Of a stretch of 64,000 nucleotides of DNA, positions 1-64,000 are shown one piece after another. The notes beneath the pieces are model-generated. The model made no database searches. It saw only the letters and a program-made list of their open reading frames with translations, and had not been told where the DNA came from. Positions within the stretch are counted from its first letter, which is position 1; each line of letters begins with the position of its first letter. The DNA lies in contig JBJXGI010000099.1 of NCBI GenBank assembly GCA_046153645.1, positions 14,781 through 78,780 of the forward strand, written 5' to 3'. The position numbers and the translations under genes are program-made. This stretch comes from Elusimicrobiota bacterium. GTDB taxonomy: Bacteria; Elusimicrobiota; Elusimicrobia; F11.

Positions 1-943
1 TTTAATTTCATATGCAGTATTTAGTTTGTGTCGGGTTCGGAAAACGCTTGATCAGACTATTCATTTTATAAGAGTCATTGGTGTTATTGTCTCTGTGGGG
101 GCACTATATGAATATTTTTCAGGTGATTTTTTTATTTTTGAAAGAATTGTTCTTGAGTATTCCTCTAGCAAAGAGGTATGGACTCCGCTAGATAATGTCG
201 CGTCTGGTTCAATAGGTTTTCCTATCGCTTTGAGTGTTTTTCTGATTGTTATTATTCCCTTTTATTTTGAAGGAATGTTTAAAAATAAGGTTTTAAGTTG
301 GAGTGCCTTTTTTATTGTTTCAATTGCTATATTTTTAACTTTTAAAAGAAGTGGGTATGCTCTTTGGATCGTTAACTTTATGTTTTTTTTGCATCAAAAG
401 GATATCTTGAAAGTGCATAAAAAAATTCTAATCTTTTTAACCGGAGTGGTGCTATTGGGTTCATTTTATTTTATTAGCCATAAAGACGGGCAATTTGCCA
501 GGTTTTCTCCTTCCTATATTCTGCAGGAAATTAATTCTGGTCATCGGGCAAAAGCAATTTTTACTGGTTGGAGAATGTTTAAAAAAAGTTCTTTTTTGGG
601 TATTGGTACCCGACAATATTCACATGAATGGAGAGAGTTTAGCCAAAAAGATGACAATATTAATACTCCCGATAATCAGTATTTAAGAGTTTTCTCGGAG
701 AATGGAATGTTAGGAATTATTTCTGTTATTTTAATGCTCGGTTATCTTGTGAAAAAAACATGCCCTCTAAAAAATGATCCAATATCTAATATTTTATTTA
801 TTTCTATTTTAAATTTTTTAATTTCCCTTTTTATTATTGATGGTTTTTATTGGCCCGCATGTTTTATGATTTTTATGGTTGTTTGCGGGGTGAGTTTGGC
901 TTATTCGGAAATGAAGAAAAAAGAGGAACCTGCACTTGTTTAG
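1..943 (+). CDS. O-antigen ligase / Wzy_C-family polytopic membrane protein, 5'-truncated at window edge
   Basis: The frame is open from base 2 with no stop before the first ATG at 26. The product is very hydrophobic and multi-helix, with a loop region (…GHRAKAIFTGWRMF…GIGTRQY…) that resembles O-antigen ligase/polymerase families. The genes around it are polysaccharide genes. Confidence 0.5.
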   Translation, partial: LISYAVFSLCRVRKTLDQTIHFIRVIGVIVSVGALYEYFSGDFFIFERIVLEYSSSKEVWTPLDNVASGSIGFPIALSVFLIVIIPFYFEGMFKNKVLSWSAFFIVSIAIFLTFKRSGYALWIVNFMFFLHQKDILKVHKKILIFLTGVVLLGSFYFISHKDGQFARFSPSYILQEINSGHRAKAIFTGWRMFKKSSFLGIGTRQYSHEWREFSQKDDNINTPDNQYLRVFSENGMLGIISVILMLGYLVKKTCPLKNDPISNILFISILNFLISLFIIDGFYWPACFMIFMVVCGVSLAYSEMKKKEEPALV

Positions 944-1847
944 TTATTTATTACACATGTACTTTAAATCAAAAATAAAATTCATTCGTTTGAGAAGAAT
1001 GCTGGCTATTCCTAGAGGAAAAAAAGTTATTGATATAGGCGGAGGAGATGGCCCGTTCCCAAGGGCGGACATTTTATGTGAAAAGTTTTTTTCTGATGAT
1101 TCAGAAAGAACCAGCCCTATTTTACGGGATCGTCCTTTGGTTTTAGGAGATATTGAGTGCCTTCCTTTTGCTGATAAATCATTTGATTTTGTTTATTGCG
1201 CTCATGTTTTAGAACATACCAATGATCCAGCTAAAGCTATTGCGGAAATTATGAGAATTTCAAATGAGGGCTATATCGAAGTGCCATCTGAATATCTTGA
1301 ATTAACTGCGACCAGCACCCCTTCTCATTTATGGGTTATAAGACTTGAAGCTGGAAAATTAGTTTTTAGGCCTAAGTTAAAAGCTTCGATCAATGAACAT
1401 GTTGATAAAATATTTCACGGAGTGCTTTGGAAAAAAGATCATACTTATATGGCTTTTCATTGGAAAAATTATTACCCACTTTTTAATATTCCTTTTAATT
1501 GGAAAAGTGAAATTCCATTTGAAGTCCATTACCCCGAAATAGCGAGAATCAATAATGATTTTTCTAAGGGCAGTGTTGGCAATATAGATGAATTGAAAAT
1601 TCGGTTATGTTCTAATAAGTCAGACGTTCGTTTACGAAAAGGACTTCGCGGAAAAATAAAGAGTTTTATTCAAAAAAAATTAACCGATACATCGCCTCTT
1701 TGGTTTTTTGATGTTTTGGCATGTCCTACTTGCAAAGAGGCTTTACATCGGATTCCTGATTTCCTTTCTTGCCAAAAATGTTCTATTCGGTTTCCTCTTG
1801 TTAACAATACGCCTGTTTTGCTGGCGGAATTTTCTACTCCTGTCTAA
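936..1847 (+). CDS. Class I SAM-dependent methyltransferase (Methyltransf_11-like) fused to a C-terminal Trm112-like zinc-ribbon
   Basis: Motif I is VIDIGGGDG, with the post-I acidic loop and an LPFADKSFDFVYCAHVLEH motif. The C-terminus, CPTCKEALHR…CQKCSIRFPLVNNTPVLL, is a Trm112/DUF343-type Cys4 ribbon. The true start may be an internal Met near 999. Confidence 0.6.
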   Translation: MFSYLLHMYFKSKIKFIRLRRMLAIPRGKKVIDIGGGDGPFPRADILCEKFFSDDSERTSPILRDRPLVLGDIECLPFADKSFDFVYCAHVLEHTNDPAKAIAEIMRISNEGYIEVPSEYLELTATSTPSHLWVIRLEAGKLVFRPKLKASINEHVDKIFHGVLWKKDHTYMAFHWKNYYPLFNIPFNWKSEIPFEVHYPEIARINNDFSKGSVGNIDELKIRLCSNKSDVRLRKGLRGKIKSFIQKKLTDTSPLWFFDVLACPTCKEALHRIPDFLSCQKCSIRFPLVNNTPVLLAEFSTPV

Positions 1848-1850
1848 ATT

Positions 1851-3272
1851 GTGCTGCATAAAAGATTTACATCAAATTTAAAGTTTAAGTTGGTTGGTGA
1901 ATTCTTTTCTCGATTGGCTTCATTTCTTTTTTATTCCATTTGCGCGAGGTTATTGGGAGTGGAAAATTTTGGTGTCTTTTCGCTCGCTTATTCATATGGT
2001 TTTGTGTTCATTGTTTTAATTGATCTTGGCGCGAATTATATCGTAACCAGAGAAATAGCTAGAGATAAAGATTTCTTGATACATACCGTACCTTCCCTTC
2101 ATATTCTTAAATGGATTTTATTTCCTTTAATGGTGTTATTTGTTTTTCTTGCCACTTATTTTACTGGAAATACTCCGCAAGTGGTGAAGCTGGCAGTTAT
2201 GTTATCGCTTTTGGCAATGGGGATTGCGTTATCTGAGTTTTTAGCTTCTATTTTAAATGGAATTGAAATGATGGGGCTTGAGGCTGTTTTAAAAATCATT
2301 TGGCGAATGGGTATACTGGGATGTTCAATTTTAGGTTACTTTTGGGTTAAATCAATTGAAGCTTTTGTTTGGGGTATGGTTATTGCCCATTGGATTGGCG
2401 TGTTGATTGGATATTACTTGATTCAAAAGCGCTATAACATTTTTAAATGGGAATGGAAATTTGAACGAATAAAAGACCTTTTGAAGATTAGTTATCCTGT
2501 TTTGCTGGCATGGTTTATTATCACAATTTACGATAATCAGGACATGTTTATCCTTTCAAAAATGGGATTTTCAAAAGGTAGCATTGGATATTTTTCAGCC
2601 AGCGCAAAATTAATTGATGCCTTAAGACCACTGCCTGTTTTGGTGGTTGGTGCTTTATACCCCATATTATCCCAATATTCTTTTTCTGATAAAAAAACTT
2701 TTAATAAGCTAACGATTGTTTTTTTTAGAAACTTGGCCTTTGTTTTAATTCCTTTAGCTTTTTTTCTTTCTTCTTTAGCCCCTTTGATTATTAAGGTTTT
2801 ATATGGAGATGTTTTTCTTCCCGCTATTCCTATTTTCTCCATTTCTATATGGGGGTTTGTTTTTATCTTTTTAAATCATTTTTTATTTTTACTTTTATTA
2901 AGTTTAAATGGGCAATTTCAATTTCTAAAATCAGCTCTTTTTGTTTGTATTGTTAATGGTATTCTCGCTATATTTCTTTTTCCTCGATTTGGCATTCTTG
3001 GGGGGGGGTGGGCGTTGTTTATTGGAGAGTTTTTACTCTGCGGATTTAATGCTTGGCAGATAACCAGACTCATGGGGGAAGGTGTGAAATTTTTCGAACA
3101 CTTTCTTTTTCCAGTTATAGTGTTATTTGTCAGTTTTATTTGTTTTTATTTTATTCAATCTTCTTCGTACCCCTATTTTTATTTGTTTTTGGGGATGTTG
3201 GTTTATCTTTACTTGATGGTCAAAAAGAAATGGTTAGATTTGGCTTATTTTAAGCGTATGGTGGGCCGATGA
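1851..3272 (+). CDS. Polysaccharide flippase, Wzx-like (MOP superfamily exporter)
   Basis: 473 aa with about 12 predicted TM helices, sitting in the polysaccharide cluster. The N-terminal stretch, KLVGEFFSRLASFLFYSICARLLG, is typical of Wzx/RfbX. Confidence 0.6.
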   Translation: MLHKRFTSNLKFKLVGEFFSRLASFLFYSICARLLGVENFGVFSLAYSYGFVFIVLIDLGANYIVTREIARDKDFLIHTVPSLHILKWILFPLMVLFVFLATYFTGNTPQVVKLAVMLSLLAMGIALSEFLASILNGIEMMGLEAVLKIIWRMGILGCSILGYFWVKSIEAFVWGMVIAHWIGVLIGYYLIQKRYNIFKWEWKFERIKDLLKISYPVLLAWFIITIYDNQDMFILSKMGFSKGSIGYFSASAKLIDALRPLPVLVVGALYPILSQYSFSDKKTFNKLTIVFFRNLAFVLIPLAFFLSSLAPLIIKVLYGDVFLPAIPIFSISIWGFVFIFLNHFLFLLLLSLNGQFQFLKSALFVCIVNGILAIFLFPRFGILGGGWALFIGEFLLCGFNAWQITRLMGEGVKFFEHFLFPVIVLFVSFICFYFIQSSSYPYFYLFLGMLVYLYLMVKKKWLDLAYFKRMVGR

Positions 3273-4210
3273 AATTTAATCAAGGTATTTCAATCATCAT
3301 CATTAGTTTTAATACGAAAGATATTATTTCTAATTGTATTGAGTCTATTTTAAACGATTTCGACCCCAGTATGGATGAAATTATAGTTGTTGATAATGCT
3401 TCAAAAGATGGTTCAGCCGAATTTATTGCGCGTCAATTTCCTCAAGTTAATTTGTTTAAAAGTGAATATAACCGTGGTTTTTCTTTTGCTTGTAATAGAG
3501 GGTATGAAACCGCAAAAGATCGTTCTTTTCTTCTTTTTATGAATGGCGATGTCGTCATAGAAAAGGGGTGTCTCAATCGTTTACGAGAAAAAATGATAGC
3601 TGATGATTCAATTGGAATTTTAAGCCCAGAGCTTTTATCGCCGGGAACCCATGAGCTCATTCAAATGTCTTGGGGCTGGGACATCACTTTTTTAGGTGAA
3701 ATGCTTCAAAAAACTTTTGCTCCAAAAAATATTAGTCAGTTTCGAGTTATTCGAAGTCTCGCTAGCAGACTACAAAAAAAATCAAAAAGAGTTCCTATTA
3801 TTGCTGGGGCTTGCATGATTATAAGGCGAAATGTTTTTGAAATAATTGGAATGATGGACGAAGGGTTTGAGTTGTATTTTGAAGACGCAGATATCTGTTT
3901 GAGGTGCAGAAAAGAAGGTTTTTTTGTCCAATTTGAACCAGAAATAAAAGTTTTTCATGGACTGGGACAATCAGGGAAAGATATATCTAATAAAATTGAG
4001 TTAATTTACCGGCAAAGTCAAATTCATTTTTATCGCAAACACAACAATTGGTTGGAATTGAAACTGTTAAAGGCATATTTATGGGGGAAATTTTTTACAA
4101 AACCAAATTTCTGGAGAGATCACGCTTTTAGATATTGGATGATTAAAATTTTAACTGAAAGTTCTCATTTGAACTTAGAAGAAGATATTGGATTTAAGGG
4201 GTTAACCTAG
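3269..4210 (+). CDS. Family 2 glycosyltransferase
   Basis: ISIIIISFNTKD…VVDNASKDGS carries the DxD/GT-A signature. ATGA overlap with the upstream gene. Confidence 0.75.
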   Translation: MKFNQGISIIIISFNTKDIISNCIESILNDFDPSMDEIIVVDNASKDGSAEFIARQFPQVNLFKSEYNRGFSFACNRGYETAKDRSFLLFMNGDVVIEKGCLNRLREKMIADDSIGILSPELLSPGTHELIQMSWGWDITFLGEMLQKTFAPKNISQFRVIRSLASRLQKKSKRVPIIAGACMIIRRNVFEIIGMMDEGFELYFEDADICLRCRKEGFFVQFEPEIKVFHGLGQSGKDISNKIELIYRQSQIHFYRKHNNWLELKLLKAYLWGKFFTKPNFWRDHAFRYWMIKILTESSHLNLEEDIGFKGLT

Positions 4211-5305
4211 TTGCAGAGTAAAAAATTTTTCCCTATTGGATTTGATGTGAGAATGGCCACCTATTCTGGGATCGGGACCACTATTGATGGTTTTTTATCA
4301 AATTTATCAGATGAACGATTGGAACGAATGTGTTTAATTCGTTCGAGAAACTGGACGGGCTCGTATCATGTTGAGTCGCTTGAATCTAAATATCCTGTTT
4401 ATTCGATTACGCAACATTTTTATCTTGGAAAATGGCTCAATTCATTAAATTTGGGTCTTTATCATATGCCACATTTTGATGTTCCCTTGGGGTATAGAGG
4501 TAAGCTGGTAATCACAATACACGATTTGATTCATTTATTATTTCCACAATATTCTTCCTATCCGCTTGCCAATCTATACGCGAAAGTTGTTATGCGAAAT
4601 GCGGTTGAGAGAGCCGATCAGATTATTGTTGTATCAAATAATACGAAGCATGATCTCTGCTATTTTTTCCCGGAGGTAGCTCATAAAATCGCTGTCGTTT
4701 ATCCCGCTGTTGCGCCAGATTTTTTCCCATTAGATAAGCAGGATGGTCATGACGTGTTAGAACGTTTGAAAATTCCTCGAGAATTTTTCCTTTATGTTGG
4801 TAATTTGCGAAAAAGTAAAAATACGCCATTTCTCATAAACACCTATTTAAATCTAAAAAAGAAAATAAGAGATTTACCGCCGCTTGTTTTGGTTGGTAAA
4901 AACTTTTTGAAAGAATATGAGCTTGGAATGCCTGATGGCATTATTTATTTGGGGCAATTAACAAAAGATGAACTAATTGCCCTCTATTCAACTTGTATGG
5001 GGTTTATTTTTCCATCTTTATATGAGGGGTTTGGGTTGCCCCCTTTAGAGGCCATGGCATGCGGTGCTCCGGTCATTACATCCAACGTCTCTTCTATTCC
5101 TGAAGTATGTCAGGACGCCGCCATCTACATTGATCCCAAGTCACCAGAAAGTTTAGAAAAAGCCATTCAATCTTTCCTTGATTCAGAAGAGCTTCGAAAA
5201 AACCTTAGATCTAAAGGCTTTTTGAACGTCAAGAGATTCTCATGGCAAACATTTACAGATAAAACATGGAATATTTATAAAGATGTGTTGGGGGAGAAGC
5301 TTTGA
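4211..5305 (+). CDS. Family 4 (GT-B) glycosyltransferase
   Basis: C-terminal [20 protein letters not shown] motif (the E-x7-E region of GT4). Candidate TTG start. Confidence 0.7.
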
Positions 5306-6423
5306 AACGAACCCTTGATTTTCTTATCGGATCCCCACTCATTTTTCTTTTTTCTTTTTTTAAAAAATCTCCGATTAAAAAAAATAATTTTAAAAAAATT
5401 CTTATTATCAAATTGGCTGCGGTAGGAGACGCTATTTTATTGGCTCCCGCAATCAAGACCTTAAAAGAAAAATTCCCCGAAGCTGAAATTGATTGGCTTA
5501 TTTCTCCATCGAATTCTCAAATTGTCAAAGCCATAACACCAGTCCATCATGTAATAGTGGTAAAAGTGAATCATTTGCTTAATATTTTAAAAACTATTTT
5601 TGATTTAAGATCAAAAGGTTATGATTTGGTCATCGATTTTGAGCAATGGTCAAGAGGCTCAGTTCTCATGGCCTATTTTTCTGGCATCCCTGAGAGAATT
5701 GGTTTTAATACGCAGGGACAACATCGATCCGGTTTGTTTACAGATTCAATTCCTAAAAGGTTTGATCAACATGAAATTGAAAACTTTATGGACTTGGTAC
5801 GGATTAAAGCCCCTCATGCTTTAACACCATCGTTGGAATTACACGAAGATTTATTTTCTAAAAATTTATTAGAAGAAGTCGTTCTAGATTTAAAGTCAAA
5901 TAAAAAAAATAAGCTCAATATACTCATACACCCGGGATGTGGTTTTGATGGCACTCCCAGAGAATGGCCGCTTGAAAACTACGCGGTTTTTATCAATTGG
6001 GTACATAAAAATAAATCAGCACAGTTTTTTCTTACTTCAGGGCCTGAAGAAATCATAAAAGTAAAAAAGTTGATGAAATTGATCCAGTATAAAGCGGTTG
6101 ATTTGGGCGGGAAATTGGGATGGCTTCAAATGCTAAGTTTGGTTAAAAAAATGGATTTGGTTATTTCTGGTAATACTGGTGTGATGCATTTGGCTGCTGC
6201 TTTGCAGATTCCTCAAATTGCCTTACATGGACCAACCAATCCTGTCATTTGGGGACCAAAAAATTCGCGTTCTAAAACTTTGGTATCTTCTTGTCCGGCT
6301 TGTCCTTGTCTTAAACTTGGTTTTGAGTATCATGCGCTTGATCAGTCTTGTATGAAACAACTCAGTATTGAGGATGTTAAAGCTTCATTTGCTGAGCTTA
6401 TCGACAATAACGTATCGATTTGA
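5302..6423 (+). CDS. Family 9 glycosyltransferase (ADP-heptose:LPS heptosyltransferase-like)
   Basis: The N-terminal KILIIKLAAVGDAILLAPAIKTLKEKFPEAEIDWL is the RfaC/RfaF signature. TTG start overlapping the upstream stop. Confidence 0.7.
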   Translation: MKRTLDFLIGSPLIFLFSFFKKSPIKKNNFKKILIIKLAAVGDAILLAPAIKTLKEKFPEAEIDWLISPSNSQIVKAITPVHHVIVVKVNHLLNILKTIFDLRSKGYDLVIDFEQWSRGSVLMAYFSGIPERIGFNTQGQHRSGLFTDSIPKRFDQHEIENFMDLVRIKAPHALTPSLELHEDLFSKNLLEEVVLDLKSNKKNKLNILIHPGCGFDGTPREWPLENYAVFINWVHKNKSAQFFLTSGPEEIIKVKKLMKLIQYKAVDLGGKLGWLQMLSLVKKMDLVISGNTGVMHLAAALQIPQIALHGPTNPVIWGPKNSRSKTLVSSCPACPCLKLGFEYHALDQSCMKQLSIEDVKASFAELIDNNVSI

Positions 6424-6437
6424 TATGAAGAGGGTCT

Positions 6438-7856
6438 ATGGCCATTAGTAGTGATCAATATAATTTAGGCATAATGACTTGGAAAGACTCTCGAAAATTA
6501 GTCATTCGTTTTTTTCTTTTGATGAGTGATTTGTTGGCGATTTCCATTGCTTATTTATCGGCCTATTGTATCCGCTTTTATTACTCACCATTTATCGGTA
6601 ATTTCCCTATTACGAAAGGTTTCCCACCTGTTCTAGAGTATTTGCAAGCGGCCCCCATCATTTTATTTATGTGGGGAGTGTCGATTTTTTTTCAAGGCGC
6701 CTATACTCGTCTAAACTTGGCCGCCATTGACGAAGGTATTCGAACATTTAAAGCTGTCTTTTTTGGAACACTTTTATCTATGTCCGCGATGTTTTTATAT
6801 AGGGACGCTTCATTTTCGAGAATTGTTTTTGTTTTGGGTGGTATTCTTAGTTTTTTTACGATTTATTTGTTTAGGCAGCTTTTAAAAATAACTTACATCT
6901 CTTATATTAAAGCCCAGAGAAAACCCCAACGCATTCTTGTTGTTGGAGAAGGCAGGCTGTTAAACTCAATTAAAAAGATTTTAGATCGACATGGAGATAA
7001 AGCAGTTTTAAAAATGGTTGATTTTAATATTGAGAAAATTCTTCACACAATTATTCGATCTAAAATTGCGGAAGTTTTATTGGCACATCCTGATGTTGAA
7101 CATAAAGAAATTGTTAAGTTGTCTAACTTTTGTGAAAGAAAAAAAGTTATTTTTCGACTTATTCCTGATATTTTAGAAATCAGGATGGGCGAAATTATTA
7201 TTGATGAATCATTAGGCTTGCCGACATTTCAAATTAAGTCGATTTCTTTGGCGGGTTCAGCTTTTTTAACCAAACGAATAATGGATGTTTTTATAGCAAC
7301 ATTATTAATAGGAGCTTGTATTGTCCCATTTCTAATGATTGCTTTTCTTATAAAAATTACTTCGATTGGCCCCATTTTTTATACGCATAAGAGAGTCGGT
7401 TTTAGAGAAAGATTGTTTGATTTTCTGAAATTCCGGACGATGGTTTCAAATGCCGATGATTTACTTACGGACTTAAAAGAAAAGAGTGATCGTAAAGGTC
7501 CTGTTTTTAAAATGAAAAATGATCCTCGAATTACTTGGATTGGAACTTTTTTAAGAAGAACCAGTTTAGATGAAATTCCACAACTGTTAAATGTTTTGAG
7601 AGGGGAAATGAGTTTAGTGGGGCCTCGCCCTCAAGTCGTGTGGGAAGCGCAAAATTATGATGACTGGGCAAAAAAAAGACTCAATGTGTTGCCAGGAATT
7701 ACAGGTCTTTGGCAGGTTAGTGGTCGAGCCGAACTGACGTATGAAGAAATGATTGAGCTTGATGTTTATTATCTCGAACACTGGTCGCCTGGTTTGGACA
7801 TTAAAGTTTTATTGCGCACTATTCCAGCCGTTTTATTTGCAAAAGGAGCTTATTAA
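6438..7856 (+). CDS. Undecaprenyl-phosphate sugar phosphotransferase (WbaP/bacterial sugar transferase family)
   Basis: N-terminal TM helices, then the C-terminal catalytic block KRVGFRERLFDFLKFRTM…RPQVVWE…PGITGLWQVSGR. Confidence 0.8.
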   Translation: MAISSDQYNLGIMTWKDSRKLVIRFFLLMSDLLAISIAYLSAYCIRFYYSPFIGNFPITKGFPPVLEYLQAAPIILFMWGVSIFFQGAYTRLNLAAIDEGIRTFKAVFFGTLLSMSAMFLYRDASFSRIVFVLGGILSFFTIYLFRQLLKITYISYIKAQRKPQRILVVGEGRLLNSIKKILDRHGDKAVLKMVDFNIEKILHTIIRSKIAEVLLAHPDVEHKEIVKLSNFCERKKVIFRLIPDILEIRMGEIIIDESLGLPTFQIKSISLAGSAFLTKRIMDVFIATLLIGACIVPFLMIAFLIKITSIGPIFYTHKRVGFRERLFDFLKFRTMVSNADDLLTDLKEKSDRKGPVFKMKNDPRITWIGTFLRRTSLDEIPQLLNVLRGEMSLVGPRPQVVWEAQNYDDWAKKRLNVLPGITGLWQVSGRAELTYEEMIELDVYYLEHWSPGLDIKVLLRTIPAVLFAKGAY

Positions 7857-8785
7857 TGAGGATTTTGGTTACCGGAGGAGCCGGGTTTATTGGCTCTCAT
7901 GTTGTTGATGCCTATATAAATGCCGGTCATAAAGTCATTATTGTCGATGATGGTTCAACCGGAAATTTTAAACAGATAAATAAAAAGGCCATTTTTTATA
8001 ATTGCGATATTAGAAATAAAGCTAAGTTGGCTCAGCTTTTTAGTAAATATAAATTTAATGTCGTAAATCATCACGCCGCACAAATTGATGTTCGAAAGTC
8101 AGTTCTGAACCCTCTCCATGATGCTGACATTAATATTATTGGTTTGTTAAATTTGTTAGATGTGGCCGTTAAAAATAAAGTTGAAAAATTTATTTTTTCT
8201 TCATCTGGTGGAACCATTTATGGTGAAACTCCAAAACCCGCGTTAGAAACCTCTCCAGAAATACCATTGTCTCCTTATGGTGTTGCAAAGTTGTCGAGCG
8301 AAAAATACATTCAGGCTTTTTCAGCGCTCTTTAATATCAAATACACTATTTTTAGATATTCCAATGTTTATGGTCCTAGGCAAAACCCACATGGTGAAGC
8401 TGGAGTTGTGGCTATTTTCTCTAGCAGATTATTAAAAAACGAACCTCTTAAAATTTTCGGTTCTGGAAATCAGACCAGAGATTTTGTTTATGTTGGCGAT
8501 GTTGCTCGGGCGAATCTTCTAGCGCTGAGAAAAGGAAATAATCAAATCATTAATATTGGAATTGGGAAGAAGGTGAGTGTAAATGAGCTGTTTAATTTAA
8601 TGGCAGAGATTATTGGCTATCAACAAAAACCAGTTCATGCGAAAGCTCGGTTAGGCGAATTGCAAGATAGCGTTTTAAATTATAATAAGGCTAAGCGTGT
8701 GTTGGGGTGGAAACCTAAATATCAGATCAAAGAAGGGTTAGCTGAAACAATTCTTTTTTTTGAAAACATGCCGATAAAAAAATGA
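7856..8785 (+). CDS. NAD-dependent epimerase/dehydratase (UDP-sugar 4-epimerase-like, SDR extended family)
   Basis: Rossmann motif MRILVTGGAGFIGSHV and the catalytic region YSNVYGPRQ. Confidence 0.8.
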   Translation: MRILVTGGAGFIGSHVVDAYINAGHKVIIVDDGSTGNFKQINKKAIFYNCDIRNKAKLAQLFSKYKFNVVNHHAAQIDVRKSVLNPLHDADINIIGLLNLLDVAVKNKVEKFIFSSSGGTIYGETPKPALETSPEIPLSPYGVAKLSSEKYIQAFSALFNIKYTIFRYSNVYGPRQNPHGEAGVVAIFSSRLLKNEPLKIFGSGNQTRDFVYVGDVARANLLALRKGNNQIINIGIGKKVSVNELFNLMAEIIGYQQKPVHAKARLGELQDSVLNYNKAKRVLGWKPKYQIKEGLAETILFFENMPIKK

Positions 8786-9708
8786 ATGCCATTATTTTGT
8801 TGGGTGGTCTTGGAACTCGCTTACGTCCGTTAACTATCTTAAAGCCCAAAGCGTTGCTTCCTATATTAAATAAGCCTTTTTTATCTTATCAGTTTGATTT
8901 GTTGCGCCGATCAGGAATTAAAAATGTTGTTTTAGCGGCTGGGATGGCTAATTTGCCTTTTAAAAAAGAATTTCTTGCTCTTGGGGGAAGAGGACTTAAC
9001 GTTAAAATTTGTTTTGAACCATTTCCTTTAGGGACGGGGGGGGCCATTAAATTTGGATATGAGCAATTATTGAAATATTTTCCGCCATCGGCAGTCCCCG
9101 TTTTCGTAATGAATGGAGATGTTTTTATTAATTTAGATATCAAATCTTTTTTTAAAAAACATTTATTAAATAAAGCGGTCGTCTCAATTGCATTAACAAA
9201 AGTAAAGGATCCATCTCAATTTGGTGTCATCATTTTAAACAGAAACTCGCGAATTATGAAATTTGTCGAAAAACCCAAAAAATATGTGGGAGATAAAATT
9301 AATGCTGGCGCCTATATGATGTCATCAGAATGGCTAAATGGAATTCGTTCCAATACGGTTTTATCTGTCGAGAAAGATTTGTTCCCATTAACACTTAAAG
9401 AAGAAAAACCGATGTTCGGTTTTCAAATCAATGGGTATTGGAATGATATTGGAACCCACACCACATATTTAAAAGCGCATCGTGATTTGTCAAATGGTAA
9501 AAGTTTTATGGGGAAAGGTTCTCATGTTCATTCTACGGCAACTCTGGAAAACTCTGTCTTGTTCGAAAATGTGTTAATTGGAAAAGAGACGGTTATTCGA
9601 AACTCGATCATTGCTTCTGGAGTCGAAATTAGTAATAACTGTTGTATCGAGAACGCGGTGTTGGCTGAAAAAACAAAAATTATGTCTTACTCTAAAGTGA
9701 TTGGATAA
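8782..9708 (+). CDS. Sugar-1-phosphate nucleotidyltransferase (mannose-1-P guanylyltransferase-like) with C-terminal left-handed beta-helix
   Basis: ILLGGLGTRLRPLT is the NTP-transferase G-x-G-T-R motif. Hexapeptide repeats at the C-terminus. Confidence 0.7.
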   Translation: MNAIILLGGLGTRLRPLTILKPKALLPILNKPFLSYQFDLLRRSGIKNVVLAAGMANLPFKKEFLALGGRGLNVKICFEPFPLGTGGAIKFGYEQLLKYFPPSAVPVFVMNGDVFINLDIKSFFKKHLLNKAVVSIALTKVKDPSQFGVIILNRNSRIMKFVEKPKKYVGDKINAGAYMMSSEWLNGIRSNTVLSVEKDLFPLTLKEEKPMFGFQINGYWNDIGTHTTYLKAHRDLSNGKSFMGKGSHVHSTATLENSVLFENVLIGKETVIRNSIIASGVEISNNCCIENAVLAEKTKIMSYSKVIG

Positions 9709-9710
9709 TT

Positions 9711-11162
9711 ATGAATGCAAAAATTAAGTTTGGAACTGACGGATGGCGTGATGTTATCGCCGATGGGTTTACTTTTGGGAATTTAAAGAATGTTGTTCAG
9801 GCCACCTGCCAATATTTAAAAAAGACCTCAAAATCAAAATATGTTTTGATCGGTTACGATAATCGGTTTTATTCCGATCAATTCGCGAGAATCGCGGCCC
9901 AAGTTTTTTTAGCGAACTCATTTAAAGTTGAGTTATCGGATGCTGCTGTCAGTTCTCCTGTCATGTCATGGAATACAAAAAATAAAAAGGCAGCCTTGGG
10001 TGTTATGATCACCGCTAGTCATAACCCGGCGATTTTTAATGGATATAAACTAAAAGGGTCTCATGGTGGATCTGTCGATGAAAAAACAACGCTCCAAATT
10101 GAGGACTTATTAGATTTGCCTTTAAACTGGGATGAATCCATCGTTCCGAAAACCACCGATTTTGTTGAAAGTTATATAGGCCAATTAAAAAAATGGGTTG
10201 ACCCCAAAAAACTTAAAGGTTTAAAAGGAAAAATTGTTTTTGATTCTATGCATGGTCCTGGTGGAGAAATATTTAAGGAATGCGTTGGAAGTTCTTTTGA
10301 TGTTTCTTACCTTCATAATAATAGAGACCCTCTTTTTGGTGGAATAAATCCTGAACCCATTGAGGAAAACCTTCTTCCTTTAAAAGCTGAAATGAAAACA
10401 AAATCAGCTGTTATTGGAATCGCTGTAGATGGAGACGCTGATCGTATTGGTGTTATTGATGAAAAAGGCCGCTATTTACCGCCACATACTGTTATGCCAC
10501 TTTTACTCTGTCATTTGGTTAAGAATAAAAAAATGAAAGGGAAAGTTATCCAAACTGTTTCGATGGGATATATTAATCAGCGTATTTGTCAAAAATATGG
10601 TCTGGCCTTTGAAGAAGTACCGGTTGGATTTAAAAACATCGTTCAAAAAATGTTAATTGAAAAAGTGTTATGGGGAGGAGAAGAATCTGGTGGATACGGC
10701 GTTGGCCTTTGGACACCGGAGCGCGATGGTTTAATGTGCGCGCTTCTACTGATTGAGATGCTGGTTATGGAGAAAAAACCTTTATCTCAAATCGTTGATG
10801 AAATGAGTTCTCAATTTGGATCTTCCCATTTTAAAAGAGTTGATTTTCATTTAAAAGAGTCAGTGAATAAAGCGGATTGGACAGTTTTTATTCAATCTCA
10901 ATTAAAGCCTGAAATTTCTGGGCAAAAAATAAAATCTGTGAATAGTTCTGATGGAATAAAAATTATAACGGAAAATGATTCTTGGGTTCTTATGCGCCCG
11001 AGTGGAACTGAACCGCTCATTCGAACTTATTCTGAATCGGATTCAATGGCCACCGTTGATGCTTTATTGAATGAGGCCAAACGACTTGTTTCAATTCAAT
11101 ATCCTCCCAAGAAAATAGAATCAAAATCGGGAACAAGAAAAAGTCGAAAGCCGAAAGAATAA
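9711..11162 (+). CDS. Phosphomannomutase/phosphoglucomutase (alpha-D-phosphohexomutase)
   Basis: Active-site TASHNP motif and the metal-binding region AVDGDADR. Confidence 0.85.
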   Translation: MNAKIKFGTDGWRDVIADGFTFGNLKNVVQATCQYLKKTSKSKYVLIGYDNRFYSDQFARIAAQVFLANSFKVELSDAAVSSPVMSWNTKNKKAALGVMITASHNPAIFNGYKLKGSHGGSVDEKTTLQIEDLLDLPLNWDESIVPKTTDFVESYIGQLKKWVDPKKLKGLKGKIVFDSMHGPGGEIFKECVGSSFDVSYLHNNRDPLFGGINPEPIEENLLPLKAEMKTKSAVIGIAVDGDADRIGVIDEKGRYLPPHTVMPLLLCHLVKNKKMKGKVIQTVSMGYINQRICQKYGLAFEEVPVGFKNIVQKMLIEKVLWGGEESGGYGVGLWTPERDGLMCALLLIEMLVMEKKPLSQIVDEMSSQFGSSHFKRVDFHLKESVNKADWTVFIQSQLKPEISGQKIKSVNSSDGIKIITENDSWVLMRPSGTEPLIRTYSESDSMATVDALLNEAKRLVSIQYPPKKIESKSGTRKSRKPKE

Positions 11163-11274
11163 ACACTTCTGCTTTAATTTTAGTTTTAATTTTGTTATCT
11201 TTTAGACATCTTTCCGCTGGTATTTTTCCAATACATAGATAATAAGGATCGAAAATGACCTTAAGGAGGTTCAT

Positions 11275-13720
<2,446 letters not shown>

Positions 13721-13807
13721 AAATAATAAATATAAGTTGAATTATCGATCCAAATCCTATAAATAGAGGTGTTGTTATTTTTATATTATTTATAGGAGGG
13801 GTCTTCG

Positions 13808-14746
13808 ATGAAAAGTTTCTTCAAAATTTCAGTAGCTACCCAAGCTATTCTTTTGACGGGCTTTATGATTTTTTCCGGATGCAAAAACGGAAATTTAGCC
13901 GGTTTTCTCAATGATAGTGGTTCTGGTGGAACCGCCGCCACATTATCTGATGCGAATTTAGCGTTAGCAGAAGGAAATTACTCTCGATCTCTTGAACTGT
14001 ATAATTCCATTTTAGTTCATGACCCGAATAACTCCGACGCTCTATATGGCGCTGCGGCAGCAGAGTTGGGATCAAGTGGGCTTGATTTTGGTCAGTTGGT
14101 TTCCAATTTGGTCACGAATTCTGCACTCCTCGGCTCTTCAGTTAAAAATATGGGTGACTTTATCAGTCAAGGAAACCAACACCCCTCTTCTTCAATTAAT
14201 TGTGCTGGACTAAATAGTATTCTTCTCGGTATAAACTGCGAAGCTTTAAATGCAGTTATTGACCGAGTTATTTGTCGCTTACAAAAGATTGCTTCCGGTG
14301 GAGCCACTGGAACAATTACTTCAAATGATATTCCTACCTTGGTTAATTTTGGTGTCACTTGCCTTATTAGAGCCATTCTCCGCCCATTAAGAGCCGGATT
14401 GTTAGACATCAGAAATAATAATGGTGATTTTGCAATTGTTTATTCCGTGGATATGACCACAGCTTGTAATCAACAACCAACAGTTATTACTGGAATGGTA
14501 AGCGATATTGCCGGCGCTTATTCACTGTTTAATAAAGTTGTTAACTTATTAAACCTTTCTCAGAATCAAGTTATTCGACAATTGCGTGATGACATTGATA
14601 CTGTTGGAACCAAGATGTTGACTACCGGTGGGCCCAATGCCATGCCAGCGGCCTGTTTAAATTTACTACAAACCAATCTTGGAATTAACGTCAGTAATTT
14701 CAAAACCCGTTTGGAGGCATTTGATCCTCCTGCTTCTTCGTGTTAA
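13808..14746 (+). CDS. Hypothetical lipoprotein
   Basis: Signal peptide ending in a FSGC lipobox. AGGAGGGG RBS. No recognisable catalytic motif, and the N-terminal region is TPR-like. Confidence 0.5.
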   Translation: MKSFFKISVATQAILLTGFMIFSGCKNGNLAGFLNDSGSGGTAATLSDANLALAEGNYSRSLELYNSILVHDPNNSDALYGAAAAELGSSGLDFGQLVSNLVTNSALLGSSVKNMGDFISQGNQHPSSSINCAGLNSILLGINCEALNAVIDRVICRLQKIASGGATGTITSNDIPTLVNFGVTCLIRAILRPLRAGLLDIRNNNGDFAIVYSVDMTTACNQQPTVITGMVSDIAGAYSLFNKVVNLLNLSQNQVIRQLRDDIDTVGTKMLTTGGPNAMPAACLNLLQTNLGINVSNFKTRLEAFDPPASSC

Positions 14747-14758
14747 GGAGAAATATAT

Positions 14759-16097
14759 CATGAATATAAAAAAATATTTGTCTGGTTTATTGTCTTTCGG
14801 ATTACTTTTTTCATCTTCCCTCTATGCTGAAGAATTGCCGGTCTTTATTCAGTTTGTTCGGCCTCTGGGGATGGGGGGAGCGTTCACAGCCGTGGCTGAT
14901 GATCATAATGTGTTTACCTATAATCCTGCTGGAATGGTTCAGCGGACAGGGGCTCAAACAACAATTCTTGAATTGGCGGTGGGCGCCTCTCAAGATTTTA
15001 AAGATGCAACAGACTTTGTCAAAGATAATGAAGATGATTTAACGAACTTCGAGAATCTTTCCTCAGCCAGGCAGTCTCAACTGGTTAATGAAATTTCGAG
15101 AACCATCTCTAAATTAAATCCAAGATTATACGCTGCTTCCGACATTGCATCATTTGTTTCAGGTCCAAAGTTTTTTGGAATACCCATTCATGGTGGATTG
15201 GGTGCTTTTGGATCTGTTGATGCCTCATTTAAATTGGAATCGGGATTAATTCCTAGTATTTCTTATCAAATCAACAATGATCTTTTATTCCCACTTTCTA
15301 TCGCTAAAAGATGGGAGGCTCCTTGGATTATTCCCGGAAAAATGGGAGTAGGGCTCACAGGCAAGATAATAAGGAGAAATCAAGTTTCTCAAAATAGATT
15401 GAGTGTTCTCCAATTAGATGATTTAGAGACACCGCCAGTCCAAAGTGGGGTTGGTTTTGGAAGCGATTTAGGATTTTTATTCCAACCAAATGACCGGTTC
15501 AATATCGGGCTTATGGTTCAGGATTTCCTAGGAACAAAAATTAAGTACGATTCTCTGGCAGCTGAGAAAGGATTTGCGGCTCAACCAGAGAGAGACACTG
15601 TTATTCGTCCTCGTACAAATTTAGGATTTGCGGTTGTTCCTAAAAAATTATTTTGGTTACTTCCTACCAGCGATCGATGGACATTGGCCTTCGATGTGCG
15701 AGATATTCTTACTGATAACGAACACGTGATGTTTGAGAGAGGGTTAAATAAACCTTTAGGAAAGAATTTTTGGACACATATGCATATGGGAGCGGAATTT
15801 AGATATTGGTTCTTGCGATTTCGAGGAGGAGCCAGTCAAGGTTATCCCACAGCAGGTTTGGGTTTAGATATTCCCATCTTGAAAATTGATTATGCCTTTT
15901 ACTCCAGGGAGTTGGGTGAGTTGGCAGGAGATATTCGAGAAGAAAACCATATTATTTCCCTTGCGCTTCGATTTGGGTCAGGGGCTACGGAGTCAAGAGA
16001 ACGAATTAAAAATGCCCAGGGTAAAGGGAATGTGGTTCCTACCACTGGAGAAGACGTTTCTCCTCAACTAGATCAAGTAATCGAATCTCCAAAATAG
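14759..16097 (+). CDS. Outer-membrane beta-barrel protein, FadL/TodX/PorV-like
   Basis: Signal peptide MNIKKYLSGLLSFGLLFSSSLYA. The segment VRPLGMGGAFTAVADDHNVFTYNPAGM resembles the N-terminal hatch region of the FadL family. Start set at ATG 14759, which follows an AAGGAG RBS, rather than the track's 14679. Confidence 0.45.
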
Positions 16098-16098
16098 A

Positions 16099-17181
16099 TT
16101 AAGCTGTTTTTCTCATACGAAGCCATAAGTACAGAGCAACGGAAAAGAAAACAATATTGCCTAACCAGGCCCCTGCCCAAGGTGGAATAACCCTTTGGGC
16201 AAGGGCTTTTCCAAATTGAATGAACCCGAGATAAAAAAGGGTTAGTGCTAACCCGGCTGCAATACCAATTGCTCTATTTCCTTTTCCAGACATCGCCAAC
16301 GGTATTCCCAAAAAAGTAACAATAAAACAAGCAAACGGAAATGCCGTTTTCATAAGTAGTTCTACTTCTAATTTTCTGACCGGTACACCCAATGCGGATA
16401 ATCGTTTAATATGACTCTTTAATTCATGCGAATTCATTTGTTCTGGTTGAGGTTCTTGAATGACGAAATTAATTGGTTTCTCATTAAAAGGAAAACTTTT
16501 TTCTATGAAGTTTTCATTTGAAATAATTTTTAGTCCTTCTGCATCAAATTTTCTTACCGCGCCTTTTTCAAATTTCCACCCAGCATCCGTTTTTTTCGCG
16601 CTTTGAGCATCAACTTGAAAATCTAATTTTTTGTTTTCATAGCAGTCAACGACAACTCGAATCATTTCTCCTGTTTCTTGATTTAAAATTTTAGTCGACC
16701 AAATCCTCCCATCATTGCCAGCTACAAATAAATCTTTAAATATGGTTTGTTTCCCTTCACCGAGACGACGTATTTCATTTTGATAAACCATGGTGGCGTG
16801 TCGGGTTGCGGGTGGAATAATCGTCTCATTGGCAATAACGCCTAAAATGGAAATGAAAAATCCCGCAAATAAGATGCCGGATAAGAATTTCTCTGGCGCA
16901 ATTCCGCCAGCCAGACCTGCTATATACTCTTTGGTGCGAGAAAGATTTCCTACAACAAAGAGTGTCGCTAATAAACAAGCGACGGGAAGTATTTGAAGTG
17001 CCTGGAAAGGAAGTGAAGTTAACAAGTATCCTAAAACGTGTTTTAGACTTACGTGATCTGCTATGAATCGATCAAGTCGATCAAAAATTTGAGAGACAAA
17101 AATAAGAACGCATAAGGCCGAAAACGAAGCGATAAATGGTCTGATAAATTTACTCAAAATGTATCGATTAAGAATGTTCAT
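16099..17181 (-). CDS. lptG: LPS export ABC permease LptG (YjgP/YjgQ family)
   Basis: A 3 + 3 TM architecture with a large periplasmic beta-jellyroll insert. Paired with an overlapping paralogue upstream. Confidence 0.75.
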   Translation of the reverse strand: MNILNRYILSKFIRPFIASFSALCVLIFVSQIFDRLDRFIADHVSLKHVLGYLLTSLPFQALQILPVACLLATLFVVGNLSRTKEYIAGLAGGIAPEKFLSGILFAGFFISILGVIANETIIPPATRHATMVYQNEIRRLGEGKQTIFKDLFVAGNDGRIWSTKILNQETGEMIRVVVDCYENKKLDFQVDAQSAKKTDAGWKFEKGAVRKFDAEGLKIISNENFIEKSFPFNEKPINFVIQEPQPEQMNSHELKSHIKRLSALGVPVRKLEVELLMKTAFPFACFIVTFLGIPLAMSGKGNRAIGIAAGLALTLFYLGFIQFGKALAQRVIPPWAGAWLGNIVFFSVALYLWLRMRKTA

Positions 17182-18263
17182 TTTTTAAATAACCTGAAAG
17201 ACAAAAACCCACCAATAATAAGACATGTAATGTTAGCAATCCAAACAGACAATATGGCCGGAAGTCTTTCTTTTTCCGCCATGGTAAGCCCTAATATGAG
17301 AAGCAGATAATAAGTGAAAATAATAACAACAGAAATTCCGAAACTGAAAGATTTTCCACCCCTTTTTAAAACAGTGGCAATAGGAACCCCAATAAGCACC
17401 AAACAAAAAGGAGCAAACGCAATGGCCAATCTTAATTGTTGTTCGGCTTCTATGGGACCTGTTGGAAGTCCTTTTGATTTCAAATCTTTTTTTAGTTTTC
17501 TTAGTTCTTTATTCAATAAACTTCTAAATCTAGTATTTTTACTTGTTTCTTCAGCGTTAAGCGGGATCGATAAATCATATTTCTTAAATGTAATATGCAT
17601 AAGCCTAGCGGGCATGTCAGCGTCATATCTTTGCCATTGGCCATTATTGAGTTCTAGTCGGAATGTTTTTCCATCGGTTTCTATTTTCCCGGATCGCGCG
17701 TAAATCCGTTCAGCCGGAGCGCCAGCGCCGCTTGTTTGATACACAAAAACGTCCTCTAATTTATTAATTGTTTTGTCTACCCGCTCGGCATAAAGTTTGA
17801 TGTTTTTAATATTAAAGAATCGTTTTGCTTCGATGTTAATAAGAGGGTCAGCGCTAATAATTTTTTCATAAATGAGTCTAAATCCCTGATTTGAGCGGGG
17901 AGCCAAATATGAATTAAACGGAATCATAATAAAACTAAGGAACAGCGCAAAAAAAAGAGGAAGCCAGAGTGCTTTAAACAATGAAATCCCTGCTGCACGC
18001 ACTGCATTTAACTCGTTTTCTTCCGATAGTCTTCCAAAGGTAACAAGGCATGCCAATAAAAGAGCCATGGGAAATGTCAGTGGCAAAATTGTAGGAATGA
18101 ACATTAAAAATAGCTTTCCAACAATGAGCGGGTTTACCCCTTTATTAAAAAGGAGGTCAACGATGTCAAAAAGTTTGTCTAACATAAGCACAAACATGAA
18201 AAGAACGGACCCAAAAAAGAAAGATGGGATAAATTGTCGGAAGAAATAAACGGACAAAATCAT
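17178..18263 (-). CDS. lptF: LPS export ABC permease LptF (YjgP/YjgQ family)
   Basis: Same architecture as lptG, with a 4-nt overlap between the two. Confidence 0.75.
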   Translation of the reverse strand: MILSVYFFRQFIPSFFFGSVLFMFVLMLDKLFDIVDLLFNKGVNPLIVGKLFLMFIPTILPLTFPMALLLACLVTFGRLSEENELNAVRAAGISLFKALWLPLFFALFLSFIMIPFNSYLAPRSNQGFRLIYEKIISADPLINIEAKRFFNIKNIKLYAERVDKTINKLEDVFVYQTSGAGAPAERIYARSGKIETDGKTFRLELNNGQWQRYDADMPARLMHITFKKYDLSIPLNAEETSKNTRFRSLLNKELRKLKKDLKSKGLPTGPIEAEQQLRLAIAFAPFCLVLIGVPIATVLKRGGKSFSFGISVVIIFTYYLLLILGLTMAEKERLPAILSVWIANITCLIIGGFLSFRLFKK

Positions 18264-18373
18264 GTTTAGATTCTATAAAAACAAGAGTCAACTTCCGTTT
18301 TTAATTATTGTTAAAACAGCTTGAAAACATAAGCATTTGATGATACCCTGGCCAAAGGAAATGGTGGCAAATT

Positions 18374-21300
18374 TTGCTCGGTAACAAAAATATATATCGA
18401 ACTCTTTTTTTCTTTGGGGGATTGCTTTTGGGTCCCTCAATAAGTGTTTTCTCACAAAGCGCTAACGATTCTTCTCGTTTTCGAATCGGCGAATCTTTAG
18501 AACCTGAATTAGAACCAGAAAAAAACCTTCCTGATGTTCCTTTTGAATTTGATTTGAAGAAGTGGAATACTATGCGTCGTTCAATTGAAGGTGAGTCGGC
18601 AATTGAAAAAAAAGCTCAAAGTGTTCAAACTTCTTCAAAAACAGTAACTTCTGAACCACCCAAACCTGCTCCTGGCTTAATTAATGTTGAATTACCCTAT
18701 GAATCGTCTTTATCTGTGACGGGAAGAAAAGTCATTAAACTTGATATTACCAATACTCAAATTACCAAAGAACGCGCCAGTGAACTGGGTGGAAAACAGA
18801 ATGCTCAAACCTTTTCCATGGAACAAGAACTCCAGGCTCGAATTCAGGGTACTGTGGCTCGCAAAACAACAATTAATGTTAATTTCGATGACACCAAAGA
18901 AAATGTGCGAGATTTTTCAGTCGTCTATAAAGGTGATCCCGATGAAGTTGTTCAAGAAGCCGCTTTCGGTGATATTGTTTTGTCTCTGCCCTCTACTCAA
19001 TTTGTTAATTACAATAAACAATTGTTTGGATTAAGGACGGCGCTAAAATACAAACAATTTGGACTCATGGCCATCGGATCAAGAACGAAGGGGACAACAG
19101 AAACAAAACGGTTTACTGGTGCTACGACTCGTCAACAAGTATTTGTAAATGACACCGCCTATATTCGTCGGAAATTTTATGACCTTACTTTTTCCACTTC
19201 ACCAGCCATGCTTTCTGGTCCCCTCAGTGGAAAAACCATATTGCCAATTAATGATGCTGCCGTAGAAGTTATTTATATTGAAGATACGACAGGGCTTCTT
19301 CCTTTTCCTCAGGCTCAGAATTATGACATAGCCACTCCAACTGCTCCCGCGACAACAATTAATATCAGGATGCGTCAGTTATCGAGAGGGGTGGATTATA
19401 GTATCGATCGAATTCGTGGAATCGTTACCTTTACCAATACCATACCTGAAGATTCACGCGTTGCTATTGATTTTACATTGGCCAGTGGAGAACGACTGAG
19501 TTCTTTGGTTGCCGGTGGTGTTGGGGTTCTCATTAAAGATAAAAATCCTGAAACAGCAGGAGTGAGTCAAGAAATTAAGCGTTTTTATTTCGTTGGCGCT
19601 AGAAATATTAATCGTGATAATGGCTTGGGAAATTTTATTTTTAAAGTTTTAGATAAAAACCGAGACACTGAAATCGGTAATACTTTAGTTCCTATTCAAC
19701 GTTATCCTGACACTATTGAGATGAAATTTGAGACCGGAATCTTCGAACTTGAAAGAGAACTTTCTTTTAGCGATTTATATCTTTCTAATATCAATACAGG
19801 CAGTCCATTATTTGCGGTATTTTCAGTTGAATATCAAGCTATTCTTAGAACCTATACCTTAAGGCCCAACATCGTCTTGCAATCTGAATCAGTGAGTGTT
19901 AATGGTCGGAAGTTGGCCCGAGATTTAGATTATTTTATTGATTATGATATTGGGCTTATCACTTTTTTTAATGAAGATCTTATTCGAGAATCAACTGAAA
20001 TTGAAGTGACCTATGAATTTGCGCCGTTTGGTGGCGTTTTGGGGGAAACTTTGGTAGGCGCCAGAGGCATGTGGGATGTTGCTTCTCGTTCGAGACTTCC
20101 TGGCGTGGGATTAACAAAATGGTCCGCCGGTTCTACTGTTCTCTATAATTTCGCCACAAAGCCAACCTCGCCTCCCGATGTTCGATCTTCAGCAGCAAGT
20201 TTGTTGGTGACTGAAGTTGATAGCACCATTGAAGGCTTTAAAATCGGCAAAATTCCTTTTGTTTCAAAGCTTTCCATTGAAGCGGCACGGTCATCACAAG
20301 ATCCTAATCTTTTTGGCCGAGCCCTTATTGATTCCATGGAGGGCGTTAAACAAGAGGATTCCTCTCCCTTGTTGAGAGATTCTTGGCTGGTCGCTTCTAA
20401 CCCACTTTTTGGAACGCATAATCTTGTTACTGATTTTAGAGGAAGAGACATTGCTCTGAGTCATCTGCGATGGGATGAAGGAGATACTTTAACCTCGGAT
20501 ACTAATGATGGTGGAACAACTCAAAAAGCTCTAACCATTGGATATAGTTTAAACACCCAAAACGGTACCACGCCTGAGCAAGTTTCAATGGTTAATATCA
20601 TTTCTCTTTCTGGACGAGACTTTTCAAAAAAATCCACTCTCGAAGTAGAGGTTGAAGGGGCGGGCACTGAAGGTGCGGGTGTTGATCTTATTTTTGATTA
20701 CGGTAGTTTCAACGAAGATGCTGACTCCGATGGGGTTTTAGATACTGAAGATCGAATTCCATTTGATGGAACCTTAAACTTAGGTGAAGACAACGGCTGG
20801 TTATTTAACGGACCAGGAAATGATTTATCTATTACTTCGTCGGCAGATAACACATCGATCGGAATTGGAGCGGGAAATGCCCGTCTTGACGCGGAAGACT
20901 TAAATGGGGATCGAGTTTTAGGAACAACGGATTTTCCAGCTACTTTTTCACCTTTATTTAAACTTTCAAACGGTTTACAAGATTCGCAGGGAAACACCGT
21001 TAGCGATTTAAGTTTTACTGGGCGGAAACTTTTTCAAATTCCTATTAATTTAAATTCATTATCTGCTGAAGAAAAAGCACGGTTAACAGCCGTTCGTCAG
21101 GTTCGATTAACGATTAGAAATAATAATGGAGCTGCTGTTTCAAAAAGTGGAAGTATTGTTTTGGTTCGTCTTTCAATGGTGGGAAATTCATATGAGCCTG
21201 CCACATTGTCAGATACCGTTTTAAGTACGATGACCGTTCGTGGGATTAACACGAAAGATGATGCTGGAGTTTACAGCACAATCATCGGAAATGGAGATTA

Positions 21301-23779
21301 TGCAGATCTTTACAAAGATAGTGTTCCGAAAAGTGATGCCAAAGAACAAGCTTTGGCATTGGTTTATACTCTTCAACCAGGTTCTACTGGGACGACCAGA
21401 AACTTATATAGTGCGGCAAGAGATTTTTCTAAGCATGAAGAATTTGTATTTTTCTTGAGCAAAAAAGACAGTTGTGTTACGGGTTGCGGCAAATTTATTT
21501 TCCAGGTTGGTTCAGAAACAGAGTTTCAACAAGCGACAGTTGATTTAGATAATTCCAATATCCCTGCTGCCCCTATTTGGACGGCGATAAAAATCAAACA
21601 ATCAGATTTAAATAATGATGGAACACCAGATACGTGGCAGACCATAACCCCGGGTGTGACAATAACACGTGTCGGAAGCGTTCCAAACTTAAGCCAAATT
21701 TCTCAGATTAAGATGGGCGTACGAAATGATTCTGGAGCGGTTATCACAAACCAGGTTTGGGTAAATGAAATTCATTTAAAAAATCCCAAAGAAAAATTAG
21801 GTCACGCTAAACGAGCCACCTTCAATACTGTTTGGGAAAATTGGATGGATCTCGGTGGGAGTTACCAAGATGTTGATCGAAATTGGCAAACGCCCACAAC
21901 AGCTATTACCAACCAAGACAATACCAGAAGTGACGCTTACGCCAATTTTAATCGTCTTGCATTTTTACCGATGAGTTTTAAGACCACGAGAGATAGAACC
22001 CTAACCCCGTCTGCTTTTCGAGCAAATCAAAACGCACTTGTTTCATTTTTAGAAGAAGGAAGAGTGGAGCGAATTGCGAATGTGTCCAGTGCGAAACTCA
22101 TCATTCCAAAATTGCCTGTTTTGGATTTTAATTATTCCAACGATGAGACTGAAAATACACTGTCTCAACGCAAAGAATTAAATGATACCTTGAGTATTGG
22201 AGCCAGTTACGCATTTCCAAAAATGCTTGATGTTCTTCCGGGGAATTTTTTAACTTTTAGAATTCTTCCTACGAATATGACCTTTACGCACATTAATAAA
22301 ACATCAAAGGTGCGATTTCCTGATGTCAATAAATTGGTTGAATTTAGTATTTCAACCACACCCTTTAATTCGACAAACCTGACCCAAACAAGCTCAGAAA
22401 ATGAGGCGCGTATGAATTTTCGCCCCTGGGAGGGTTTTTCTTTTAACCCCACTTATCGATTAAGGGTTGAAAAAGAGAAAAGAGATTTTCGGGATGATGA
22501 AATTCTTTCGATTGCCGCTTTATCTAATTTGGATAACAGGGAAACGCCTCGATCGATTGTTCAGAATATCTCAGCATCGGGGAATTTAAAACTATTAAAG
22601 TGGTTGGATCCTCGTTATAACTATTCATTTTCAGGAACTGAAACCAATGGTCTTCCCACGTTGACCAATACCACTGCTTATTCTTTAAAAACAATTACTC
22701 GAAATAGTCAGGGAGAAATTTCTGGAAATATTCAAGCTTCTCAGGTGTTCACGAGAAGTCTTTTATTAAGGAGCATGAATCTCAATTCAAGTTACAAGGT
22801 TGAAAACGGGGATAGTTACCAAGATGTGCCCGAGGGGTTTAAATGGAGGAGTCAATATTGGGTTGGTAATCCCTTAGCCATTAGCAGTGGAACTGAGGGG
22901 CGGCGAGTTGAGCTAACTGATCGGCGTACTTTTAGAACAGGGATGTCTTGGCAACCATTTGGTGCTTATCAAATTACCAACACGAAAATGAAACTGTTTA
23001 ATACGATGTCTTTGACAGGAAATTATCAAGCCTCAACAGAAGACAGCGAAACAACGGGGTCTGCTAAAAGAGTAACTTCTCTTACCTGGCCCGATTTAAT
23101 TTTAACGATTAATGACATAGAAGATTTATTTAGTATTAAACGTGTCTTGGATAATTCTCGTTTGGTTGTAAAAACAAATAAGAGAGTCACAGAAACAAGA
23201 GCTGTCACCAAAAGCAGATCCAATAATTTGGGATCAGATTATCAATTTCAGTTCTTGAAAAAGTGGGATGTGTCGACGGGATTTAATTTGGCTACTTCAC
23301 GTGATGATAATTTGGTTTCAAATCTTCTAGCTTCTAAGTCAAATACCCTCTCTTATTTCTTACAAACTCGAATTCCTTGGAAAATTTGGGCTTTTACTCC
23401 TCGTTTTGAGAGATCTAAAACCGATACCAAGGATTCAATTCGTACAACGAACGATTTGCTTTCTGAGGTGTATCAGGTCCAAATTTATGGAGATATTAAC
23501 CGACCTGTGGGGTTGCGCATAGGGAGAAGGGAATTGGCTTTGGCCAATCGAGTTATTATTAACTCAACTGTTAAATGGGATAAAAAACGCTCAAGTGTGA
23601 ATCCTGGGTCAAATTATTTAGACACTTATAGCGGTACTCTCTCTGCTGACTACACCATTTCTCAAAATTTCCGAATTGCTTTTGGGGGGAATTTCTCACA
23701 AGAAGTTCATCACCCCGATTTTAAAAAACTTGACCGTCTTATCTTTGGTCTTAATTCTGTTCTCACGATTCAATTCTAA
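18374..23779 (+). CDS. Giant (1801 aa) secreted surface/outer-membrane protein with Asp-rich Ca-binding-like repeats; possible very large beta-barrel
   Basis: TTG start, because the nearby upstream ATG at 18361 is out of frame. Sec signal peptide LFFFGGLLLGPSISVFS. Thrombospondin-type-3-like repeats (DADSDGVLDTEDRIPFDG, DAEDLNGDRVLGTTDF). Amphipathic beta-strand-rich C-terminal half ending …LNSVLTIQF, whose C-terminal Phe is typical of BAM substrates. Confidence 0.55.
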   Translation: MLGNKNIYRTLFFFGGLLLGPSISVFSQSANDSSRFRIGESLEPELEPEKNLPDVPFEFDLKKWNTMRRSIEGESAIEKKAQSVQTSSKTVTSEPPKPAPGLINVELPYESSLSVTGRKVIKLDITNTQITKERASELGGKQNAQTFSMEQELQARIQGTVARKTTINVNFDDTKENVRDFSVVYKGDPDEVVQEAAFGDIVLSLPSTQFVNYNKQLFGLRTALKYKQFGLMAIGSRTKGTTETKRFTGATTRQQVFVNDTAYIRRKFYDLTFSTSPAMLSGPLSGKTILPINDAAVEVIYIEDTTGLLPFPQAQNYDIATPTAPATTINIRMRQLSRGVDYSIDRIRGIVTFTNTIPEDSRVAIDFTLASGERLSSLVAGGVGVLIKDKNPETAGVSQEIKRFYFVGARNINRDNGLGNFIFKVLDKNRDTEIGNTLVPIQRYPDTIEMKFETGIFELERELSFSDLYLSNINTGSPLFAVFSVEYQAILRTYTLRPNIVLQSESVSVNGRKLARDLDYFIDYDIGLITFFNEDLIRESTEIEVTYEFAPFGGVLGETLVGARGMWDVASRSRLPGVGLTKWSAGSTVLYNFATKPTSPPDVRSSAASLLVTEVDSTIEGFKIGKIPFVSKLSIEAARSSQDPNLFGRALIDSMEGVKQEDSSPLLRDSWLVASNPLFGTHNLVTDFRGRDIALSHLRWDEGDTLTSDTNDGGTTQKALTIGYSLNTQNGTTPEQVSMVNIISLSGRDFSKKSTLEVEVEGAGTEGAGVDLIFDYGSFNEDADSDGVLDTEDRIPFDGTLNLGEDNGWLFNGPGNDLSITSSADNTSIGIGAGNARLDAEDLNGDRVLGTTDFPATFSPLFKLSNGLQDSQGNTVSDLSFTGRKLFQIPINLNSLSAEEKARLTAVRQVRLTIRNNNGAAVSKSGSIVLVRLSMVGNSYEPATLSDTVLSTMTVRGINTKDDAGVYSTIIGNGDYADLYKDSVPKSDAKEQALALVYTLQPGSTGTTRNLYSAARDFSKHEEFVFFLSKKDSCVTGCGKFIFQVGSETEFQQATVDLDNSNIPAAPIWTAIKIKQSDLNNDGTPDTWQTITPGVTITRVGSVPNLSQISQIKMGVRNDSGAVITNQVWVNEIHLKNPKEKLGHAKRATFNTVWENWMDLGGSYQDVDRNWQTPTTAITNQDNTRSDAYANFNRLAFLPMSFKTTRDRTLTPSAFRANQNALVSFLEEGRVERIANVSSAKLIIPKLPVLDFNYSNDETENTLSQRKELNDTLSIGASYAFPKMLDVLPGNFLTFRILPTNMTFTHINKTSKVRFPDVNKLVEFSISTTPFNSTNLTQTSSENEARMNFRPWEGFSFNPTYRLRVEKEKRDFRDDEILSIAALSNLDNRETPRSIVQNISASGNLKLLKWLDPRYNYSFSGTETNGLPTLTNTTAYSLKTITRNSQGEISGNIQASQVFTRSLLLRSMNLNSSYKVENGDSYQDVPEGFKWRSQYWVGNPLAISSGTEGRRVELTDRRTFRTGMSWQPFGAYQITNTKMKLFNTMSLTGNYQASTEDSETTGSAKRVTSLTWPDLILTINDIEDLFSIKRVLDNSRLVVKTNKRVTETRAVTKSRSNNLGSDYQFQFLKKWDVSTGFNLATSRDDNLVSNLLASKSNTLSYFLQTRIPWKIWAFTPRFERSKTDTKDSIRTTNDLLSEVYQVQIYGDINRPVGLRIGRRELALANRVIINSTVKWDKKRSSVNPGSNYLDTYSGTLSADYTISQNFRIAFGGNFSQEVHHPDFKKLDRLIFGLNSVLTIQF

Positions 23780-23901
23780 TCGAAAAATATTTTCCAATCC
23801 GCTCTTCTTTTTTTAGAGTTTTAATTGACCTTTCATTTGAGTGAATGATGCCAAAACTTTCCTTTATTTGATTAAATAACACACCCCTTCAGGAGGATTT
23901 T

Positions 23902-24552
23902 ATGAAGGGCGTTTTTTGGTTTTTGTTTAAGCTGTTTTTTCCGGCTTGTTGTCCGGGGTGTAAAAAAGATATGTCGCTCTGTTTTAACGTCCCGGCTTGC
24001 TCATCTTGCGTTGATCAGTTTGAATTCAATCGACATCTTTTCACAACTAAAAATTTAGATTCACTTCATTGTCATTATTTATATAAAGAGCCTCTTCGGT
24101 CATTTATTATTCATTCAAAATATCACGCCAAAGACTATTTATTGCCTTATTTATTAGATCAGGTAACTGTTCTTTTTAGCGGTTTTGATTGCGTTATTTC
24201 AGTTCCCGGTCATCCCATCAAAAATGTTTTGAGAGGGTATAACCCTGCTTCGTTAATTGCTTCTGCTATTTCACGTAAAGCCGGCATTCCATTTAAAGCA
24301 AATTTTATTTCTCGTAAATTATGGAGTAAAAGTCAGAAAAAACTGACTAAAAGTGAAAGGTGGGAAAACTCGCAGGCTTCGTTTTTTATTCATAAATCAA
24401 TACGAAAAAACTGTTTCGGATTGAAAATTTTATTGATTGATGATGTTTGCACAACGAGTTCAACTTTAGAAGTATGTGCAAAAATCCTGAAAAATCAGGG
24501 GGCCAAAGAAGTCCATGGTTGGGCGCTTTGTTATGAAGAATTACAAAAATAG
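23902..24552 (+). CDS. comF: ComF-family phosphoribosyltransferase-domain protein
   Basis: N-terminal double Cys ribbon (CCPGCKK…CSSC) plus a C-terminal PRTase motif ILLIDDVCTTSSTL. Confidence 0.75.
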   Translation: MKGVFWFLFKLFFPACCPGCKKDMSLCFNVPACSSCVDQFEFNRHLFTTKNLDSLHCHYLYKEPLRSFIIHSKYHAKDYLLPYLLDQVTVLFSGFDCVISVPGHPIKNVLRGYNPASLIASAISRKAGIPFKANFISRKLWSKSQKKLTKSERWENSQASFFIHKSIRKNCFGLKILLIDDVCTTSSTLEVCAKILKNQGAKEVHGWALCYEELQK

Positions 24553-24636
24553 CACTTCTAATGATTGACGAATCAATTTTGGAAGGATAAAATGCTGATC
24601 TGTTTTTGATGCGTGGGCTTGAAATCAAACCTGTAG

Positions 24637-25743
<1,107 letters not shown>

Positions 25744-25748
25744 ACTTA

Positions 25749-26975
25749 ATGACCGCATCAATGGAAGCTCCCGTGTCTATTCGAAAAAAGTCATTTAGAG
25801 AATTAAATGTAACTGATCGCCGTGTCCTCGTTAGGGTTGATTTTAATGTCCCTGTCGATAAAAATACGGGTTTGGTAACAGATGATTCTCGTTTGAGAGC
25901 GGCACTTCCTACCATTGAGCGATTATTAGAAAAGAAAGCAAAAGTCATCTTAATTTCACACTTAGGGAGACCAAAGGGGCAGGTGAATCCTAAGTATAGT
26001 CTTAAACCTGTTCTAAAGCCTTTAAGTGATCTTTTAAAATTGCCGGTGCAATTTGCTGATAATTGCGTAGGTCCGTTGGCTTATGAAGCGGTGGCAAAAT
26101 TGAAAGCTGGTGATGTGTTGCTTCTAGAGAATTTACGCTTCCATGAGGGTGAAGAGAAAAATAATCAAGTATTTGCCAAAGATTTGTCTACGATGGCTGA
26201 TTATTTTGTTCAAGATGCTTTTGGAGCCGTCCATAGAGCTCATGCCTCAACAAGCGCGATTACTTCTTTTTTACCTTCTTTTTGTGGTTCACTTCTTGAA
26301 AAAGAGTTGAACTTTCTTGGGAAAGTAAAATCCAACCCTGCGCGTCCTTATGTTGCTATTTTAGGTGGAGCCAAAGTTTCAGATAAAATTGCCATTGTTG
26401 AGTCATTTGTTAATAATGTTGATGTTCTTTTCATCGGTGGTGCGATGGCCTATACTTTTTTACGGGCAAAAGGAATTGAAACTGGCGATTCATTGGTTGA
26501 ACTTGATTTTATTTCTGTTTGTCAAAATATTTTGAAGATCGCAGAAGAAAAAGGTGTAAAAATTATTCTTCCGGTTGATCATAAAATTGTGCAACAAATC
26601 GAAAATCCCTCTCAACTTAAACACACAAATGATGATTCTATTCCGCTTGGTTGGAAAGGTGTGGATATTGGACCTGAAACGTTAAATTTACTTAAACCTG
26701 AATTAGAAAAAGCAAAAACTGTTTTTTGGAATGGACCCTCAGGAATTTTTGAAATAAATGAATTTTCAGTTGGTACAATGACGGTAGCGCATCTTGCGGC
26801 AAAAGCAGCTATGAGGGGAGCGATTGTTGTTGTGGGTGGAGGCGATTCTGTTGCCGCTGTTGTTAAAGCAGGTGTTTCTCAGCAAATAACTTATATTTCT
26901 ACAGGGGGAGGGGCGTCAATGGAATTTCTAGAAGGTAAAGAACTTCCAGGTGTTGTTGCCCTGCCAAATTCATAA
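25749..26975 (+). CDS. pgk: Phosphoglycerate kinase
   Basis: RVLVRVDFNVP, ILISHLGRP, GGGASMEFLEGK. Confidence 0.95.
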   Translation: MTASMEAPVSIRKKSFRELNVTDRRVLVRVDFNVPVDKNTGLVTDDSRLRAALPTIERLLEKKAKVILISHLGRPKGQVNPKYSLKPVLKPLSDLLKLPVQFADNCVGPLAYEAVAKLKAGDVLLLENLRFHEGEEKNNQVFAKDLSTMADYFVQDAFGAVHRAHASTSAITSFLPSFCGSLLEKELNFLGKVKSNPARPYVAILGGAKVSDKIAIVESFVNNVDVLFIGGAMAYTFLRAKGIETGDSLVELDFISVCQNILKIAEEKGVKIILPVDHKIVQQIENPSQLKHTNDDSIPLGWKGVDIGPETLNLLKPELEKAKTVFWNGPSGIFEINEFSVGTMTVAHLAAKAAMRGAIVVVGGGDSVAAVVKAGVSQQITYISTGGGASMEFLEGKELPGVVALPNS

Positions 26976-26978
26976 TTT

Positions 26979-27344
26979 ATGTATCCAATTATTTTAGGTG
27001 TTCATGTTTTAGTTTGTGTTCTTGTTATTTTGATTGTTCTTATTCAAGCTGGACGTAGTGGCGGATTTTCAGGTTTCCTTGGCGCTGGTGGAGGGGATGC
27101 TATTTTTTCAGCTTCCAGCCAACAATCGGGGTTAAGAAAGTTAACTGTTGTTTTGGCGGGCGTTTTCATGCTGACATCAGTTCTTTTAACTGTTTTATCG
27201 AGTCGCCGAGAAGGACGAAGCGTATTTGATCGTCCTTTTGCTACAATTCCTCAGTTTCCAGCTTCTTCTGACGTTAGTTCACAGCCATCGGTTCCAGTTC
27301 CTGTCGATGCCGAAAATGGAACTCAACCGAACGTCGGAAATTAA
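26979..27344 (+). CDS. secG: Preprotein translocase subunit SecG
   Basis: LIVLIQAGRSGGFSGFLGAGGG is the SecG signature. It follows pgk directly, with no tpiA in between. Confidence 0.8.
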   Translation: MYPIILGVHVLVCVLVILIVLIQAGRSGGFSGFLGAGGGDAIFSASSQQSGLRKLTVVLAGVFMLTSVLLTVLSSRREGRSVFDRPFATIPQFPASSDVSSQPSVPVPVDAENGTQPNVGN

Positions 27345-27367
27345 CAGGGTAACAAACAAAGGTTTTT

Positions 27368-27450
27368 GCGCGGGTGGTGAAACTGGCAGACACGCCATCT
27401 TGAGGTGGTGGTGCCCAAAAGGCATGCAGGTTCAAGTCCTGTCCCGCGCA
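27368..27450 (+). tRNA. tRNA-Leu (anticodon GAG), long variable arm, no encoded CCA
   Basis: Manual fold: acceptor GCGCGGG/CCCGCGC, 3-bp D stem, anticodon stem CCATC/GGTGG, loop TTGAGGT, variable arm TGCCCAAAAGGCAT, T arm GCAGG-TTCAAGT-CCTGT. Confidence 0.8.
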
Positions 27451-27472
27451 GTTTTTTTACATAGTAAAAAAA

Positions 27473-27545
27473 CCTTCTAATTGCTCATACTATTTTCTTT
27501 CCATTTTAAAATTAGCATGAGCATGAGAAAATAGTATATAGAAGG
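27473..27545. repeat. AT-rich imperfect palindromic repeat element, copy A (…CTTCTAATTGCTCATACTATTTTCT…AGAAAATAGTAT…)
   Basis: Shares the AATTAGCATGAG(A)AAATAG core with copies at 31417, 31741 and 32215. Lies between tRNA-Leu and tRNA-Gly. Confidence 0.6.
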
Positions 27546-27560
27546 CGGCTTCGCCGCATT

Positions 27561-27634
27561 GCGGGTGTGGTTCAATGGTAGAATGGCTCGTTGCCAACGA
27601 GCAGACGAGGGTTCAATTCCCTTCACCCGCTCCA
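27561..27634 (+). tRNA. tRNA-Gly (anticodon GCC), CCA encoded
   Basis: Acceptor GCGGGTG/CACCCGC, anticodon stem GCTCG/CGAGC, loop TTGCCAA, T arm GAGGG-TTCAATT-CCCTT, 3' TCCA. Confidence 0.9.
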
Positions 27635-27675
27635 CCCTTCTTAAAATAAAAGTTGTTTTTCACTTCTGTAAAAAC

Positions 27676-28593
27676 ATGAACCAATATACGTTAAAAGAAA
27701 AAATTCAAAAGCTTAAAATAGAGCGAAATGCCGTTATTATTGCTCATAACTATGAACTTCCTGAAGTTCAAGATGTGGCTGATTTTGTTGGAGACTCTTT
27801 AGGATTGTCTCAAAAAGCAGCAGCAACCGATGCGGACGTCATTGTTTTTTGCGGAGTTCATTTTATGGCTGAAACAGCTGCCATTCTTGCCCCGCAAAAA
27901 AAAGTTCTTATTCCGGATTTAGGGGCGGGGTGTTCTTTAGCGGCAACAATCACAGCTGACGATTTAAGGAGATGGAAAGCAGAGCATCCTGGCGCAGTGG
28001 TTGTTACTTATGTTAACTCGACGGCGGAAGTTAAAGCTGAATCTGATTACTGTTGTACCTCATCTAATGCGGTAAAGGTTGTAGAGTCTATTTCTCCTGA
28101 AAAAGAAATTTTATTTGCGCCAGATATGTTTTTAGGGCAGTGGGTCAGAATGAAAACGGGTCGAACCGTTCATTTATGGCCAGGTTCTTGTCATGTTCAT
28201 CATCGAATTAAAACCGATGATATTAAGGCGTTGAAAGTTGAACACCCAAAAGCGGAGTTTGTGATGCATCCTGAATGCGGGTGTATGTCAACTTGTTTAC
28301 CTTTGGCTGATAAAGTTTTATCGACCGAAGGAATGGTGCGTTATGCAAAAGAAAGCCCAGCCAAAGAAATGATTGTTGCCACAGAAAATGGAATTTTACA
28401 TCGAATGAAAAAAGAAAACCCTGAAAAAATATTTTATCCATCAACTGAAACAGCTGTTTGCGAATTTATGAAAATGATTACTCTTGAAAAAGTATTGTGG
28501 TCACTTGAAGATTTAAAATATCAGGTCTCTGTTCCTGCCGATATTGCTAAAAAAGCAAAAGTGGCCATCGATCGAATGGTTTCAATTACTTGA
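27676..28593 (+). CDS. nadA: Quinolinate synthase A
   Basis: NAVIIAHNY…FCGVHFMAET…VTYVNS…MHPECGC. The track start at 27559 overlaps tRNA-Gly, so the real start is ATG 27676. Confidence 0.9.
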   Translation: MNQYTLKEKIQKLKIERNAVIIAHNYELPEVQDVADFVGDSLGLSQKAAATDADVIVFCGVHFMAETAAILAPQKKVLIPDLGAGCSLAATITADDLRRWKAEHPGAVVVTYVNSTAEVKAESDYCCTSSNAVKVVESISPEKEILFAPDMFLGQWVRMKTGRTVHLWPGSCHVHHRIKTDDIKALKVEHPKAEFVMHPECGCMSTCLPLADKVLSTEGMVRYAKESPAKEMIVATENGILHRMKKENPEKIFYPSTETAVCEFMKMITLEKVLWSLEDLKYQVSVPADIAKKAKVAIDRMVSIT

Positions 28594-28985
28594 GTTATAT
28601 GGGAACTAAACTAAAATACTTTACATTAAAAGAGGCAGAGAAGTTAATTCCAACTCTCCAGGCGGGCTTTGAAAAAATTCAAGAAATCAGGCTTAAAATT
28701 GAAGAGAAAGTTGAATATTGGAGAAAAGTTCATAAAAAAATGACAGATGTCGATGAAACTCTTTTTCGAAGCCAAGTTGATTTTTTAGTAACTCAGCTAG
28801 ATTCAGAACTTGGAAAAATTGCCGATTTAGGCTGTGTTCCAAAAGATCTTGAGTCAGGGTTGGTTGATTTCCCCGCGAGGATCGATGGAAAAGAAGGTTA
28901 CTTTTGCTGGAAAATTGGTGAGACAACAATTGCTTATTGGCATAATTTAACTGAAGGCTTTTCAGGACGAAGACTCATAAGTTAG
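28590..28985 (+). CDS. Hypothetical protein, DUF2203-like
   Basis: A C-terminal VDFPARIDGKEGYFCWKIGETTIAYWH…GFSGRR block resembles DUF2203. There is no catalytic inference. Confidence 0.35.
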   Translation: MSYMGTKLKYFTLKEAEKLIPTLQAGFEKIQEIRLKIEEKVEYWRKVHKKMTDVDETLFRSQVDFLVTQLDSELGKIADLGCVPKDLESGLVDFPARIDGKEGYFCWKIGETTIAYWHNLTEGFSGRRLIS

Positions 28986-29001
28986 TTAGGAGCATAGATC
29001 G

Positions 29002-29592
29002 ATGAAAAAAATGCAAGAAGCAGAGAAATTAACAGGAAAAGTTGGCGCATTAGCAGAAAATATTGAAGATATTTTACACTTGATTGGAGAGGATAAAACT
29101 CGAGAAGGTTTGGTTAAAACTCCGGGTCGAGTGGCCAAATCGTTATTAGATTTAACGACAGGGTATTCGGTTGATGTCGATGCTCTTATTAATAGAGCCA
29201 TTTTCGACGAAAACTATAATGAAATGGTTGTTGTTAAAGATATTCGATTTTATTCTCTTTGCGAACATCATATGCTGCCTTTTTTTGGGACTGCAGCTGT
29301 TGCCTATATTCCGAATGGAAAAATTATTGGTCTTTCTAAAATTCCTAAGTTGGTAGATGTTTTTTCCAAGCGTTTACAAGTTCAAGAGCGCTTAACTCAA
29401 CAAATTGCCAATACGCTTCAGGAAAAATTAAAACCCTTGGGTGTGGGAGTTGTTATGAAAGCGCGTCATTTGTGCATGGAAATGCGTGGTGCAGAGAGCA
29501 TGGATTCTCCCACGATTACAAGCGCCATGCTGGGAGCTTTTAGAAATAGATCTCAAACCCGAGATGAATTTTTATCCATCATTCATAGTTGA
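29002..29592 (+). CDS. folE: GTP cyclohydrolase I
   Basis: [13 protein letters not shown]…[21 protein letters not shown]. Confidence 0.95.
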
Positions 29593-29599
29593 ATAACTG

Positions 29600-30253
29600 A
29601 TGAGTAGTTTAAAATTTAAAGCAATTATTTTTGATTTAGATGGAACACTGATTGACTCTAGAAGTGATTTAGCCGCCGCCGTCAACTATTCGCTTGAGAG
29701 TTTAGGTAAAAGGAAAAAAAAAGAACAAGATATTATTCCGAACGTTGGAAATGGTCTTGAAAAACTTTTAACAGATGTTTTTGGAAAGATCAGTGTCTCT
29801 GAACTGTCAAAAGCCATTTCATTCTTTAATGAATATTATGCGCATCATTGTCTTGATAAAACAAAGCTTTATGATGGGGTTTTTGAATTTATTAGTGAGA
29901 ATAAGTCCGAAATTGTTTTTTCAGTTGTTACTAATAAGCCTTTTTATTTTTCTGAGAAGATCTTGGGTCATTTTTTCCCCGAAGGTGATTTTCCTGTGAT
30001 AGTGGGGGGAGATTCCACTCCGTATAAAAAACCCTATCCAGAGCCGGTATTGCACGCTCTTCGGTCTCTTAATTTAAGCAATCAAGATGTTTTGATGATT
30101 GGAGACGGAGAGCAAGATATTTTAGCGGCCAAAGCAGCGGGTGTTAAGATTGGATTGGTTACTTATGGGTTTGGTTTTAAAAAAGAAATGCTTACAATGA
30201 ACCCTGATTTTGTTTTTACAAATTTAGCTGAAGTAAAGGAGATATTGACATGA
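29600..30253 (+). CDS. HAD-superfamily hydrolase (phosphoglycolate phosphatase-like)
   Basis: HAD motif I IIFDLDGTLIDS, motif III K…, motif IV GDGEQD. Confidence 0.8.
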   Translation: MSSLKFKAIIFDLDGTLIDSRSDLAAAVNYSLESLGKRKKKEQDIIPNVGNGLEKLLTDVFGKISVSELSKAISFFNEYYAHHCLDKTKLYDGVFEFISENKSEIVFSVVTNKPFYFSEKILGHFFPEGDFPVIVGGDSTPYKKPYPEPVLHALRSLNLSNQDVLMIGDGEQDILAAKAAGVKIGLVTYGFGFKKEMLTMNPDFVFTNLAEVKEILT

Positions 30254-31410
30254 CTGTTGCGCCATTAACAAATGAGGAAATCCTTCGATATTCTCGTCAC
30301 TTAATTCTTCCTGAAGTAGGAAAAGCTGGTCAAGAAAAATTAAAGGCATCGAAAATTTTATTAATTGGATCGGGTGGACTTGGTTCTCCCAATGCTTTGT
30401 ACCTTGCTGCCGCAGGAATCGGTACGATCGGTATTATTGATTTTGATGTGGTGGATCACACCAATTTACAACGTCAGTTATTATTTGGCTCTGATTCTGT
30501 CGGAATTCCAAAAGTAGAGGCCGCTAAAAAAAGAATTCAAGAAATCAACCCCAATACAATTGTAAATGCCTACAACGAAAAATTGTCGAGTGAAAATTCG
30601 ATGAAGCTATTTAAAGACTACGACTTAATTATTGATGGAACTGATAATTTTCCGACTCGCTATCTCACCAATGATACTTGTGTGTTCCTCAATAAGCCTA
30701 ATATTTATGGAAGCATTTTTAGATTCGAAGGCCAGGCCACCGTATTTGCGCCAAAAGAAGGCCCTTGTTACCGGTGCTTGTATCCAGAGCCACCGCCACC
30801 CGGAGAAGTTCCTTCTTGTGCGGAAGGTGGTGTTTTGGGCATTCTCCCTGGTTTGGTTGGAATGATTCAAGCATCTGAAGCTGTTAAATGGATTTTAGGA
30901 AAGGGAACCTCATTGGTAGGAAGGCTTCTCCAAATCAGTGTTCTTGATATGAGTTTTAGAGAAGTGAAAATTAGAAGAGACCCCACTTGCCCTGTTTGTG
31001 GAGATAACCCTACCATTAAAGAATTAATTGATTATGAACAATTCTGTGGTATTGGACTGGGCATGGAAGCTCCTGAAGCCAATACCGATGGCGTCCAGGA
31101 AATAACGGTTGAGGAACTTAAAAATCTTTATGCTAAAAATGGAAAAGCTCTCAATATTATCGATGTGAGAGAACCCTATGAGTATGAAATTTCTAAATTA
31201 CCAGGGACTCAATTAATTCCACTTGGAACGTTGATGGATCACGTTAATGAACTTGATTCAAGTAAAGAATACATCATTCACTGCCGATCAGGAGCCAGAT
31301 CTGCCAAAGCCATTCAGCAACTTCAGAAGTTAGGTTTCAAAAAACTCAAAAATCTGAAGGGTGGAATTAACGCTTACGCAGATATAGATTCTTCGATAGC
31401 GAAATATTAG
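30250..31410 (+). CDS. ThiF/MoeB-type E1-like adenylyltransferase with C-terminal rhodanese domain (MoeZ-like)
   Basis: LLIGSGGLGSP nucleotide loop, CxxC…CPVC zinc motif, C-terminal rhodanese with catalytic HCRSGARS. Confidence 0.85.
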   Translation: MTVAPLTNEEILRYSRHLILPEVGKAGQEKLKASKILLIGSGGLGSPNALYLAAAGIGTIGIIDFDVVDHTNLQRQLLFGSDSVGIPKVEAAKKRIQEINPNTIVNAYNEKLSSENSMKLFKDYDLIIDGTDNFPTRYLTNDTCVFLNKPNIYGSIFRFEGQATVFAPKEGPCYRCLYPEPPPPGEVPSCAEGGVLGILPGLVGMIQASEAVKWILGKGTSLVGRLLQISVLDMSFREVKIRRDPTCPVCGDNPTIKELIDYEQFCGIGLGMEAPEANTDGVQEITVEELKNLYAKNGKALNIIDVREPYEYEISKLPGTQLIPLGTLMDHVNELDSSKEYIIHCRSGARSAKAIQQLQKLGFKKLKNLKGGINAYADIDSSIAKY

Positions 31411-31416
31411 AATGCC

Positions 31417-31492
31417 ACTTCTAATTTCTATTTTCTCATGCTAATTCCATAACCAAAAATAGCATGGGAAATTAGACAATAGAAGTTAGAAG
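31417..31492. repeat. AT-rich palindromic repeat element, copy B
   Basis: Left arm CTTCTAATTTCTATTTTCTCATGCTAATTCC. The right arm is its imperfect reverse complement (…GCATGGGAAATTAGACAATAGAAGTTAGAAG). Immediately upstream of tRNA-Cys. Confidence 0.6.
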
Positions 31493-31516
31493 AAAAATTT
31501 TGAGAGACAAATTTTT

Positions 31517-31593
31517 GGTGCGGTACCCAAGTGGCCTAAGGGGAGAGTCTGCAAAACTCTTATTCGTCGGTTCGACTCCGACCCGCACCTCCA
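31517..31593 (+). tRNA. tRNA-Cys (anticodon GCA), CCA encoded
   Basis: Acceptor GGTGCGG/CCGCACC, anticodon stem AGAGT/ACTCT, loop CTGCAAA, T arm GTCGG-TTCGACT-CCGAC. Confidence 0.85.
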
Positions 31594-31661
31594 TTTAAAA
31601 TTTAAAAATGTTAGTATTCGTCGTTCTTGGAATTTTTTTTGTGAATTAACAAATCCAATAA

Positions 31662-31735
31662 GCGCGGTTAGCTCAGTTGGTTAGAGTACTTCCTTGACAT
31701 GGAAGGGGTCAGAGGTTCGAATCCTCTACCGCGCA
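31662..31735 (+). tRNA. tRNA-Val (anticodon GAC), no encoded CCA
   Basis: Acceptor GCGCGGT/ACCGCGC, anticodon stem CTTCC/GGAAG, loop TTGACAT, T arm AGAGG-TTCGAAT-CCTCT. Confidence 0.9.
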
Positions 31736-31740
31736 GTTAC

Positions 31741-31818
31741 TAATTCTAATTTCCATTTTCTATTATCTAATTTCCCATTTTTTTGAAATTAGCATGAGAT
31801 AATAGAAATTAGAAATAA
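31741..31818. repeat. AT-rich palindromic repeat element, copy C
   Basis: TAATTCTAATTTCCATTTTCTATTATCTAATTTC … GAAATTAGCATGAGATAATAGAAATTAGAA. Starts 6 nt after tRNA-Val and lies upstream of the four-helix-bundle gene. Confidence 0.6.
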
Positions 31819-31848
31819 CCCCTCGTCTAATTAACTTATGGAGGGGAT

Positions 31849-32208
31849 ATGTCTTTTGCATTTGAAAATCTTGATGTTTATCAGCGGGCTCTCAAATTAA
31901 ATGGAAGCATAGAAGGTCTTTGTCGATCATTAAAAGGTGTGGTAGCTTACCCTTATTTGGATCAGTTAACGCGGGCAGTTTTGTCAATCCCATTAAATAT
32001 TGCAGAAGGGAATGGCCGTTGGCATGTCAAAGAAAAGAGACAGTTTTTTTGGATAGCGCGAGGATCAACGTTTGAAATTGTGCCAATTTTCCAAATTTTT
32101 TATCAAAAAGGATACATAACTCAGGAATCCTATAACAGTTATTATCAGGAAGCTGAAGTAATATCAAAAATGTTAACAGCTCTTATAAAAGCTGTAGAAA
32201 AAATCTGA
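31849..32208 (+). CDS. Four-helix-bundle protein of the 23S rRNA intervening-sequence protein family
   Basis: 119 aa. DVYQRALKL…IPLNIAEGNGR…FWIARGSTFEI matches the family whose genes sit inside 23S rRNA IVS in several lineages. GGAGGGG RBS. Confidence 0.75.
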   Translation: MSFAFENLDVYQRALKLNGSIEGLCRSLKGVVAYPYLDQLTRAVLSIPLNIAEGNGRWHVKEKRQFFWIARGSTFEIVPIFQIFYQKGYITQESYNSYYQEAEVISKMLTALIKAVEKI

Positions 32209-32214
32209 TAAAAA

Positions 32215-32250
32215 CTGAAATTAGCATGAGAAAATAGAAATTAGATTATT
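32215..32250. repeat. Half-copy (single arm) of the palindromic repeat, copy D
   Basis: CTGAAATTAGCATGAGAAAATAGAAATTAGATTATT, ending immediately before the thrS ATG. Confidence 0.55.
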
Positions 32251-34008
32251 ATGTCCACCCAAATAGAAAATAAAGAAGAATACCTTTACAAACTCCGACA
32301 TTCTGCTGCTCATGTGTTAGCTGAGGCGGTGAAAGATTTATTCCCTGAAACAAAACTGACCATTGGCCCGCCCACTGAAGATGGTTTTTATTATGATTTT
32401 GATAGTCCACATCGATTTACTATTGATGATTTAGCGGTTATTGAAAATAAGATGAACGAAAATCTTAAAACGGTTCATCCCTTTGAAGGTTCAGAAATTT
32501 CTCGCGCGGATGCGATTAAATACTTTGAACAAAAATCTGAAAAATTTAAAGTTGAAATTATTAACGACCTTCCTCCAGAAACCAAAATTACTTTACATAA
32601 ACATGGAAAATTTACGGACCTTTGTAAGGGCAATCATTTAGATTCCACTGCAGATATTAAGTATTTCAAGCTCTTAAAAGTGGCTGGTGCTTATTGGCGA
32701 GGAGATGAAAAACGTGAACAACTCCAGCGCGTGTATGGGACCATTTGGACATCAAAAGAAGAATTAGATTCTTATCTCACCCAATTAGAAGAAGCCAAAA
32801 AACGCGATCACCGTGAATTGGGGCCCAAACTAGGTTTATTTACCATCGAACATGACGAAGTGGGAAGTGGACTTGTGTTGTGGCTTCCAAAAGGAGCTTT
32901 GATTCGCCATTTCATTGAAGATTATTTAAAGAAGTTACATTTAGAAAATGGTTATCAGTTTGCCATATCGCCGCATGTGGGATTATCAAAACTTTGGGAA
33001 ACCAGCGGGCATTTGGATTTTTATAAAGAAAATATGTTTCCTGAAATGAAATTGGAAAACCAATCGTTTTATTGCAAACCCATGACTTGCCCTTTTCATA
33101 TTTCCATTTATAAAACCACGTTGCATAGTTATAGAGAGCTTCCTATTCGAATGTACGAACATGGAACCGTTTACCGGTTTGAGCGCAGTGGAGTGCTTCA
33201 CGGCACTTTACGCGTGAGAGGTTTCACTCAAGACGATACTCATATTTTCTGTCGCCAAGATCAATTAGAAGATGAAATTAAAAACGTGATGCTGCTGGCT
33301 AAAAAAATATTAAGTGATTTTGGATTTTTTGATTATGAAATTAAACTCTCAACGCGTCCCAAAGAGTTTGTGGGGGATCCCGCTCGCTGGGAATTGGCCG
33401 AAAAAGTTTTAGCTGACGCGCTTCATAATGCTGGTTTCAAATATGAAGTAGATCCTGGACAAGGTGCTTTTTATGGTCCTAAAATTGATTTGAAAATTAA
33501 AGATTCCATTGGTCGGCGGTGGCAATGTTCGACTGTGCAGGTTGATTTTAATTTGCCGGATCGATTTAAAGCGACTTATCGAAATGATGAGGGCAAAGAT
33601 ACGCCTGTGTTTATGGTTCACCGCGCTATTCTGGGATCTATTGAACGCTTTTTTGGAATTTTAGTGGAACATTTTTCTGGCGCTTTTCCACCTTGGTTGG
33701 CACCTGTTCAGGCGGTGGTTCTCCCTATTTCTGATAAACAAATTCCTTATGCTGAAAAGATTGTAAAAGAACTTAAAGAAAGTGGTTTTAGGGCTGAATT
33801 AAGAGCTGAAAATGAAAAAGTAGGGGCCAAAATTCGAACAGCCACTCTGGAAAAAATTCCTTATATGTTAGTTGTAGGGGCTAAAGAAGAGGCCGTTGGT
33901 TCTGTCTCGGTGAGGTCTCGCACGGGTAAAGATCACGGAGTGCTTTCTTTGGCTCAATTTATTTCGCAATTACAAGCTGAAATTGTTGAGAAGAAACAAG
34001 TATCCTGA
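32251..34008 (+). CDS. thrS: Threonyl-tRNA synthetase (no N-terminal TGS domain)
   Basis: Editing-domain HSAAHVLA, class II motifs [26 protein letters not shown]-like (…[27 protein letters not shown]), C-terminal anticodon-binding domain. Confidence 0.95.
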   Translation: [585 protein letters not shown]

Positions 34009-34060
34009 ATTGTCATTTCCGAAAATTGTGCGTAATGTGAAGTAAGGGATGATAAATAAA

Positions 34061-34089
34061 TTGACATTTCCCTCTCATGTTGTTATATT
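34061..34089 (+). promoter_or_regulatory. Sigma70-type promoter: TTGACA, 17-bp spacer, TATATT
   Basis: The -35 is a perfect consensus at 34061-34066. The -10 TATATT at 34084-34089 follows an exact 17-bp spacer. Upstream of infC-rpmI-rplT. Confidence 0.5.
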
Positions 34090-34116
34090 TTCACTTCAAA
34101 ATTTAGATGTAAAGGA

Positions 34117-34147
34117 AGGGATGGGGCATTCATACCATCCCTTTTTT
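34117..34147 (+). terminator. Intrinsic-terminator-like hairpin in the infC leader (GGGATGG-loop-CCATCCC followed by CTTTTTT)
   Basis: 7-bp G/C-rich stem, 10-nt loop, T6 tract. About 25 nt downstream of the predicted +1 and about 5 nt upstream of the GGAGG preceding infC. A candidate attenuator, as in L20-controlled infC operons. Confidence 0.5.
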
Positions 34148-34160
34148 AACGGAGGAAAGC

Positions 34161-34679
34161 ATCGCAAAGCAACCTTTAGTAAGAATCAACCAATGGATTA
34201 GAGCTCCACAAATACGATTAGTAGATGCCGCTGGAGAAATGTTAGGCGTCAAAACCATCCAAGAAGCTCTCAAACTTGCCGAAGATTCTGGCTATGATCT
34301 CATAGAAATTGCGCCATCAGCAGTGCCACCTGTTTGTAGATTAGGAAATTACTCCAAATTTCTTTACGAAAAAGAGAAAAAGGCCAAGGAAGCTCGTAAA
34401 AACCGAGGCGGGGGCCAAGTTAAAGAAGTGCGAATGCGCCCCAAAATTGGTGAACATGATTTAGTTACCAAAATTAATCAGGTTGTTCGTTTTTTAAAAG
34501 AGCATCATAAAGTTCGCATTACAATTATATTTTTTGGTCGAGAAATGGAACACCAGGAAATTGTGAACAAAATGCTGACTCGAATTGAACAAGATATTCA
34601 GGGTGTTGGTGTTATTGAACAACAGCCTCAATTATACGGAAATCGACTTATTTCGATTATTGTGCCTCATAAAGGATAA
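34161..34679 (+). CDS. infC: Translation initiation factor IF-3 with non-AUG initiation codon
   Basis: The reading frame is open upstream of the first internal ATG at 34239. …KQPLVRINQWIRAPQIRLVDAAGEMLGVKT aligns with the IF3 N-terminus. The candidate start is AUC at 34161, 5 nt after GGAGG; the alternative is AUU at 34197. An unusual infC start codon is well established. Confidence 0.8.
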   Translation: MAKQPLVRINQWIRAPQIRLVDAAGEMLGVKTIQEALKLAEDSGYDLIEIAPSAVPPVCRLGNYSKFLYEKEKKAKEARKNRGGGQVKEVRMRPKIGEHDLVTKINQVVRFLKEHHKVRITIIFFGREMEHQEIVNKMLTRIEQDIQGVGVIEQQPQLYGNRLISIIVPHKG

Positions 34680-34692
34680 TGAAGGAAAGGTT

Positions 34693-34890
34693 ATGCCAAA
34701 ATTAAAATCACATAGTGGAGCAAAAAAACGTTTTAAATTTACAGCTCGTGGAAAAGTGAAGTATAAACGAGCGGGAGCCCGGCACTTATTACAAGGAATG
34801 TCTTCTTCCCGAAGTCGTTTCCTTCGACGTCCGGATATTCTCAATGAAACCCAAACTAAAATGATCAAGAAAATCTTGCCTTACGGCTAA
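34693..34890 (+). CDS. rpmI: Ribosomal protein L35
   Basis: MPKLKSHSGAKKRFKFTARGKVKYKRAGARH. The track ORF start at 34585 is upstream read-through. Confidence 0.9.
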   Translation: MPKLKSHSGAKKRFKFTARGKVKYKRAGARHLLQGMSSSRSRFLRRPDILNETQTKMIKKILPYG

Positions 34891-34910
34891 ATAACTCAAG
34901 GATAAATCAA

Positions 34911-35273
34911 ATGCGTGTTCGTAGCGTAACATATACCCGTCAAAGAAAGAAAAAACACTACCGCCGAGCCAAAGGCGCGTATGCCACAAAGAAAAATCGT
35001 TGGAGAATGGTTAAACAACACCTTCGTAAAGTAGGTGTTTACTCTTACGTTGGAAGAAAAGATCGTAAATCAGATTTTAGAAGCCTCTGGATTATGCGTA
35101 TTAACGCTGCTTCCCGTGAATGGGGTGGTTTAACTTATGGTCAACTCATTCATGGCTTAAAAAATGCCAATGTGATTGTGGACCGGAAAATGTTAGCTGA
35201 TCTTGCCATTAATGATGTCCCTGCTTTCACTGAGCTTGCTCAATTGGCCAAACAAAATCAAAAAGCCGCCTAA
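34911..35273 (+). CDS. rplT: Ribosomal protein L20
   Basis: MRVRSVTYTRQRKKK…RKDRKSDFRSLWIMRINAA. Confidence 0.95.
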   Translation: MRVRSVTYTRQRKKKHYRRAKGAYATKKNRWRMVKQHLRKVGVYSYVGRKDRKSDFRSLWIMRINAASREWGGLTYGQLIHGLKNANVIVDRKMLADLAINDVPAFTELAQLAKQNQKAA

Positions 35274-35297
35274 TTAATTTTCATCCCTTCTCAAGAT

Positions 35298-36347
35298 ATG
35301 GATATCAAAGCGATTGAACAAGCTGCGTTAGCCGATCTTGAGAAGGTTTCTAACCTTAAAGACCTCGAAGTTATTTCGATTAAGTACTTGGGTCGTAAAG
35401 AAGGGGAATTAACAAAAATTCTCCGTCAGTTGGGTTCTCTCTCTCCCGAAGAAAAAAAACAATTAGGGCAATCTGCAAACGAGTTAAGAGTTCTTCTAGA
35501 ATCCAAAGTATCTGAAAAACAAAAAGAGCTTGAGAGTCATGCGCTTTTAGAAAGTTTATCTAAAGATAAACTTGATCTTTCTCTTCCTGGTGTTCCCATC
35601 ATTCGTGGTTCAAGTCATCCTATTTTAAAAGCAATTCAAGAAATATCTGCGATCTTTCAACAATTGGGTTTTGATAGTGTAGAAGGCCCTGAAATAGAAA
35701 ACGACTCTAATAATTTTACCGATCTTAATATTCCTTTAGATCACCCCGCGCGTGATATGCATGACACGTTTTATCTTGAAAAAGAAATAGGAAGTCTTTT
35801 ACTTCGAACCCATACGTCTCCCGTACAAATTCGGGTTATGAAAACCAATAAACCGCCTATTAGAATTATTTCTCCAGGAAGAGTTTTTAGAAATGAAGCC
35901 ACAGATGCAACTCACGCGGCTGTTTTTCATCAAATTGAAGGGCTTTATGTGGCAGAAAAAGTTTCCTTTGCCGATTTAAAAGGAACCCTGACCTACTTTG
36001 CCCAAAAGTATTTTGGCTCTCAAACCAAAGTTCGATTCCTGCCTAGTTATTTTCCTTTTGTAGAACCTGGTGCTCAAATGGATGTTTCTTGTTTTGCTTG
36101 CGCAGGCAATAAGGTGCTACCCTCTGGAGAAAATTGTTCTCTATGCAAAGCAACGGGTTGGATTGAAATGTTGGGAGCGGGCATGGTTCATCCTCAAGTT
36201 TTAAAAAATGTCGGTTATGATCCCAAGAAAGTTTCAGGATTTGCTTTTGGCATGGGGGTTGAACGAATCGTGATGACTCGTTATAAAGTTCGTGATATTC
36301 GACTCTTCTTAGATTCTGATCTTCGTTTTTTGGAGCAATTTAAATGA
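35298..36347 (+). CDS. pheS: Phenylalanyl-tRNA synthetase alpha subunit
   Basis: HPARDMHDTFY…FRNEATDATHAAVFHQIEGL…GFAFGMGVERI. Confidence 0.95.
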   Translation: MDIKAIEQAALADLEKVSNLKDLEVISIKYLGRKEGELTKILRQLGSLSPEEKKQLGQSANELRVLLESKVSEKQKELESHALLESLSKDKLDLSLPGVPIIRGSSHPILKAIQEISAIFQQLGFDSVEGPEIENDSNNFTDLNIPLDHPARDMHDTFYLEKEIGSLLLRTHTSPVQIRVMKTNKPPIRIISPGRVFRNEATDATHAAVFHQIEGLYVAEKVSFADLKGTLTYFAQKYFGSQTKVRFLPSYFPFVEPGAQMDVSCFACAGNKVLPSGENCSLCKATGWIEMLGAGMVHPQVLKNVGYDPKKVSGFAFGMGVERIVMTRYKVRDIRLFLDSDLRFLEQFK

Positions 36348-38704
36348 AAGTTAGTTTAAATTGGCTAAAAGAATTATTTCCTACCAATCTAGCTGTTCAA
36401 GATATTTCTGATCGCTTAGCGCAACTAGGTTTTCCTGTTGCAGGTGTTGAAAAGAAAGGGATTGCTGTTGAAAATGTTATTACCGCTAAAATTTTAAATG
36501 TTGAAAAACATCCCAATGCTGACCGGTTGAGAATAGCCACTGTGAGCGATGGGAAAACAGAAAAAAGAATTGTTTGTGGCGCTCCCAACATCGAAAGTGG
36601 GCAAATTGTACCTTTGGCGCTTCCTGGTGCTGAATTACCCGGGGGACTTAAGATCGCGATTTCCTCTATAAGAGGGGTGGAATCAGCGGGAATGCTTTGT
36701 TCTGAACGTGAGTTAGGTTTGTCCACTGAGCACGCGGGAATACTAATTTTGCCAAGCGGAACTGAACTTGGGAAAGAAGTAAAAGAGGTTTTAGGGGGGA
36801 ATGATGTCGTTTTCGATATTGAAATTACACCCAATCGTTCCGATTTATTAAGTCATGTGGGAGTTGTCAGAGAGCTGGCTGCTTCTGAGAAAAAAAACTT
36901 CAAGCCTGCTGTTATCAAGTTACCTGAATTATTAGAAAAGACTTCTAAATTTAAAATTTCAATTGAAGATAAAGCCAAATGTCAGCGTTATATTGGAAAA
37001 ATTATTAAAGGGGTCAAGGTTCAACCTTCTCCTCTTTGGCTGAGTGAGCGATTAAAGGCTTGTGGGATTCGTCCTATTAATAACGTGGTTGATATTACGA
37101 ATTATGTTCTTTTAGAGTGGGGGCACCCGCTTCATGCGTTTGATTTGAATTTATTGTCGGGGGGAGAATTGAGTGTTCGTTTAGCCAAGGAAAACGAAAC
37201 AATAAAAGCTCTCGATGGAAAAACCTATCCACTTTCTTCAGATGATTTGGTTATTGCTGATGGTTCTGCTCCTGTTGCCATTGCTGGTGTTATGGGGGGA
37301 GAGGCTTCAGGGGTTACGGATCAAACTGTTGATATCCTTCTTGAAAGTGCTGTTTTTGATCCAAAACAGGTGAGGAAAACCTCCCGAAAATGCGACCTTA
37401 AGTCTGAAAGTTCGCTTCGCTTTGAAAAAGGAACGCATCCAGAAATGGCTCAAATGGCTTCAGATAGAGCCGCTCAGTTGCTTCTTGAGTTGGCTGGTGG
37501 AACTTTGGTTTCGGAAATTGATAAGGCTTTAGTTAAACACTCTTCTACGAAAATTTCAGTCTCTTTATCTGAAATAGAAAATATGTTAAATATTAAAATA
37601 AAAATTAAAGATGCACAAAAAATATTTGATTGTCTTGGATTTGTACCAAGTTTAAAGGGCAGTGTTATTACTTGTATTGTGCCTCATTATAGAAGAGATA
37701 TTCAAGAACCGGTTGACTTAATTGAAGAGCTGGCTCGATTGATTGGATATGAAAAAATCCCCACTCATTTACCTGTGGCCGCCTTGGGGCAATTATCAAG
37801 TGAGTATCGCTCTCCTTCTTTAACTCTTTTTCAGGAAACATTAAAAGGGGCGGGGATCTCAGAAACAATAACGCACTCTTTTTGTTCTGAAAGCCAGCTC
37901 ATTGAATTGGGTTTTAGTCTTGATAGCGTCATTCGACTGGCCAATCCTTTGGCTAAAGACGAAGGTCTTATGCGGCCTTCTTTGATTGTTAATTTGCTTA
38001 AAGCGGTCCAAAAAAACACCAATCAACAACGAAAATCAATCTCTTTTTTTGAAATAGGAAAACGGTTTTTAGGAACAGAGTCATTGGGTATTGGAATTGT
38101 CGTTTCAGGAGAGAATGTTTCAGAATCATGGAAAAAGACCCAATCAAAATTTGATTTCTACGCTTTAAAATCGATTTTAGAGTTATTGATTAAACAAACT
38201 GGCATTCAGCTTCAGTTAAAAGAAGGAGTCTCAGTCAATTATTTACACCCTCATCAGTCCTATAATTTATTATGCCGAGGTGAGAAGATAGGATACATGG
38301 GTTTTCTTCATCCCAGTGTTGTTCGTTCTTTGGATATTTCACCTGCCACAGGTGTTATTGAGTTTAATCTTGATGTTGCCTTAGAATCAATAAAACGAAC
38401 CGAAACTTTTTTACCGATATCGAAGTTTTCTTTTGTTGAAAGAGACATTGCTGTTTTAGTCCCAGTTGATACAAAGTGGGAGAAAATTGAGAAACAAGTT
38501 CAAAAGGTGTCGGGGCCTCTATTGAAACATGTTTTTCCTTTTGATGTTTTTATGGGTGGAAGTTTACCTGAAAATGAAAAGAGCATTGCCTTTCGTGTCC
38601 AATTGCAACATGCTGATCATGCTTTATCGGAAGCAGAAATTACTTCCACAGTAGATTCTATTCGACAAGCTTTAAAGGATCAGTGCGGTGCCAAATCCCG
38701 CTAG
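36344..38704 (+). CDS. pheT: Phenylalanyl-tRNA synthetase beta subunit
   Basis: 786 aa with an N-terminal tRNA-binding domain, B3/B4, B5 and FDX-ACB-like C-terminal domains. Overlaps pheS by 4 nt. Confidence 0.95.
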   Translation: MKVSLNWLKELFPTNLAVQDISDRLAQLGFPVAGVEKKGIAVENVITAKILNVEKHPNADRLRIATVSDGKTEKRIVCGAPNIESGQIVPLALPGAELPGGLKIAISSIRGVESAGMLCSERELGLSTEHAGILILPSGTELGKEVKEVLGGNDVVFDIEITPNRSDLLSHVGVVRELAASEKKNFKPAVIKLPELLEKTSKFKISIEDKAKCQRYIGKIIKGVKVQPSPLWLSERLKACGIRPINNVVDITNYVLLEWGHPLHAFDLNLLSGGELSVRLAKENETIKALDGKTYPLSSDDLVIADGSAPVAIAGVMGGEASGVTDQTVDILLESAVFDPKQVRKTSRKCDLKSESSLRFEKGTHPEMAQMASDRAAQLLLELAGGTLVSEIDKALVKHSSTKISVSLSEIENMLNIKIKIKDAQKIFDCLGFVPSLKGSVITCIVPHYRRDIQEPVDLIEELARLIGYEKIPTHLPVAALGQLSSEYRSPSLTLFQETLKGAGISETITHSFCSESQLIELGFSLDSVIRLANPLAKDEGLMRPSLIVNLLKAVQKNTNQQRKSISFFEIGKRFLGTESLGIGIVVSGENVSESWKKTQSKFDFYALKSILELLIKQTGIQLQLKEGVSVNYLHPHQSYNLLCRGEKIGYMGFLHPSVVRSLDISPATGVIEFNLDVALESIKRTETFLPISKFSFVERDIAVLVPVDTKWEKIEKQVQKVSGPLLKHVFPFDVFMGGSLPENEKSIAFRVQLQHADHALSEAEITSTVDSIRQALKDQCGAKSR

Positions 38705-40244
38705 TTCTGATTTCGAATTTTCCCACCGAACTCGTCAGCAATCCTGGCAACAACTTAAAGCATCTCAAGAAATCTTAAATGTCCTCATCATCGGTGGTGG
38801 AATTGTGGGCGCTGGAATGGCCAGGGAGTTTGTCATTCACGGAGTTAAAGATGTTTTTCTCGTCGAAAAAAACGACTTTTCTTCAGGGACAAGCTCTGCT
38901 TCTAGCAAGTTAATCCATGCCGGTATCCGGTATTTGGAGTTGGTGTGGATTAAATTAAAAAAAGGTGATATTTCCGGCGCCATCACCAATTTAAAATTTG
39001 TTATTGAGGCTTCAAAAGAAAGAAAGGTTTTGGGGTTTTTAGCCCCTCATCTTGTTAAACCCAAGCCTATTTATATGGTCATTGGAAAGGGTGATCCGCG
39101 TTCTCCTTGGGCGGCGGGGTTGGGAACATGGCTTTATTATTTTATTCAAGTGCTTCAAGGGCAATTTTTTTCTCCACCCTCTTTTTATGTGAGAAAAACG
39201 TCAATCCAAAATCGGTTTCCTGCGCTAAATGTGAATAAAGTCAAAGCTGTTTTTTCTTTTTGGGATTCGGAAACCGATGATTCTCGTTTGGTGTTAGACA
39301 CTCTTCGTTCGGCTTCAATAGATGGGGCTTATTGTCTTAATTATGTGGAGGTTGTTTTCTACAAAAAAGAAGGGGATGTTTTTTCTGTCTCACTGAGAAA
39401 TAATGAGACGAATGAAATAATTTTTGTAAAAGCAAAAATTCTTATTAACGCTGGGGGGCCTTTTGTTGATGAGATAAGAAAGTTGAATAAAAATAATAAG
39501 GTTCCTGTTTCAAATCTAGTTGATCGGGTTGAGGGCTGTCATATAGATGTGTTTCCTAAAATAACCGAAGAGTCTTATTATGTTTCAGCGGGGGACGGCC
39601 GTCTTATTTTTGTTCTCAAACGAAATGAAGATGGGTTTGAATATTCAAGAGTTGGAACCACTGAAAGGGTATTAAGTGAAGGGGAATCTTCGGATGGGAT
39701 TCATGCGACCCAAAAAGAAATTGAATATCTTCTTTCTTCTGTTCGAGAGATGTTCCCTCAAGTTGATTTTGATTCAAGGCGCAAAAAAAATGACGCTGGA
39801 ATTAGGCCTTTACGCCGTCAAGATGAATCAAATCCTTTTGAGAAAAATCGTGAACATGACATTATTGAAGAAGAGGGGCTCTTTCATGTTATTGGCGTTA
39901 AATTAACTGATTTTCGAAGGGTGGCTCATGAATTATTTAAAAAGATAGACTGGGAAAAATGGGGAATAAATATTACTAGAATAACTTCTAATATATCTCA
40001 AGAAAAGCCCATAAATCCTTTTCAATCAACTATTTCCTACCCAGAAAAAAACATGAATGATTTTATCGAAAAAACGATGATTCTCCATTGGGACGACTAT
40101 CTTCGAAGAAGGAAAGGTGCAAAACCATTATTAGAATGGGGGAACGAAACCAAATTAAAAGAAGATTTTCATATCCTCAAAACAGAAATGGGATGGAATG
40201 AGGAAGATGAAAAAAAAGAGGAATCCCGCGCCCGGGGGAAATAA
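38688..40244 (+). CDS. FAD-dependent glycerol-3-phosphate dehydrogenase/oxidase family protein (GlpD/GlpA-like)
   Basis: Rossmann motif VLIIGGGIVGAGMARE and DFSSGTSSASSKLIHAGIRYLE (the GlpD signature). Starts 17 nt inside the pheT 3' end. Confidence 0.65.
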   Translation: MPNPASSDFEFSHRTRQQSWQQLKASQEILNVLIIGGGIVGAGMAREFVIHGVKDVFLVEKNDFSSGTSSASSKLIHAGIRYLELVWIKLKKGDISGAITNLKFVIEASKERKVLGFLAPHLVKPKPIYMVIGKGDPRSPWAAGLGTWLYYFIQVLQGQFFSPPSFYVRKTSIQNRFPALNVNKVKAVFSFWDSETDDSRLVLDTLRSASIDGAYCLNYVEVVFYKKEGDVFSVSLRNNETNEIIFVKAKILINAGGPFVDEIRKLNKNNKVPVSNLVDRVEGCHIDVFPKITEESYYVSAGDGRLIFVLKRNEDGFEYSRVGTTERVLSEGESSDGIHATQKEIEYLLSSVREMFPQVDFDSRRKKNDAGIRPLRRQDESNPFEKNREHDIIEEEGLFHVIGVKLTDFRRVAHELFKKIDWEKWGINITRITSNISQEKPINPFQSTISYPEKNMNDFIEKTMILHWDDYLRRRKGAKPLLEWGNETKLKEDFHILKTEMGWNEEDEKKEESRARGK

Positions 40245-40257
40245 AAGCGCGGGATCC
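40220..40257. terminator. Bidirectional intrinsic terminator between convergent genes
   Basis: ATCCCGCGC-15 nt-GCGCGGGAT, a 9-bp G/C stem. On the plus strand it is followed by CCTCTTTAATCGTTTTTT. On the minus strand its complement is followed by CCTCTTTTTTTT. Confidence 0.5.
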
Positions 40258-40271
40258 TCTTTAATCGTTTT

Positions 40272-57515: not shown

Positions 57516-58448
57516 ATGATTCAAGAAAAACGTGATTTCATTTCAATGGCTGATTTTTCAGCCGATGAAATAGGAAAGATATTATCACTGGCTCGCCACT
57601 TAAAAAAAAGAAAACTATCACATGAATTAACAGGGCAAACCATTGGTCTTATTTTTCAAAAACCATCAACAAGAACAACTGTTTCTTTTGCCGTGGGAGT
57701 TTCACAATTAGGCGGAAATCCGCTTATTTTAACCGCAGATGCCCTTCAAATTAAACGTGGAGAATCTCCAAAGGATACTGGAAGAGTTCTCTCTCGATAT
57801 TTAGATGCGATTGTTATACGTGCCCACCGCCATGAAGATATTTTAGAAATGGCCAGTTTTGCCAGTATTCCTGTTATTAATGGACTAACAGATATGGAAC
57901 ATCCATGCCAGGTGATGGCGGATTTGCTCACCATCATGGACAAAAAGAAAATGAGTTCCGTCAAAGATTTAAAAGGGTTTCACTTGTGTTATATTGGAGA
58001 TGGAAATAACATGGCACATTCACTTATGTTGGCCTCCTCTCACCTGGGAATAAAATTAACATTGGCTTGTCCGCGTGGTTATTGGCCGTTATCGACTTAT
58101 ATTCAACTTTCTAAAAAACTCTCTCAAAAAGGCCGAGGATCGGTTCAGATTACGCAAGATCCCAAAGATGCGGTGAAAGGAGCCGACGCCGTTTATACCG
58201 ATGTTTGGACTTCTATGGGACAAGAAGCAGAGGTACAGCGTCGAAAACAAATTTTTTCTCCCTATCAAATTAATCAAAAGTTACTCAAATTGGCCAAAAA
58301 AGATTCTTTGGTGATGCATTGTTTACCCGCTCATAGAGGTGAAGAAATAACGGATGATGTCATTGAAGATCCACATTCTGTTATTTTTGATCAAGCTGAA
58401 AATCGACTGCATGCACAAAAAGCGATTTTAGTCACTTTGTTGGGTTAA
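57516..58448 (+). CDS. argF: Ornithine carbamoyltransferase-family protein
   Basis: Carbamoyl-phosphate site STRTTVSF, HCLPAHRGEE (the HCLP motif typical of OTCase rather than ATCase). Confidence 0.75.
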   Translation: MIQEKRDFISMADFSADEIGKILSLARHLKKRKLSHELTGQTIGLIFQKPSTRTTVSFAVGVSQLGGNPLILTADALQIKRGESPKDTGRVLSRYLDAIVIRAHRHEDILEMASFASIPVINGLTDMEHPCQVMADLLTIMDKKKMSSVKDLKGFHLCYIGDGNNMAHSLMLASSHLGIKLTLACPRGYWPLSTYIQLSKKLSQKGRGSVQITQDPKDAVKGADAVYTDVWTSMGQEAEVQRRKQIFSPYQINQKLLKLAKKDSLVMHCLPAHRGEEITDDVIEDPHSVIFDQAENRLHAQKAILVTLLG

Positions 58449-58451
58449 AAA

Positions 58452-58979
58452 ATGATTTTTTCTATTGGAACTGATTCTCCTCAAATTCATCCCAGCGCTT
58501 TTATTCATCCCACCGCGGAAATATCCGGTAAAGTCAAAATTGGAGCACATGTTTCCATTTGGGGAGGATGTATTCTCAGGGGCGATGTTGACTGGATTGA
58601 AGTGGGAGAAGAATCTAATGTTCAAGATGGTTGTGTGTTTCATACAAGTCATGGAATGCCCGTCAAATTAGAGCAAGGAGTAACAGTGGGACACCGCGCT
58701 GTTATTCATGGTTCAATTGTTAAATCTTATTCACTTATTGGCATGGGTGCTATTTTGCTGGATAAATCAATAATTGAAGAAAAATGCTTGGTGGCCGCAG
58801 GGGCCGTGGTTCGAGAGGGGGGCATTATTCCTGTTGGTCAATTGGCAGCTGGGGTTCCCGCTCGGGTCATTCGAGCTTTGACTCCCAATGAGTTAGAAAT
58901 GATTCTTAAACGTCCTTCTGAATATGTGAAATTGGCAGCCGTTTATAAAGATGCCCTCCAAAAAGCCCATATCATCTAA
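58452..58979 (+). CDS. Gamma-carbonic-anhydrase / hexapeptide-repeat (LbH) family protein
   Basis: Hexapeptide repeats and His ligands (…GHRAVIHGS…). Confidence 0.7.
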   Translation: MIFSIGTDSPQIHPSAFIHPTAEISGKVKIGAHVSIWGGCILRGDVDWIEVGEESNVQDGCVFHTSHGMPVKLEQGVTVGHRAVIHGSIVKSYSLIGMGAILLDKSIIEEKCLVAAGAVVREGGIIPVGQLAAGVPARVIRALTPNELEMILKRPSEYVKLAAVYKDALQKAHII

Positions 58980-59544
58980 GATTGATTTTATTTTGGCCTC
59001 CGGGTCACCCAGACGAAAACAGCTCTTACGCGCTGCCGGTTTTAAATTTGAAATTATTCCCAGTCAAGTTTCTGAGAAAATGCCTTCAAAAACACCGCCC
59101 GGTGTTCTCGTCAGAGCATTGGCTATTAAAAAAGCAATTGCTATTTCCAAAAAATACCCGCAACAACTTGTATTAGGGGCCGATACCATTGTTTATATCA
59201 ATGGTCATGTTGTGGGCAAACCCCGAAATGCTGTCCATGCAAAGCGTATTCTTGAAGAATTATCTGGTCATTGGCAAAAAGTTTATACCGGAGTGGCTTT
59301 TTCTTCTCACGGTGGTAAAAAAATAATTTCAAAGGTCGGAATATCACGCGTAAAGATTCGAAAATTAAGTGAAATGGACATTAGACGAGCATCAACTCAA
59401 CATTTAGACAAAGCTGGCGCATATGCCGTTCAACAAAAGAAAGATCCTTTTGTTGAGAAAATTGTGGGAGATTATGACAATGTTGTGGGGTTACCAGTAA
59501 AGATTGTAAAACGACTATTGAGCAGGTGGAGCCGTCGGCGCTGA
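58951..59544 (+). CDS. maf: Maf-family nucleoside triphosphate pyrophosphatase
   Basis: ILASGSPRRKQLL…GADTIV…. The track start overlaps the previous gene by 29 nt, so the true start may be downstream. Confidence 0.85.
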   Translation: MPSKKPISSKIDFILASGSPRRKQLLRAAGFKFEIIPSQVSEKMPSKTPPGVLVRALAIKKAIAISKKYPQQLVLGADTIVYINGHVVGKPRNAVHAKRILEELSGHWQKVYTGVAFSSHGGKKIISKVGISRVKIRKLSEMDIRRASTQHLDKAGAYAVQQKKDPFVEKIVGDYDNVVGLPVKIVKRLLSRWSRRR

Positions 59545-60270
59545 GGGTTGAGGCGGTGTTGGTGGTTGAAGCCTTTTTTTGAAAGTGTCTGAGACAAAAT
59601 TAACTTTTAAAGAAGAGTTGAGCTGATTTAACCAATCGCCGTAAACGAGATTAAACTCCTGATTTCTTATCTGCTCTTTAACTTGATGGGGATTGTCTTT
59701 TAATTCTTTGATCTTTTTCGGATCTTTTTCGGTTTTTAATCTGTTGGCTAATTCTTCGGCGGCTTCTGAATCCGTCACATGAATGGAGCTAAAGAGAAGT
59801 CTGTTTAATCTTCTGGCCGCGGAATCTTTCTTCTGAATTGTCTCAAAATCTTTTAATGATAAACCAAAAATTTGACGCACTGATTGAACGTAAGTAGCAG
59901 GATCAAATTTTCCTTCTTTTTGAAAAGCAGGAATAGAGGCCAGATCTAACTGTAAATCTTGATCGGTGATTTGAATTCCAAATTTTTCTGATTCCTGATT
60001 AAAAACTTCTTGTCTTATCACTTCTTGGAGGGTTTGGTTTTCTAATTGAAAGCGTTCTTCTTCTGAAGTGGGGGGGCGCTGCCGGATGATCTGTTTTAAA
60101 ATTTGATCATAATGTCTTTGTCTGATTTTTTCACCATTGACAGTTAAAATTACATCATTTGCTGAGGTACCCATTGAAGAGGTTCCTACCCCAAAAAACA
60201 CCATGGCAACAGCACAAATACACAGGAAAATAAAAACAAATTTTTTATGTTTGCGGAAGAAACTGAACAT
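59515..60270 (-). CDS. Membrane-anchored SurA-N/PpiD-like chaperone-domain protein lacking a parvulin domain
   Basis: N-terminal TM anchor FVFIFLCICAVAMVFF, then a SurA_N-like region (VILTVNGEKIRQRHYDQILKQ…), then a Pro-rich tail. Its 3' end overlaps maf by 30 nt on the opposite strand. Confidence 0.4.
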   Translation of the reverse strand: MFSFFRKHKKFVFIFLCICAVAMVFFGVGTSSMGTSANDVILTVNGEKIRQRHYDQILKQIIRQRPPTSEEERFQLENQTLQEVIRQEVFNQESEKFGIQITDQDLQLDLASIPAFQKEGKFDPATYVQSVRQIFGLSLKDFETIQKKDSAARRLNRLLFSSIHVTDSEAAEELANRLKTEKDPKKIKELKDNPHQVKEQIRNQEFNLVYGDWLNQLNSSLKVNFVSDTFKKRLQPPTPPQPSAPTAPPAQ

Positions 60271-60288
60271 GACTAAAGAATAGTAAAT

Positions 60289-60729
60289 TTATTCTTTATG
60301 ATCCATGCCGACAACTTTTAATTGGCGAGGACGTTTTTGGTTTTCTTCATGAGGGAAATCTTGAGGGCTCAGTTCGAGAACTTTTCCATCTGTTTTAACC
60401 GTTTGACATTGACCTTCGAATTGAGCGCCATCGATGATAATAAGCTTAGCGGTTTTAATATCACCTAAAAGTTGAGATTTTCCCAGTAGTTCAAGGGTCG
60501 TTGTCGCGGTTACATTGCCTTTTACTTTTCCAGCAATAGTGATTCTGTTGGCTGAAATATTTCCAATAACAGCTCCGTGGTCACCAATCACGATAGCTTC
60601 GGCGGTAATATCACCATTTACTTTTCCATCTATTCTCAATGATTCACCGGTTTGAAGGGAACCTTCAATTTGAGTTTCTGGCCCAATGATGGTTTCTATA
60701 TTTTCATTTTTTCCGAATTTAAAAGACAT
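60289..60729 (-). CDS. Bactofilin (CcmA-like polymer-forming cytoskeletal protein)
   Basis: Beta-helical bactofilin repeats: GKVNGDITAEAIVIGDHGAVIGNISANRITIAGKVKGNVTATTTLELLGKSQLLGDIKTAKLII. Confidence 0.8.
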   Translation of the reverse strand: MSFKFGKNENIETIIGPETQIEGSLQTGESLRIDGKVNGDITAEAIVIGDHGAVIGNISANRITIAGKVKGNVTATTTLELLGKSQLLGDIKTAKLIIIDGAQFEGQCQTVKTDGKVLELSPQDFPHEENQKRPRQLKVVGMDHKE

Positions 60730-60749
60730 ATATTCCTCCCGAGCGCATC

Positions 60750-61826
60750 TTAAAGAAAGTCCTCACTAGATTCAATAAGAGTTTTCGCTATTTTAAGTCT
60801 ATCGATAATAAAAGAAAAAATATTGATGGGGGTTGGTTGTTGTGGTGACTTTACAAGTCCACTATCTTCGGCTTTTTCTAGAGCCAAAATAGCTTTTTTC
60901 TCTAAGTCACTGGCTTTAAGATAAGGCATGGGGTCCAATCGAACATTGTTTTTCCATACTTCATAATGGCAATGAACGCCTGATGAACGCCCTGTGCTTC
61001 CCATGAGTGCTATGGTTTGACCTCTTTTAACTTTGTCACCGGTCTTAACGATAAGTCGACTGTTATGACCAAAACGAGTGGAATAGCCAAATTCATGATT
61101 GATAACCACTAAATTCCCGTAACCACTTTTCCATTCTGAAAGTTGAACGGTTCCATCTGCAGTGGCTCTTACAGGTGTTCCTAATGAGCCTGAAATGTCT
61201 ATTCCGGGGTGAAACTCAGAGCCGCCACCAAAAGGAGACATGCGATTTCCGTAGTGAGAAGTTAAATGTCCACGCGAGGGCCAATTGGTTGGTTTTGCTC
61301 GATACATTCGTTGTTTCGTTTCAATTAACTTAGAAAGTTCTTCATAAGAGGAAAGTCTTGTTTGAGTTTCTTTTTTAAAGGAGTCGGAAGTGTTGACCAA
61401 TTGTTCCCATGAAAAATGAGATGATCTATGGCGAAGAGTTTGATTAATTTCTTTTTGATCTAAAATGGTAGGTCCACCTGTTCCCACTTCTTTTTGAAAT
61501 TTCAAAATCTGCCTGAGTTCTTGGTCGACTTGTTTAACCTCGTCTAGGTATTGGCGAGAGGTATTAATTTCACTGACTAAATATTGAATTTTCATTTGGA
61601 GAACTCGATTGGATATTTGTGTTCTCCAATAGTCTACGTGTTGAGCCGACAAATAAGAGCCCCAAATGGTAACTCCTGTCCAGAGGGCAAACAAAGTAAG
61701 AAAAACTGAAAAATGGAAATTAATTTGAATAGGTTTATTCGCCCCATGAGAAACAATCATGAAGGTGAATCGATGTGAGAAGATGCGTTTTATTCGAGAT
61801 ATCATCACTTGGCCTAAACTTAACAA
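60750..61826 (-). CDS. M23-family (LytM-domain) metallopeptidase with N-terminal TM/coiled-coil
   Basis: HPGIDISGSLGTPVRATADGTV…GYGNLVVINHEFGYSTRFGHNS…GSTGRSSGVHCHYEVW (HxxxD…HxH zinc ligands). Confidence 0.85.
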   Translation of the reverse strand: MLSLGQVMISRIKRIFSHRFTFMIVSHGANKPIQINFHFSVFLTLFALWTGVTIWGSYLSAQHVDYWRTQISNRVLQMKIQYLVSEINTSRQYLDEVKQVDQELRQILKFQKEVGTGGPTILDQKEINQTLRHRSSHFSWEQLVNTSDSFKKETQTRLSSYEELSKLIETKQRMYRAKPTNWPSRGHLTSHYGNRMSPFGGGSEFHPGIDISGSLGTPVRATADGTVQLSEWKSGYGNLVVINHEFGYSTRFGHNSRLIVKTGDKVKRGQTIALMGSTGRSSGVHCHYEVWKNNVRLDPMPYLKASDLEKKAILALEKAEDSGLVKSPQQPTPINIFSFIIDRLKIAKTLIESSEDFL

Positions 61827-61917
61827 GCATCTGGCTTGTTTTCAATGAGATATTTGATACACGGGGGGCTTTTTGGTTAGGAAGATAAAGGCCGTCCTGC
61901 AATCAATTCTAAACTCA

Positions 61918-62724
61918 TTATACTCCTTTTTCTTCGTCGGTGGTCTTTTTTGCGTCATTGTGATAGAAAACCATGTTTGTTCCGCCGGCTTCAATCAGAG
62001 CGCCATTTTCGAGGAAAATTTGCTCTTTTACAGGGGTTCCATTCACTTTGGGGTACCCTGCTTTGACGGCTTTTAAAAAATAGCCCTCAGGTCGGCGACT
62101 GATAGCGGCGGCCAGACCAGGAACCAGAAAACCCTTGATTTTAATAGCAGATTGATCTGCCCCACCAATATAGGTAACAAGGTCTTTTAGAAGGATTTCT
62201 GTTTGACCATTGACCCCGCCAGAAACAATGCGAATCACACCGTATTTTAGATCTGTTTTTGGCGGCTCGGGGCTTAAATTGTTTTGAATTTCTGAAATAG
62301 AAGAAGATTCCTCTTTTGGGGGGAGACCTAAACTTTTTCTCAGCATTTCACGTTGTGATTCTATAGAGTCTTTTTTAGGTTCCTCTTGATTGAGATCGGG
62401 TGTATTTTCAACGGGAGCGGGTAGATTATCTGGTTCTTTATCTGTAATAAATTCTAATACATGTCCGGCAATTCCAACTTGATCTTTATGTTTGATTCGA
62501 CCACTTTTGATCCTCTGTCCATTAAGAAAGGTTCCATTGGTGCTGTTTAAATCTTCAATAATATAATGATCGCCCATTTTCTTTATTTTGCCGTGAAATC
62601 CTGAAATGGTGGGGTGATCAATAGCTATATCATTGTTCGGTTTTCTGCCGATTGAAATTTCATCTTTATCGATGGGGATTTCTTTAATAACGGCAGAATT
62701 AAATTTAACGTATATCTTGGCCAT
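61918..62724 (-). CDS. FHA-domain protein
   Basis: N-terminal FHA: ISIGRKPNNDIAIDHPTISGFHGKI…IEDLNSTNGTFLNGQRI. The C-terminal half carries a second, degenerate FHA-like region. Confidence 0.8.
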   Translation of the reverse strand: MAKIYVKFNSAVIKEIPIDKDEISIGRKPNNDIAIDHPTISGFHGKIKKMGDHYIIEDLNSTNGTFLNGQRIKSGRIKHKDQVGIAGHVLEFITDKEPDNLPAPVENTPDLNQEEPKKDSIESQREMLRKSLGLPPKEESSSISEIQNNLSPEPPKTDLKYGVIRIVSGGVNGQTEILLKDLVTYIGGADQSAIKIKGFLVPGLAAAISRRPEGYFLKAVKAGYPKVNGTPVKEQIFLENGALIEAGGTNMVFYHNDAKKTTDEEKGV

Positions 62725-62727
62725 CTA

Positions 62728-63573
62728 TCAATTCCTCTTTGGTTTTGATCTCAGGATTTTTTTGAGTCTTTCAGTTAAGTTGCCCCAAGCGCTAGATTCT
62801 TCTTTTATAAGGCCAACTATGGCTGTTACGTTATCTAATCCACCCGATTGATTGGCTAAATCAATGAGTTGATCAACAATTTCTTGCGGCTCGGTTTTAG
62901 TATAGAAAACATTTTCAATTTGCGTGTCATCTAACATTTTCGAAAGCCCATCAGAGCATAACAGAATATAATCGCCTTGAGATAGTTCAATTTCATTTAA
63001 GTCCACATCAACATCAGCGGAAATGCCAACGGATCTAGTAAGCATGTTTCTCATGTCAGATTTTTCCGCATCTTCTGCTTTGAGCAGTCCTTTGTCGACT
63101 TGTTCTTGAACGAAACTATGATCAACGGTGATTTGTTTTATTTTTTTTCCTTGTCTAATAACATAAAGCCGACTGTCTCCCACATGGCCAATGGAAAGTT
63201 TGTTCTCTAAGCAGAGTGCCACAACAATGGTCGTTCCCATGTTATGGTTTTCTGCGGTTTTTTGCGCGGCTTCGTTAACAACACTATTGGCAAGTTTTAT
63301 ACAGTCGCCAAGAATAATTGTTCTTGGATCTAATTGTGGGTTTTTTGGTACGTGAAAAAAAACAGGAACATGGCCCGTTTGAAGAGACCGTTTTAATTGC
63401 TCACTGCTAATGGACGTGGCCAGTTGGCTGGCCACCTCTCCAGAGGCGTGTCCACCCATGCCATCGGCAACAATCATGAGTCCCAAATCTTCATCTATAA
63501 GCATGCAGTCTTCATTTTTACTGCGCTTCATTCCTTTGTCGGTTTTTCCCGATATTTTAATTGAATATCCCAT
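62728..63573 (-). CDS. PP2C-family Ser/Thr protein phosphatase
   Basis: MLIDEDLGLMIVADGMGGHASGEVAS…GDSRLYV…LLCSDGL…GGLDNVT. Confidence 0.85.
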   Translation of the reverse strand: MGYSIKISGKTDKGMKRSKNEDCMLIDEDLGLMIVADGMGGHASGEVASQLATSISSEQLKRSLQTGHVPVFFHVPKNPQLDPRTIILGDCIKLANSVVNEAAQKTAENHNMGTTIVVALCLENKLSIGHVGDSRLYVIRQGKKIKQITVDHSFVQEQVDKGLLKAEDAEKSDMRNMLTRSVGISADVDVDLNEIELSQGDYILLCSDGLSKMLDDTQIENVFYTKTEPQEIVDQLIDLANQSGGLDNVTAIVGLIKEESSAWGNLTERLKKILRSKPKRN

Positions 63574-63579
63574 GGTTAT

Positions 63580-64000
63580 TTACTTTTGTTCAGGATTATC
63601 TTTTGGAAAATCAGGTTGAAATTTTTTTTCAATATTTGGGTTTAAAGGAATATCTTTCCCTGGGTTTGTGCTGGGATCAAAAGTAACTGTTTTTTCAATA
63701 GCCAACGTTTTTTCACTTTTAAAGGTATTTTCCAATTCAGAAAGAAAATCATCTTTTGATACGGCTTTATTGTTTTCTATTTTTGGGTCAATTTTTGAAT
63801 CAATTGGTTTCTCTTTTGAAACGCTTTCATTCGAAGATAGCGGTTTTTCGATTGGTTCAGTTTTTTTAATAACAGGAGGAAGTACCTCTTCTGTGTTATT
63901 TGGATCTTTTAATTTTCTTAAGCAAATCTGAAGATCCATAAACATATCTCCGGATGATTGATATCGATTAATGGGGTCTTTTTGAAGCGATTTAGAAATT
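63580..64000 (-). CDS. Hypothetical protein, 3' portion only (N-terminus lies beyond the window end); Lys/Glu/Pro-rich tail
   Basis: The minus-strand frame stays open through base 64000. It sits upstream of, and is co-oriented with, the PP2C/FHA genes, and could be their partner kinase or a scaffold. No motif is visible in the window. Confidence 0.3.
   Translation of the reverse strand, partial: ISKSLQKDPINRYQSSGDMFMDLQICLRKLKDPNNTEEVLPPVIKKTEPIEKPLSSNESVSKEKPIDSKIDPKIENNKAVSKDDFLSELENTFKSEKTLAIEKTVTFDPSTNPGKDIPLNPNIEKKFQPDFPKDNPEQK

Follow-up and report, generated by a model that had tools for sequence, protein, structure and literature searches.

The 1801-residue protein encoded in the 64-kb window (the whole stretch of DNA that was analysed, from a MAG of the Elusimicrobiota, which lie beyond the FCB group) is, judged by its sequence and predicted fold, a true but remote homologue of SprA/Sov, the type IX secretion (T9SS) translocon, and the relationship goes beyond mere similarity of barrel size. 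The T9SS is thought to belong to the FCB group, and the Elusimicrobiota lie outside that group. A putative SprA-like pore spans a phylum outside the supposed owners of the system, and it has so far gone unannotated, the current label of the protein family being 'hypothetical'.

We lean toward the explanation that this protein, mini-SprA, is a reduced T9SS-like translocon, a SprA/Sov-homologous giant barrel genomically tied to LPS export, and hold it to be moderately probable. Mini-SprA would be inserted into the outer membrane by BAM. Substrates carrying a T9SS type-A-like C-terminal domain (CTD) would reach the periplasm via Sec, enter the barrel lumen, and exit laterally through an opening to a docked PorV/PorQ-family carrier with a FadL fold, which is the arrangement of the Bacteroidota T9SS. 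Translocation of proteins by mini-SprA, the carrier outer-membrane protein (OMP) here, the energy source and any attachment to LPS are what we infer.

Homology to SprA

Against NCBIfam TIGR04189 (SprA) the protein matched with E 1.5e-25 and 88.7 bits (cut-off 200), and against Pfam SprA_N with 26 bits (cut-off 27). A profile of the family (A1) aligned to the solved F. johnsoniae SprA (PDB 6h3i_A) with E 4.5e-31; the alignment falls into four colinear stretches and extends over profile positions 135-1367 and SprA 151-1785. Furthermore, an AF2 model of aa 602-1801, that is, the C-terminal two-thirds, was beta-rich with ~30 long strands (pLDDT 88.1). The four top Foldseek matches to this model were all SprA chains (8gl6_A, 8gl8_A, 6h3i_A and 6h3j_A; E 2e-37 to 3e-29), and the next match had E 1.8e-5. 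The complete giant barrel would be closed, and the strand count refers to the modelled part. The sequence-only reading had compared the protein with SprA/Sov and proposed a SprA model search and a structure prediction of the C-terminal part. The comparison was borne out by profile, solved structure and fold; the model search returned a match, but one under the curated equivalog cut-off, and the predicted structure of the modelled part had the SprA fold, with neither the beta-helix nor the Ig-like stalk that would have spoken against it.

Mini-SprA is colinear with SprA/Sov (PDB 6H3I/6H3J/8GL6; TIGR04189, PF14349) along most of the chain and shares its giant-barrel fold over the modelled 1200 residues. 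A Sec signal, a C-terminal beta-signal and a conserved acidic loop, which aligns from SprA residue 1158 on, are also common to both, and the genomes of mini-SprA relatives likewise associate PorV/PorQ-family OMPs and type-A CTD proteins with the gene. In contrast, mini-SprA is ~600 aa (about 25%) smaller than SprA/Sov (~2400 aa), with the lost residues distributed over SprA 330-435, 489-697, 778-1157 and the C-terminal third. It also falls under the curated family cut-offs, its gene adjoins lptFG or an LptD-like gene in a conserved manner, and its loci show no GldKLMN, SprE or PorU nearby.

An earlier alternative was a large surface adhesin. We consider it very improbable that mini-SprA takes no part in moving proteins and is instead an adhesin, an S-layer-like protein or a passive giant porin. 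Such a protein would agree with the CBM11-like or jelly-roll beta-sandwich in the middle region (Foldseek matches to CBM11 and an agarase; some homologues are labelled PF03425 or 'carbohydrate binding'), with an acidic, possibly Ca-binding cluster, and with the apparent absence of motor genes. However, in sequence and fold the match is specific to SprA, which leads any other barrel by 25-30 orders of magnitude, and the gene is associated in genomes with PorV/PorQ and CTD-bearing genes. In its stalk form the adhesin is excluded for the modelled two-thirds, as AF2 and Foldseek gave no Ig-like or beta-helix stalk in these 1200 residues.

The gene and its conserved features

The 1801-aa ORF is a real gene, since an NCBI MAG protein matches its product at 100% identity and >200 full-length homologues exist; in DNA of 38% GC, an open frame this long is not due to chance. 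All four genes lay where they had been placed (Table 1), except that the first ATG of the OMP gene is at 14760 and not 14759, one base away. The N-terminus of mini-SprA, MLGNKNIYRTLFFFGGLLLGPSISVFS followed by QS, has a basic n-region and then a hydrophobic core. The NCBI gene model begins 18 codons downstream of the TTG, which would truncate the signal peptide. At the other terminus, F1801 is invariant in 30/30 homologues, and L1797, I1799 and Q1800 are near-invariant (n=30). The Sec signal, beta-rich C-terminal part and terminal Phe described from the sequence were thus confirmed by sequence, AF2 model and alignment, respectively.

Asp-rich DxDxDG repeats of a thrombospondin-3-like kind had also been described. 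Acidic residues are indeed concentrated around aa 775-850, where D/E reach up to 33% per 40-residue window versus 11.5% overall, and E781, D782, D784, E792, D793, E805, D806, D839 and D842 are invariant or near-invariant in the homologue alignment. The protein as a whole, however, has only two strict DxDxDG-like motifs, at aa 782 and aa 1078, so the region is a single conserved cluster and not a repeat array. The thrombospondin likeness was not supported, as a Pfam search of the Asp-rich segment with a threshold as lax as E<=10 returned neither TSP_3 nor any other family. The third loop of the cluster aligns to SprA 1158 DVEDINRD in the comparison of the family profile with solved SprA, and it is possible from the sequence that the cluster forms a Ca-binding loop region in the cap or extracellular part.

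Table 1. Features of the window around the mini-SprA gene.
Feature	Position	Strand	Basis
O-antigen/LPS-core biosynthesis cluster (context)	26..11162	+	Pfam scan
Lipoprotein, one TPR-like motif	13808..14746	+	lipobox ...MIFSG/C; weak TPR_19 match
FadL/PorV-superfamily outer-membrane barrel, 445 aa	14760..16097 (ORF 14679-16097)	+	first ATG 14760
LptG, LPS export ABC permease	16099..17181	-	Pfam LptF_LptG PF03739 236.4 bits; TIGR04408 172.6 bits, cut-off 240
LptF, LPS export ABC permease	17178..18263	-	Pfam LptF_LptG PF03739 274.9 bits; TIGR04407 216 bits, cut-off 230
Divergent intergenic region, lptF / SprA-like gene	18264..18373	.	110 bp
SprA-like giant outer-membrane beta-barrel protein (mini-SprA), predicted	18374..23779	+	intact 1801-aa ORF, TTG start
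Sec-type signal peptide, aa 1-27	18374..18454	+	sequence reading; cleavage after VFS inferred
Conserved Asp/Glu-rich cluster, aa 775-850	20696..20923	+	alignment, composition
C-terminal beta-signal-like strand ...NSVLTIQF	23741..23776	+	homologue alignment, last strand of AF2 model
ComF-family phosphoribosyltransferase	23902..24552	+	TIGR00201 comF E 1.2e-25

PorV/PorQ-like proteins and CTD-bearing genes

In the T9SS, proteins with a FadL fold that act as carriers or shuttles make up the PorV/PorQ family. The OMP 2.3 kb upstream of the SprA-like gene had been read as PorV-like, which held at the level of the FadL/PorV superfamily. It exceeded the cut-off of Pfam TraF_2 (31 bits, cut-off 25), and its best NCBIfam match was PorV_fam with 45.5 bits (cut-off 90), a family that 30/30 of its homologues also matched below threshold. 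Its AF2 model (pLDDT 88.5, pTM 0.82) gave about equal Foldseek matches to TodX (9.5e-9), FadL and PorV (8gl6_F, 2.7e-6). It shares with PorV/PorQ (NF033709, PF19572) the N-terminal GMGGA..A.aDD...yNPAG motif and a FadL-type barrel with an N-terminal hatch. In contrast, it is longer (445 versus ~330-390 aa), its fold is no closer to PorV than to TodX and FadL, and it joins the canonical PorV/PorQ proteins only via local jackhmmer iteration. We place it, on sequence and model, as a putative divergent PorV/PorQ-like subfamily, assigned to the FadL/PorV superfamily only. This type of OMP is found near the SprA-like gene in only 8/43 loci, and is invariably paired with the small TPR-like lipoprotein. 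The two co-occur at L005, L007, L011, L014, L019, L036, L053 and L083, and also in an FCPU426 genome (L086), where LPS-core genes surround them.

In other Elusimicrobiota there is a shorter PorV/PorQ protein whose scores exceed the cut-offs. At locus L015 such a protein (127 bits, above the NCBIfam cut-off) lies 0-4 kb from the SprA-like gene, as do proteins at L039, L062 and L066 recognized by homology to above-cut-off members; that of L087 reached 177.6 bits in NCBIfam and 33.3 bits against Pfam PorV (cut-off 27). Type-A CTDs exceeded the TIGR04183 cut-off at L087 (27.6 bits) and L066 (24.7 bits) and were near threshold at L039 and L015. The order at L015 is lptG-lptF, divergent from PorV/Q, an NHL-CTD protein and the SprA-like gene. 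Additionally, eight distinct species loci encode M6 metalloproteases with YPNP...GVYLYR...K-x4-R tails, placed between lptG on one side and the PorV-like gene or ahcY on the other. A profile of these tails matched 1223 proteins, many of which are named 'T9SS type A sorting domain' or carry PF18962, and the CTD tails had marginal PDB matches to the CTDs of RgpB, PorU and PorZ and to substrate CTDs bound to SprA.

The tails at related loci follow the T9SS type-A pattern (TIGR04183/PF18962), YPNP...IY.L.G..V...G(V/M)Y...K-x4-[KR], and are borne by M6 proteases, NHL or beta-propeller proteins and one 1462-aa protein. Most of them are nevertheless sub-threshold, and an insert (..WVYEYDWNGKN..) gives them a resemblance to FlgD-Ig. 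The type-A CTD is related to the FlgD Ig-like domain (PF13860). The proposed T9SS link thus gained the clustering of type-A CTD and PorV/PorQ genes with the SprA-like gene in related Elusimicrobiota, but no CTD-bearing gene is present in the 64-kb window itself.

Motor components

Genes for GldK/L/M/N, SprE/PorW and the PorU sortase were absent within 10 kb of the SprA-like gene at 80 loci, and TXSScan reported no T9SS, nor any known secretion system, in two Elusimicrobia genomes (E. minutum and TG1 Rs-D17). A complete canonical T9SS, with GldKLMN, SprE and PorU elsewhere in the genome and too divergent for annotation, would be at odds with both results, and we judge it improbable. Other components could be missed, since SprA itself was missed by the curated cut-offs, and canonical PorV/PorQ proteins and CTDs do occur in the phylum. 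At L039 the SprA-like gene has a GldK-like FGE-sulfatase domain as its neighbour (120 bits, cut-off 350), but this domain belongs to a Ser/Thr kinase fusion, unlike the lipoprotein GldK. The lack of motor or hub genes nearby, the negative TXSScan result, the missed cut-offs, the ~600 residues fewer than in SprA, the lack of a CTD-bearing gene in the window and the distant relationship of the window OMP to PorV are counted against a reduced translocon.

Association with LPS export genes

LptF and LptG pass Pfam PF03739 while falling just short of the NCBIfam equivalog cut-offs. Their divergent arrangement, pointed out in the sequence-only reading, proved to be conserved, with lptFG adjacent and divergent to the SprA-like gene in 44/53 Elusimicrobiota species loci. 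A simple sigma-70 scan of the intergenic region found no consensus promoter. The O-antigen/LPS-core cluster of the window (Table 1) encodes a WaaL/Wzy_C-like ligase, a flippase, GT2, GT4 and a GT9 heptosyltransferase, a WbaP-like transferase, an epimerase, an NTP-transferase and a phosphomannomutase, and comparable polysaccharide genes lie upstream of the SprA-like gene at four other loci (L001-L003 and L041). The gene is near-universal in Elusimicrobiota, divergent from lptF-lptG and at the edge of an LPS/O-antigen cluster, so secretion probably shares its regulation with the LPS-based assembly of the surface, or feeds into it.

The same context would suit not a general pore for protein secretion but an LPS or outer-membrane biogenesis factor working with the Lpt pathway, perhaps an assembly platform for coat or LPS-linked products beside LptD, in which SprA homology reflects ancestry only. 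Near-universal retention suggests a housekeeping role, and the placement of the PorV-like/lipoprotein pair in FCPU426 points the same way. Furthermore, a family member from a different candidate phylum (L088, hhalign E 1e-122) is encoded downstream of an LptD_2 gene, 75 bp away, and L041 has a divergent LptD-like gene on the same strand, 5 kb upstream. Mini-SprA would resemble LptD/LptE in being encoded beside Lpt genes and in forming a large barrel that depends on BAM and for which a lateral exit is proposed. It has, however, neither sequence similarity to LptD nor the OstA/LptD_N jelly-roll, Foldseek matches to LptD are generic and barrel-level (E about 1e-4), and the presence of a separate LptD-like protein at L041 and L088 indicates that mini-SprA does not replace LptD. 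The clustering of the SprA-like gene with CTD cargo and PorV/PorQ genes points instead to protein export. Moreover, part of the synteny is housekeeping (metK-ahcY ... comF-gap-pgk-secG), so the lptFG adjacency may be inherited gene order with no functional link, and part of the association could come from conserved order by itself. We regard a biogenesis factor as unlikely, and favor the reduced translocon.

Distribution

Among the GTDB species genomes, 338 stretches contained relatives of the 1801-aa protein, and the best 80 of the 338 were all from Elusimicrobiota. Unlike SprA/Sov, the family thus extends beyond the FCB group, with members also in Desantisbacteria-like and Coatesbacteria-like genomes. 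comF lies downstream of the SprA-like gene in 46/64 loci and, though a conserved neighbour, is probably outside the SprA-like system functionally.

Gene arrangement around the giant open reading frame

The open reading frame map confirmed the arrangement proposed by the sequence-only reading, in which a FadL/PorV-like outer-membrane protein (OMP), lptFG and a divergently transcribed gene for an 1801-aa product lie together. Gene positions and descriptions in that reading were correct, the sole slip being an OMP start that was off by one base. The GC content of the window is 33-43%, and its first 11 kb is an O-antigen/LPS-core cluster. Both LptF and LptG pass the Pfam PF03739 cut-off of 27.9 bits and narrowly miss the NCBIfam equivalog cut-offs (TIGR04407, 216 vs 230; TIGR04408, 172.6 vs 240). 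A promoter and terminator scan of positions 16000-24000 gave no more than shuffled sequence would, and it gave no match in the divergent intergenic region.

Coordinates of genes near the giant open reading frame, of two metalloproteases from related loci, and of the colinear alignment between the family profile A1 and SprA
Feature	Location	Strand	Remarks
Lipoprotein with one TPR-like motif	13808-14746	+	First gene of the 13.8-24.6 kb set
Outer-membrane barrel (window OMP)	14760-16097	+	ATG start at 14760
lptG	16099-17181	-	Pfam PF03739, 236.4 bits
lptF	17178-18263	-	Pfam PF03739, 274.9 bits
Gap between lptF and giant ORF	110 bp		Divergent intergenic
Giant ORF, SprA-like	18374-23779	+	1801 codons, TTG start
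comF-family gene, then gap, then pgk	3' of giant ORF		
M6 metalloprotease with CTD-like tail	L003 5967-7724		Immune inhibitor A-like, secreted
M6 metalloprotease with CTD-like tail	L014 5307-7001		Immune inhibitor A-like, secreted
Colinear stretch 1	A1 135-300; SprA 151-329		
Colinear stretch 2	A1 333-371; SprA 436-488		
Colinear stretch 3	A1 497-577; SprA 698-777		
Colinear stretch 4	A1 806-1367; SprA 1158-1785		

The 1801-aa product is an SprA-family barrel

Both terminal features that had been read from the giant gene, a Sec signal and a terminal Phe, are present in the translated sequence. The N-terminal sequence, MLGNKNIYRTLFFFGGLLLGPSISVFS/QS, looks like a Sec signal and the chain ends in ...NSVLTIQF. 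An NCBI entry from an Elusimicrobiota MAG, annotated as 'hypothetical protein', matches the product at 100% identity, and for this entry the NCBI gene model gives 1783 aa and a start at 18428, 18 codons 3' of the TTG at 18374. This NCBI start was probably mis-called, because most of the signal peptide would be lost.

The proposal that the protein belongs to the SprA/Sov class was borne out by profile searches, by alignment and by structure prediction. With the SprA/Sov models, the matches were significant but below the curated cut-offs: TIGR04189 ('T9SS outer membrane translocon Sov/SprA') matched at E 1.5e-25 and 88.7 bits (cut-off 200), and PF14349 (Pfam SprA_N) at 26 bits, short of its cut-off of 27. 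A single-sequence phmmer search against the PDB returned no match, and SprA was reached by the family profile only. This profile, A1, which was built from 30 homologues, aligned with Flavobacterium johnsoniae SprA (6H3I and others; 6h3i_A) at E 4.5e-31 in four colinear stretches.

An AlphaFold2 model of aa 602-1801, two-thirds of the chain, was built with 70 homologues and has a mean pLDDT of 88.1. It depicts an SprA-type barrel fold with about 30 long strands and a beta-sandwich; for the N-terminal 600 aa, which lie outside the model, the likeness to the N-terminal strands of SprA comes from the sequence alignment. In a Foldseek search of the PDB with this model, four SprA chains ranked at the top (E 2e-37 to 3e-29; query-normalised TM 0.45-0.49), followed by a TonB-dependent receptor at E 1.8e-5, and the likeness to LptD and TonB-dependent receptors is at the generic barrel level only. 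Additionally, the middle region resembles CBM11 and agarase beta-sandwiches, which accords with a few homologues being labelled PF03425 or 'carbohydrate binding'. There is very little doubt that the protein is homologous to SprA and forms a giant barrel. It is a Sec-exported member of the SprA family with a BAM-type C-terminal signal, and it represents a probable translocon of this family, reduced in size and unannotated, from beyond the FCB group.

The thrombospondin-3-like repeats of the sequence-only reading had to be abandoned. Only two DxDxDG-like motifs are found in the whole protein, and one conserved acidic cluster lies at about aa 775-850 (NEDxDxDGxLDTED...DGTLNxGED...GRxDxEDLDGD), in which many D/E columns are invariant in the A1 alignment and of which the last loop aligns with SprA from residue 1158 onward. 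A Pfam search of aa 751-870 returned no family at E<=10, TSP_3 (PF02412) included, and we rejected thrombospondin type-3 repeats on this ground and on the presence of a single cluster rather than tandem copies. Calcium binding by the acidic cluster is plausible.

Distribution of the family

All named homologues, of about 1700-1870 aa, come from Elusimicrobia/Elusimicrobiota or from unclassified 'bacterium' MAGs. Among those listed, every one is called 'hypothetical protein' except a single 'carbohydrate binding domain-containing protein', an annotation gap that we flag here. In a scan of one genome per GTDB species, 338 stretches encoded a relative, and the best 80 of the 338 were all from Elusimicrobiota, with Endomicrobiales, Elusimicrobiaceae, Elusimicrobium sp. 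and a MAG labelled Endomicrobium trichonymphae among them. The open reading frames of the relatives were intact in both loci examined (L067 and L075). Elusimicrobiota are not placed within the FCB group in the NCBI taxonomy.

In an exhaustive phmmer search with the C-terminal 1200 aa against 1.84 billion cluster representatives, no more than 264 proteins matched at E<=1e-3, and 93 did so at E<=1e-30. We conclude that the family is small and has sharp limits, and that this single-sequence search does not extend to canonical SprA. The tail of the matches holds longer relatives of 1900-2300 aa, including a Candidatus Desantisbacteria protein. Furthermore, a 1975-aa relative is encoded on a 1.85-Mb contig (L088, JGI Ga0315282_10000001) where the neighbouring products cluster with Candidatus Coatesbacteria proteins, and it aligns to A1 over 1510 columns (hhalign E 1e-122).

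The window OMP is a divergent relative of PorV

A PorV-family neighbour had been proposed for the giant gene. A barrel of the FadL/PorV superfamily does lie 2.3 kb upstream, but its best NCBIfam match, to PorV_fam (NF033709), reaches 45.5 bits against a cut-off of 90, and the narrower family assignment is not carried by that score. The protein passes Pfam TraF_2 (PF13729) at 31 bits (cut-off 25), and 30 of 30 homologues match PorV_fam below threshold, with a best E of 1.7e-17. Its AlphaFold2 model (pLDDT 88.5, pTM 0.82) shows the 14-strand barrel fold of the FadL type, with a hatch at the N-terminus. In Foldseek searches TodX (9.5e-9), FadL (2.5e-6) and CymD came slightly ahead of PorV (8gl6_F, 2.7e-6; 6h3i_F, 1.7e-5), and Bacteroides BAM chain F also ranked below these three; the fold does not separate PorV from FadL, TodX or BamG. 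Against the PDB, single-sequence phmmer with the window OMP gave no match and the PorV-like family profile gave none that was significant. An N-terminal motif, GMG.A.TAV.DD...YN.AG, is common to the window OMP and the canonical Elusimicrobial PorV/PorQ proteins (BLASTP 3e-5), a family which it joins on iteration only. Based on the sub-threshold scores, the shared motif and the FadL-type fold, we conclude that the window OMP is a divergent member of the PorV/PorQ-FadL superfamily and a candidate partner of the translocon, a role that a canonical PorV/PorQ protein encoded elsewhere in this genome might fill instead.

A comparable module was found in candidate division FCPU426 (L086 8039-14063), where metK-ahcY, a small OMP-like protein and a TPR lipoprotein are followed by a PorV-like barrel that carries FlgD_ig and OmpA domains as fusions; next come an MsbA-like ABC transporter and LPS-core genes. 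This gene order indicates that the lipoprotein and PorV-like module is conserved beyond Elusimicrobiota, among LPS genes.

Putative carrier and cargo genes in related loci

PorV/PorQ genes adjoin the SprA-like gene in loci L015, L039, L062 and L066, a genomic association in which the L015 carrier scores above the cut-off and the others are assigned by homology. A PorV-like gene of the divergent type neighbours it in the window and in 8 other loci. The SprA-like protein of L015 shares 54% identity with that of the window. In this locus lptG-lptF are divergent from a PorV/PorQ gene (127 bits), a gene for a 763-aa NHL-propeller protein and the SprA-like gene, the last three on one strand with short gaps, and the propeller protein carries a Por_Secre_tail at 24.1 bits (Pfam cut-off 27). 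Similarly, L039 holds the SprA-like gene, a PorV/PorQ gene and a gene for a propeller protein of 1635 aa whose tail matches TIGR04183 at 22.3 bits. L066 encodes a protein of 1462 aa that also ends in a TIGR04183 tail (24.7 bits); its gene adjoins one for PorV/PorQ and is 4 kb away from the SprA-like gene. The assembly with the SprA-like locus L070 also contains L087, where the gene for a protein with a C-terminal TIGR04183 domain (27.6 bits vs a cut-off of 23) is directly followed by one for a 328-aa PorV/PorQ protein (NF033709, 177.6 bits, cut-off 90; Pfam PorV, 33.3, cut-off 27).

Eight species loci (L003/L055, L011, L013, L014, L019, L036, L077 and L083) have an M6 metalloprotease gene between the PorV-like gene or ahcY and lptG. 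The last ~90 aa of these proteases follow the pattern ...YPNP...IY.L.G..V...WVYEYDWNGKN..G..V..GVYLYR....KTGK....R and match TIGR04183 (Por_Secre_tail), the PorU and PorZ C-termini and FlgD_ig coherently but below threshold. A profile of the tail matched 1223 proteins at E<=1e-3 in a 5.8-billion-protein set, many of which contain PF18962 or bear the name 'T9SS type A sorting domain-containing protein'. Against the PDB, FlgD Ig domains ranked ahead of marginal matches to the C-terminal sorting domains (CTDs) of RgpB, PorU and PorZ and to the CTDs of substrates in complex with SprA. In the window the protease slot beside lptG is empty and the PorV-like gene abuts lptG.

No CTD-bearing protein was found in the 64 kb of the window, and no GldK/L/M/N, SprE/PorW, PorU or PorZ gene was found within 10 kb of the SprA-like gene in 80 loci. 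The SprA-like gene clusters with PorV/PorQ genes, type-A CTD genes and Lpt genes across a phylum outside the FCB group.

Directly upstream of the SprA-like gene in L039, an open reading frame (5217-9497, minus strand) encodes a fusion of a Ser/Thr kinase, TPRs and an FGE-sulfatase domain. This protein is probably not GldK, since its GldK/PorK match is 120 bits against a cut-off of 350 and the FGE-sulfatase domain is fused to a Ser/Thr kinase.

Genomic association with LPS-export genes

Neighbourhoods were counted in 80 species loci, the best of the 338. Divergent lptF-lptG lie no more than 1.5 kb upstream of the SprA-like gene in 44 of the 53 loci with sufficient flank, comF lies downstream in 46 of 64, and a PorV-like OMP of the window type lies within 10 kb upstream in 8 of 43, always preceded by a small lipoprotein. 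Polysaccharide genes equivalent to those of the window are found upstream in distant relatives. Part of this conserved order (metK-ahcY ... comF-gap-pgk-secG) is plainly housekeeping, and for this reason synteny alone is weak functional evidence.

Other Lpt genes occur near other members of the family. In L088 (7527-15928), 75 bp separate an LptD_2 gene (PF19838, 83.7 bits) from the gene for the 1975-aa relative, which follows it on the same strand. In the Elusimicrobia MAG locus L041, lptFG is missing, O-antigen genes abut the SprA-like gene, and a divergent LptD-like open reading frame (2394-4661, plus strand) lies 5 kb upstream on the same strand; its product matches LptD_2 of L088 (BLASTP 3e-10) and has only a weak LptC-like Pfam match. 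That different Lpt genes recur beside the family in different phyla is a notable, unexpected link to LPS export. The divergent lptFG arrangement, from which a coupling had been suggested, is conserved as a gene order and echoed by Lpt genes elsewhere; a functional coupling to LPS export would be speculative.

LptD has been stated to be absent from Endomicrobiaceae (PMC11257099), and an SprA-like barrel encoded beside lptFG could be taken as the substitute for a missing LptD. We rejected this explanation because the protein has no similarity to LptD (no LptD model of Pfam or NCBIfam matched it, and phmmer with Escherichia coli LptD found nothing) and because L088 and L041 have LptD-like genes in addition to the SprA-like one. 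As for the LptD-like gene of L041, the stated absence from Endomicrobiaceae may reflect annotation insensitivity.

Proposed function and significance

The company of carrier and CTD genes makes it fairly probable that the SprA-like protein translocates CTD proteins. By analogy with the SprA-PorV cycle of Flavobacterium, CTD-tagged periplasmic proteins (M6 proteases, NHL/propeller proteins and large surface proteins) would enter the barrel and leave it through a lateral exit, to be received by a carrier of the PorV/PorQ type. More speculatively, the tie to LPS export might stem from shared regulation, or from cargo being anchored to LPS in the way known for the type-A substrates of Bacteroidota.

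A broader and rather unlikely proposal is that these genes make up a minimal T9SS-like pathway outside the FCB group, in which a small SprA, PorV/PorQ and type-A CTD cargo would work without GldKLMN and would be coupled physically or by regulation to Lpt (lptFG in Elusimicrobiota, LptD_2 in the Coatesbacteria-like genome). If this were true, type IX secretion would have begun as an LPS-linked system for surface-coat assembly, the motor and gliding apparatus of Bacteroidota would be later additions, and the missing outer-membrane secretion route would be supplied in a phylum for which no known system has been detected.

According to reviews and surveys, type IX secretion is limited to Bacteroidota or to the FCB superphylum. 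The TXSScan paper reports T9SS in Bacteroidetes only and remarks that new systems may be hidden in clades from which every known one is missing; its Table S3 gives zeros for every system, T9SS included, in Elusimicrobium minutum Pei191 and TG1 Rs-D17. In the literature that we searched, no paper connects T9SS or SprA with Elusimicrobia. The conserved, unannotated SprA homologue described here is a candidate outer-membrane secretion route for Elusimicrobiota, and it moves the origin of the module made up of translocon, carrier and CTD to outside the FCB group. Furthermore, a naturally reduced translocon that is 25% smaller offers a way to ask which parts SprA cannot do without and whether a motor is required. 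A testable link between the family and LPS export is also raised, because its members adjoin lptFG or LptD-like genes in separate phyla.

Other genes of the window

A second long open reading frame (45697-50598, plus strand) encodes a 1633-aa multi-pass membrane protein with large soluble domains. It was rejected as an OMP or cargo on this topology, with no Pfam or NCBIfam match and no CTD. The window also encodes a BBP2/OmpL-like porin (40272-41465, minus strand; PF07642, 218.8 bits). The Tol-Pal genes (54886-57512, plus strand) run in the order Pal-like OmpA lipoprotein, CpoB/YbgF-like TPR protein and TolB, which is unusual by comparison with the E. coli arrangement, tolB-pal-cpoB. Finally, at 60750-62724 on the minus strand, an M23 peptidase gene adjoins one for an FHA-domain protein weakly similar to the cytoplasmic domain of YscD.

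Follow-up and report, generated by a model that had tools for sequence, protein, structure and literature searches.

Palindromic repeats that lie among tRNA genes in an Elusimicrobiota MAG are, in our reading, the stem-forming arms of an intervening sequence (IVS)-type cassette that surrounds a PF05635 gene and is transcribed together with its host genes; judged from the sequence, this reading has about an even chance of being right. The complete cassette would comprise element C, a 119-aa four-helix-bundle (4HB) ORF and element D, about 505 bp between tRNA-Val and thrS, and elements A and B would be gene-less derivatives of it in neighbouring tRNA spacers. The window, meaning the whole stretch of DNA that was analysed, covers 64 kb of the MAG, and searches of this genome for repeats were confined to these 64 kb.

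A family of repeats around tRNA genes and thrS

In agreement with an earlier note on this DNA, three palindromes of ~75 nt each (A, B and C) and one half-copy (D) lie within 5 kb, at the positions relative to the tRNA genes and thrS that it had described. The shared core AATTAGCATGAG occurs exactly four times (27510, 31787 and 32219 on the plus strand and 31435 on the minus strand) against 0.59 expected, and four or more occurrences were reached in none of 100 shuffles. An nhmmer profile of the repeat found no copies beyond A–D in the window, leaving the other 59 kb empty; a motif scan of genome contigs returned five single matches, all in unrelated organisms and consistent with chance. The motif CACTTCTR, which had been thought to recur at the element edges, is not significantly enriched (seven occurrences against 2.9 expected, a number reached in 2 of 100 shuffles), and of the seven just the one at 31416 coincides with an element edge. 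When the window was scanned with Rfam 15 at gathering score, tRNAs alone passed, no rRNA was detected, and the palindromes yielded sub-threshold miRNA-hairpin noise.

Element A (27474..27544) is the most divergent copy, a gene-less palindrome with CATGAG duplicated, and fills the tRNA-Leu/tRNA-Gly spacer, which measures 109 nt in the window but 17 nt in L097, a syntenic relative. It is preceded by a small A/T hairpin predicted directly 3' of tRNA-Leu (TTTTTTTAC-ATA-GTAAAAAAA, 27452..27472, plus strand), the counterpart of the H1 hairpin found 3' of the tRNA in homologous cassettes, and is followed by a short predicted GC hairpin (GCGGCTTCGCCGC, 27545..27557) between A and tRNA-Gly. Element B (31417..31492, minus strand), also gene-less, starts 7 nt past the moeB stop codon and ends 24 nt ahead of tRNA-Cys. 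B is the C element in opposite orientation, so that the two form 76-nt inverted copies bracketing tRNA-Cys (31517-31593) and tRNA-Val (31662-31735), both on the plus strand (31517..31735) and both also present in L097. Element C (31741..31817, plus strand) starts ~6 nt after tRNA-Val and is a full palindrome of a pyrimidine-rich arm (31741-31780) and a purine-rich arm (31781-31817). Downstream, a predicted hairpin CCCCTC...GAGGGG (31819..31846, plus strand) would, in this fold, sequester the Shine-Dalgarno sequence of the intact 4HB gene (31849..32208, plus strand). Element D (32216..32245, plus strand) consists of one purine-rich arm by itself, shares 97% identity with the C right arm and would serve as the 3' arm of the cassette; it ends 5 nt ahead of the ATG of thrS (32251..34008, plus strand), the host gene directly 3' of the cassette, at the place where L097 has a GGAGGGGG ribosome-binding site.

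The building blocks of the arms are heptamers, and the C left arm carries five TC dinucleotides at a strict 7-nt period (31745-31774). Identity is 91–97% among three arms, namely the C right arm, D, and the B left arm read as its reverse complement; the B left arm (31417-31452) is complementary to D (30 nt, 97%) and to the C right arm (91%), and the C left arm is complementary to D over 17 nt (94%). Folding of each copy gave long hairpins for A, B and C (z = -4.6, -6.1 and -3.9, unmatched by any shuffle), but D by itself does not fold (z = 0.01). Computed long-range duplexes are at least as stable as local ones: B-left:D reaches -38.5 kcal/mol and B-left:B-right -30.5 kcal/mol, and the corresponding values are -22.8 kcal/mol for C-left:D and -20.4 kcal/mol for C-left:C-right. 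Across the 4HB gene the inverted-repeat score is 38 versus a control 99th percentile of 24. A scan for consensus promoters and terminators had no match on the repeat arms, so that the arms do not have the form of a consensus intrinsic terminator, a GC-rich stem followed by a T run; the only consensus match in the inserts was the 5-bp GC hairpin at 27545-27557 beside A, on the minus strand.

Empty sites in related genomes

Three related genomes (L093, L095 and L097) keep the tRNA/thrS neighbourhood without the palindromes and without the 119-aa PF05635 gene, and no 4HB match was found in any of the three. The order in L097 is tRNA-Leu, 17 nt, tRNA-Gly, and then moeB, tRNA-Cys, 11 nt, tRNA-Val, 131 nt, thrS; the gap from tRNA-Val to thrS is 14 nt in L093 and 73 nt in L095. 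Since the neighbourhood is kept and the elements are absent, they are most simply viewed as lineage-specific insertions; the preference for gain over loss is one of parsimony across three relatives at 72–75% ThrS identity. The suggestion that an IVS-like cassette sits at this tRNA/aaRS locus thus finds its anatomy in C, ORF and D, a PF05635 ORF between complementary arms at a junction that is empty in three relatives.

The four-helix-bundle gene and its homologues

That C and D flank a 119-aa four-helix-bundle ORF was confirmed by profile matches to PF05635 (E = 6e-25, 88 bits, cut-off 33.8) and TIGR02436 (86 bits). The AlphaFold model of the protein (pLDDT 96.6) consists of four long helices, and Foldseek aligned it to 2GSC (TM 0.89) and 2RLD (TM 0.83), each with five chains in the crystal, as well as to Avd of the DGR ribonucleoprotein (TM about 0.75 at ~10% sequence identity). 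Neither a reverse transcriptase nor template or variable repeats were found among the immediate neighbours of the gene (tRNA-Val, thrS and moeB/ThiF). Contrary to the claim that the family is otherwise encoded inside 23S rRNA IVSs, an Rfam scan detected rRNA in 0 of 37 homologous loci, so that the members sampled here are mostly free-standing.

The closest homologues of the 4HB protein (55–63% identity) belong to other phyla, and their genes are accompanied by recognisably similar heptamer-periodic palindromes. Palindromes upstream of the homologues in seven loci (L006, L008, L013, L099, L100, L105 and L106) have TTTCnATTTTCnATTATCTAnTTTC and GCATTAG/GAAAATA units in common, and the profile derived from the window matches the homologues' palindromes at E = 0.005–0.03. 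These comparisons show that the palindromes belong with the 4HB gene family. Measured against the controls' 95th percentile, inverted repeats scored higher at 16 of the 24 close and 46 of the 52 distant loci, compared with 15 of 207 control sites.

The linkage to tRNA genes is likewise recurrent. Within the subfamily, the cassette lies less than 400 nt from a tRNA gene 3' end in 19 of ~29 independent loci, involving at least 11 tRNA types; 16 of the 17 tRNAs in 425 kb of homologous loci are no more than 383 nt away from the 4HB gene, Rfam confirmed the 4HB-linked tRNAs in the 20 loci scanned, and all four further homologues that were looked up independently adjoin a tRNA.

These data bear on whether the repeats could be an independent MITE- or REP-like family, or plain tRNA-operon terminators or processing hairpins, with the 4HB gene a chance neighbour. 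Two of the four copies (A and B) are gene-less, every copy is intergenic and beside tRNAs, and the hairpins are stable, all of which such a family would display. The recurrence of similar palindromes with homologous 4HB genes in unrelated organisms is at odds with a chance association, and the elements are absent from relatives that have these tRNAs. Moreover, the GC stem and T run of a consensus terminator are absent from the repeat arms, no target-site duplications are evident at A–D, and flanking direct repeats in 33 related cassettes are at control level. The MITE-like option raised by the earlier note therefore has little in its favour, there being no target-site duplications and no copy outside the 5 kb in the 64-kb window searched, and we regard this whole set of readings as improbable.

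A second alternative places the role of the arms in the DNA: as cruciform or hairpin substrates, or as subterminal repeats, they would be sites of recombination or insertion by which the cassette moves, and A and B would be landing pads or footprints. Presence in the window and absence from relatives would be expected of a moving element, as would the spread of cassette-type 4HB genes beside so many tRNA types across phyla and the 97% identical direct repeats that C-right and D form around the gene. Two homologous loci are suggestive: i) L106 holds tandem cassettes, the second following a duplicated tRNA 3' fragment and the same hairpin, which is the pattern that an insertion into the 3' end of a tRNA leaves, and ii) upstream of the left arm, L017 departs from L016. 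Set against these are the lack of target-site duplications, the finding of no transposase, integrase or recombinase in or next to the cassette, and the failure to find relatives in viral contigs. Orthologous cassettes are furthermore retained while flanking proteins stand at 76–92% identity, pointing to stable inheritance rather than frequent movement. We consider DNA-level sites an unlikely explanation.

Periodic arms across the wider family

Distant 4HB genes are bracketed by inverted arms, mostly 27–37 nt long and about 390–420 nt apart. In arms of the family, TC on one arm and GA on the other recur at a strict period of 6, 7 or 8 nt; strict-period TC/GA chains of at least five units were found in 46 of 81 loci versus 0 of 193 control windows. 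Unit sequences go by protein clade, with GAAARTA at period 7, GARCANTA at period 8 and GAKYAC at period 6. At 9 or more of 33 loci, spread over several different operon junctions, the cassette fits closely between two genes, its arms lying 0–8 nt from the stop codon upstream and -1 to +6 nt from the start codon downstream. Between orthologous gap|pgk cassettes a 24-bp stem is preserved, two of its pairs being compensatory. More than 70 independent loci share this architecture, far in excess of controls, and such recurrence, together with the maintenance of stems between orthologues, speaks against the repeats being a functionless local duplication. That reading, compatible with the clustering of all copies in 5 kb and the near identity of three arms, was already disfavoured and appears very improbable.

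A stem requirement alone does not explain the strict conservation of TC/GA amid variable positions. The arms could instead be protein-binding arrays, in which the 4HB protein binds the periodic GA (or UC) units, and pairing and binding compete to give autoregulation and control of the neighbouring gene. Several observations are in line with such arrays: the GA/TC dinucleotides hold to their strict period without variation, in contrast to the variable spacer positions; unit sequences differ among protein clades; five units per arm are typical of the window's clade, and the fold resembles five-chain 2GSC and 2RLD and the RNA-binding DGR factor Avd; and the pyrimidine arm is conserved at least as much as the protein across phyla. 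However, the unit number is not fixed, being ~6 at period 6, ~5 at period 7 and ~4 at period 8, so that the constant quantity is arm length (about 26–32 nt), which suits a stem-length constraint better than one unit per subunit. Some arrays have 10–29 units, and the solo elements A and B lack an adjacent protein gene. Binding arrays are thus a possibility that we hold tentatively and think rather unlikely as the main role of the arms; binding of the arms by the 4HB protein is itself something that we infer.

A model for the cassette

Returning to the stem-forming cassette, a model can be proposed. The cassette would have no promoter of its own and would be transcribed within the host tRNA-Cys/tRNA-Val/thrS unit. 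Its arms would pair in the RNA, either locally (B and C) or over long range, as 17–30-bp AU-rich duplexes; C-left:D pairing would close round the gene, and B-left:D pairing round both tRNAs and the gene. Such duplexes could loop the insert out and, in the manner of rRNA intervening sequences, be cut by RNase III or another double-stranded RNA nuclease; cutting would separate the tRNA precursors, the 4HB mRNA and the thrS mRNA, leaving the host genes less harmed. The purine-rich arm may also serve translation initiation, C-right for the 4HB gene and D for thrS. Two features of the homologous loci qualify this model. In many of them a terminator-like H1 hairpin separates the tRNA from the palindrome, which speaks against read-through out of the tRNA at those loci. 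The tRNA-linked subfamily mostly has its two arms together on the same side of the gene, sometimes at the 3' end in convergent loci, and the gene is then not enclosed as in an rRNA IVS.

What the ORFs of rRNA intervening sequences do, and where such inserts came from, have been standing questions since the 1990s (PMC4990558). The loci sampled here place the IVS gene family and its bracketing-arm design at tRNA 3' flanks and at exact operon stop/start junctions, not in rRNA, and the conserved periodic TC/GA signature offers a concrete, testable anatomy with defined arms, defined repeat units and natural filled and empty sites. Current genome annotation records such inserts just as 'four helix bundle protein' and passes over their repeats. 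Tracing tRNA- or operon-linked cassettes in the literature searched returned no earlier description; the tRNA-flank and operon-gap cassettes form a widespread class that is apparently undescribed. A broader proposal, speculative and in our estimate fairly improbable, is that PF05635 genes with TC/GA-periodic arms are widespread, self-contained 'fold-out' inserts in host transcription units, apparently undescribed as such, in which a pentameric Avd-like protein would recognise its own arms as RNA and control looping-out, cleavage and translation; rRNA helices, tRNA 3' flanks and stop-start gaps would be the sites, and the 23S rRNA IVS the best-known special case.

Comparison with known systems

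The window cassette resembles the ORF-containing 23S rRNA IVSs of Leptospira and Coxiella burnetii (S23p; PMC4990558) in its PF05635 protein, its size (about 430–500 nt), the placement of the ORF between complementary termini with a stem of roughly 20–30 bp, and its insertion within a stable-RNA transcription unit without a recognisable mobility gene. The Coxiella IVS is 428–444 nt long with a 28-bp stem cut by RNase III (PMC4990558), and the distant-class cassettes are about its size; RNase III excision is a feature of rRNA IVSs that we infer for the window cassette. Unlike these IVSs, the window cassette lies outside rRNA, it has a whole palindrome, not one arm, on its upstream side, gene-less copies occur nearby, and the arms are made of 7-nt units with invariant TC/GA. 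A 23S rRNA IVS proper was rejected as its identity, with no rRNA in the window by Rfam and the cassette between tRNA-Val and thrS.

Avd, the DGR accessory protein (PDB 4DWL, 8UB7), has the same fold and acts within a ribonucleoprotein complex, whereas the window gene has no adjacent reverse transcriptase, template repeat or variable repeat. Elements A and B resemble REP/BIME and MITE repeats as short imperfect intergenic palindromes, non-coding and in either orientation; they differ in amounting to four copies in 5 kb of the 64-kb window, without target duplications and with no RAYT or transposase seen, and in accompanying one particular protein gene across phyla. TRAP and HutP are ring proteins that bind spaced RNA triplets. 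Their RNA targets are like the arms in having a short invariant motif at fixed spacing with variable spacers beside an ORF, a resemblance in possible working, but the protein folds are different and the window array has a complementary partner arm. An integron attC cassette was also considered and set aside, as an integrase is absent among the neighbours and GTTRRRY is absent from the element ends.

A free-standing TIGR02436 gene on the Nostoc sp. ATCC 53789 plasmid pNsp_c (NZ_CP046706.1, 96451-96828), annotated in RefSeq as 'four helix bundle protein', offers a further parallel. In record NZ_CP046706.1 the repeats around it are neither annotated nor discussed. The gene lies between co-directional genes and is flanked by periodic arms in inverted orientation, with (GGGAAAA)n on the upstream side and (CCCTTTT)n on the downstream side; it differs from the window gene in being 34% identical, in having no tRNA neighbour and in being enclosed by its arms.

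Periodic palindromes surround tRNA genes and a four-helix-bundle gene

The region of the window concerned encodes, in order, pgk, secG, tRNA-Leu(GAG) (27367-27451), tRNA-Gly(GCC) (27561-27634), nadA, DUF2203, folE, HAD, moeB/ThiF, tRNA-Cys(GCA) (31517-31593), tRNA-Val(GAC) (31662-31735), a 119-aa ORF (31849..32208, forward strand) and thrS; PADLOC defence-system models gave no match. The AT-rich palindromic repeats that the earlier note described among these genes are real, in four copies. Three are imperfect palindromes, named elements A (27474-27544), B (31417-31492) and C (31741-31817), which form strong hairpins (z of −3.9 to −6.1 against shuffled sequence); the fourth, element D (32216-32245), is a single purine-rich arm that does not fold alone. 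The 12-mer AATTAGCATGAG is present four times in the 64 kb window, with 0.59 copies expected, and a profile derived from the elements found no further copy within it. The right arm of C, D and the complement of the left arm of B share 91–97% identity; B is C inverted, and two 76-nt inverted copies therefore flank tRNA-Cys and tRNA-Val. The arms are made of heptamers, with TC recurring five times at an exact 7-nt period in the pyrimidine arm of C and the purine arms reading GAAATTA-GCATGA-GAAAATA-GAAATTA-GA. The five single matches that AATTAGCATGAGANAATAG gave against genome contigs were all to unrelated organisms and compatible with chance, and no known RNA family matched the palindromes. The proposed recurrence of a short CACTTCTR motif was not significant, with seven occurrences against 2.9 expected and two of 100 shuffles reaching as many.

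Between C and D lies the 119-aa ORF, which encodes a PF05635/TIGR02436 four-helix-bundle (4HB) protein; C, the ORF and D together make up a cassette situated between tRNA-Val and thrS. The confident AlphaFold model of the protein (pLDDT 96.6) matches Xcc0516 (2GSC) and BT_0352 (2RLD), with five chains per entry for both, and, more distantly, the diversity-generating retroelement (DGR) factor Avd. An Elusimicrobiota metagenome-assembled genome encodes a protein 100% identical to that of the window, on an 81-kb contig.

The corresponding sites are empty in related genomes

Three moderately distant related genomes (L093, L095 and L097) were found via ThrS homologues at 72–75% identity. L097 keeps the gene order of the window except for DUF2203, and its syntenic region contains neither palindrome nor 4HB gene. 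The tRNA-Leu/tRNA-Gly spacer measures 17 nt in L097 versus 109 nt in the window, and the distance from tRNA-Val to thrS 131 nt versus 515 nt. In L093, the tRNA-Val of which is identical in sequence to that of the window, this tRNA lies 14 nt upstream of thrS, and in L095 73 nt upstream. Because these sites are empty, tRNA-Val followed by thrS looks, on sequence comparison, like the older arrangement, and A, B and the cassette were most parsimoniously gained in the lineage of the window. The window thrS has no obvious Shine-Dalgarno sequence ahead of its start (32209-32253), D occupying that place; in L097, a strong GGAGGGGG ribosome-binding site lies 10–17 nt before the same thrS start (L097 9985-10003).

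The DUF2203 gene (28590-28985), located between nadA and folE, is missing from L097, which is otherwise syntenic and has folE directly after nadA. The tRNA-Cys/tRNA-Val spacer (31594-31661) is 68 nt long, AT-rich, not palindromic and unrelated to A–D; in L097 it is 11 nt.

Close homologues of the 4HB gene often adjoin tRNA genes

Homologous loci, several of them on short contigs, were picked by similarity to the 4HB protein of the window. In the nearest homologues (55–63% identity), from unassigned metagenomes and metagenome-assembled genomes labelled Deltaproteobacteria, the start codon is closely preceded by a heptamer-periodic palindrome. These palindromes resemble the window elements in that one arm has TTTCnATTTTCnATTATCTAnTTTC and the opposite arm GCATTAG/GAAAATA units, and they are matched by the profile of the window elements (E = 0.005–0.03). 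Judged by sequence, the palindromes belong to the 4HB gene family.

ARAGORN detected 17 tRNAs in 82 homologous loci (425 kb), 16 of them no more than 383 nt away from the 4HB gene, and Rfam confirmed the predictions in the 20 loci scanned. All 17 are at loci encoding a protein of ≥41% identity to that of the window, and none at the other loci (≤42%). Four of four further close homologues, looked up independently, also adjoin a tRNA, as does L106. About 19 of 29 independent loci of the window subfamily sit beside one. The tRNA types comprise Val, Arg, His, Pro, Gln, Met, Ala, Glu (twice after a Lys-Glu pair), Tyr and SeC. The parts keep a constant order: the tRNA 3′ end is followed, usually, by a small A/T-flanked hairpin (H1), then by the periodic palindrome and the 4HB gene, the latter in either orientation. 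From the window-clade palindromes, RNAalifold recovered a core of just 9 bp, since periodic arms can be aligned in more than one register; the result demonstrates sequence conservation and is unusable as evidence of covariation.

At L106 (8725-10369), two tandem 4HB cassettes follow tRNA-Arg, with a duplicated 3′ piece of the tRNA (gggcgcgca) and the same hairpin ahead of the second. This tandem arrangement favours a third possible role for the arms, namely that they act in DNA-level recombination; no recombinase accompanies the window cassette, target-site duplications at cassettes were at the control level, and no relatives of the cassette were found in viral contigs, all of which weigh against this role.

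Some loci carry additional features. In L106, the first 4HB stop codon and the beginning of a GyrI-like gene overlap. Half of H1 is repeated in the palindrome loop in L006 (5866-5991), L013 (4857-4990) and L106 (8800-8925), so that the sequence could adopt either of two folds that exclude each other, one of which would free the purine arm with its AGAGG ribosome-binding site in an attenuator-like manner; element C of the window does not have this arrangement. In L036 (1199-2822), tRNA-Ile and tRNA-Ala, which typically occur together in rRNA spacers, flank a 4HB gene whose arms have period 7; a search of this 6.5-kb contig detected no rRNA.

Periodic arms bracket the gene across the wider family

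The association between arms and gene is family-wide. In distant members (≤42% identity), the flanking inverted arms are mostly 27–37 nt long, 85–95% complementary and ~390–420 nt apart, and inverted repeats across the gene exceeded the 95th percentile of controls at 42 of 52 distant loci versus 5 of 207 control sites. In at least nine of 33 loci the arms abut the neighbouring genes, with 0–8 nt between the upstream stop codon and the first arm and −1 to +6 nt between the second arm and the downstream start. The junctions concerned are of several kinds, gap|pgk and one nuoF|nuoG-like among them, labels that we presume from recognised sequence motifs rather than from a database search. The window geometry is alike, with 7 nt separating the moeB stop from B and 5 nt separating D from the thrS start. 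Between orthologous gap|pgk cassettes, the flanking proteins of which are 76–92% identical, a 24-bp stem is maintained with two compensatory pairs. On a plasmid of Nostoc sp. ATCC 53789 (NZ_CP046706.1 96400-96900), a RefSeq ‘four helix bundle protein’ gene between co-directional genes is preceded by (GGGAAAA)n and followed by (CCCTTTT)n, both unannotated.

All classes carry TC on one arm and GA on the other at a strict period, with strict chains of at least five units at 46 of 81 loci versus none of 193 control windows. The period is 6, 7 or 8 according to protein clade, and the bases between the units vary. The unit number drops as the period grows, and arm length thus stays at ~26–32 nt; a count of five units, which would match a pentamer, holds for the period-7 clade and not generally. 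Pairing alone does not account for the invariant TC/GA units, which could instead, or in addition, be recognised by the Avd-like 4HB protein; the variable unit number weakens this main rival, or complement, to a role of the arms in RNA pairing.

In the period-6 class (L039–L092), the 4HB frame often stays open along the downstream GA array, with the stop 6–78 nt inside or beyond it and predicted Asp/Glu-X dipeptide tails, which may be functional or simply reflect stop-free repeats. In L071 (1965-2334), group II intron domains lie ~2.7 kb upstream of the 4HB cassette and are probably unrelated to it.

Possible role of the arms and relation to known systems

A consensus scan of the repeat arms found neither promoter nor terminator, with regional counts at shuffle level, and there is no H1 between tRNA-Val and C; the cassette therefore probably relies on host transcription. 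Once transcribed, the arms would form double-stranded RNA. Among the predicted duplexes, the long-range ones equal or exceed the local hairpins in stability: B-left:D (−38.5 kcal/mol) and B-left:C-right (−36.3 kcal/mol) against the local B-left:B-right (−30.5 kcal/mol), and C-left:D (−22.8 kcal/mol) against the local C-left:C-right (−20.4 kcal/mol). The stems could thus enclose the 4HB gene alone, the two tRNAs, or both. Stems that process rRNA are designed in this way, as is the Coxiella intervening sequence (IVS), the 28-bp stem of which is cut by RNase III (PMC4990558). RNase III-type processing, or simple looping-out, of the arm stems is taken to be their most likely role. Each ORF may in addition have its initiation region in the purine arm that precedes it, and a separate predicted hairpin (31819-31846) would sequester the 4HB Shine-Dalgarno sequence.

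In the literature searched, PF05635 ORFs are described only inside 23S rRNA IVSs and 16S/23S rRNA insertion sequences, as Avd in DGRs, and as unexplained ‘four helix bundle’ genes. The window cassette has the protein family and the bracketing arms in common with rRNA IVSs but not their defining rRNA location, and rRNA was present in none of 37 homologous loci scanned. The same literature contains no account of cassettes at tRNA flanks or between cistrons, nor of periodic TC/GA arms; most subscription journals lie outside it, and this is thus not proof of novelty. The figure legend of a large CRISPR survey lists ‘23S rRNA IVP’ among its protein-domain abbreviations (PMC10910872); were that entry array-linked, one might speculate that repeated arms had been picked up as repeat arrays.

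Follow-up and report, generated by a model that had tools for sequence, protein, structure and literature searches.

Genes for an M23 peptidase and a bactofilin lie directly downstream of Ser/Thr phospho-signalling genes on contig JBJXGI010000099.1 of an Elusimicrobiota bacterium. The question is whether these genes constitute one phospho-regulated unit or two units placed side by side. The window is the whole stretch of 64,000 nucleotides that was analysed. Comparison of gene order with related loci indicates that two separately conserved modules probably meet in this region, module A (kinase-PP2C-FHA) and module B (M23-bactofilin-SurA_N).

Gene content of the two modules

The original prediction described a co-oriented gene cluster, and Pfam and NCBIfam matches agree with it on both genes and families. 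All six minus-strand genes are present with family matches:

63580 to 64000, minus strand: edge ORF, 3' end of the kinase gene, running off the window
62728-63573, minus strand: PP2C phosphatase; NCBIfam Stp1/IreP PP2C (NF033484), 247 bits (cutoff 230)
61918-62724, minus strand: FHA protein; Pfam FHA, E 1e-21, aa 23-85
62431-62724, minus strand: canonical FHA domain (aa 1-98) of the FHA protein, with the Pfam FHA match (E 1e-21)
FHA protein aa 121-131, minus strand: single helix of the otherwise disordered linker
61951-62253, minus strand: degenerate FHA-fold domain (aa ~158-258), without pThr-binding residues
61806-61917, minus strand: inter-module gap, 112 nt, with a weak candidate promoter
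60750-61805 (revised start), minus strand: M23 peptidase; Pfam Peptidase_M23, E 2.5e-33
M23 protein aa 12-31: cytoplasmic beta-hairpin (AlphaFold2 model)
M23 protein aa ~30-53: hydrophobic helix (Kyte-Doolittle maximum 1.53 at aa 30-48)
M23 protein, following part: periplasmic coiled coil, then M23 domain (AlphaFold2 model)
60289-60729, minus strand: bactofilin; PF04519, 96 bits
59515-60270, minus strand: SurA_N_3 protein; PF13624, 106 bits
58951-59544, plus strand: maf, nucleotide pyrophosphatase; TIGR00172, 156 bits (cutoff 117)

The edge ORF had been suggested to encode the kinase or a scaffold, and translation, BLASTP and synteny with L001/L002 identified it as a Ser/Thr kinase. It is the last 139 codons of a gene for a Hanks-type Ser/Thr kinase with a CHASE2 sensor, cut by the window edge. 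Its translation opens with ISKSLQKDPINRYQSSGDM, the end of the Hanks kinase domain. In BLASTP it aligns to the C-terminus (aa 816-991) of the syntenic L001 counterpart (E 1e-12), which the domain map shows to be a 1000-aa CHASE2+Pkinase protein. The gene order around it is the same in L001, L002 and L084-L086. In the tail alignment, the last kinase subdomain comes with a tail that is specific to the clade and carries DFLSELxxTF and [DE]KT[VIL] motifs.

The PP2C gene starts 6 nt after the kinase stop, and the PP2C-FHA junction is 3 nt. The PP2C protein (281 aa) is a Ser/Thr phosphatase of the Stp1/IreP family (NCBIfam NF033484), also matched by Pfam PP2C_2 and PP2C.

The FHA protein is a two-domain adaptor of 268 aa. 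Foldseek on its N-terminal domain retrieved GarA/OdhI FHA. In this domain, G26, R27, S41, H44, S61, N63 and G64 are invariant in both alignments; T62 is invariant in the Elusimicrobiota sets and T65 in alignment A1 only, each being at least 90% conserved otherwise. A second, degenerate FHA-like half had been proposed, and Pfam, HHalign and AlphaFold2 agree on it. The Pfam run on the C-terminal half matched Yop-YscD_cpl end to end (1-93/94; E 4e-4, below the Pfam cutoff), HHalign aligned the two halves over 78 columns in register (76% probability, E 2.3e-5), and the AlphaFold2 model (pLDDT 85.7) contains two confident beta-sandwiches.

In module B, the M23 start is more likely the ATG at 61805 (351 aa) than the earlier 61826, because of a 100% identical NCBI protein (P0121) and the family alignment. 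The FHA-M23 gap is therefore 112 nt, not 91. The M23 domain keeps all zinc and catalytic residues (H199, D203, H247, H278 and H280), which are invariant in the alignment. The best PDB sequence match is Helicobacter pylori Csd1 (5j1l_A, E 2.7e-25), with HxxxD, the catalytic His and HxH aligned. The AlphaFold2 model (pLDDT 84.5) has the LmdC architecture of hairpin, helix, coiled coil and M23 domain, and the N-terminal [FY]-T-hhhh-P motif is common to distant LmdC-like proteins. By these features, the M23 protein is a candidate LmdC/Csd1-like DD-endopeptidase.

The bactofilin gene follows the M23 stop after 20 nt. The protein (146 aa) has a clade-specific C-terminal LKVV tail (alignment A5), and its N-terminus, MSFKFGK, resembles the published membrane-targeting consensus, MFSKKKK (PMC12448750). 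The M23-bactofilin pair of Elusimicrobium minutum is in a list of 226 species (PMC10945521 supplement). With the Csd1 match and the LmdC architecture, this supports the proposed Csd1/CcmA-type (or LmdC/BacA-type) module.

The SurA_N protein (251 aa) combines a TM helix at its N-terminus (Kyte-Doolittle 2.81 at aa 11-29) with a SurA_N_3 domain and a Pro-rich tail, and no parvulin domain was found in it. Of its description as a PpiD-like chaperone, the TM and SurA_N part holds, but the match to the PpiD equivalog reaches 39 bits (cutoff 493). The maf and SurA_N genes are convergent, with a 30-nt overlap at their 3' ends. This convergent pair is also observed in the triad-less loci L088 and L089. 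The maf gene is a neighbour outside the transcription unit, and its adjacency lends little to the septation role once drawn from it, as the pairing predates the triad's arrival.

Distribution of the modules and the gap between them

Module A was followed in 80 FHA-anchored genome loci from Elusimicrobiota, Nitrospirota, Desulfobacterota, Acidobacteriota, Burkholderiales, Steroidobacteraceae and others. In nearly all of them the PP2C gene immediately precedes FHA, usually with a kinase gene in front of it, and the module recurs in at least six phyla-level lineages. Its downstream genes vary (POR, TPR, formyltransferase, ETF-QO and DnaB), and outside the window's clade neither M23 nor bactofilin was found beside the triad in the 80 loci. 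Judged by these neighbourhoods, the kinase-PP2C-FHA triad is an independent cassette.

Module B is likewise observed without the triad in L088-L093, where ValRS or topoisomerase lies upstream. The SurA_N gene is third in the module throughout Elusimicrobiota (L001, L002, L084-L086 and L088-L093). By gene content, module B is the Elusimicrobiota version of the published bactofilin-M23 module.

The two modules abut in one Elusimicrobiota clade only, in six genomes (the window, L001, L002/3 and L084-L086). The junction is kept down to 47% FHA identity; L087 and L004, at 46% FHA identity, no longer have it. Because both flanks are syntenic too, the adjacency within the clade adds little weight. 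Of the phospho-regulated morphogenesis originally predicted, the kinase/PP2C/FHA and bactofilin-M23 genes are real, but the modules are unlinked in the other lineages sampled.

Separate promoters and terminators between the FHA and M23 genes, with an upstream ORF unrelated to signalling, would have reduced the arrangement to coincidence. The upstream ORF is the kinase and no terminator-like hairpin was seen after the FHA gene, but a promoter-like motif, CATTGAC[AT]-N17/19-TAnnnn, lies upstream of M23 in seven of eight relatives' loci (L001, L084, L085, L086, L088, L089 and L090). In the window, the candidate -35 is CATTGAAA at 61845-61840 and the candidate -10 is TAAGTT at 61822-61817, ending 11 nt before the M23 ATG, with a 17-nt spacer ending TGT. 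This promoter candidate is weak and would give a nearly leaderless mRNA. A promoter/terminator scan of the 112-nt gap found neither, and Rfam gave no match there. The gap ranges from -4 to 195 nt across the clade, the FHA and M23 genes overlapping by 4 nt in L002. The default reading is two transcription units, module B having its own putative promoter; read-through from A to B is possible because no terminator was seen.

Alternative readings

The most probable alternative bears on the output of module A alone and does not conflict with the two-module reading. The triad would belong to a cyclic-nucleotide signalling circuit functionally unrelated to module B, its partners being cNMP-binding proteins, CHASE2 adenylate/guanylate cyclases and phosphodiesterases. 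Cyclic-nucleotide genes are the recurrent neighbours of module A. In L002/3 and L084-L086, a cNMP_binding gene (~165 aa) immediately precedes the kinase gene; in L087 such a gene comes right after FHA, on the opposite strand. Among the Burkholderiales loci, about 30 have an MBL-fold PDEase_II-like gene after the triad and 11 have a CHASE2+Guanylate_cyc gene there. L015 and L017 carry a cyclase-domain ORF ~5 kb upstream of their kinase gene. However, the kinase gene of L001 lacks a cNMP neighbour, and many triad loci have no cNMP part within 10 kb. The evidence is one of association, and the window ends before the position expected for a cNMP gene. Such a circuit is a real possibility, if not the expected outcome.

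Somewhat less probable, and tentative, is a single phospho-regulated morphogenesis operon, in which an envelope signal would switch peptidoglycan cleavage. The CHASE2 kinase would phosphorylate a cytoplasmic part of module B, PP2C would reset the system and the FHA/pseudo-FHA adaptor would bridge kinase and target. Candidate phospho-targets are Thr14 (M23 hairpin strand 1), the kinase [DE]KT tail and the FHA linker. Co-orientation, the lack of a visible terminator and the L002 overlap fit this reading, as does L001, which keeps the junction despite a changed upstream flank. The kinase tail with its repeated [DE]KT motifs, the FHA linker helix and the bactofilin LKVV tail are all clade-specific and coincide with the juxtaposition. 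The hairpin-strand Thr is conserved with a hydrophobic residue at +3, and strand 1 of the hairpin is required for bactofilin binding in Rhodospirillum rubrum LmdC (PMC10945521). However, this Thr is conserved without an adjacent triad too and may be purely structural. The lack of linkage in every other lineage sampled and the conserved promoter-like motif before M23 also speak against one operon, and with syntenic flanks the adjacency could be one neutral rearrangement. No paper tying bactofilin or LmdC to phosphorylation was found in the literature searched on them.

Further evidence came from 80 distant loci with LmdC-like M23 genes. In three unrelated lineages, one of them Bdellovibrionota, a stand-alone PP2C gene immediately precedes the M23 gene. 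The loci concerned are L106, L112, L115 and L171/L172, and these are the only PP2C matches in 607 kb of M23-anchored sequence. This argues that Ser/Thr signalling and the LmdC-like peptidase family are linked more often than by chance, and it favours coupling through some phospho-link. FHA, kinase and bactofilin neighbours are absent at these PP2C-M23 loci, which weighs against the operon.

A role of the M23 protein in septation, as an EnvC-type divisome factor (a LytM amidase activator with a coiled coil), is very improbable. It would suit maf and the nearby Tol-Pal genes (Pal-like, CpoB-like and TolB-like), which lie on the opposite strand at a distance of 2-5 kb. The NCBIfam EnvC, NlpD and ActS models give sub-threshold matches, and the top Foldseek match of the full model is full-length EnvC in the FtsEX complex (8tzl_E, 354 columns). 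However, the superposition rmsd is 41 Å, so that the architecture alone matches, every equivalog score is far below cutoff, the cytoplasmic hairpin and membrane helix are LmdC features, bactofilin directly follows with no adjacent ftsEX genes, and the zinc ligands and catalytic His are all invariant. EnvC and NlpD are not known to have a complete metal site. Loss of enzymatic activity is described for some M23 family members (Poehl et al., PMC10945521).

Known systems and proposed mechanism

The closest known system to module B is BacA-LmdC of Hyphomonas neptunium and R. rubrum, for which the LmdC architecture and hairpin-bactofilin binding have been described (Poehl et al. 2024, PMC10945521). 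There, as in the window with its gap of 20 nt, the M23 gene is next to the bactofilin gene; the survey counts either order. Shared features of the M23 protein are the short cytoplasmic N-terminus with beta-hairpin, the membrane helix, the periplasmic coiled coil and a C-terminal M23 domain in which every zinc ligand is present; the bactofilin N-terminus is membrane-targeting-like. The window differs by its third gene, for the TM-anchored SurA_N protein, and by the kinase/PP2C/FHA cassette directly upstream in its clade. In Csd1-Csd2-CcmA of H. pylori, an M23 gene is also next to a bactofilin gene (PMC5053510). The window has one M23 gene without an inactive Csd2 partner, no Csd5 or Csd7 genes, and a hairpin and long coiled coil resembling LmdC rather than the Csd1 helical domain.

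The actinobacterial pknA/pknB-pstP-rodA-pbpA-fhaB-fhaA cluster combines a Hanks kinase, PP2C and FHA adaptors with cell-wall morphogenesis genes. Its sensor is PASTA, whereas that of the window is CHASE2. The window has one FHA protein, which carries a pseudo-FHA domain as well and whose FHA domain is a sub-threshold match to FhaB/FipA (60 bits, cutoff 125); the neighbours are a hydrolase and bactofilin instead of RodA/PbpA synthases, and the linkage is confined to one clade. The PpkA-PppA-Fha1 (TagH) switch of T6SS acts by threonine phosphorylation and has the same three parts, a membrane kinase, a PP2C that erases the mark and an FHA protein that reads it. The FHA homologues are called a T6SS component in some JGI records, but T6SS genes are absent near the window's cluster, the match to the TagH model reaches 42 bits (cutoff 120) and the kinase ectodomain is different. 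Escherichia coli PpiD (about 620 aa) shares the N-terminal membrane anchor and SurA_N-type domain with the 251-aa SurA_N protein, which is without the parvulin domain and C-terminal chaperone part.

By analogy with BacA-LmdC, bactofilin would recruit the bitopic M23 endopeptidase through its cytoplasmic beta-hairpin, and the periplasmic M23 domain, with its full zinc site, would cleave peptidoglycan cross-links locally. The membrane-anchored SurA_N protein would join them as a third partner specific to the lineage, probably serving as a periplasmic holdase or scaffold. Module A would function as a self-contained transmembrane Ser/Thr signalling cassette, present in many phyla. Its CHASE2 domain may sense an extracytoplasmic cue; the kinase would write and PP2C erase pThr marks, which the N-terminal FHA domain would read, and the degenerate second FHA-fold domain may make a phosphate-independent contact with a partner. 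Module A appears to have become placed immediately before module B, co-oriented with it, in one Elusimicrobiota clade. From sequence comparison, direct control of module B by module A is plausible, although doubtful.

In the clade that has both modules side by side, phosphorylation control of cell shape is possible.

Gene content and protein identities

The six co-oriented ORFs on the minus strand and the convergent maf gene of the original prediction were all found where they had been placed, and their identities are backed by profile searches. The FHA and M23 proteins show 100% identity to MAG proteins at NCBI (uncultured Elusimicrobiota bacterium).

Profile matches of the genes in the cluster
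PP2C phosphatase, minus strand: NCBIfam Stp1/IreP NF033484, 247.2 bits (cutoff 230), profile positions 1-230 of 232
FHA protein, minus strand: Pfam PF00498, E = 1e-21, 77.6 bits (cutoff 20.7), aa 23-85
M23 peptidase, minus strand: Pfam Peptidase_M23, E = 2.5e-33
60289-60729, minus strand, bactofilin: PF04519, 96.3 bits (cutoff 27.9), profile positions 1-98 of 98
59515-60270, minus strand, SurA_N protein: SurA_N_3, 106 bits
Maf, plus strand: 156 bits (cutoff 117)

The M23 protein starts at ATG 61805 and has 351 aa in its NCBI counterpart P0121, and the family alignment concurs. Therefore, the gap between the FHA and M23 genes is 112 nt. The other gaps are 6 nt (kinase/PP2C), 3 nt (PP2C/FHA), 20 nt on the same strand (M23/bactofilin), and 18 nt (bactofilin/SurA_N). 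This spacing suggests that the cluster consists of two tight blocks: module A, the triad of kinase, PP2C, and FHA genes, and module B, the M23, bactofilin, and SurA_N genes. The maf and SurA_N genes overlap by 30 nt at their 3' ends, tail to tail. The plus-strand region at 54886-59544 encodes a Pal-like OmpA protein, a CpoB/YbgF-like TPR protein, a TolB-like PD40 protein, an ornithine/aspartate carbamoyltransferase, a gamma-carbonic-anhydrase-like hexapeptide protein, and Maf; their order is unchanged in the clade relatives described below.

It had been proposed that the ORF running off the window could be a kinase, and this was correct by homology and synteny. Its translation starts with the terminal part of a Hanks kinase domain, 'ISKSLQKDPINRYQSSGDM', and the last kinase subdomain and a tail lie within the window. 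The ORF aligns (E = 1e-12) to residues 816-991 of the 1000-aa protein encoded at the same position in a relative's locus, L001, which contains CHASE2 (28-394) and Pkinase (578-829) domains. Genes for CHASE2 and Pkinase proteins of 944-1054 aa precede PP2C in all five relatives' loci with module A directly upstream of module B (L001, L002/3, L084, L085, and L086). We infer the N-terminal CHASE2 part of the window kinase, and its upstream neighbor, from these syntenic relatives only. The tail of ~120 aa after the kinase domain (63580-63999, minus strand) is seen only in the clade with the M23 juxtaposition, and the kinases of three triad loci outside it (L004, L007, and L087) stop right after the catalytic domain. 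The conserved motifs of the tail, DFLSELxxTF, repeated [DE]KT[VIL][VIT], and IExxFQP, are candidate phosphothreonine docking sites for the FHA domain.

The N-terminal domain of the FHA protein retains the phosphothreonine-binding residues (Gly-Arg, Ser-x-x-His, and Asn-Gly) and qualifies as an FHA domain. No alignment shows a change at G26, R27, S41, H44, S61, N63, or G64; at T62 and T65, conservation is complete or at least 90%. Its model superposes on the FHA domains of GarA and OdhI, with a target-normalized TM-score of 0.93 for GarA (Foldseek). As Foldseek on the whole model was dominated by this domain, the C-terminal domain was assessed by HHalign of the two halves. The second, degenerate FHA-like half that had been predicted is supported because three analyses agree. 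The C-terminal ~100 residues alone match Yop-YscD_cpl, an FHA-fold family, end to end, although below the threshold (E = 4e-4, 21 bits, cutoff 33). The profile-profile comparison of the halves yielded 76% probability (E = 2.3e-5, 78 columns in register). The AlphaFold2 model (pLDDT 85.7) has two beta-sandwiches, with a disordered linker containing one helix between them. The GR, SxxH, and STNGT positions are substituted in the C-terminal half, and this domain should not bind phosphothreonine canonically. The predicted linker helix, 'QREMLRKSLG' (aa 121-131; 62332-62364, minus strand), is kept only in the clade. A T6SS (TagH/Fha1) reading of the FHA protein, which JGI labels suggest, was rejected, as TIGR03354 scored 42.3 bits (cutoff 120) and the neighborhood lacks T6SS genes.

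Distribution of the two modules

The FHA-anchored scan, with one genome per GTDB species, yielded 80 loci with full-length matches. They span Elusimicrobiota, Nitrospira, Desulfobacterota, Acidobacteriota, many Burkholderiales, Steroidobacteraceae, Woeseiaceae, and others. When the window proteins were searched against the six-frame ORFs of these loci, almost all proved to have kinase-PP2C-FHA. M23, bactofilin, SurA_N, and Maf were found only in three further loci, from close relatives; the loci without them include seven other Elusimicrobiota loci. The genes after FHA differ elsewhere and include 2-oxoacid:ferredoxin oxidoreductase, TPR, formyltransferase, ETF-QO, and DnaB. In Burkholderiales, the triad is followed by an MBL-fold, PDEase_II-like gene (about 30 loci) and by a gene for CHASE2 with adenylate/guanylate cyclase (11 loci). 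In the clade relatives L002 and L084-L086, a gene of ~165 aa with cNMP_binding immediately precedes the kinase, and in L087 such a gene comes after FHA; the window ends short of where it would lie. The CHASE2-kinase/PP2C/FHA-pseudoFHA cassette is thus a widespread multi-phylum signaling unit, recurring beside cyclic-nucleotide genes. No paper describing a cassette of CHASE2, FHA, and PP2C was found in the literature searched.

Cyclic-nucleotide genes beside module A
L028, 10664-12967: Burkholderiales example
L022, 10946-11824: Burkholderiales example
L002, 3728-4222: cNMP_binding gene
L084, 1455-1940: cNMP_binding gene
L085, 1654-2169: cNMP_binding gene
L086, 1559-2047: cNMP_binding gene
L087, 6765-7211, minus strand: cNMP_binding gene

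Module B is likewise found by itself. In three Elusimicrobiota loci whose M23 proteins are 38-43% identical to that of the window (L088-L090), M23-bactofilin-SurA_N is present without the triad, and a valyl-tRNA synthetase or topoisomerase gene lies upstream. The convergent Maf is present in two of them. The pairing of M23 and bactofilin is kept in L001, L002, L084-L086, L088-L093, and others.

The window, L001, L002/3, L084 (bacterium F11), L085, and L086 share the juxtaposition of A and B, which is found at FHA identities as low as 47% and is gone at 46% (L087 and L004). The size of this clade rests on six genomes, and the metagenome M23 matches listed are distant relatives only. The flanks are also syntenic in the clade, with Era-GATase-cNMP upstream and Maf-hexapeptide-OTCase-TolB-CpoB-Pal-UvrA downstream. 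Because both flanks are syntenic as well, conservation of the junction alone is not evidence of selection. L001 departs from this in part: it retains the junction, and its upstream flank is different. The best-supported picture is that of two autonomous modules brought together in one clade.

The M23-bactofilin-SurA_N module

The assignment of M23 and bactofilin to a Csd1/LmdC-type module was verified. The best sequence match of the M23 protein among solved structures was Helicobacter pylori Csd1 (5j1l_A, E = 2.7e-25; PDB entry 5j1l, PMC5053510), and the alignment covers HxxxD, the catalytic His, and HxH. The zinc/catalytic site is complete (H199, D203, H247, H278, and H280), and its residues are invariant in 59 homologues. 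An EnvC-type reading was rejected on the basis of this intact metal site and the membrane anchor. In the AF2 model (pLDDT 84.5), an N-terminal helix and a beta-hairpin (strands 12-17 and 26-31, pLDDT ~90) are followed by a helix (32-100), coiled-coil helices (114-170), and the M23 domain (180-290). The hydrophobic maximum lies at aa 30-48 (Kyte-Doolittle 1.53), at the start of the long helix, and the TM prediction is moderate.

In LmdC, the short cytoplasmic N-terminus forms a conserved beta-hairpin and is followed by a TM helix, a coiled coil in the periplasm, and the M23 domain at the C-terminus; the hairpin binds bactofilin, and residues in its strand 1 are required for the binding (Poehl et al. 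2024, PMC10945521). The predicted architecture of the window protein matches LmdC in the hairpin, membrane helix, coiled coil, complete-site M23 domain, and adjacent bactofilin gene. The M23-bactofilin pair of Elusimicrobium minutum is listed among those of 226 species in the supplement of the same paper (PMC10945521). The Csd1/Csd2/CcmA system of H. pylori has active and inactive M23 paralogues, whereas the window cluster has a single M23 gene. Strand 1 of the M23 hairpin corresponds to the motif [FY]-T-hhhh-P (R12-F13-T14-F15-M16-I17-V18 in the window), which is common at the N-terminus to most LmdC-like proteins in the metagenome set. Residue 19 of the window protein (61749-61751, minus strand) is Ser instead of the Pro found in at least 90% of homologues (hairpin VPHG to VSHG).

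The global consensus for membrane targeting of bactofilins is MFSKKKK, and M1, F2, K4, and K7 are critical in Caulobacter crescentus BacA (PMC12448750). The N-terminus of the window bactofilin, MSFKFGK, resembles this consensus: M1, K4, and K7 are present, and F is at position 3, not 2. Relatives have MFLKSxK or MFGKxKE. The C-terminal extension of the bactofilin (last ~35 codons of the gene at 60289-60729, minus strand) contains an 'N/QLKVV..K' motif conserved in the clade, and is missing in the triad-less relatives.

The third gene had been described as a PpiD-like, SurA_N-only membrane chaperone. Its 251-aa protein does have a predicted TM helix and a SurA_N domain only (SurA_N_3/SurA_N_2 matches). 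Identity with PpiD did not hold, since the PpiD equivalog NF008054 scored 39 bits against a cutoff of 493. Throughout Elusimicrobiota and in the nearest metagenome relatives, a SurA_N-only gene comes third, behind M23 and bactofilin (L088-L093; at 9492-10226 in L088, 8485-9213 in L089, and 8408-9109 in L090). Among the matches listed, it is missing from more distant bactofilin-M23 loci. Module B is best described as the known bactofilin-M23 module, to which a SurA_N membrane protein is added in Elusimicrobiota. This TM-anchored protein is conserved there as the module's third member, and no mention of it was found in the bactofilin-M23 papers searched.

Transcription signals and possible phospho-control

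A promoter and terminator scan of 59300-64000 found none in the FHA-M23 gap, and the regional counts were no higher than in shuffles. No riboswitch or leader was found in the gap by an Rfam scan of 59000-64000 (no match at E <= 1). In relatives, the M23 start is preceded, at a distance of 42-119 nt, by a promoter-like element, CATTGAC[AT]-N17/19-TAnnnn, in which TGG or TGT often stands before the -10 element. Seven of eight loci have it, and a specific 6-mer is expected in roughly 0.06 of such upstream intervals.

Promoter-like CATTGAC[AT] elements upstream of M23
L001, 8783-8811: clade
L084, 7000-7028: clade
L085, 6696-6724: clade
L086, 6777-6805: clade
L088, 6933-6961: triad-less
L089, 6930-6960: triad-less
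L090, 6942-6972: triad-less

The FHA and M23 genes of L002 overlap by 4 nt; therefore, no intergenic promoter is possible there. By-eye comparison with the relatives' motif yielded a weaker version as a promoter candidate in the window (CATTGAAA, 17 nt, TAAGTT; 61845-61817). A transcript starting from it would be almost leaderless. Because the motif lies upstream of M23 in seven of the eight relatives' loci, module B probably has a promoter of its own; read-through from module A may also occur. Separate promoters and terminators at this junction, together with an upstream ORF unrelated to signaling, had been named as grounds against a regulatory link. A promoter-like motif does precede M23 in most relatives, while no terminator was seen and the ORF is a kinase.

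The metagenome scan with the M23 alignment listed 80 distant LmdC-like loci (29-39% identity, GC 0.32-0.72), 607 kb in total. A bactofilin gene directly follows M23 in 11 of these 80 loci, and SurA_N comes next only in the three closest. An FHA gene or triad is beside M23 in none of the 80; in L167, a stand-alone kinase-domain ORF is found about 2.5 kb downstream of M23. Only three PP2C matches were found in the 607 kb of loci listed, each a stand-alone gene immediately upstream of M23 and in the same orientation. They represent three distant lineages, and PP2C and M23 overlap by 2-4 nt in two of the loci. One of them, L115, belongs to Bdellovibrionota, and its pair is kept in a 69% identical relative with other downstream genes. 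No paper on PP2C and M23 operons was found in the literature searched.

PP2C-M23 pairs
L106, 1-1576: metagenome locus, GC 0.49
L112, 3421-5336: metagenome locus, GC 0.71
L115, 6258-7987: Bdellovibrionota, GC 0.36, 4-nt overlap
L171, 4266-6008: relative's locus

Phospho-regulated morphogenesis had been proposed from the adjacency. This interpretation finds partial support: the kinase, the pseudo-FHA half, and the Csd1/LmdC-type module that it builds on were verified. The data favor two autonomous modules. Functional coupling of A and B is a tentative reading, and we consider it rather unlikely. The PP2C-M23 pairs and the Thr motif of the hairpin bear on it, and so do three additions specific to the clade: the kinase tail with repeated [DE]KT, the FHA linker helix, and the LKVV tail of bactofilin.

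Less likely still, reversible Ser/Thr phosphorylation of the cytoplasmic bactofilin-binding hairpin, at the conserved Thr of [FY]-T-hhhh-P, might control M23 endopeptidases of the LmdC type and thereby the bactofilin morphogenetic module. A common type of FHA ligand has Thr followed by a hydrophobic residue at +3. This clade would then encode a full set of writer, eraser, and reader before the module; in Bdellovibrionota and two further lineages, the eraser, PP2C, would be the only one of the three joined to the M23 operon. The PP2C-M23 pairs, the Thr motif of the hairpin, and the clade-specific additions are leads, not proof, and represent few phylogenetically independent events. In the literature searched, no paper was found that links bactofilin or LmdC to phosphorylation, or bactofilin to FHA and a kinase.

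Two autonomous modules brought together in one clade thus remain the best-supported picture. If a neutral rearrangement placed them side by side, the region is an ordinary case of two known types of module. Both modules are of known kinds; their arrangement and the recurrence of PP2C beside M23 are undescribed, as far as the literature was searched. If the juxtaposition is functional, it offers a testable wiring from a sensor kinase through phosphothreonine and the FHA adaptor to the M23 tail or bactofilin. The PP2C-M23 pair of Bdellovibrionota is a possible route to a test, if cultivable members share it. The literature searched describes the recruitment of bactofilin-guided M23 hydrolases, and no upstream on/off signal. 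A phospho-switch at the hairpin, if true, would give the bactofilin-M23 module its first known regulatory input, and would tie an extracytoplasmic signal sensed by CHASE2 to local cleavage of the cell wall.
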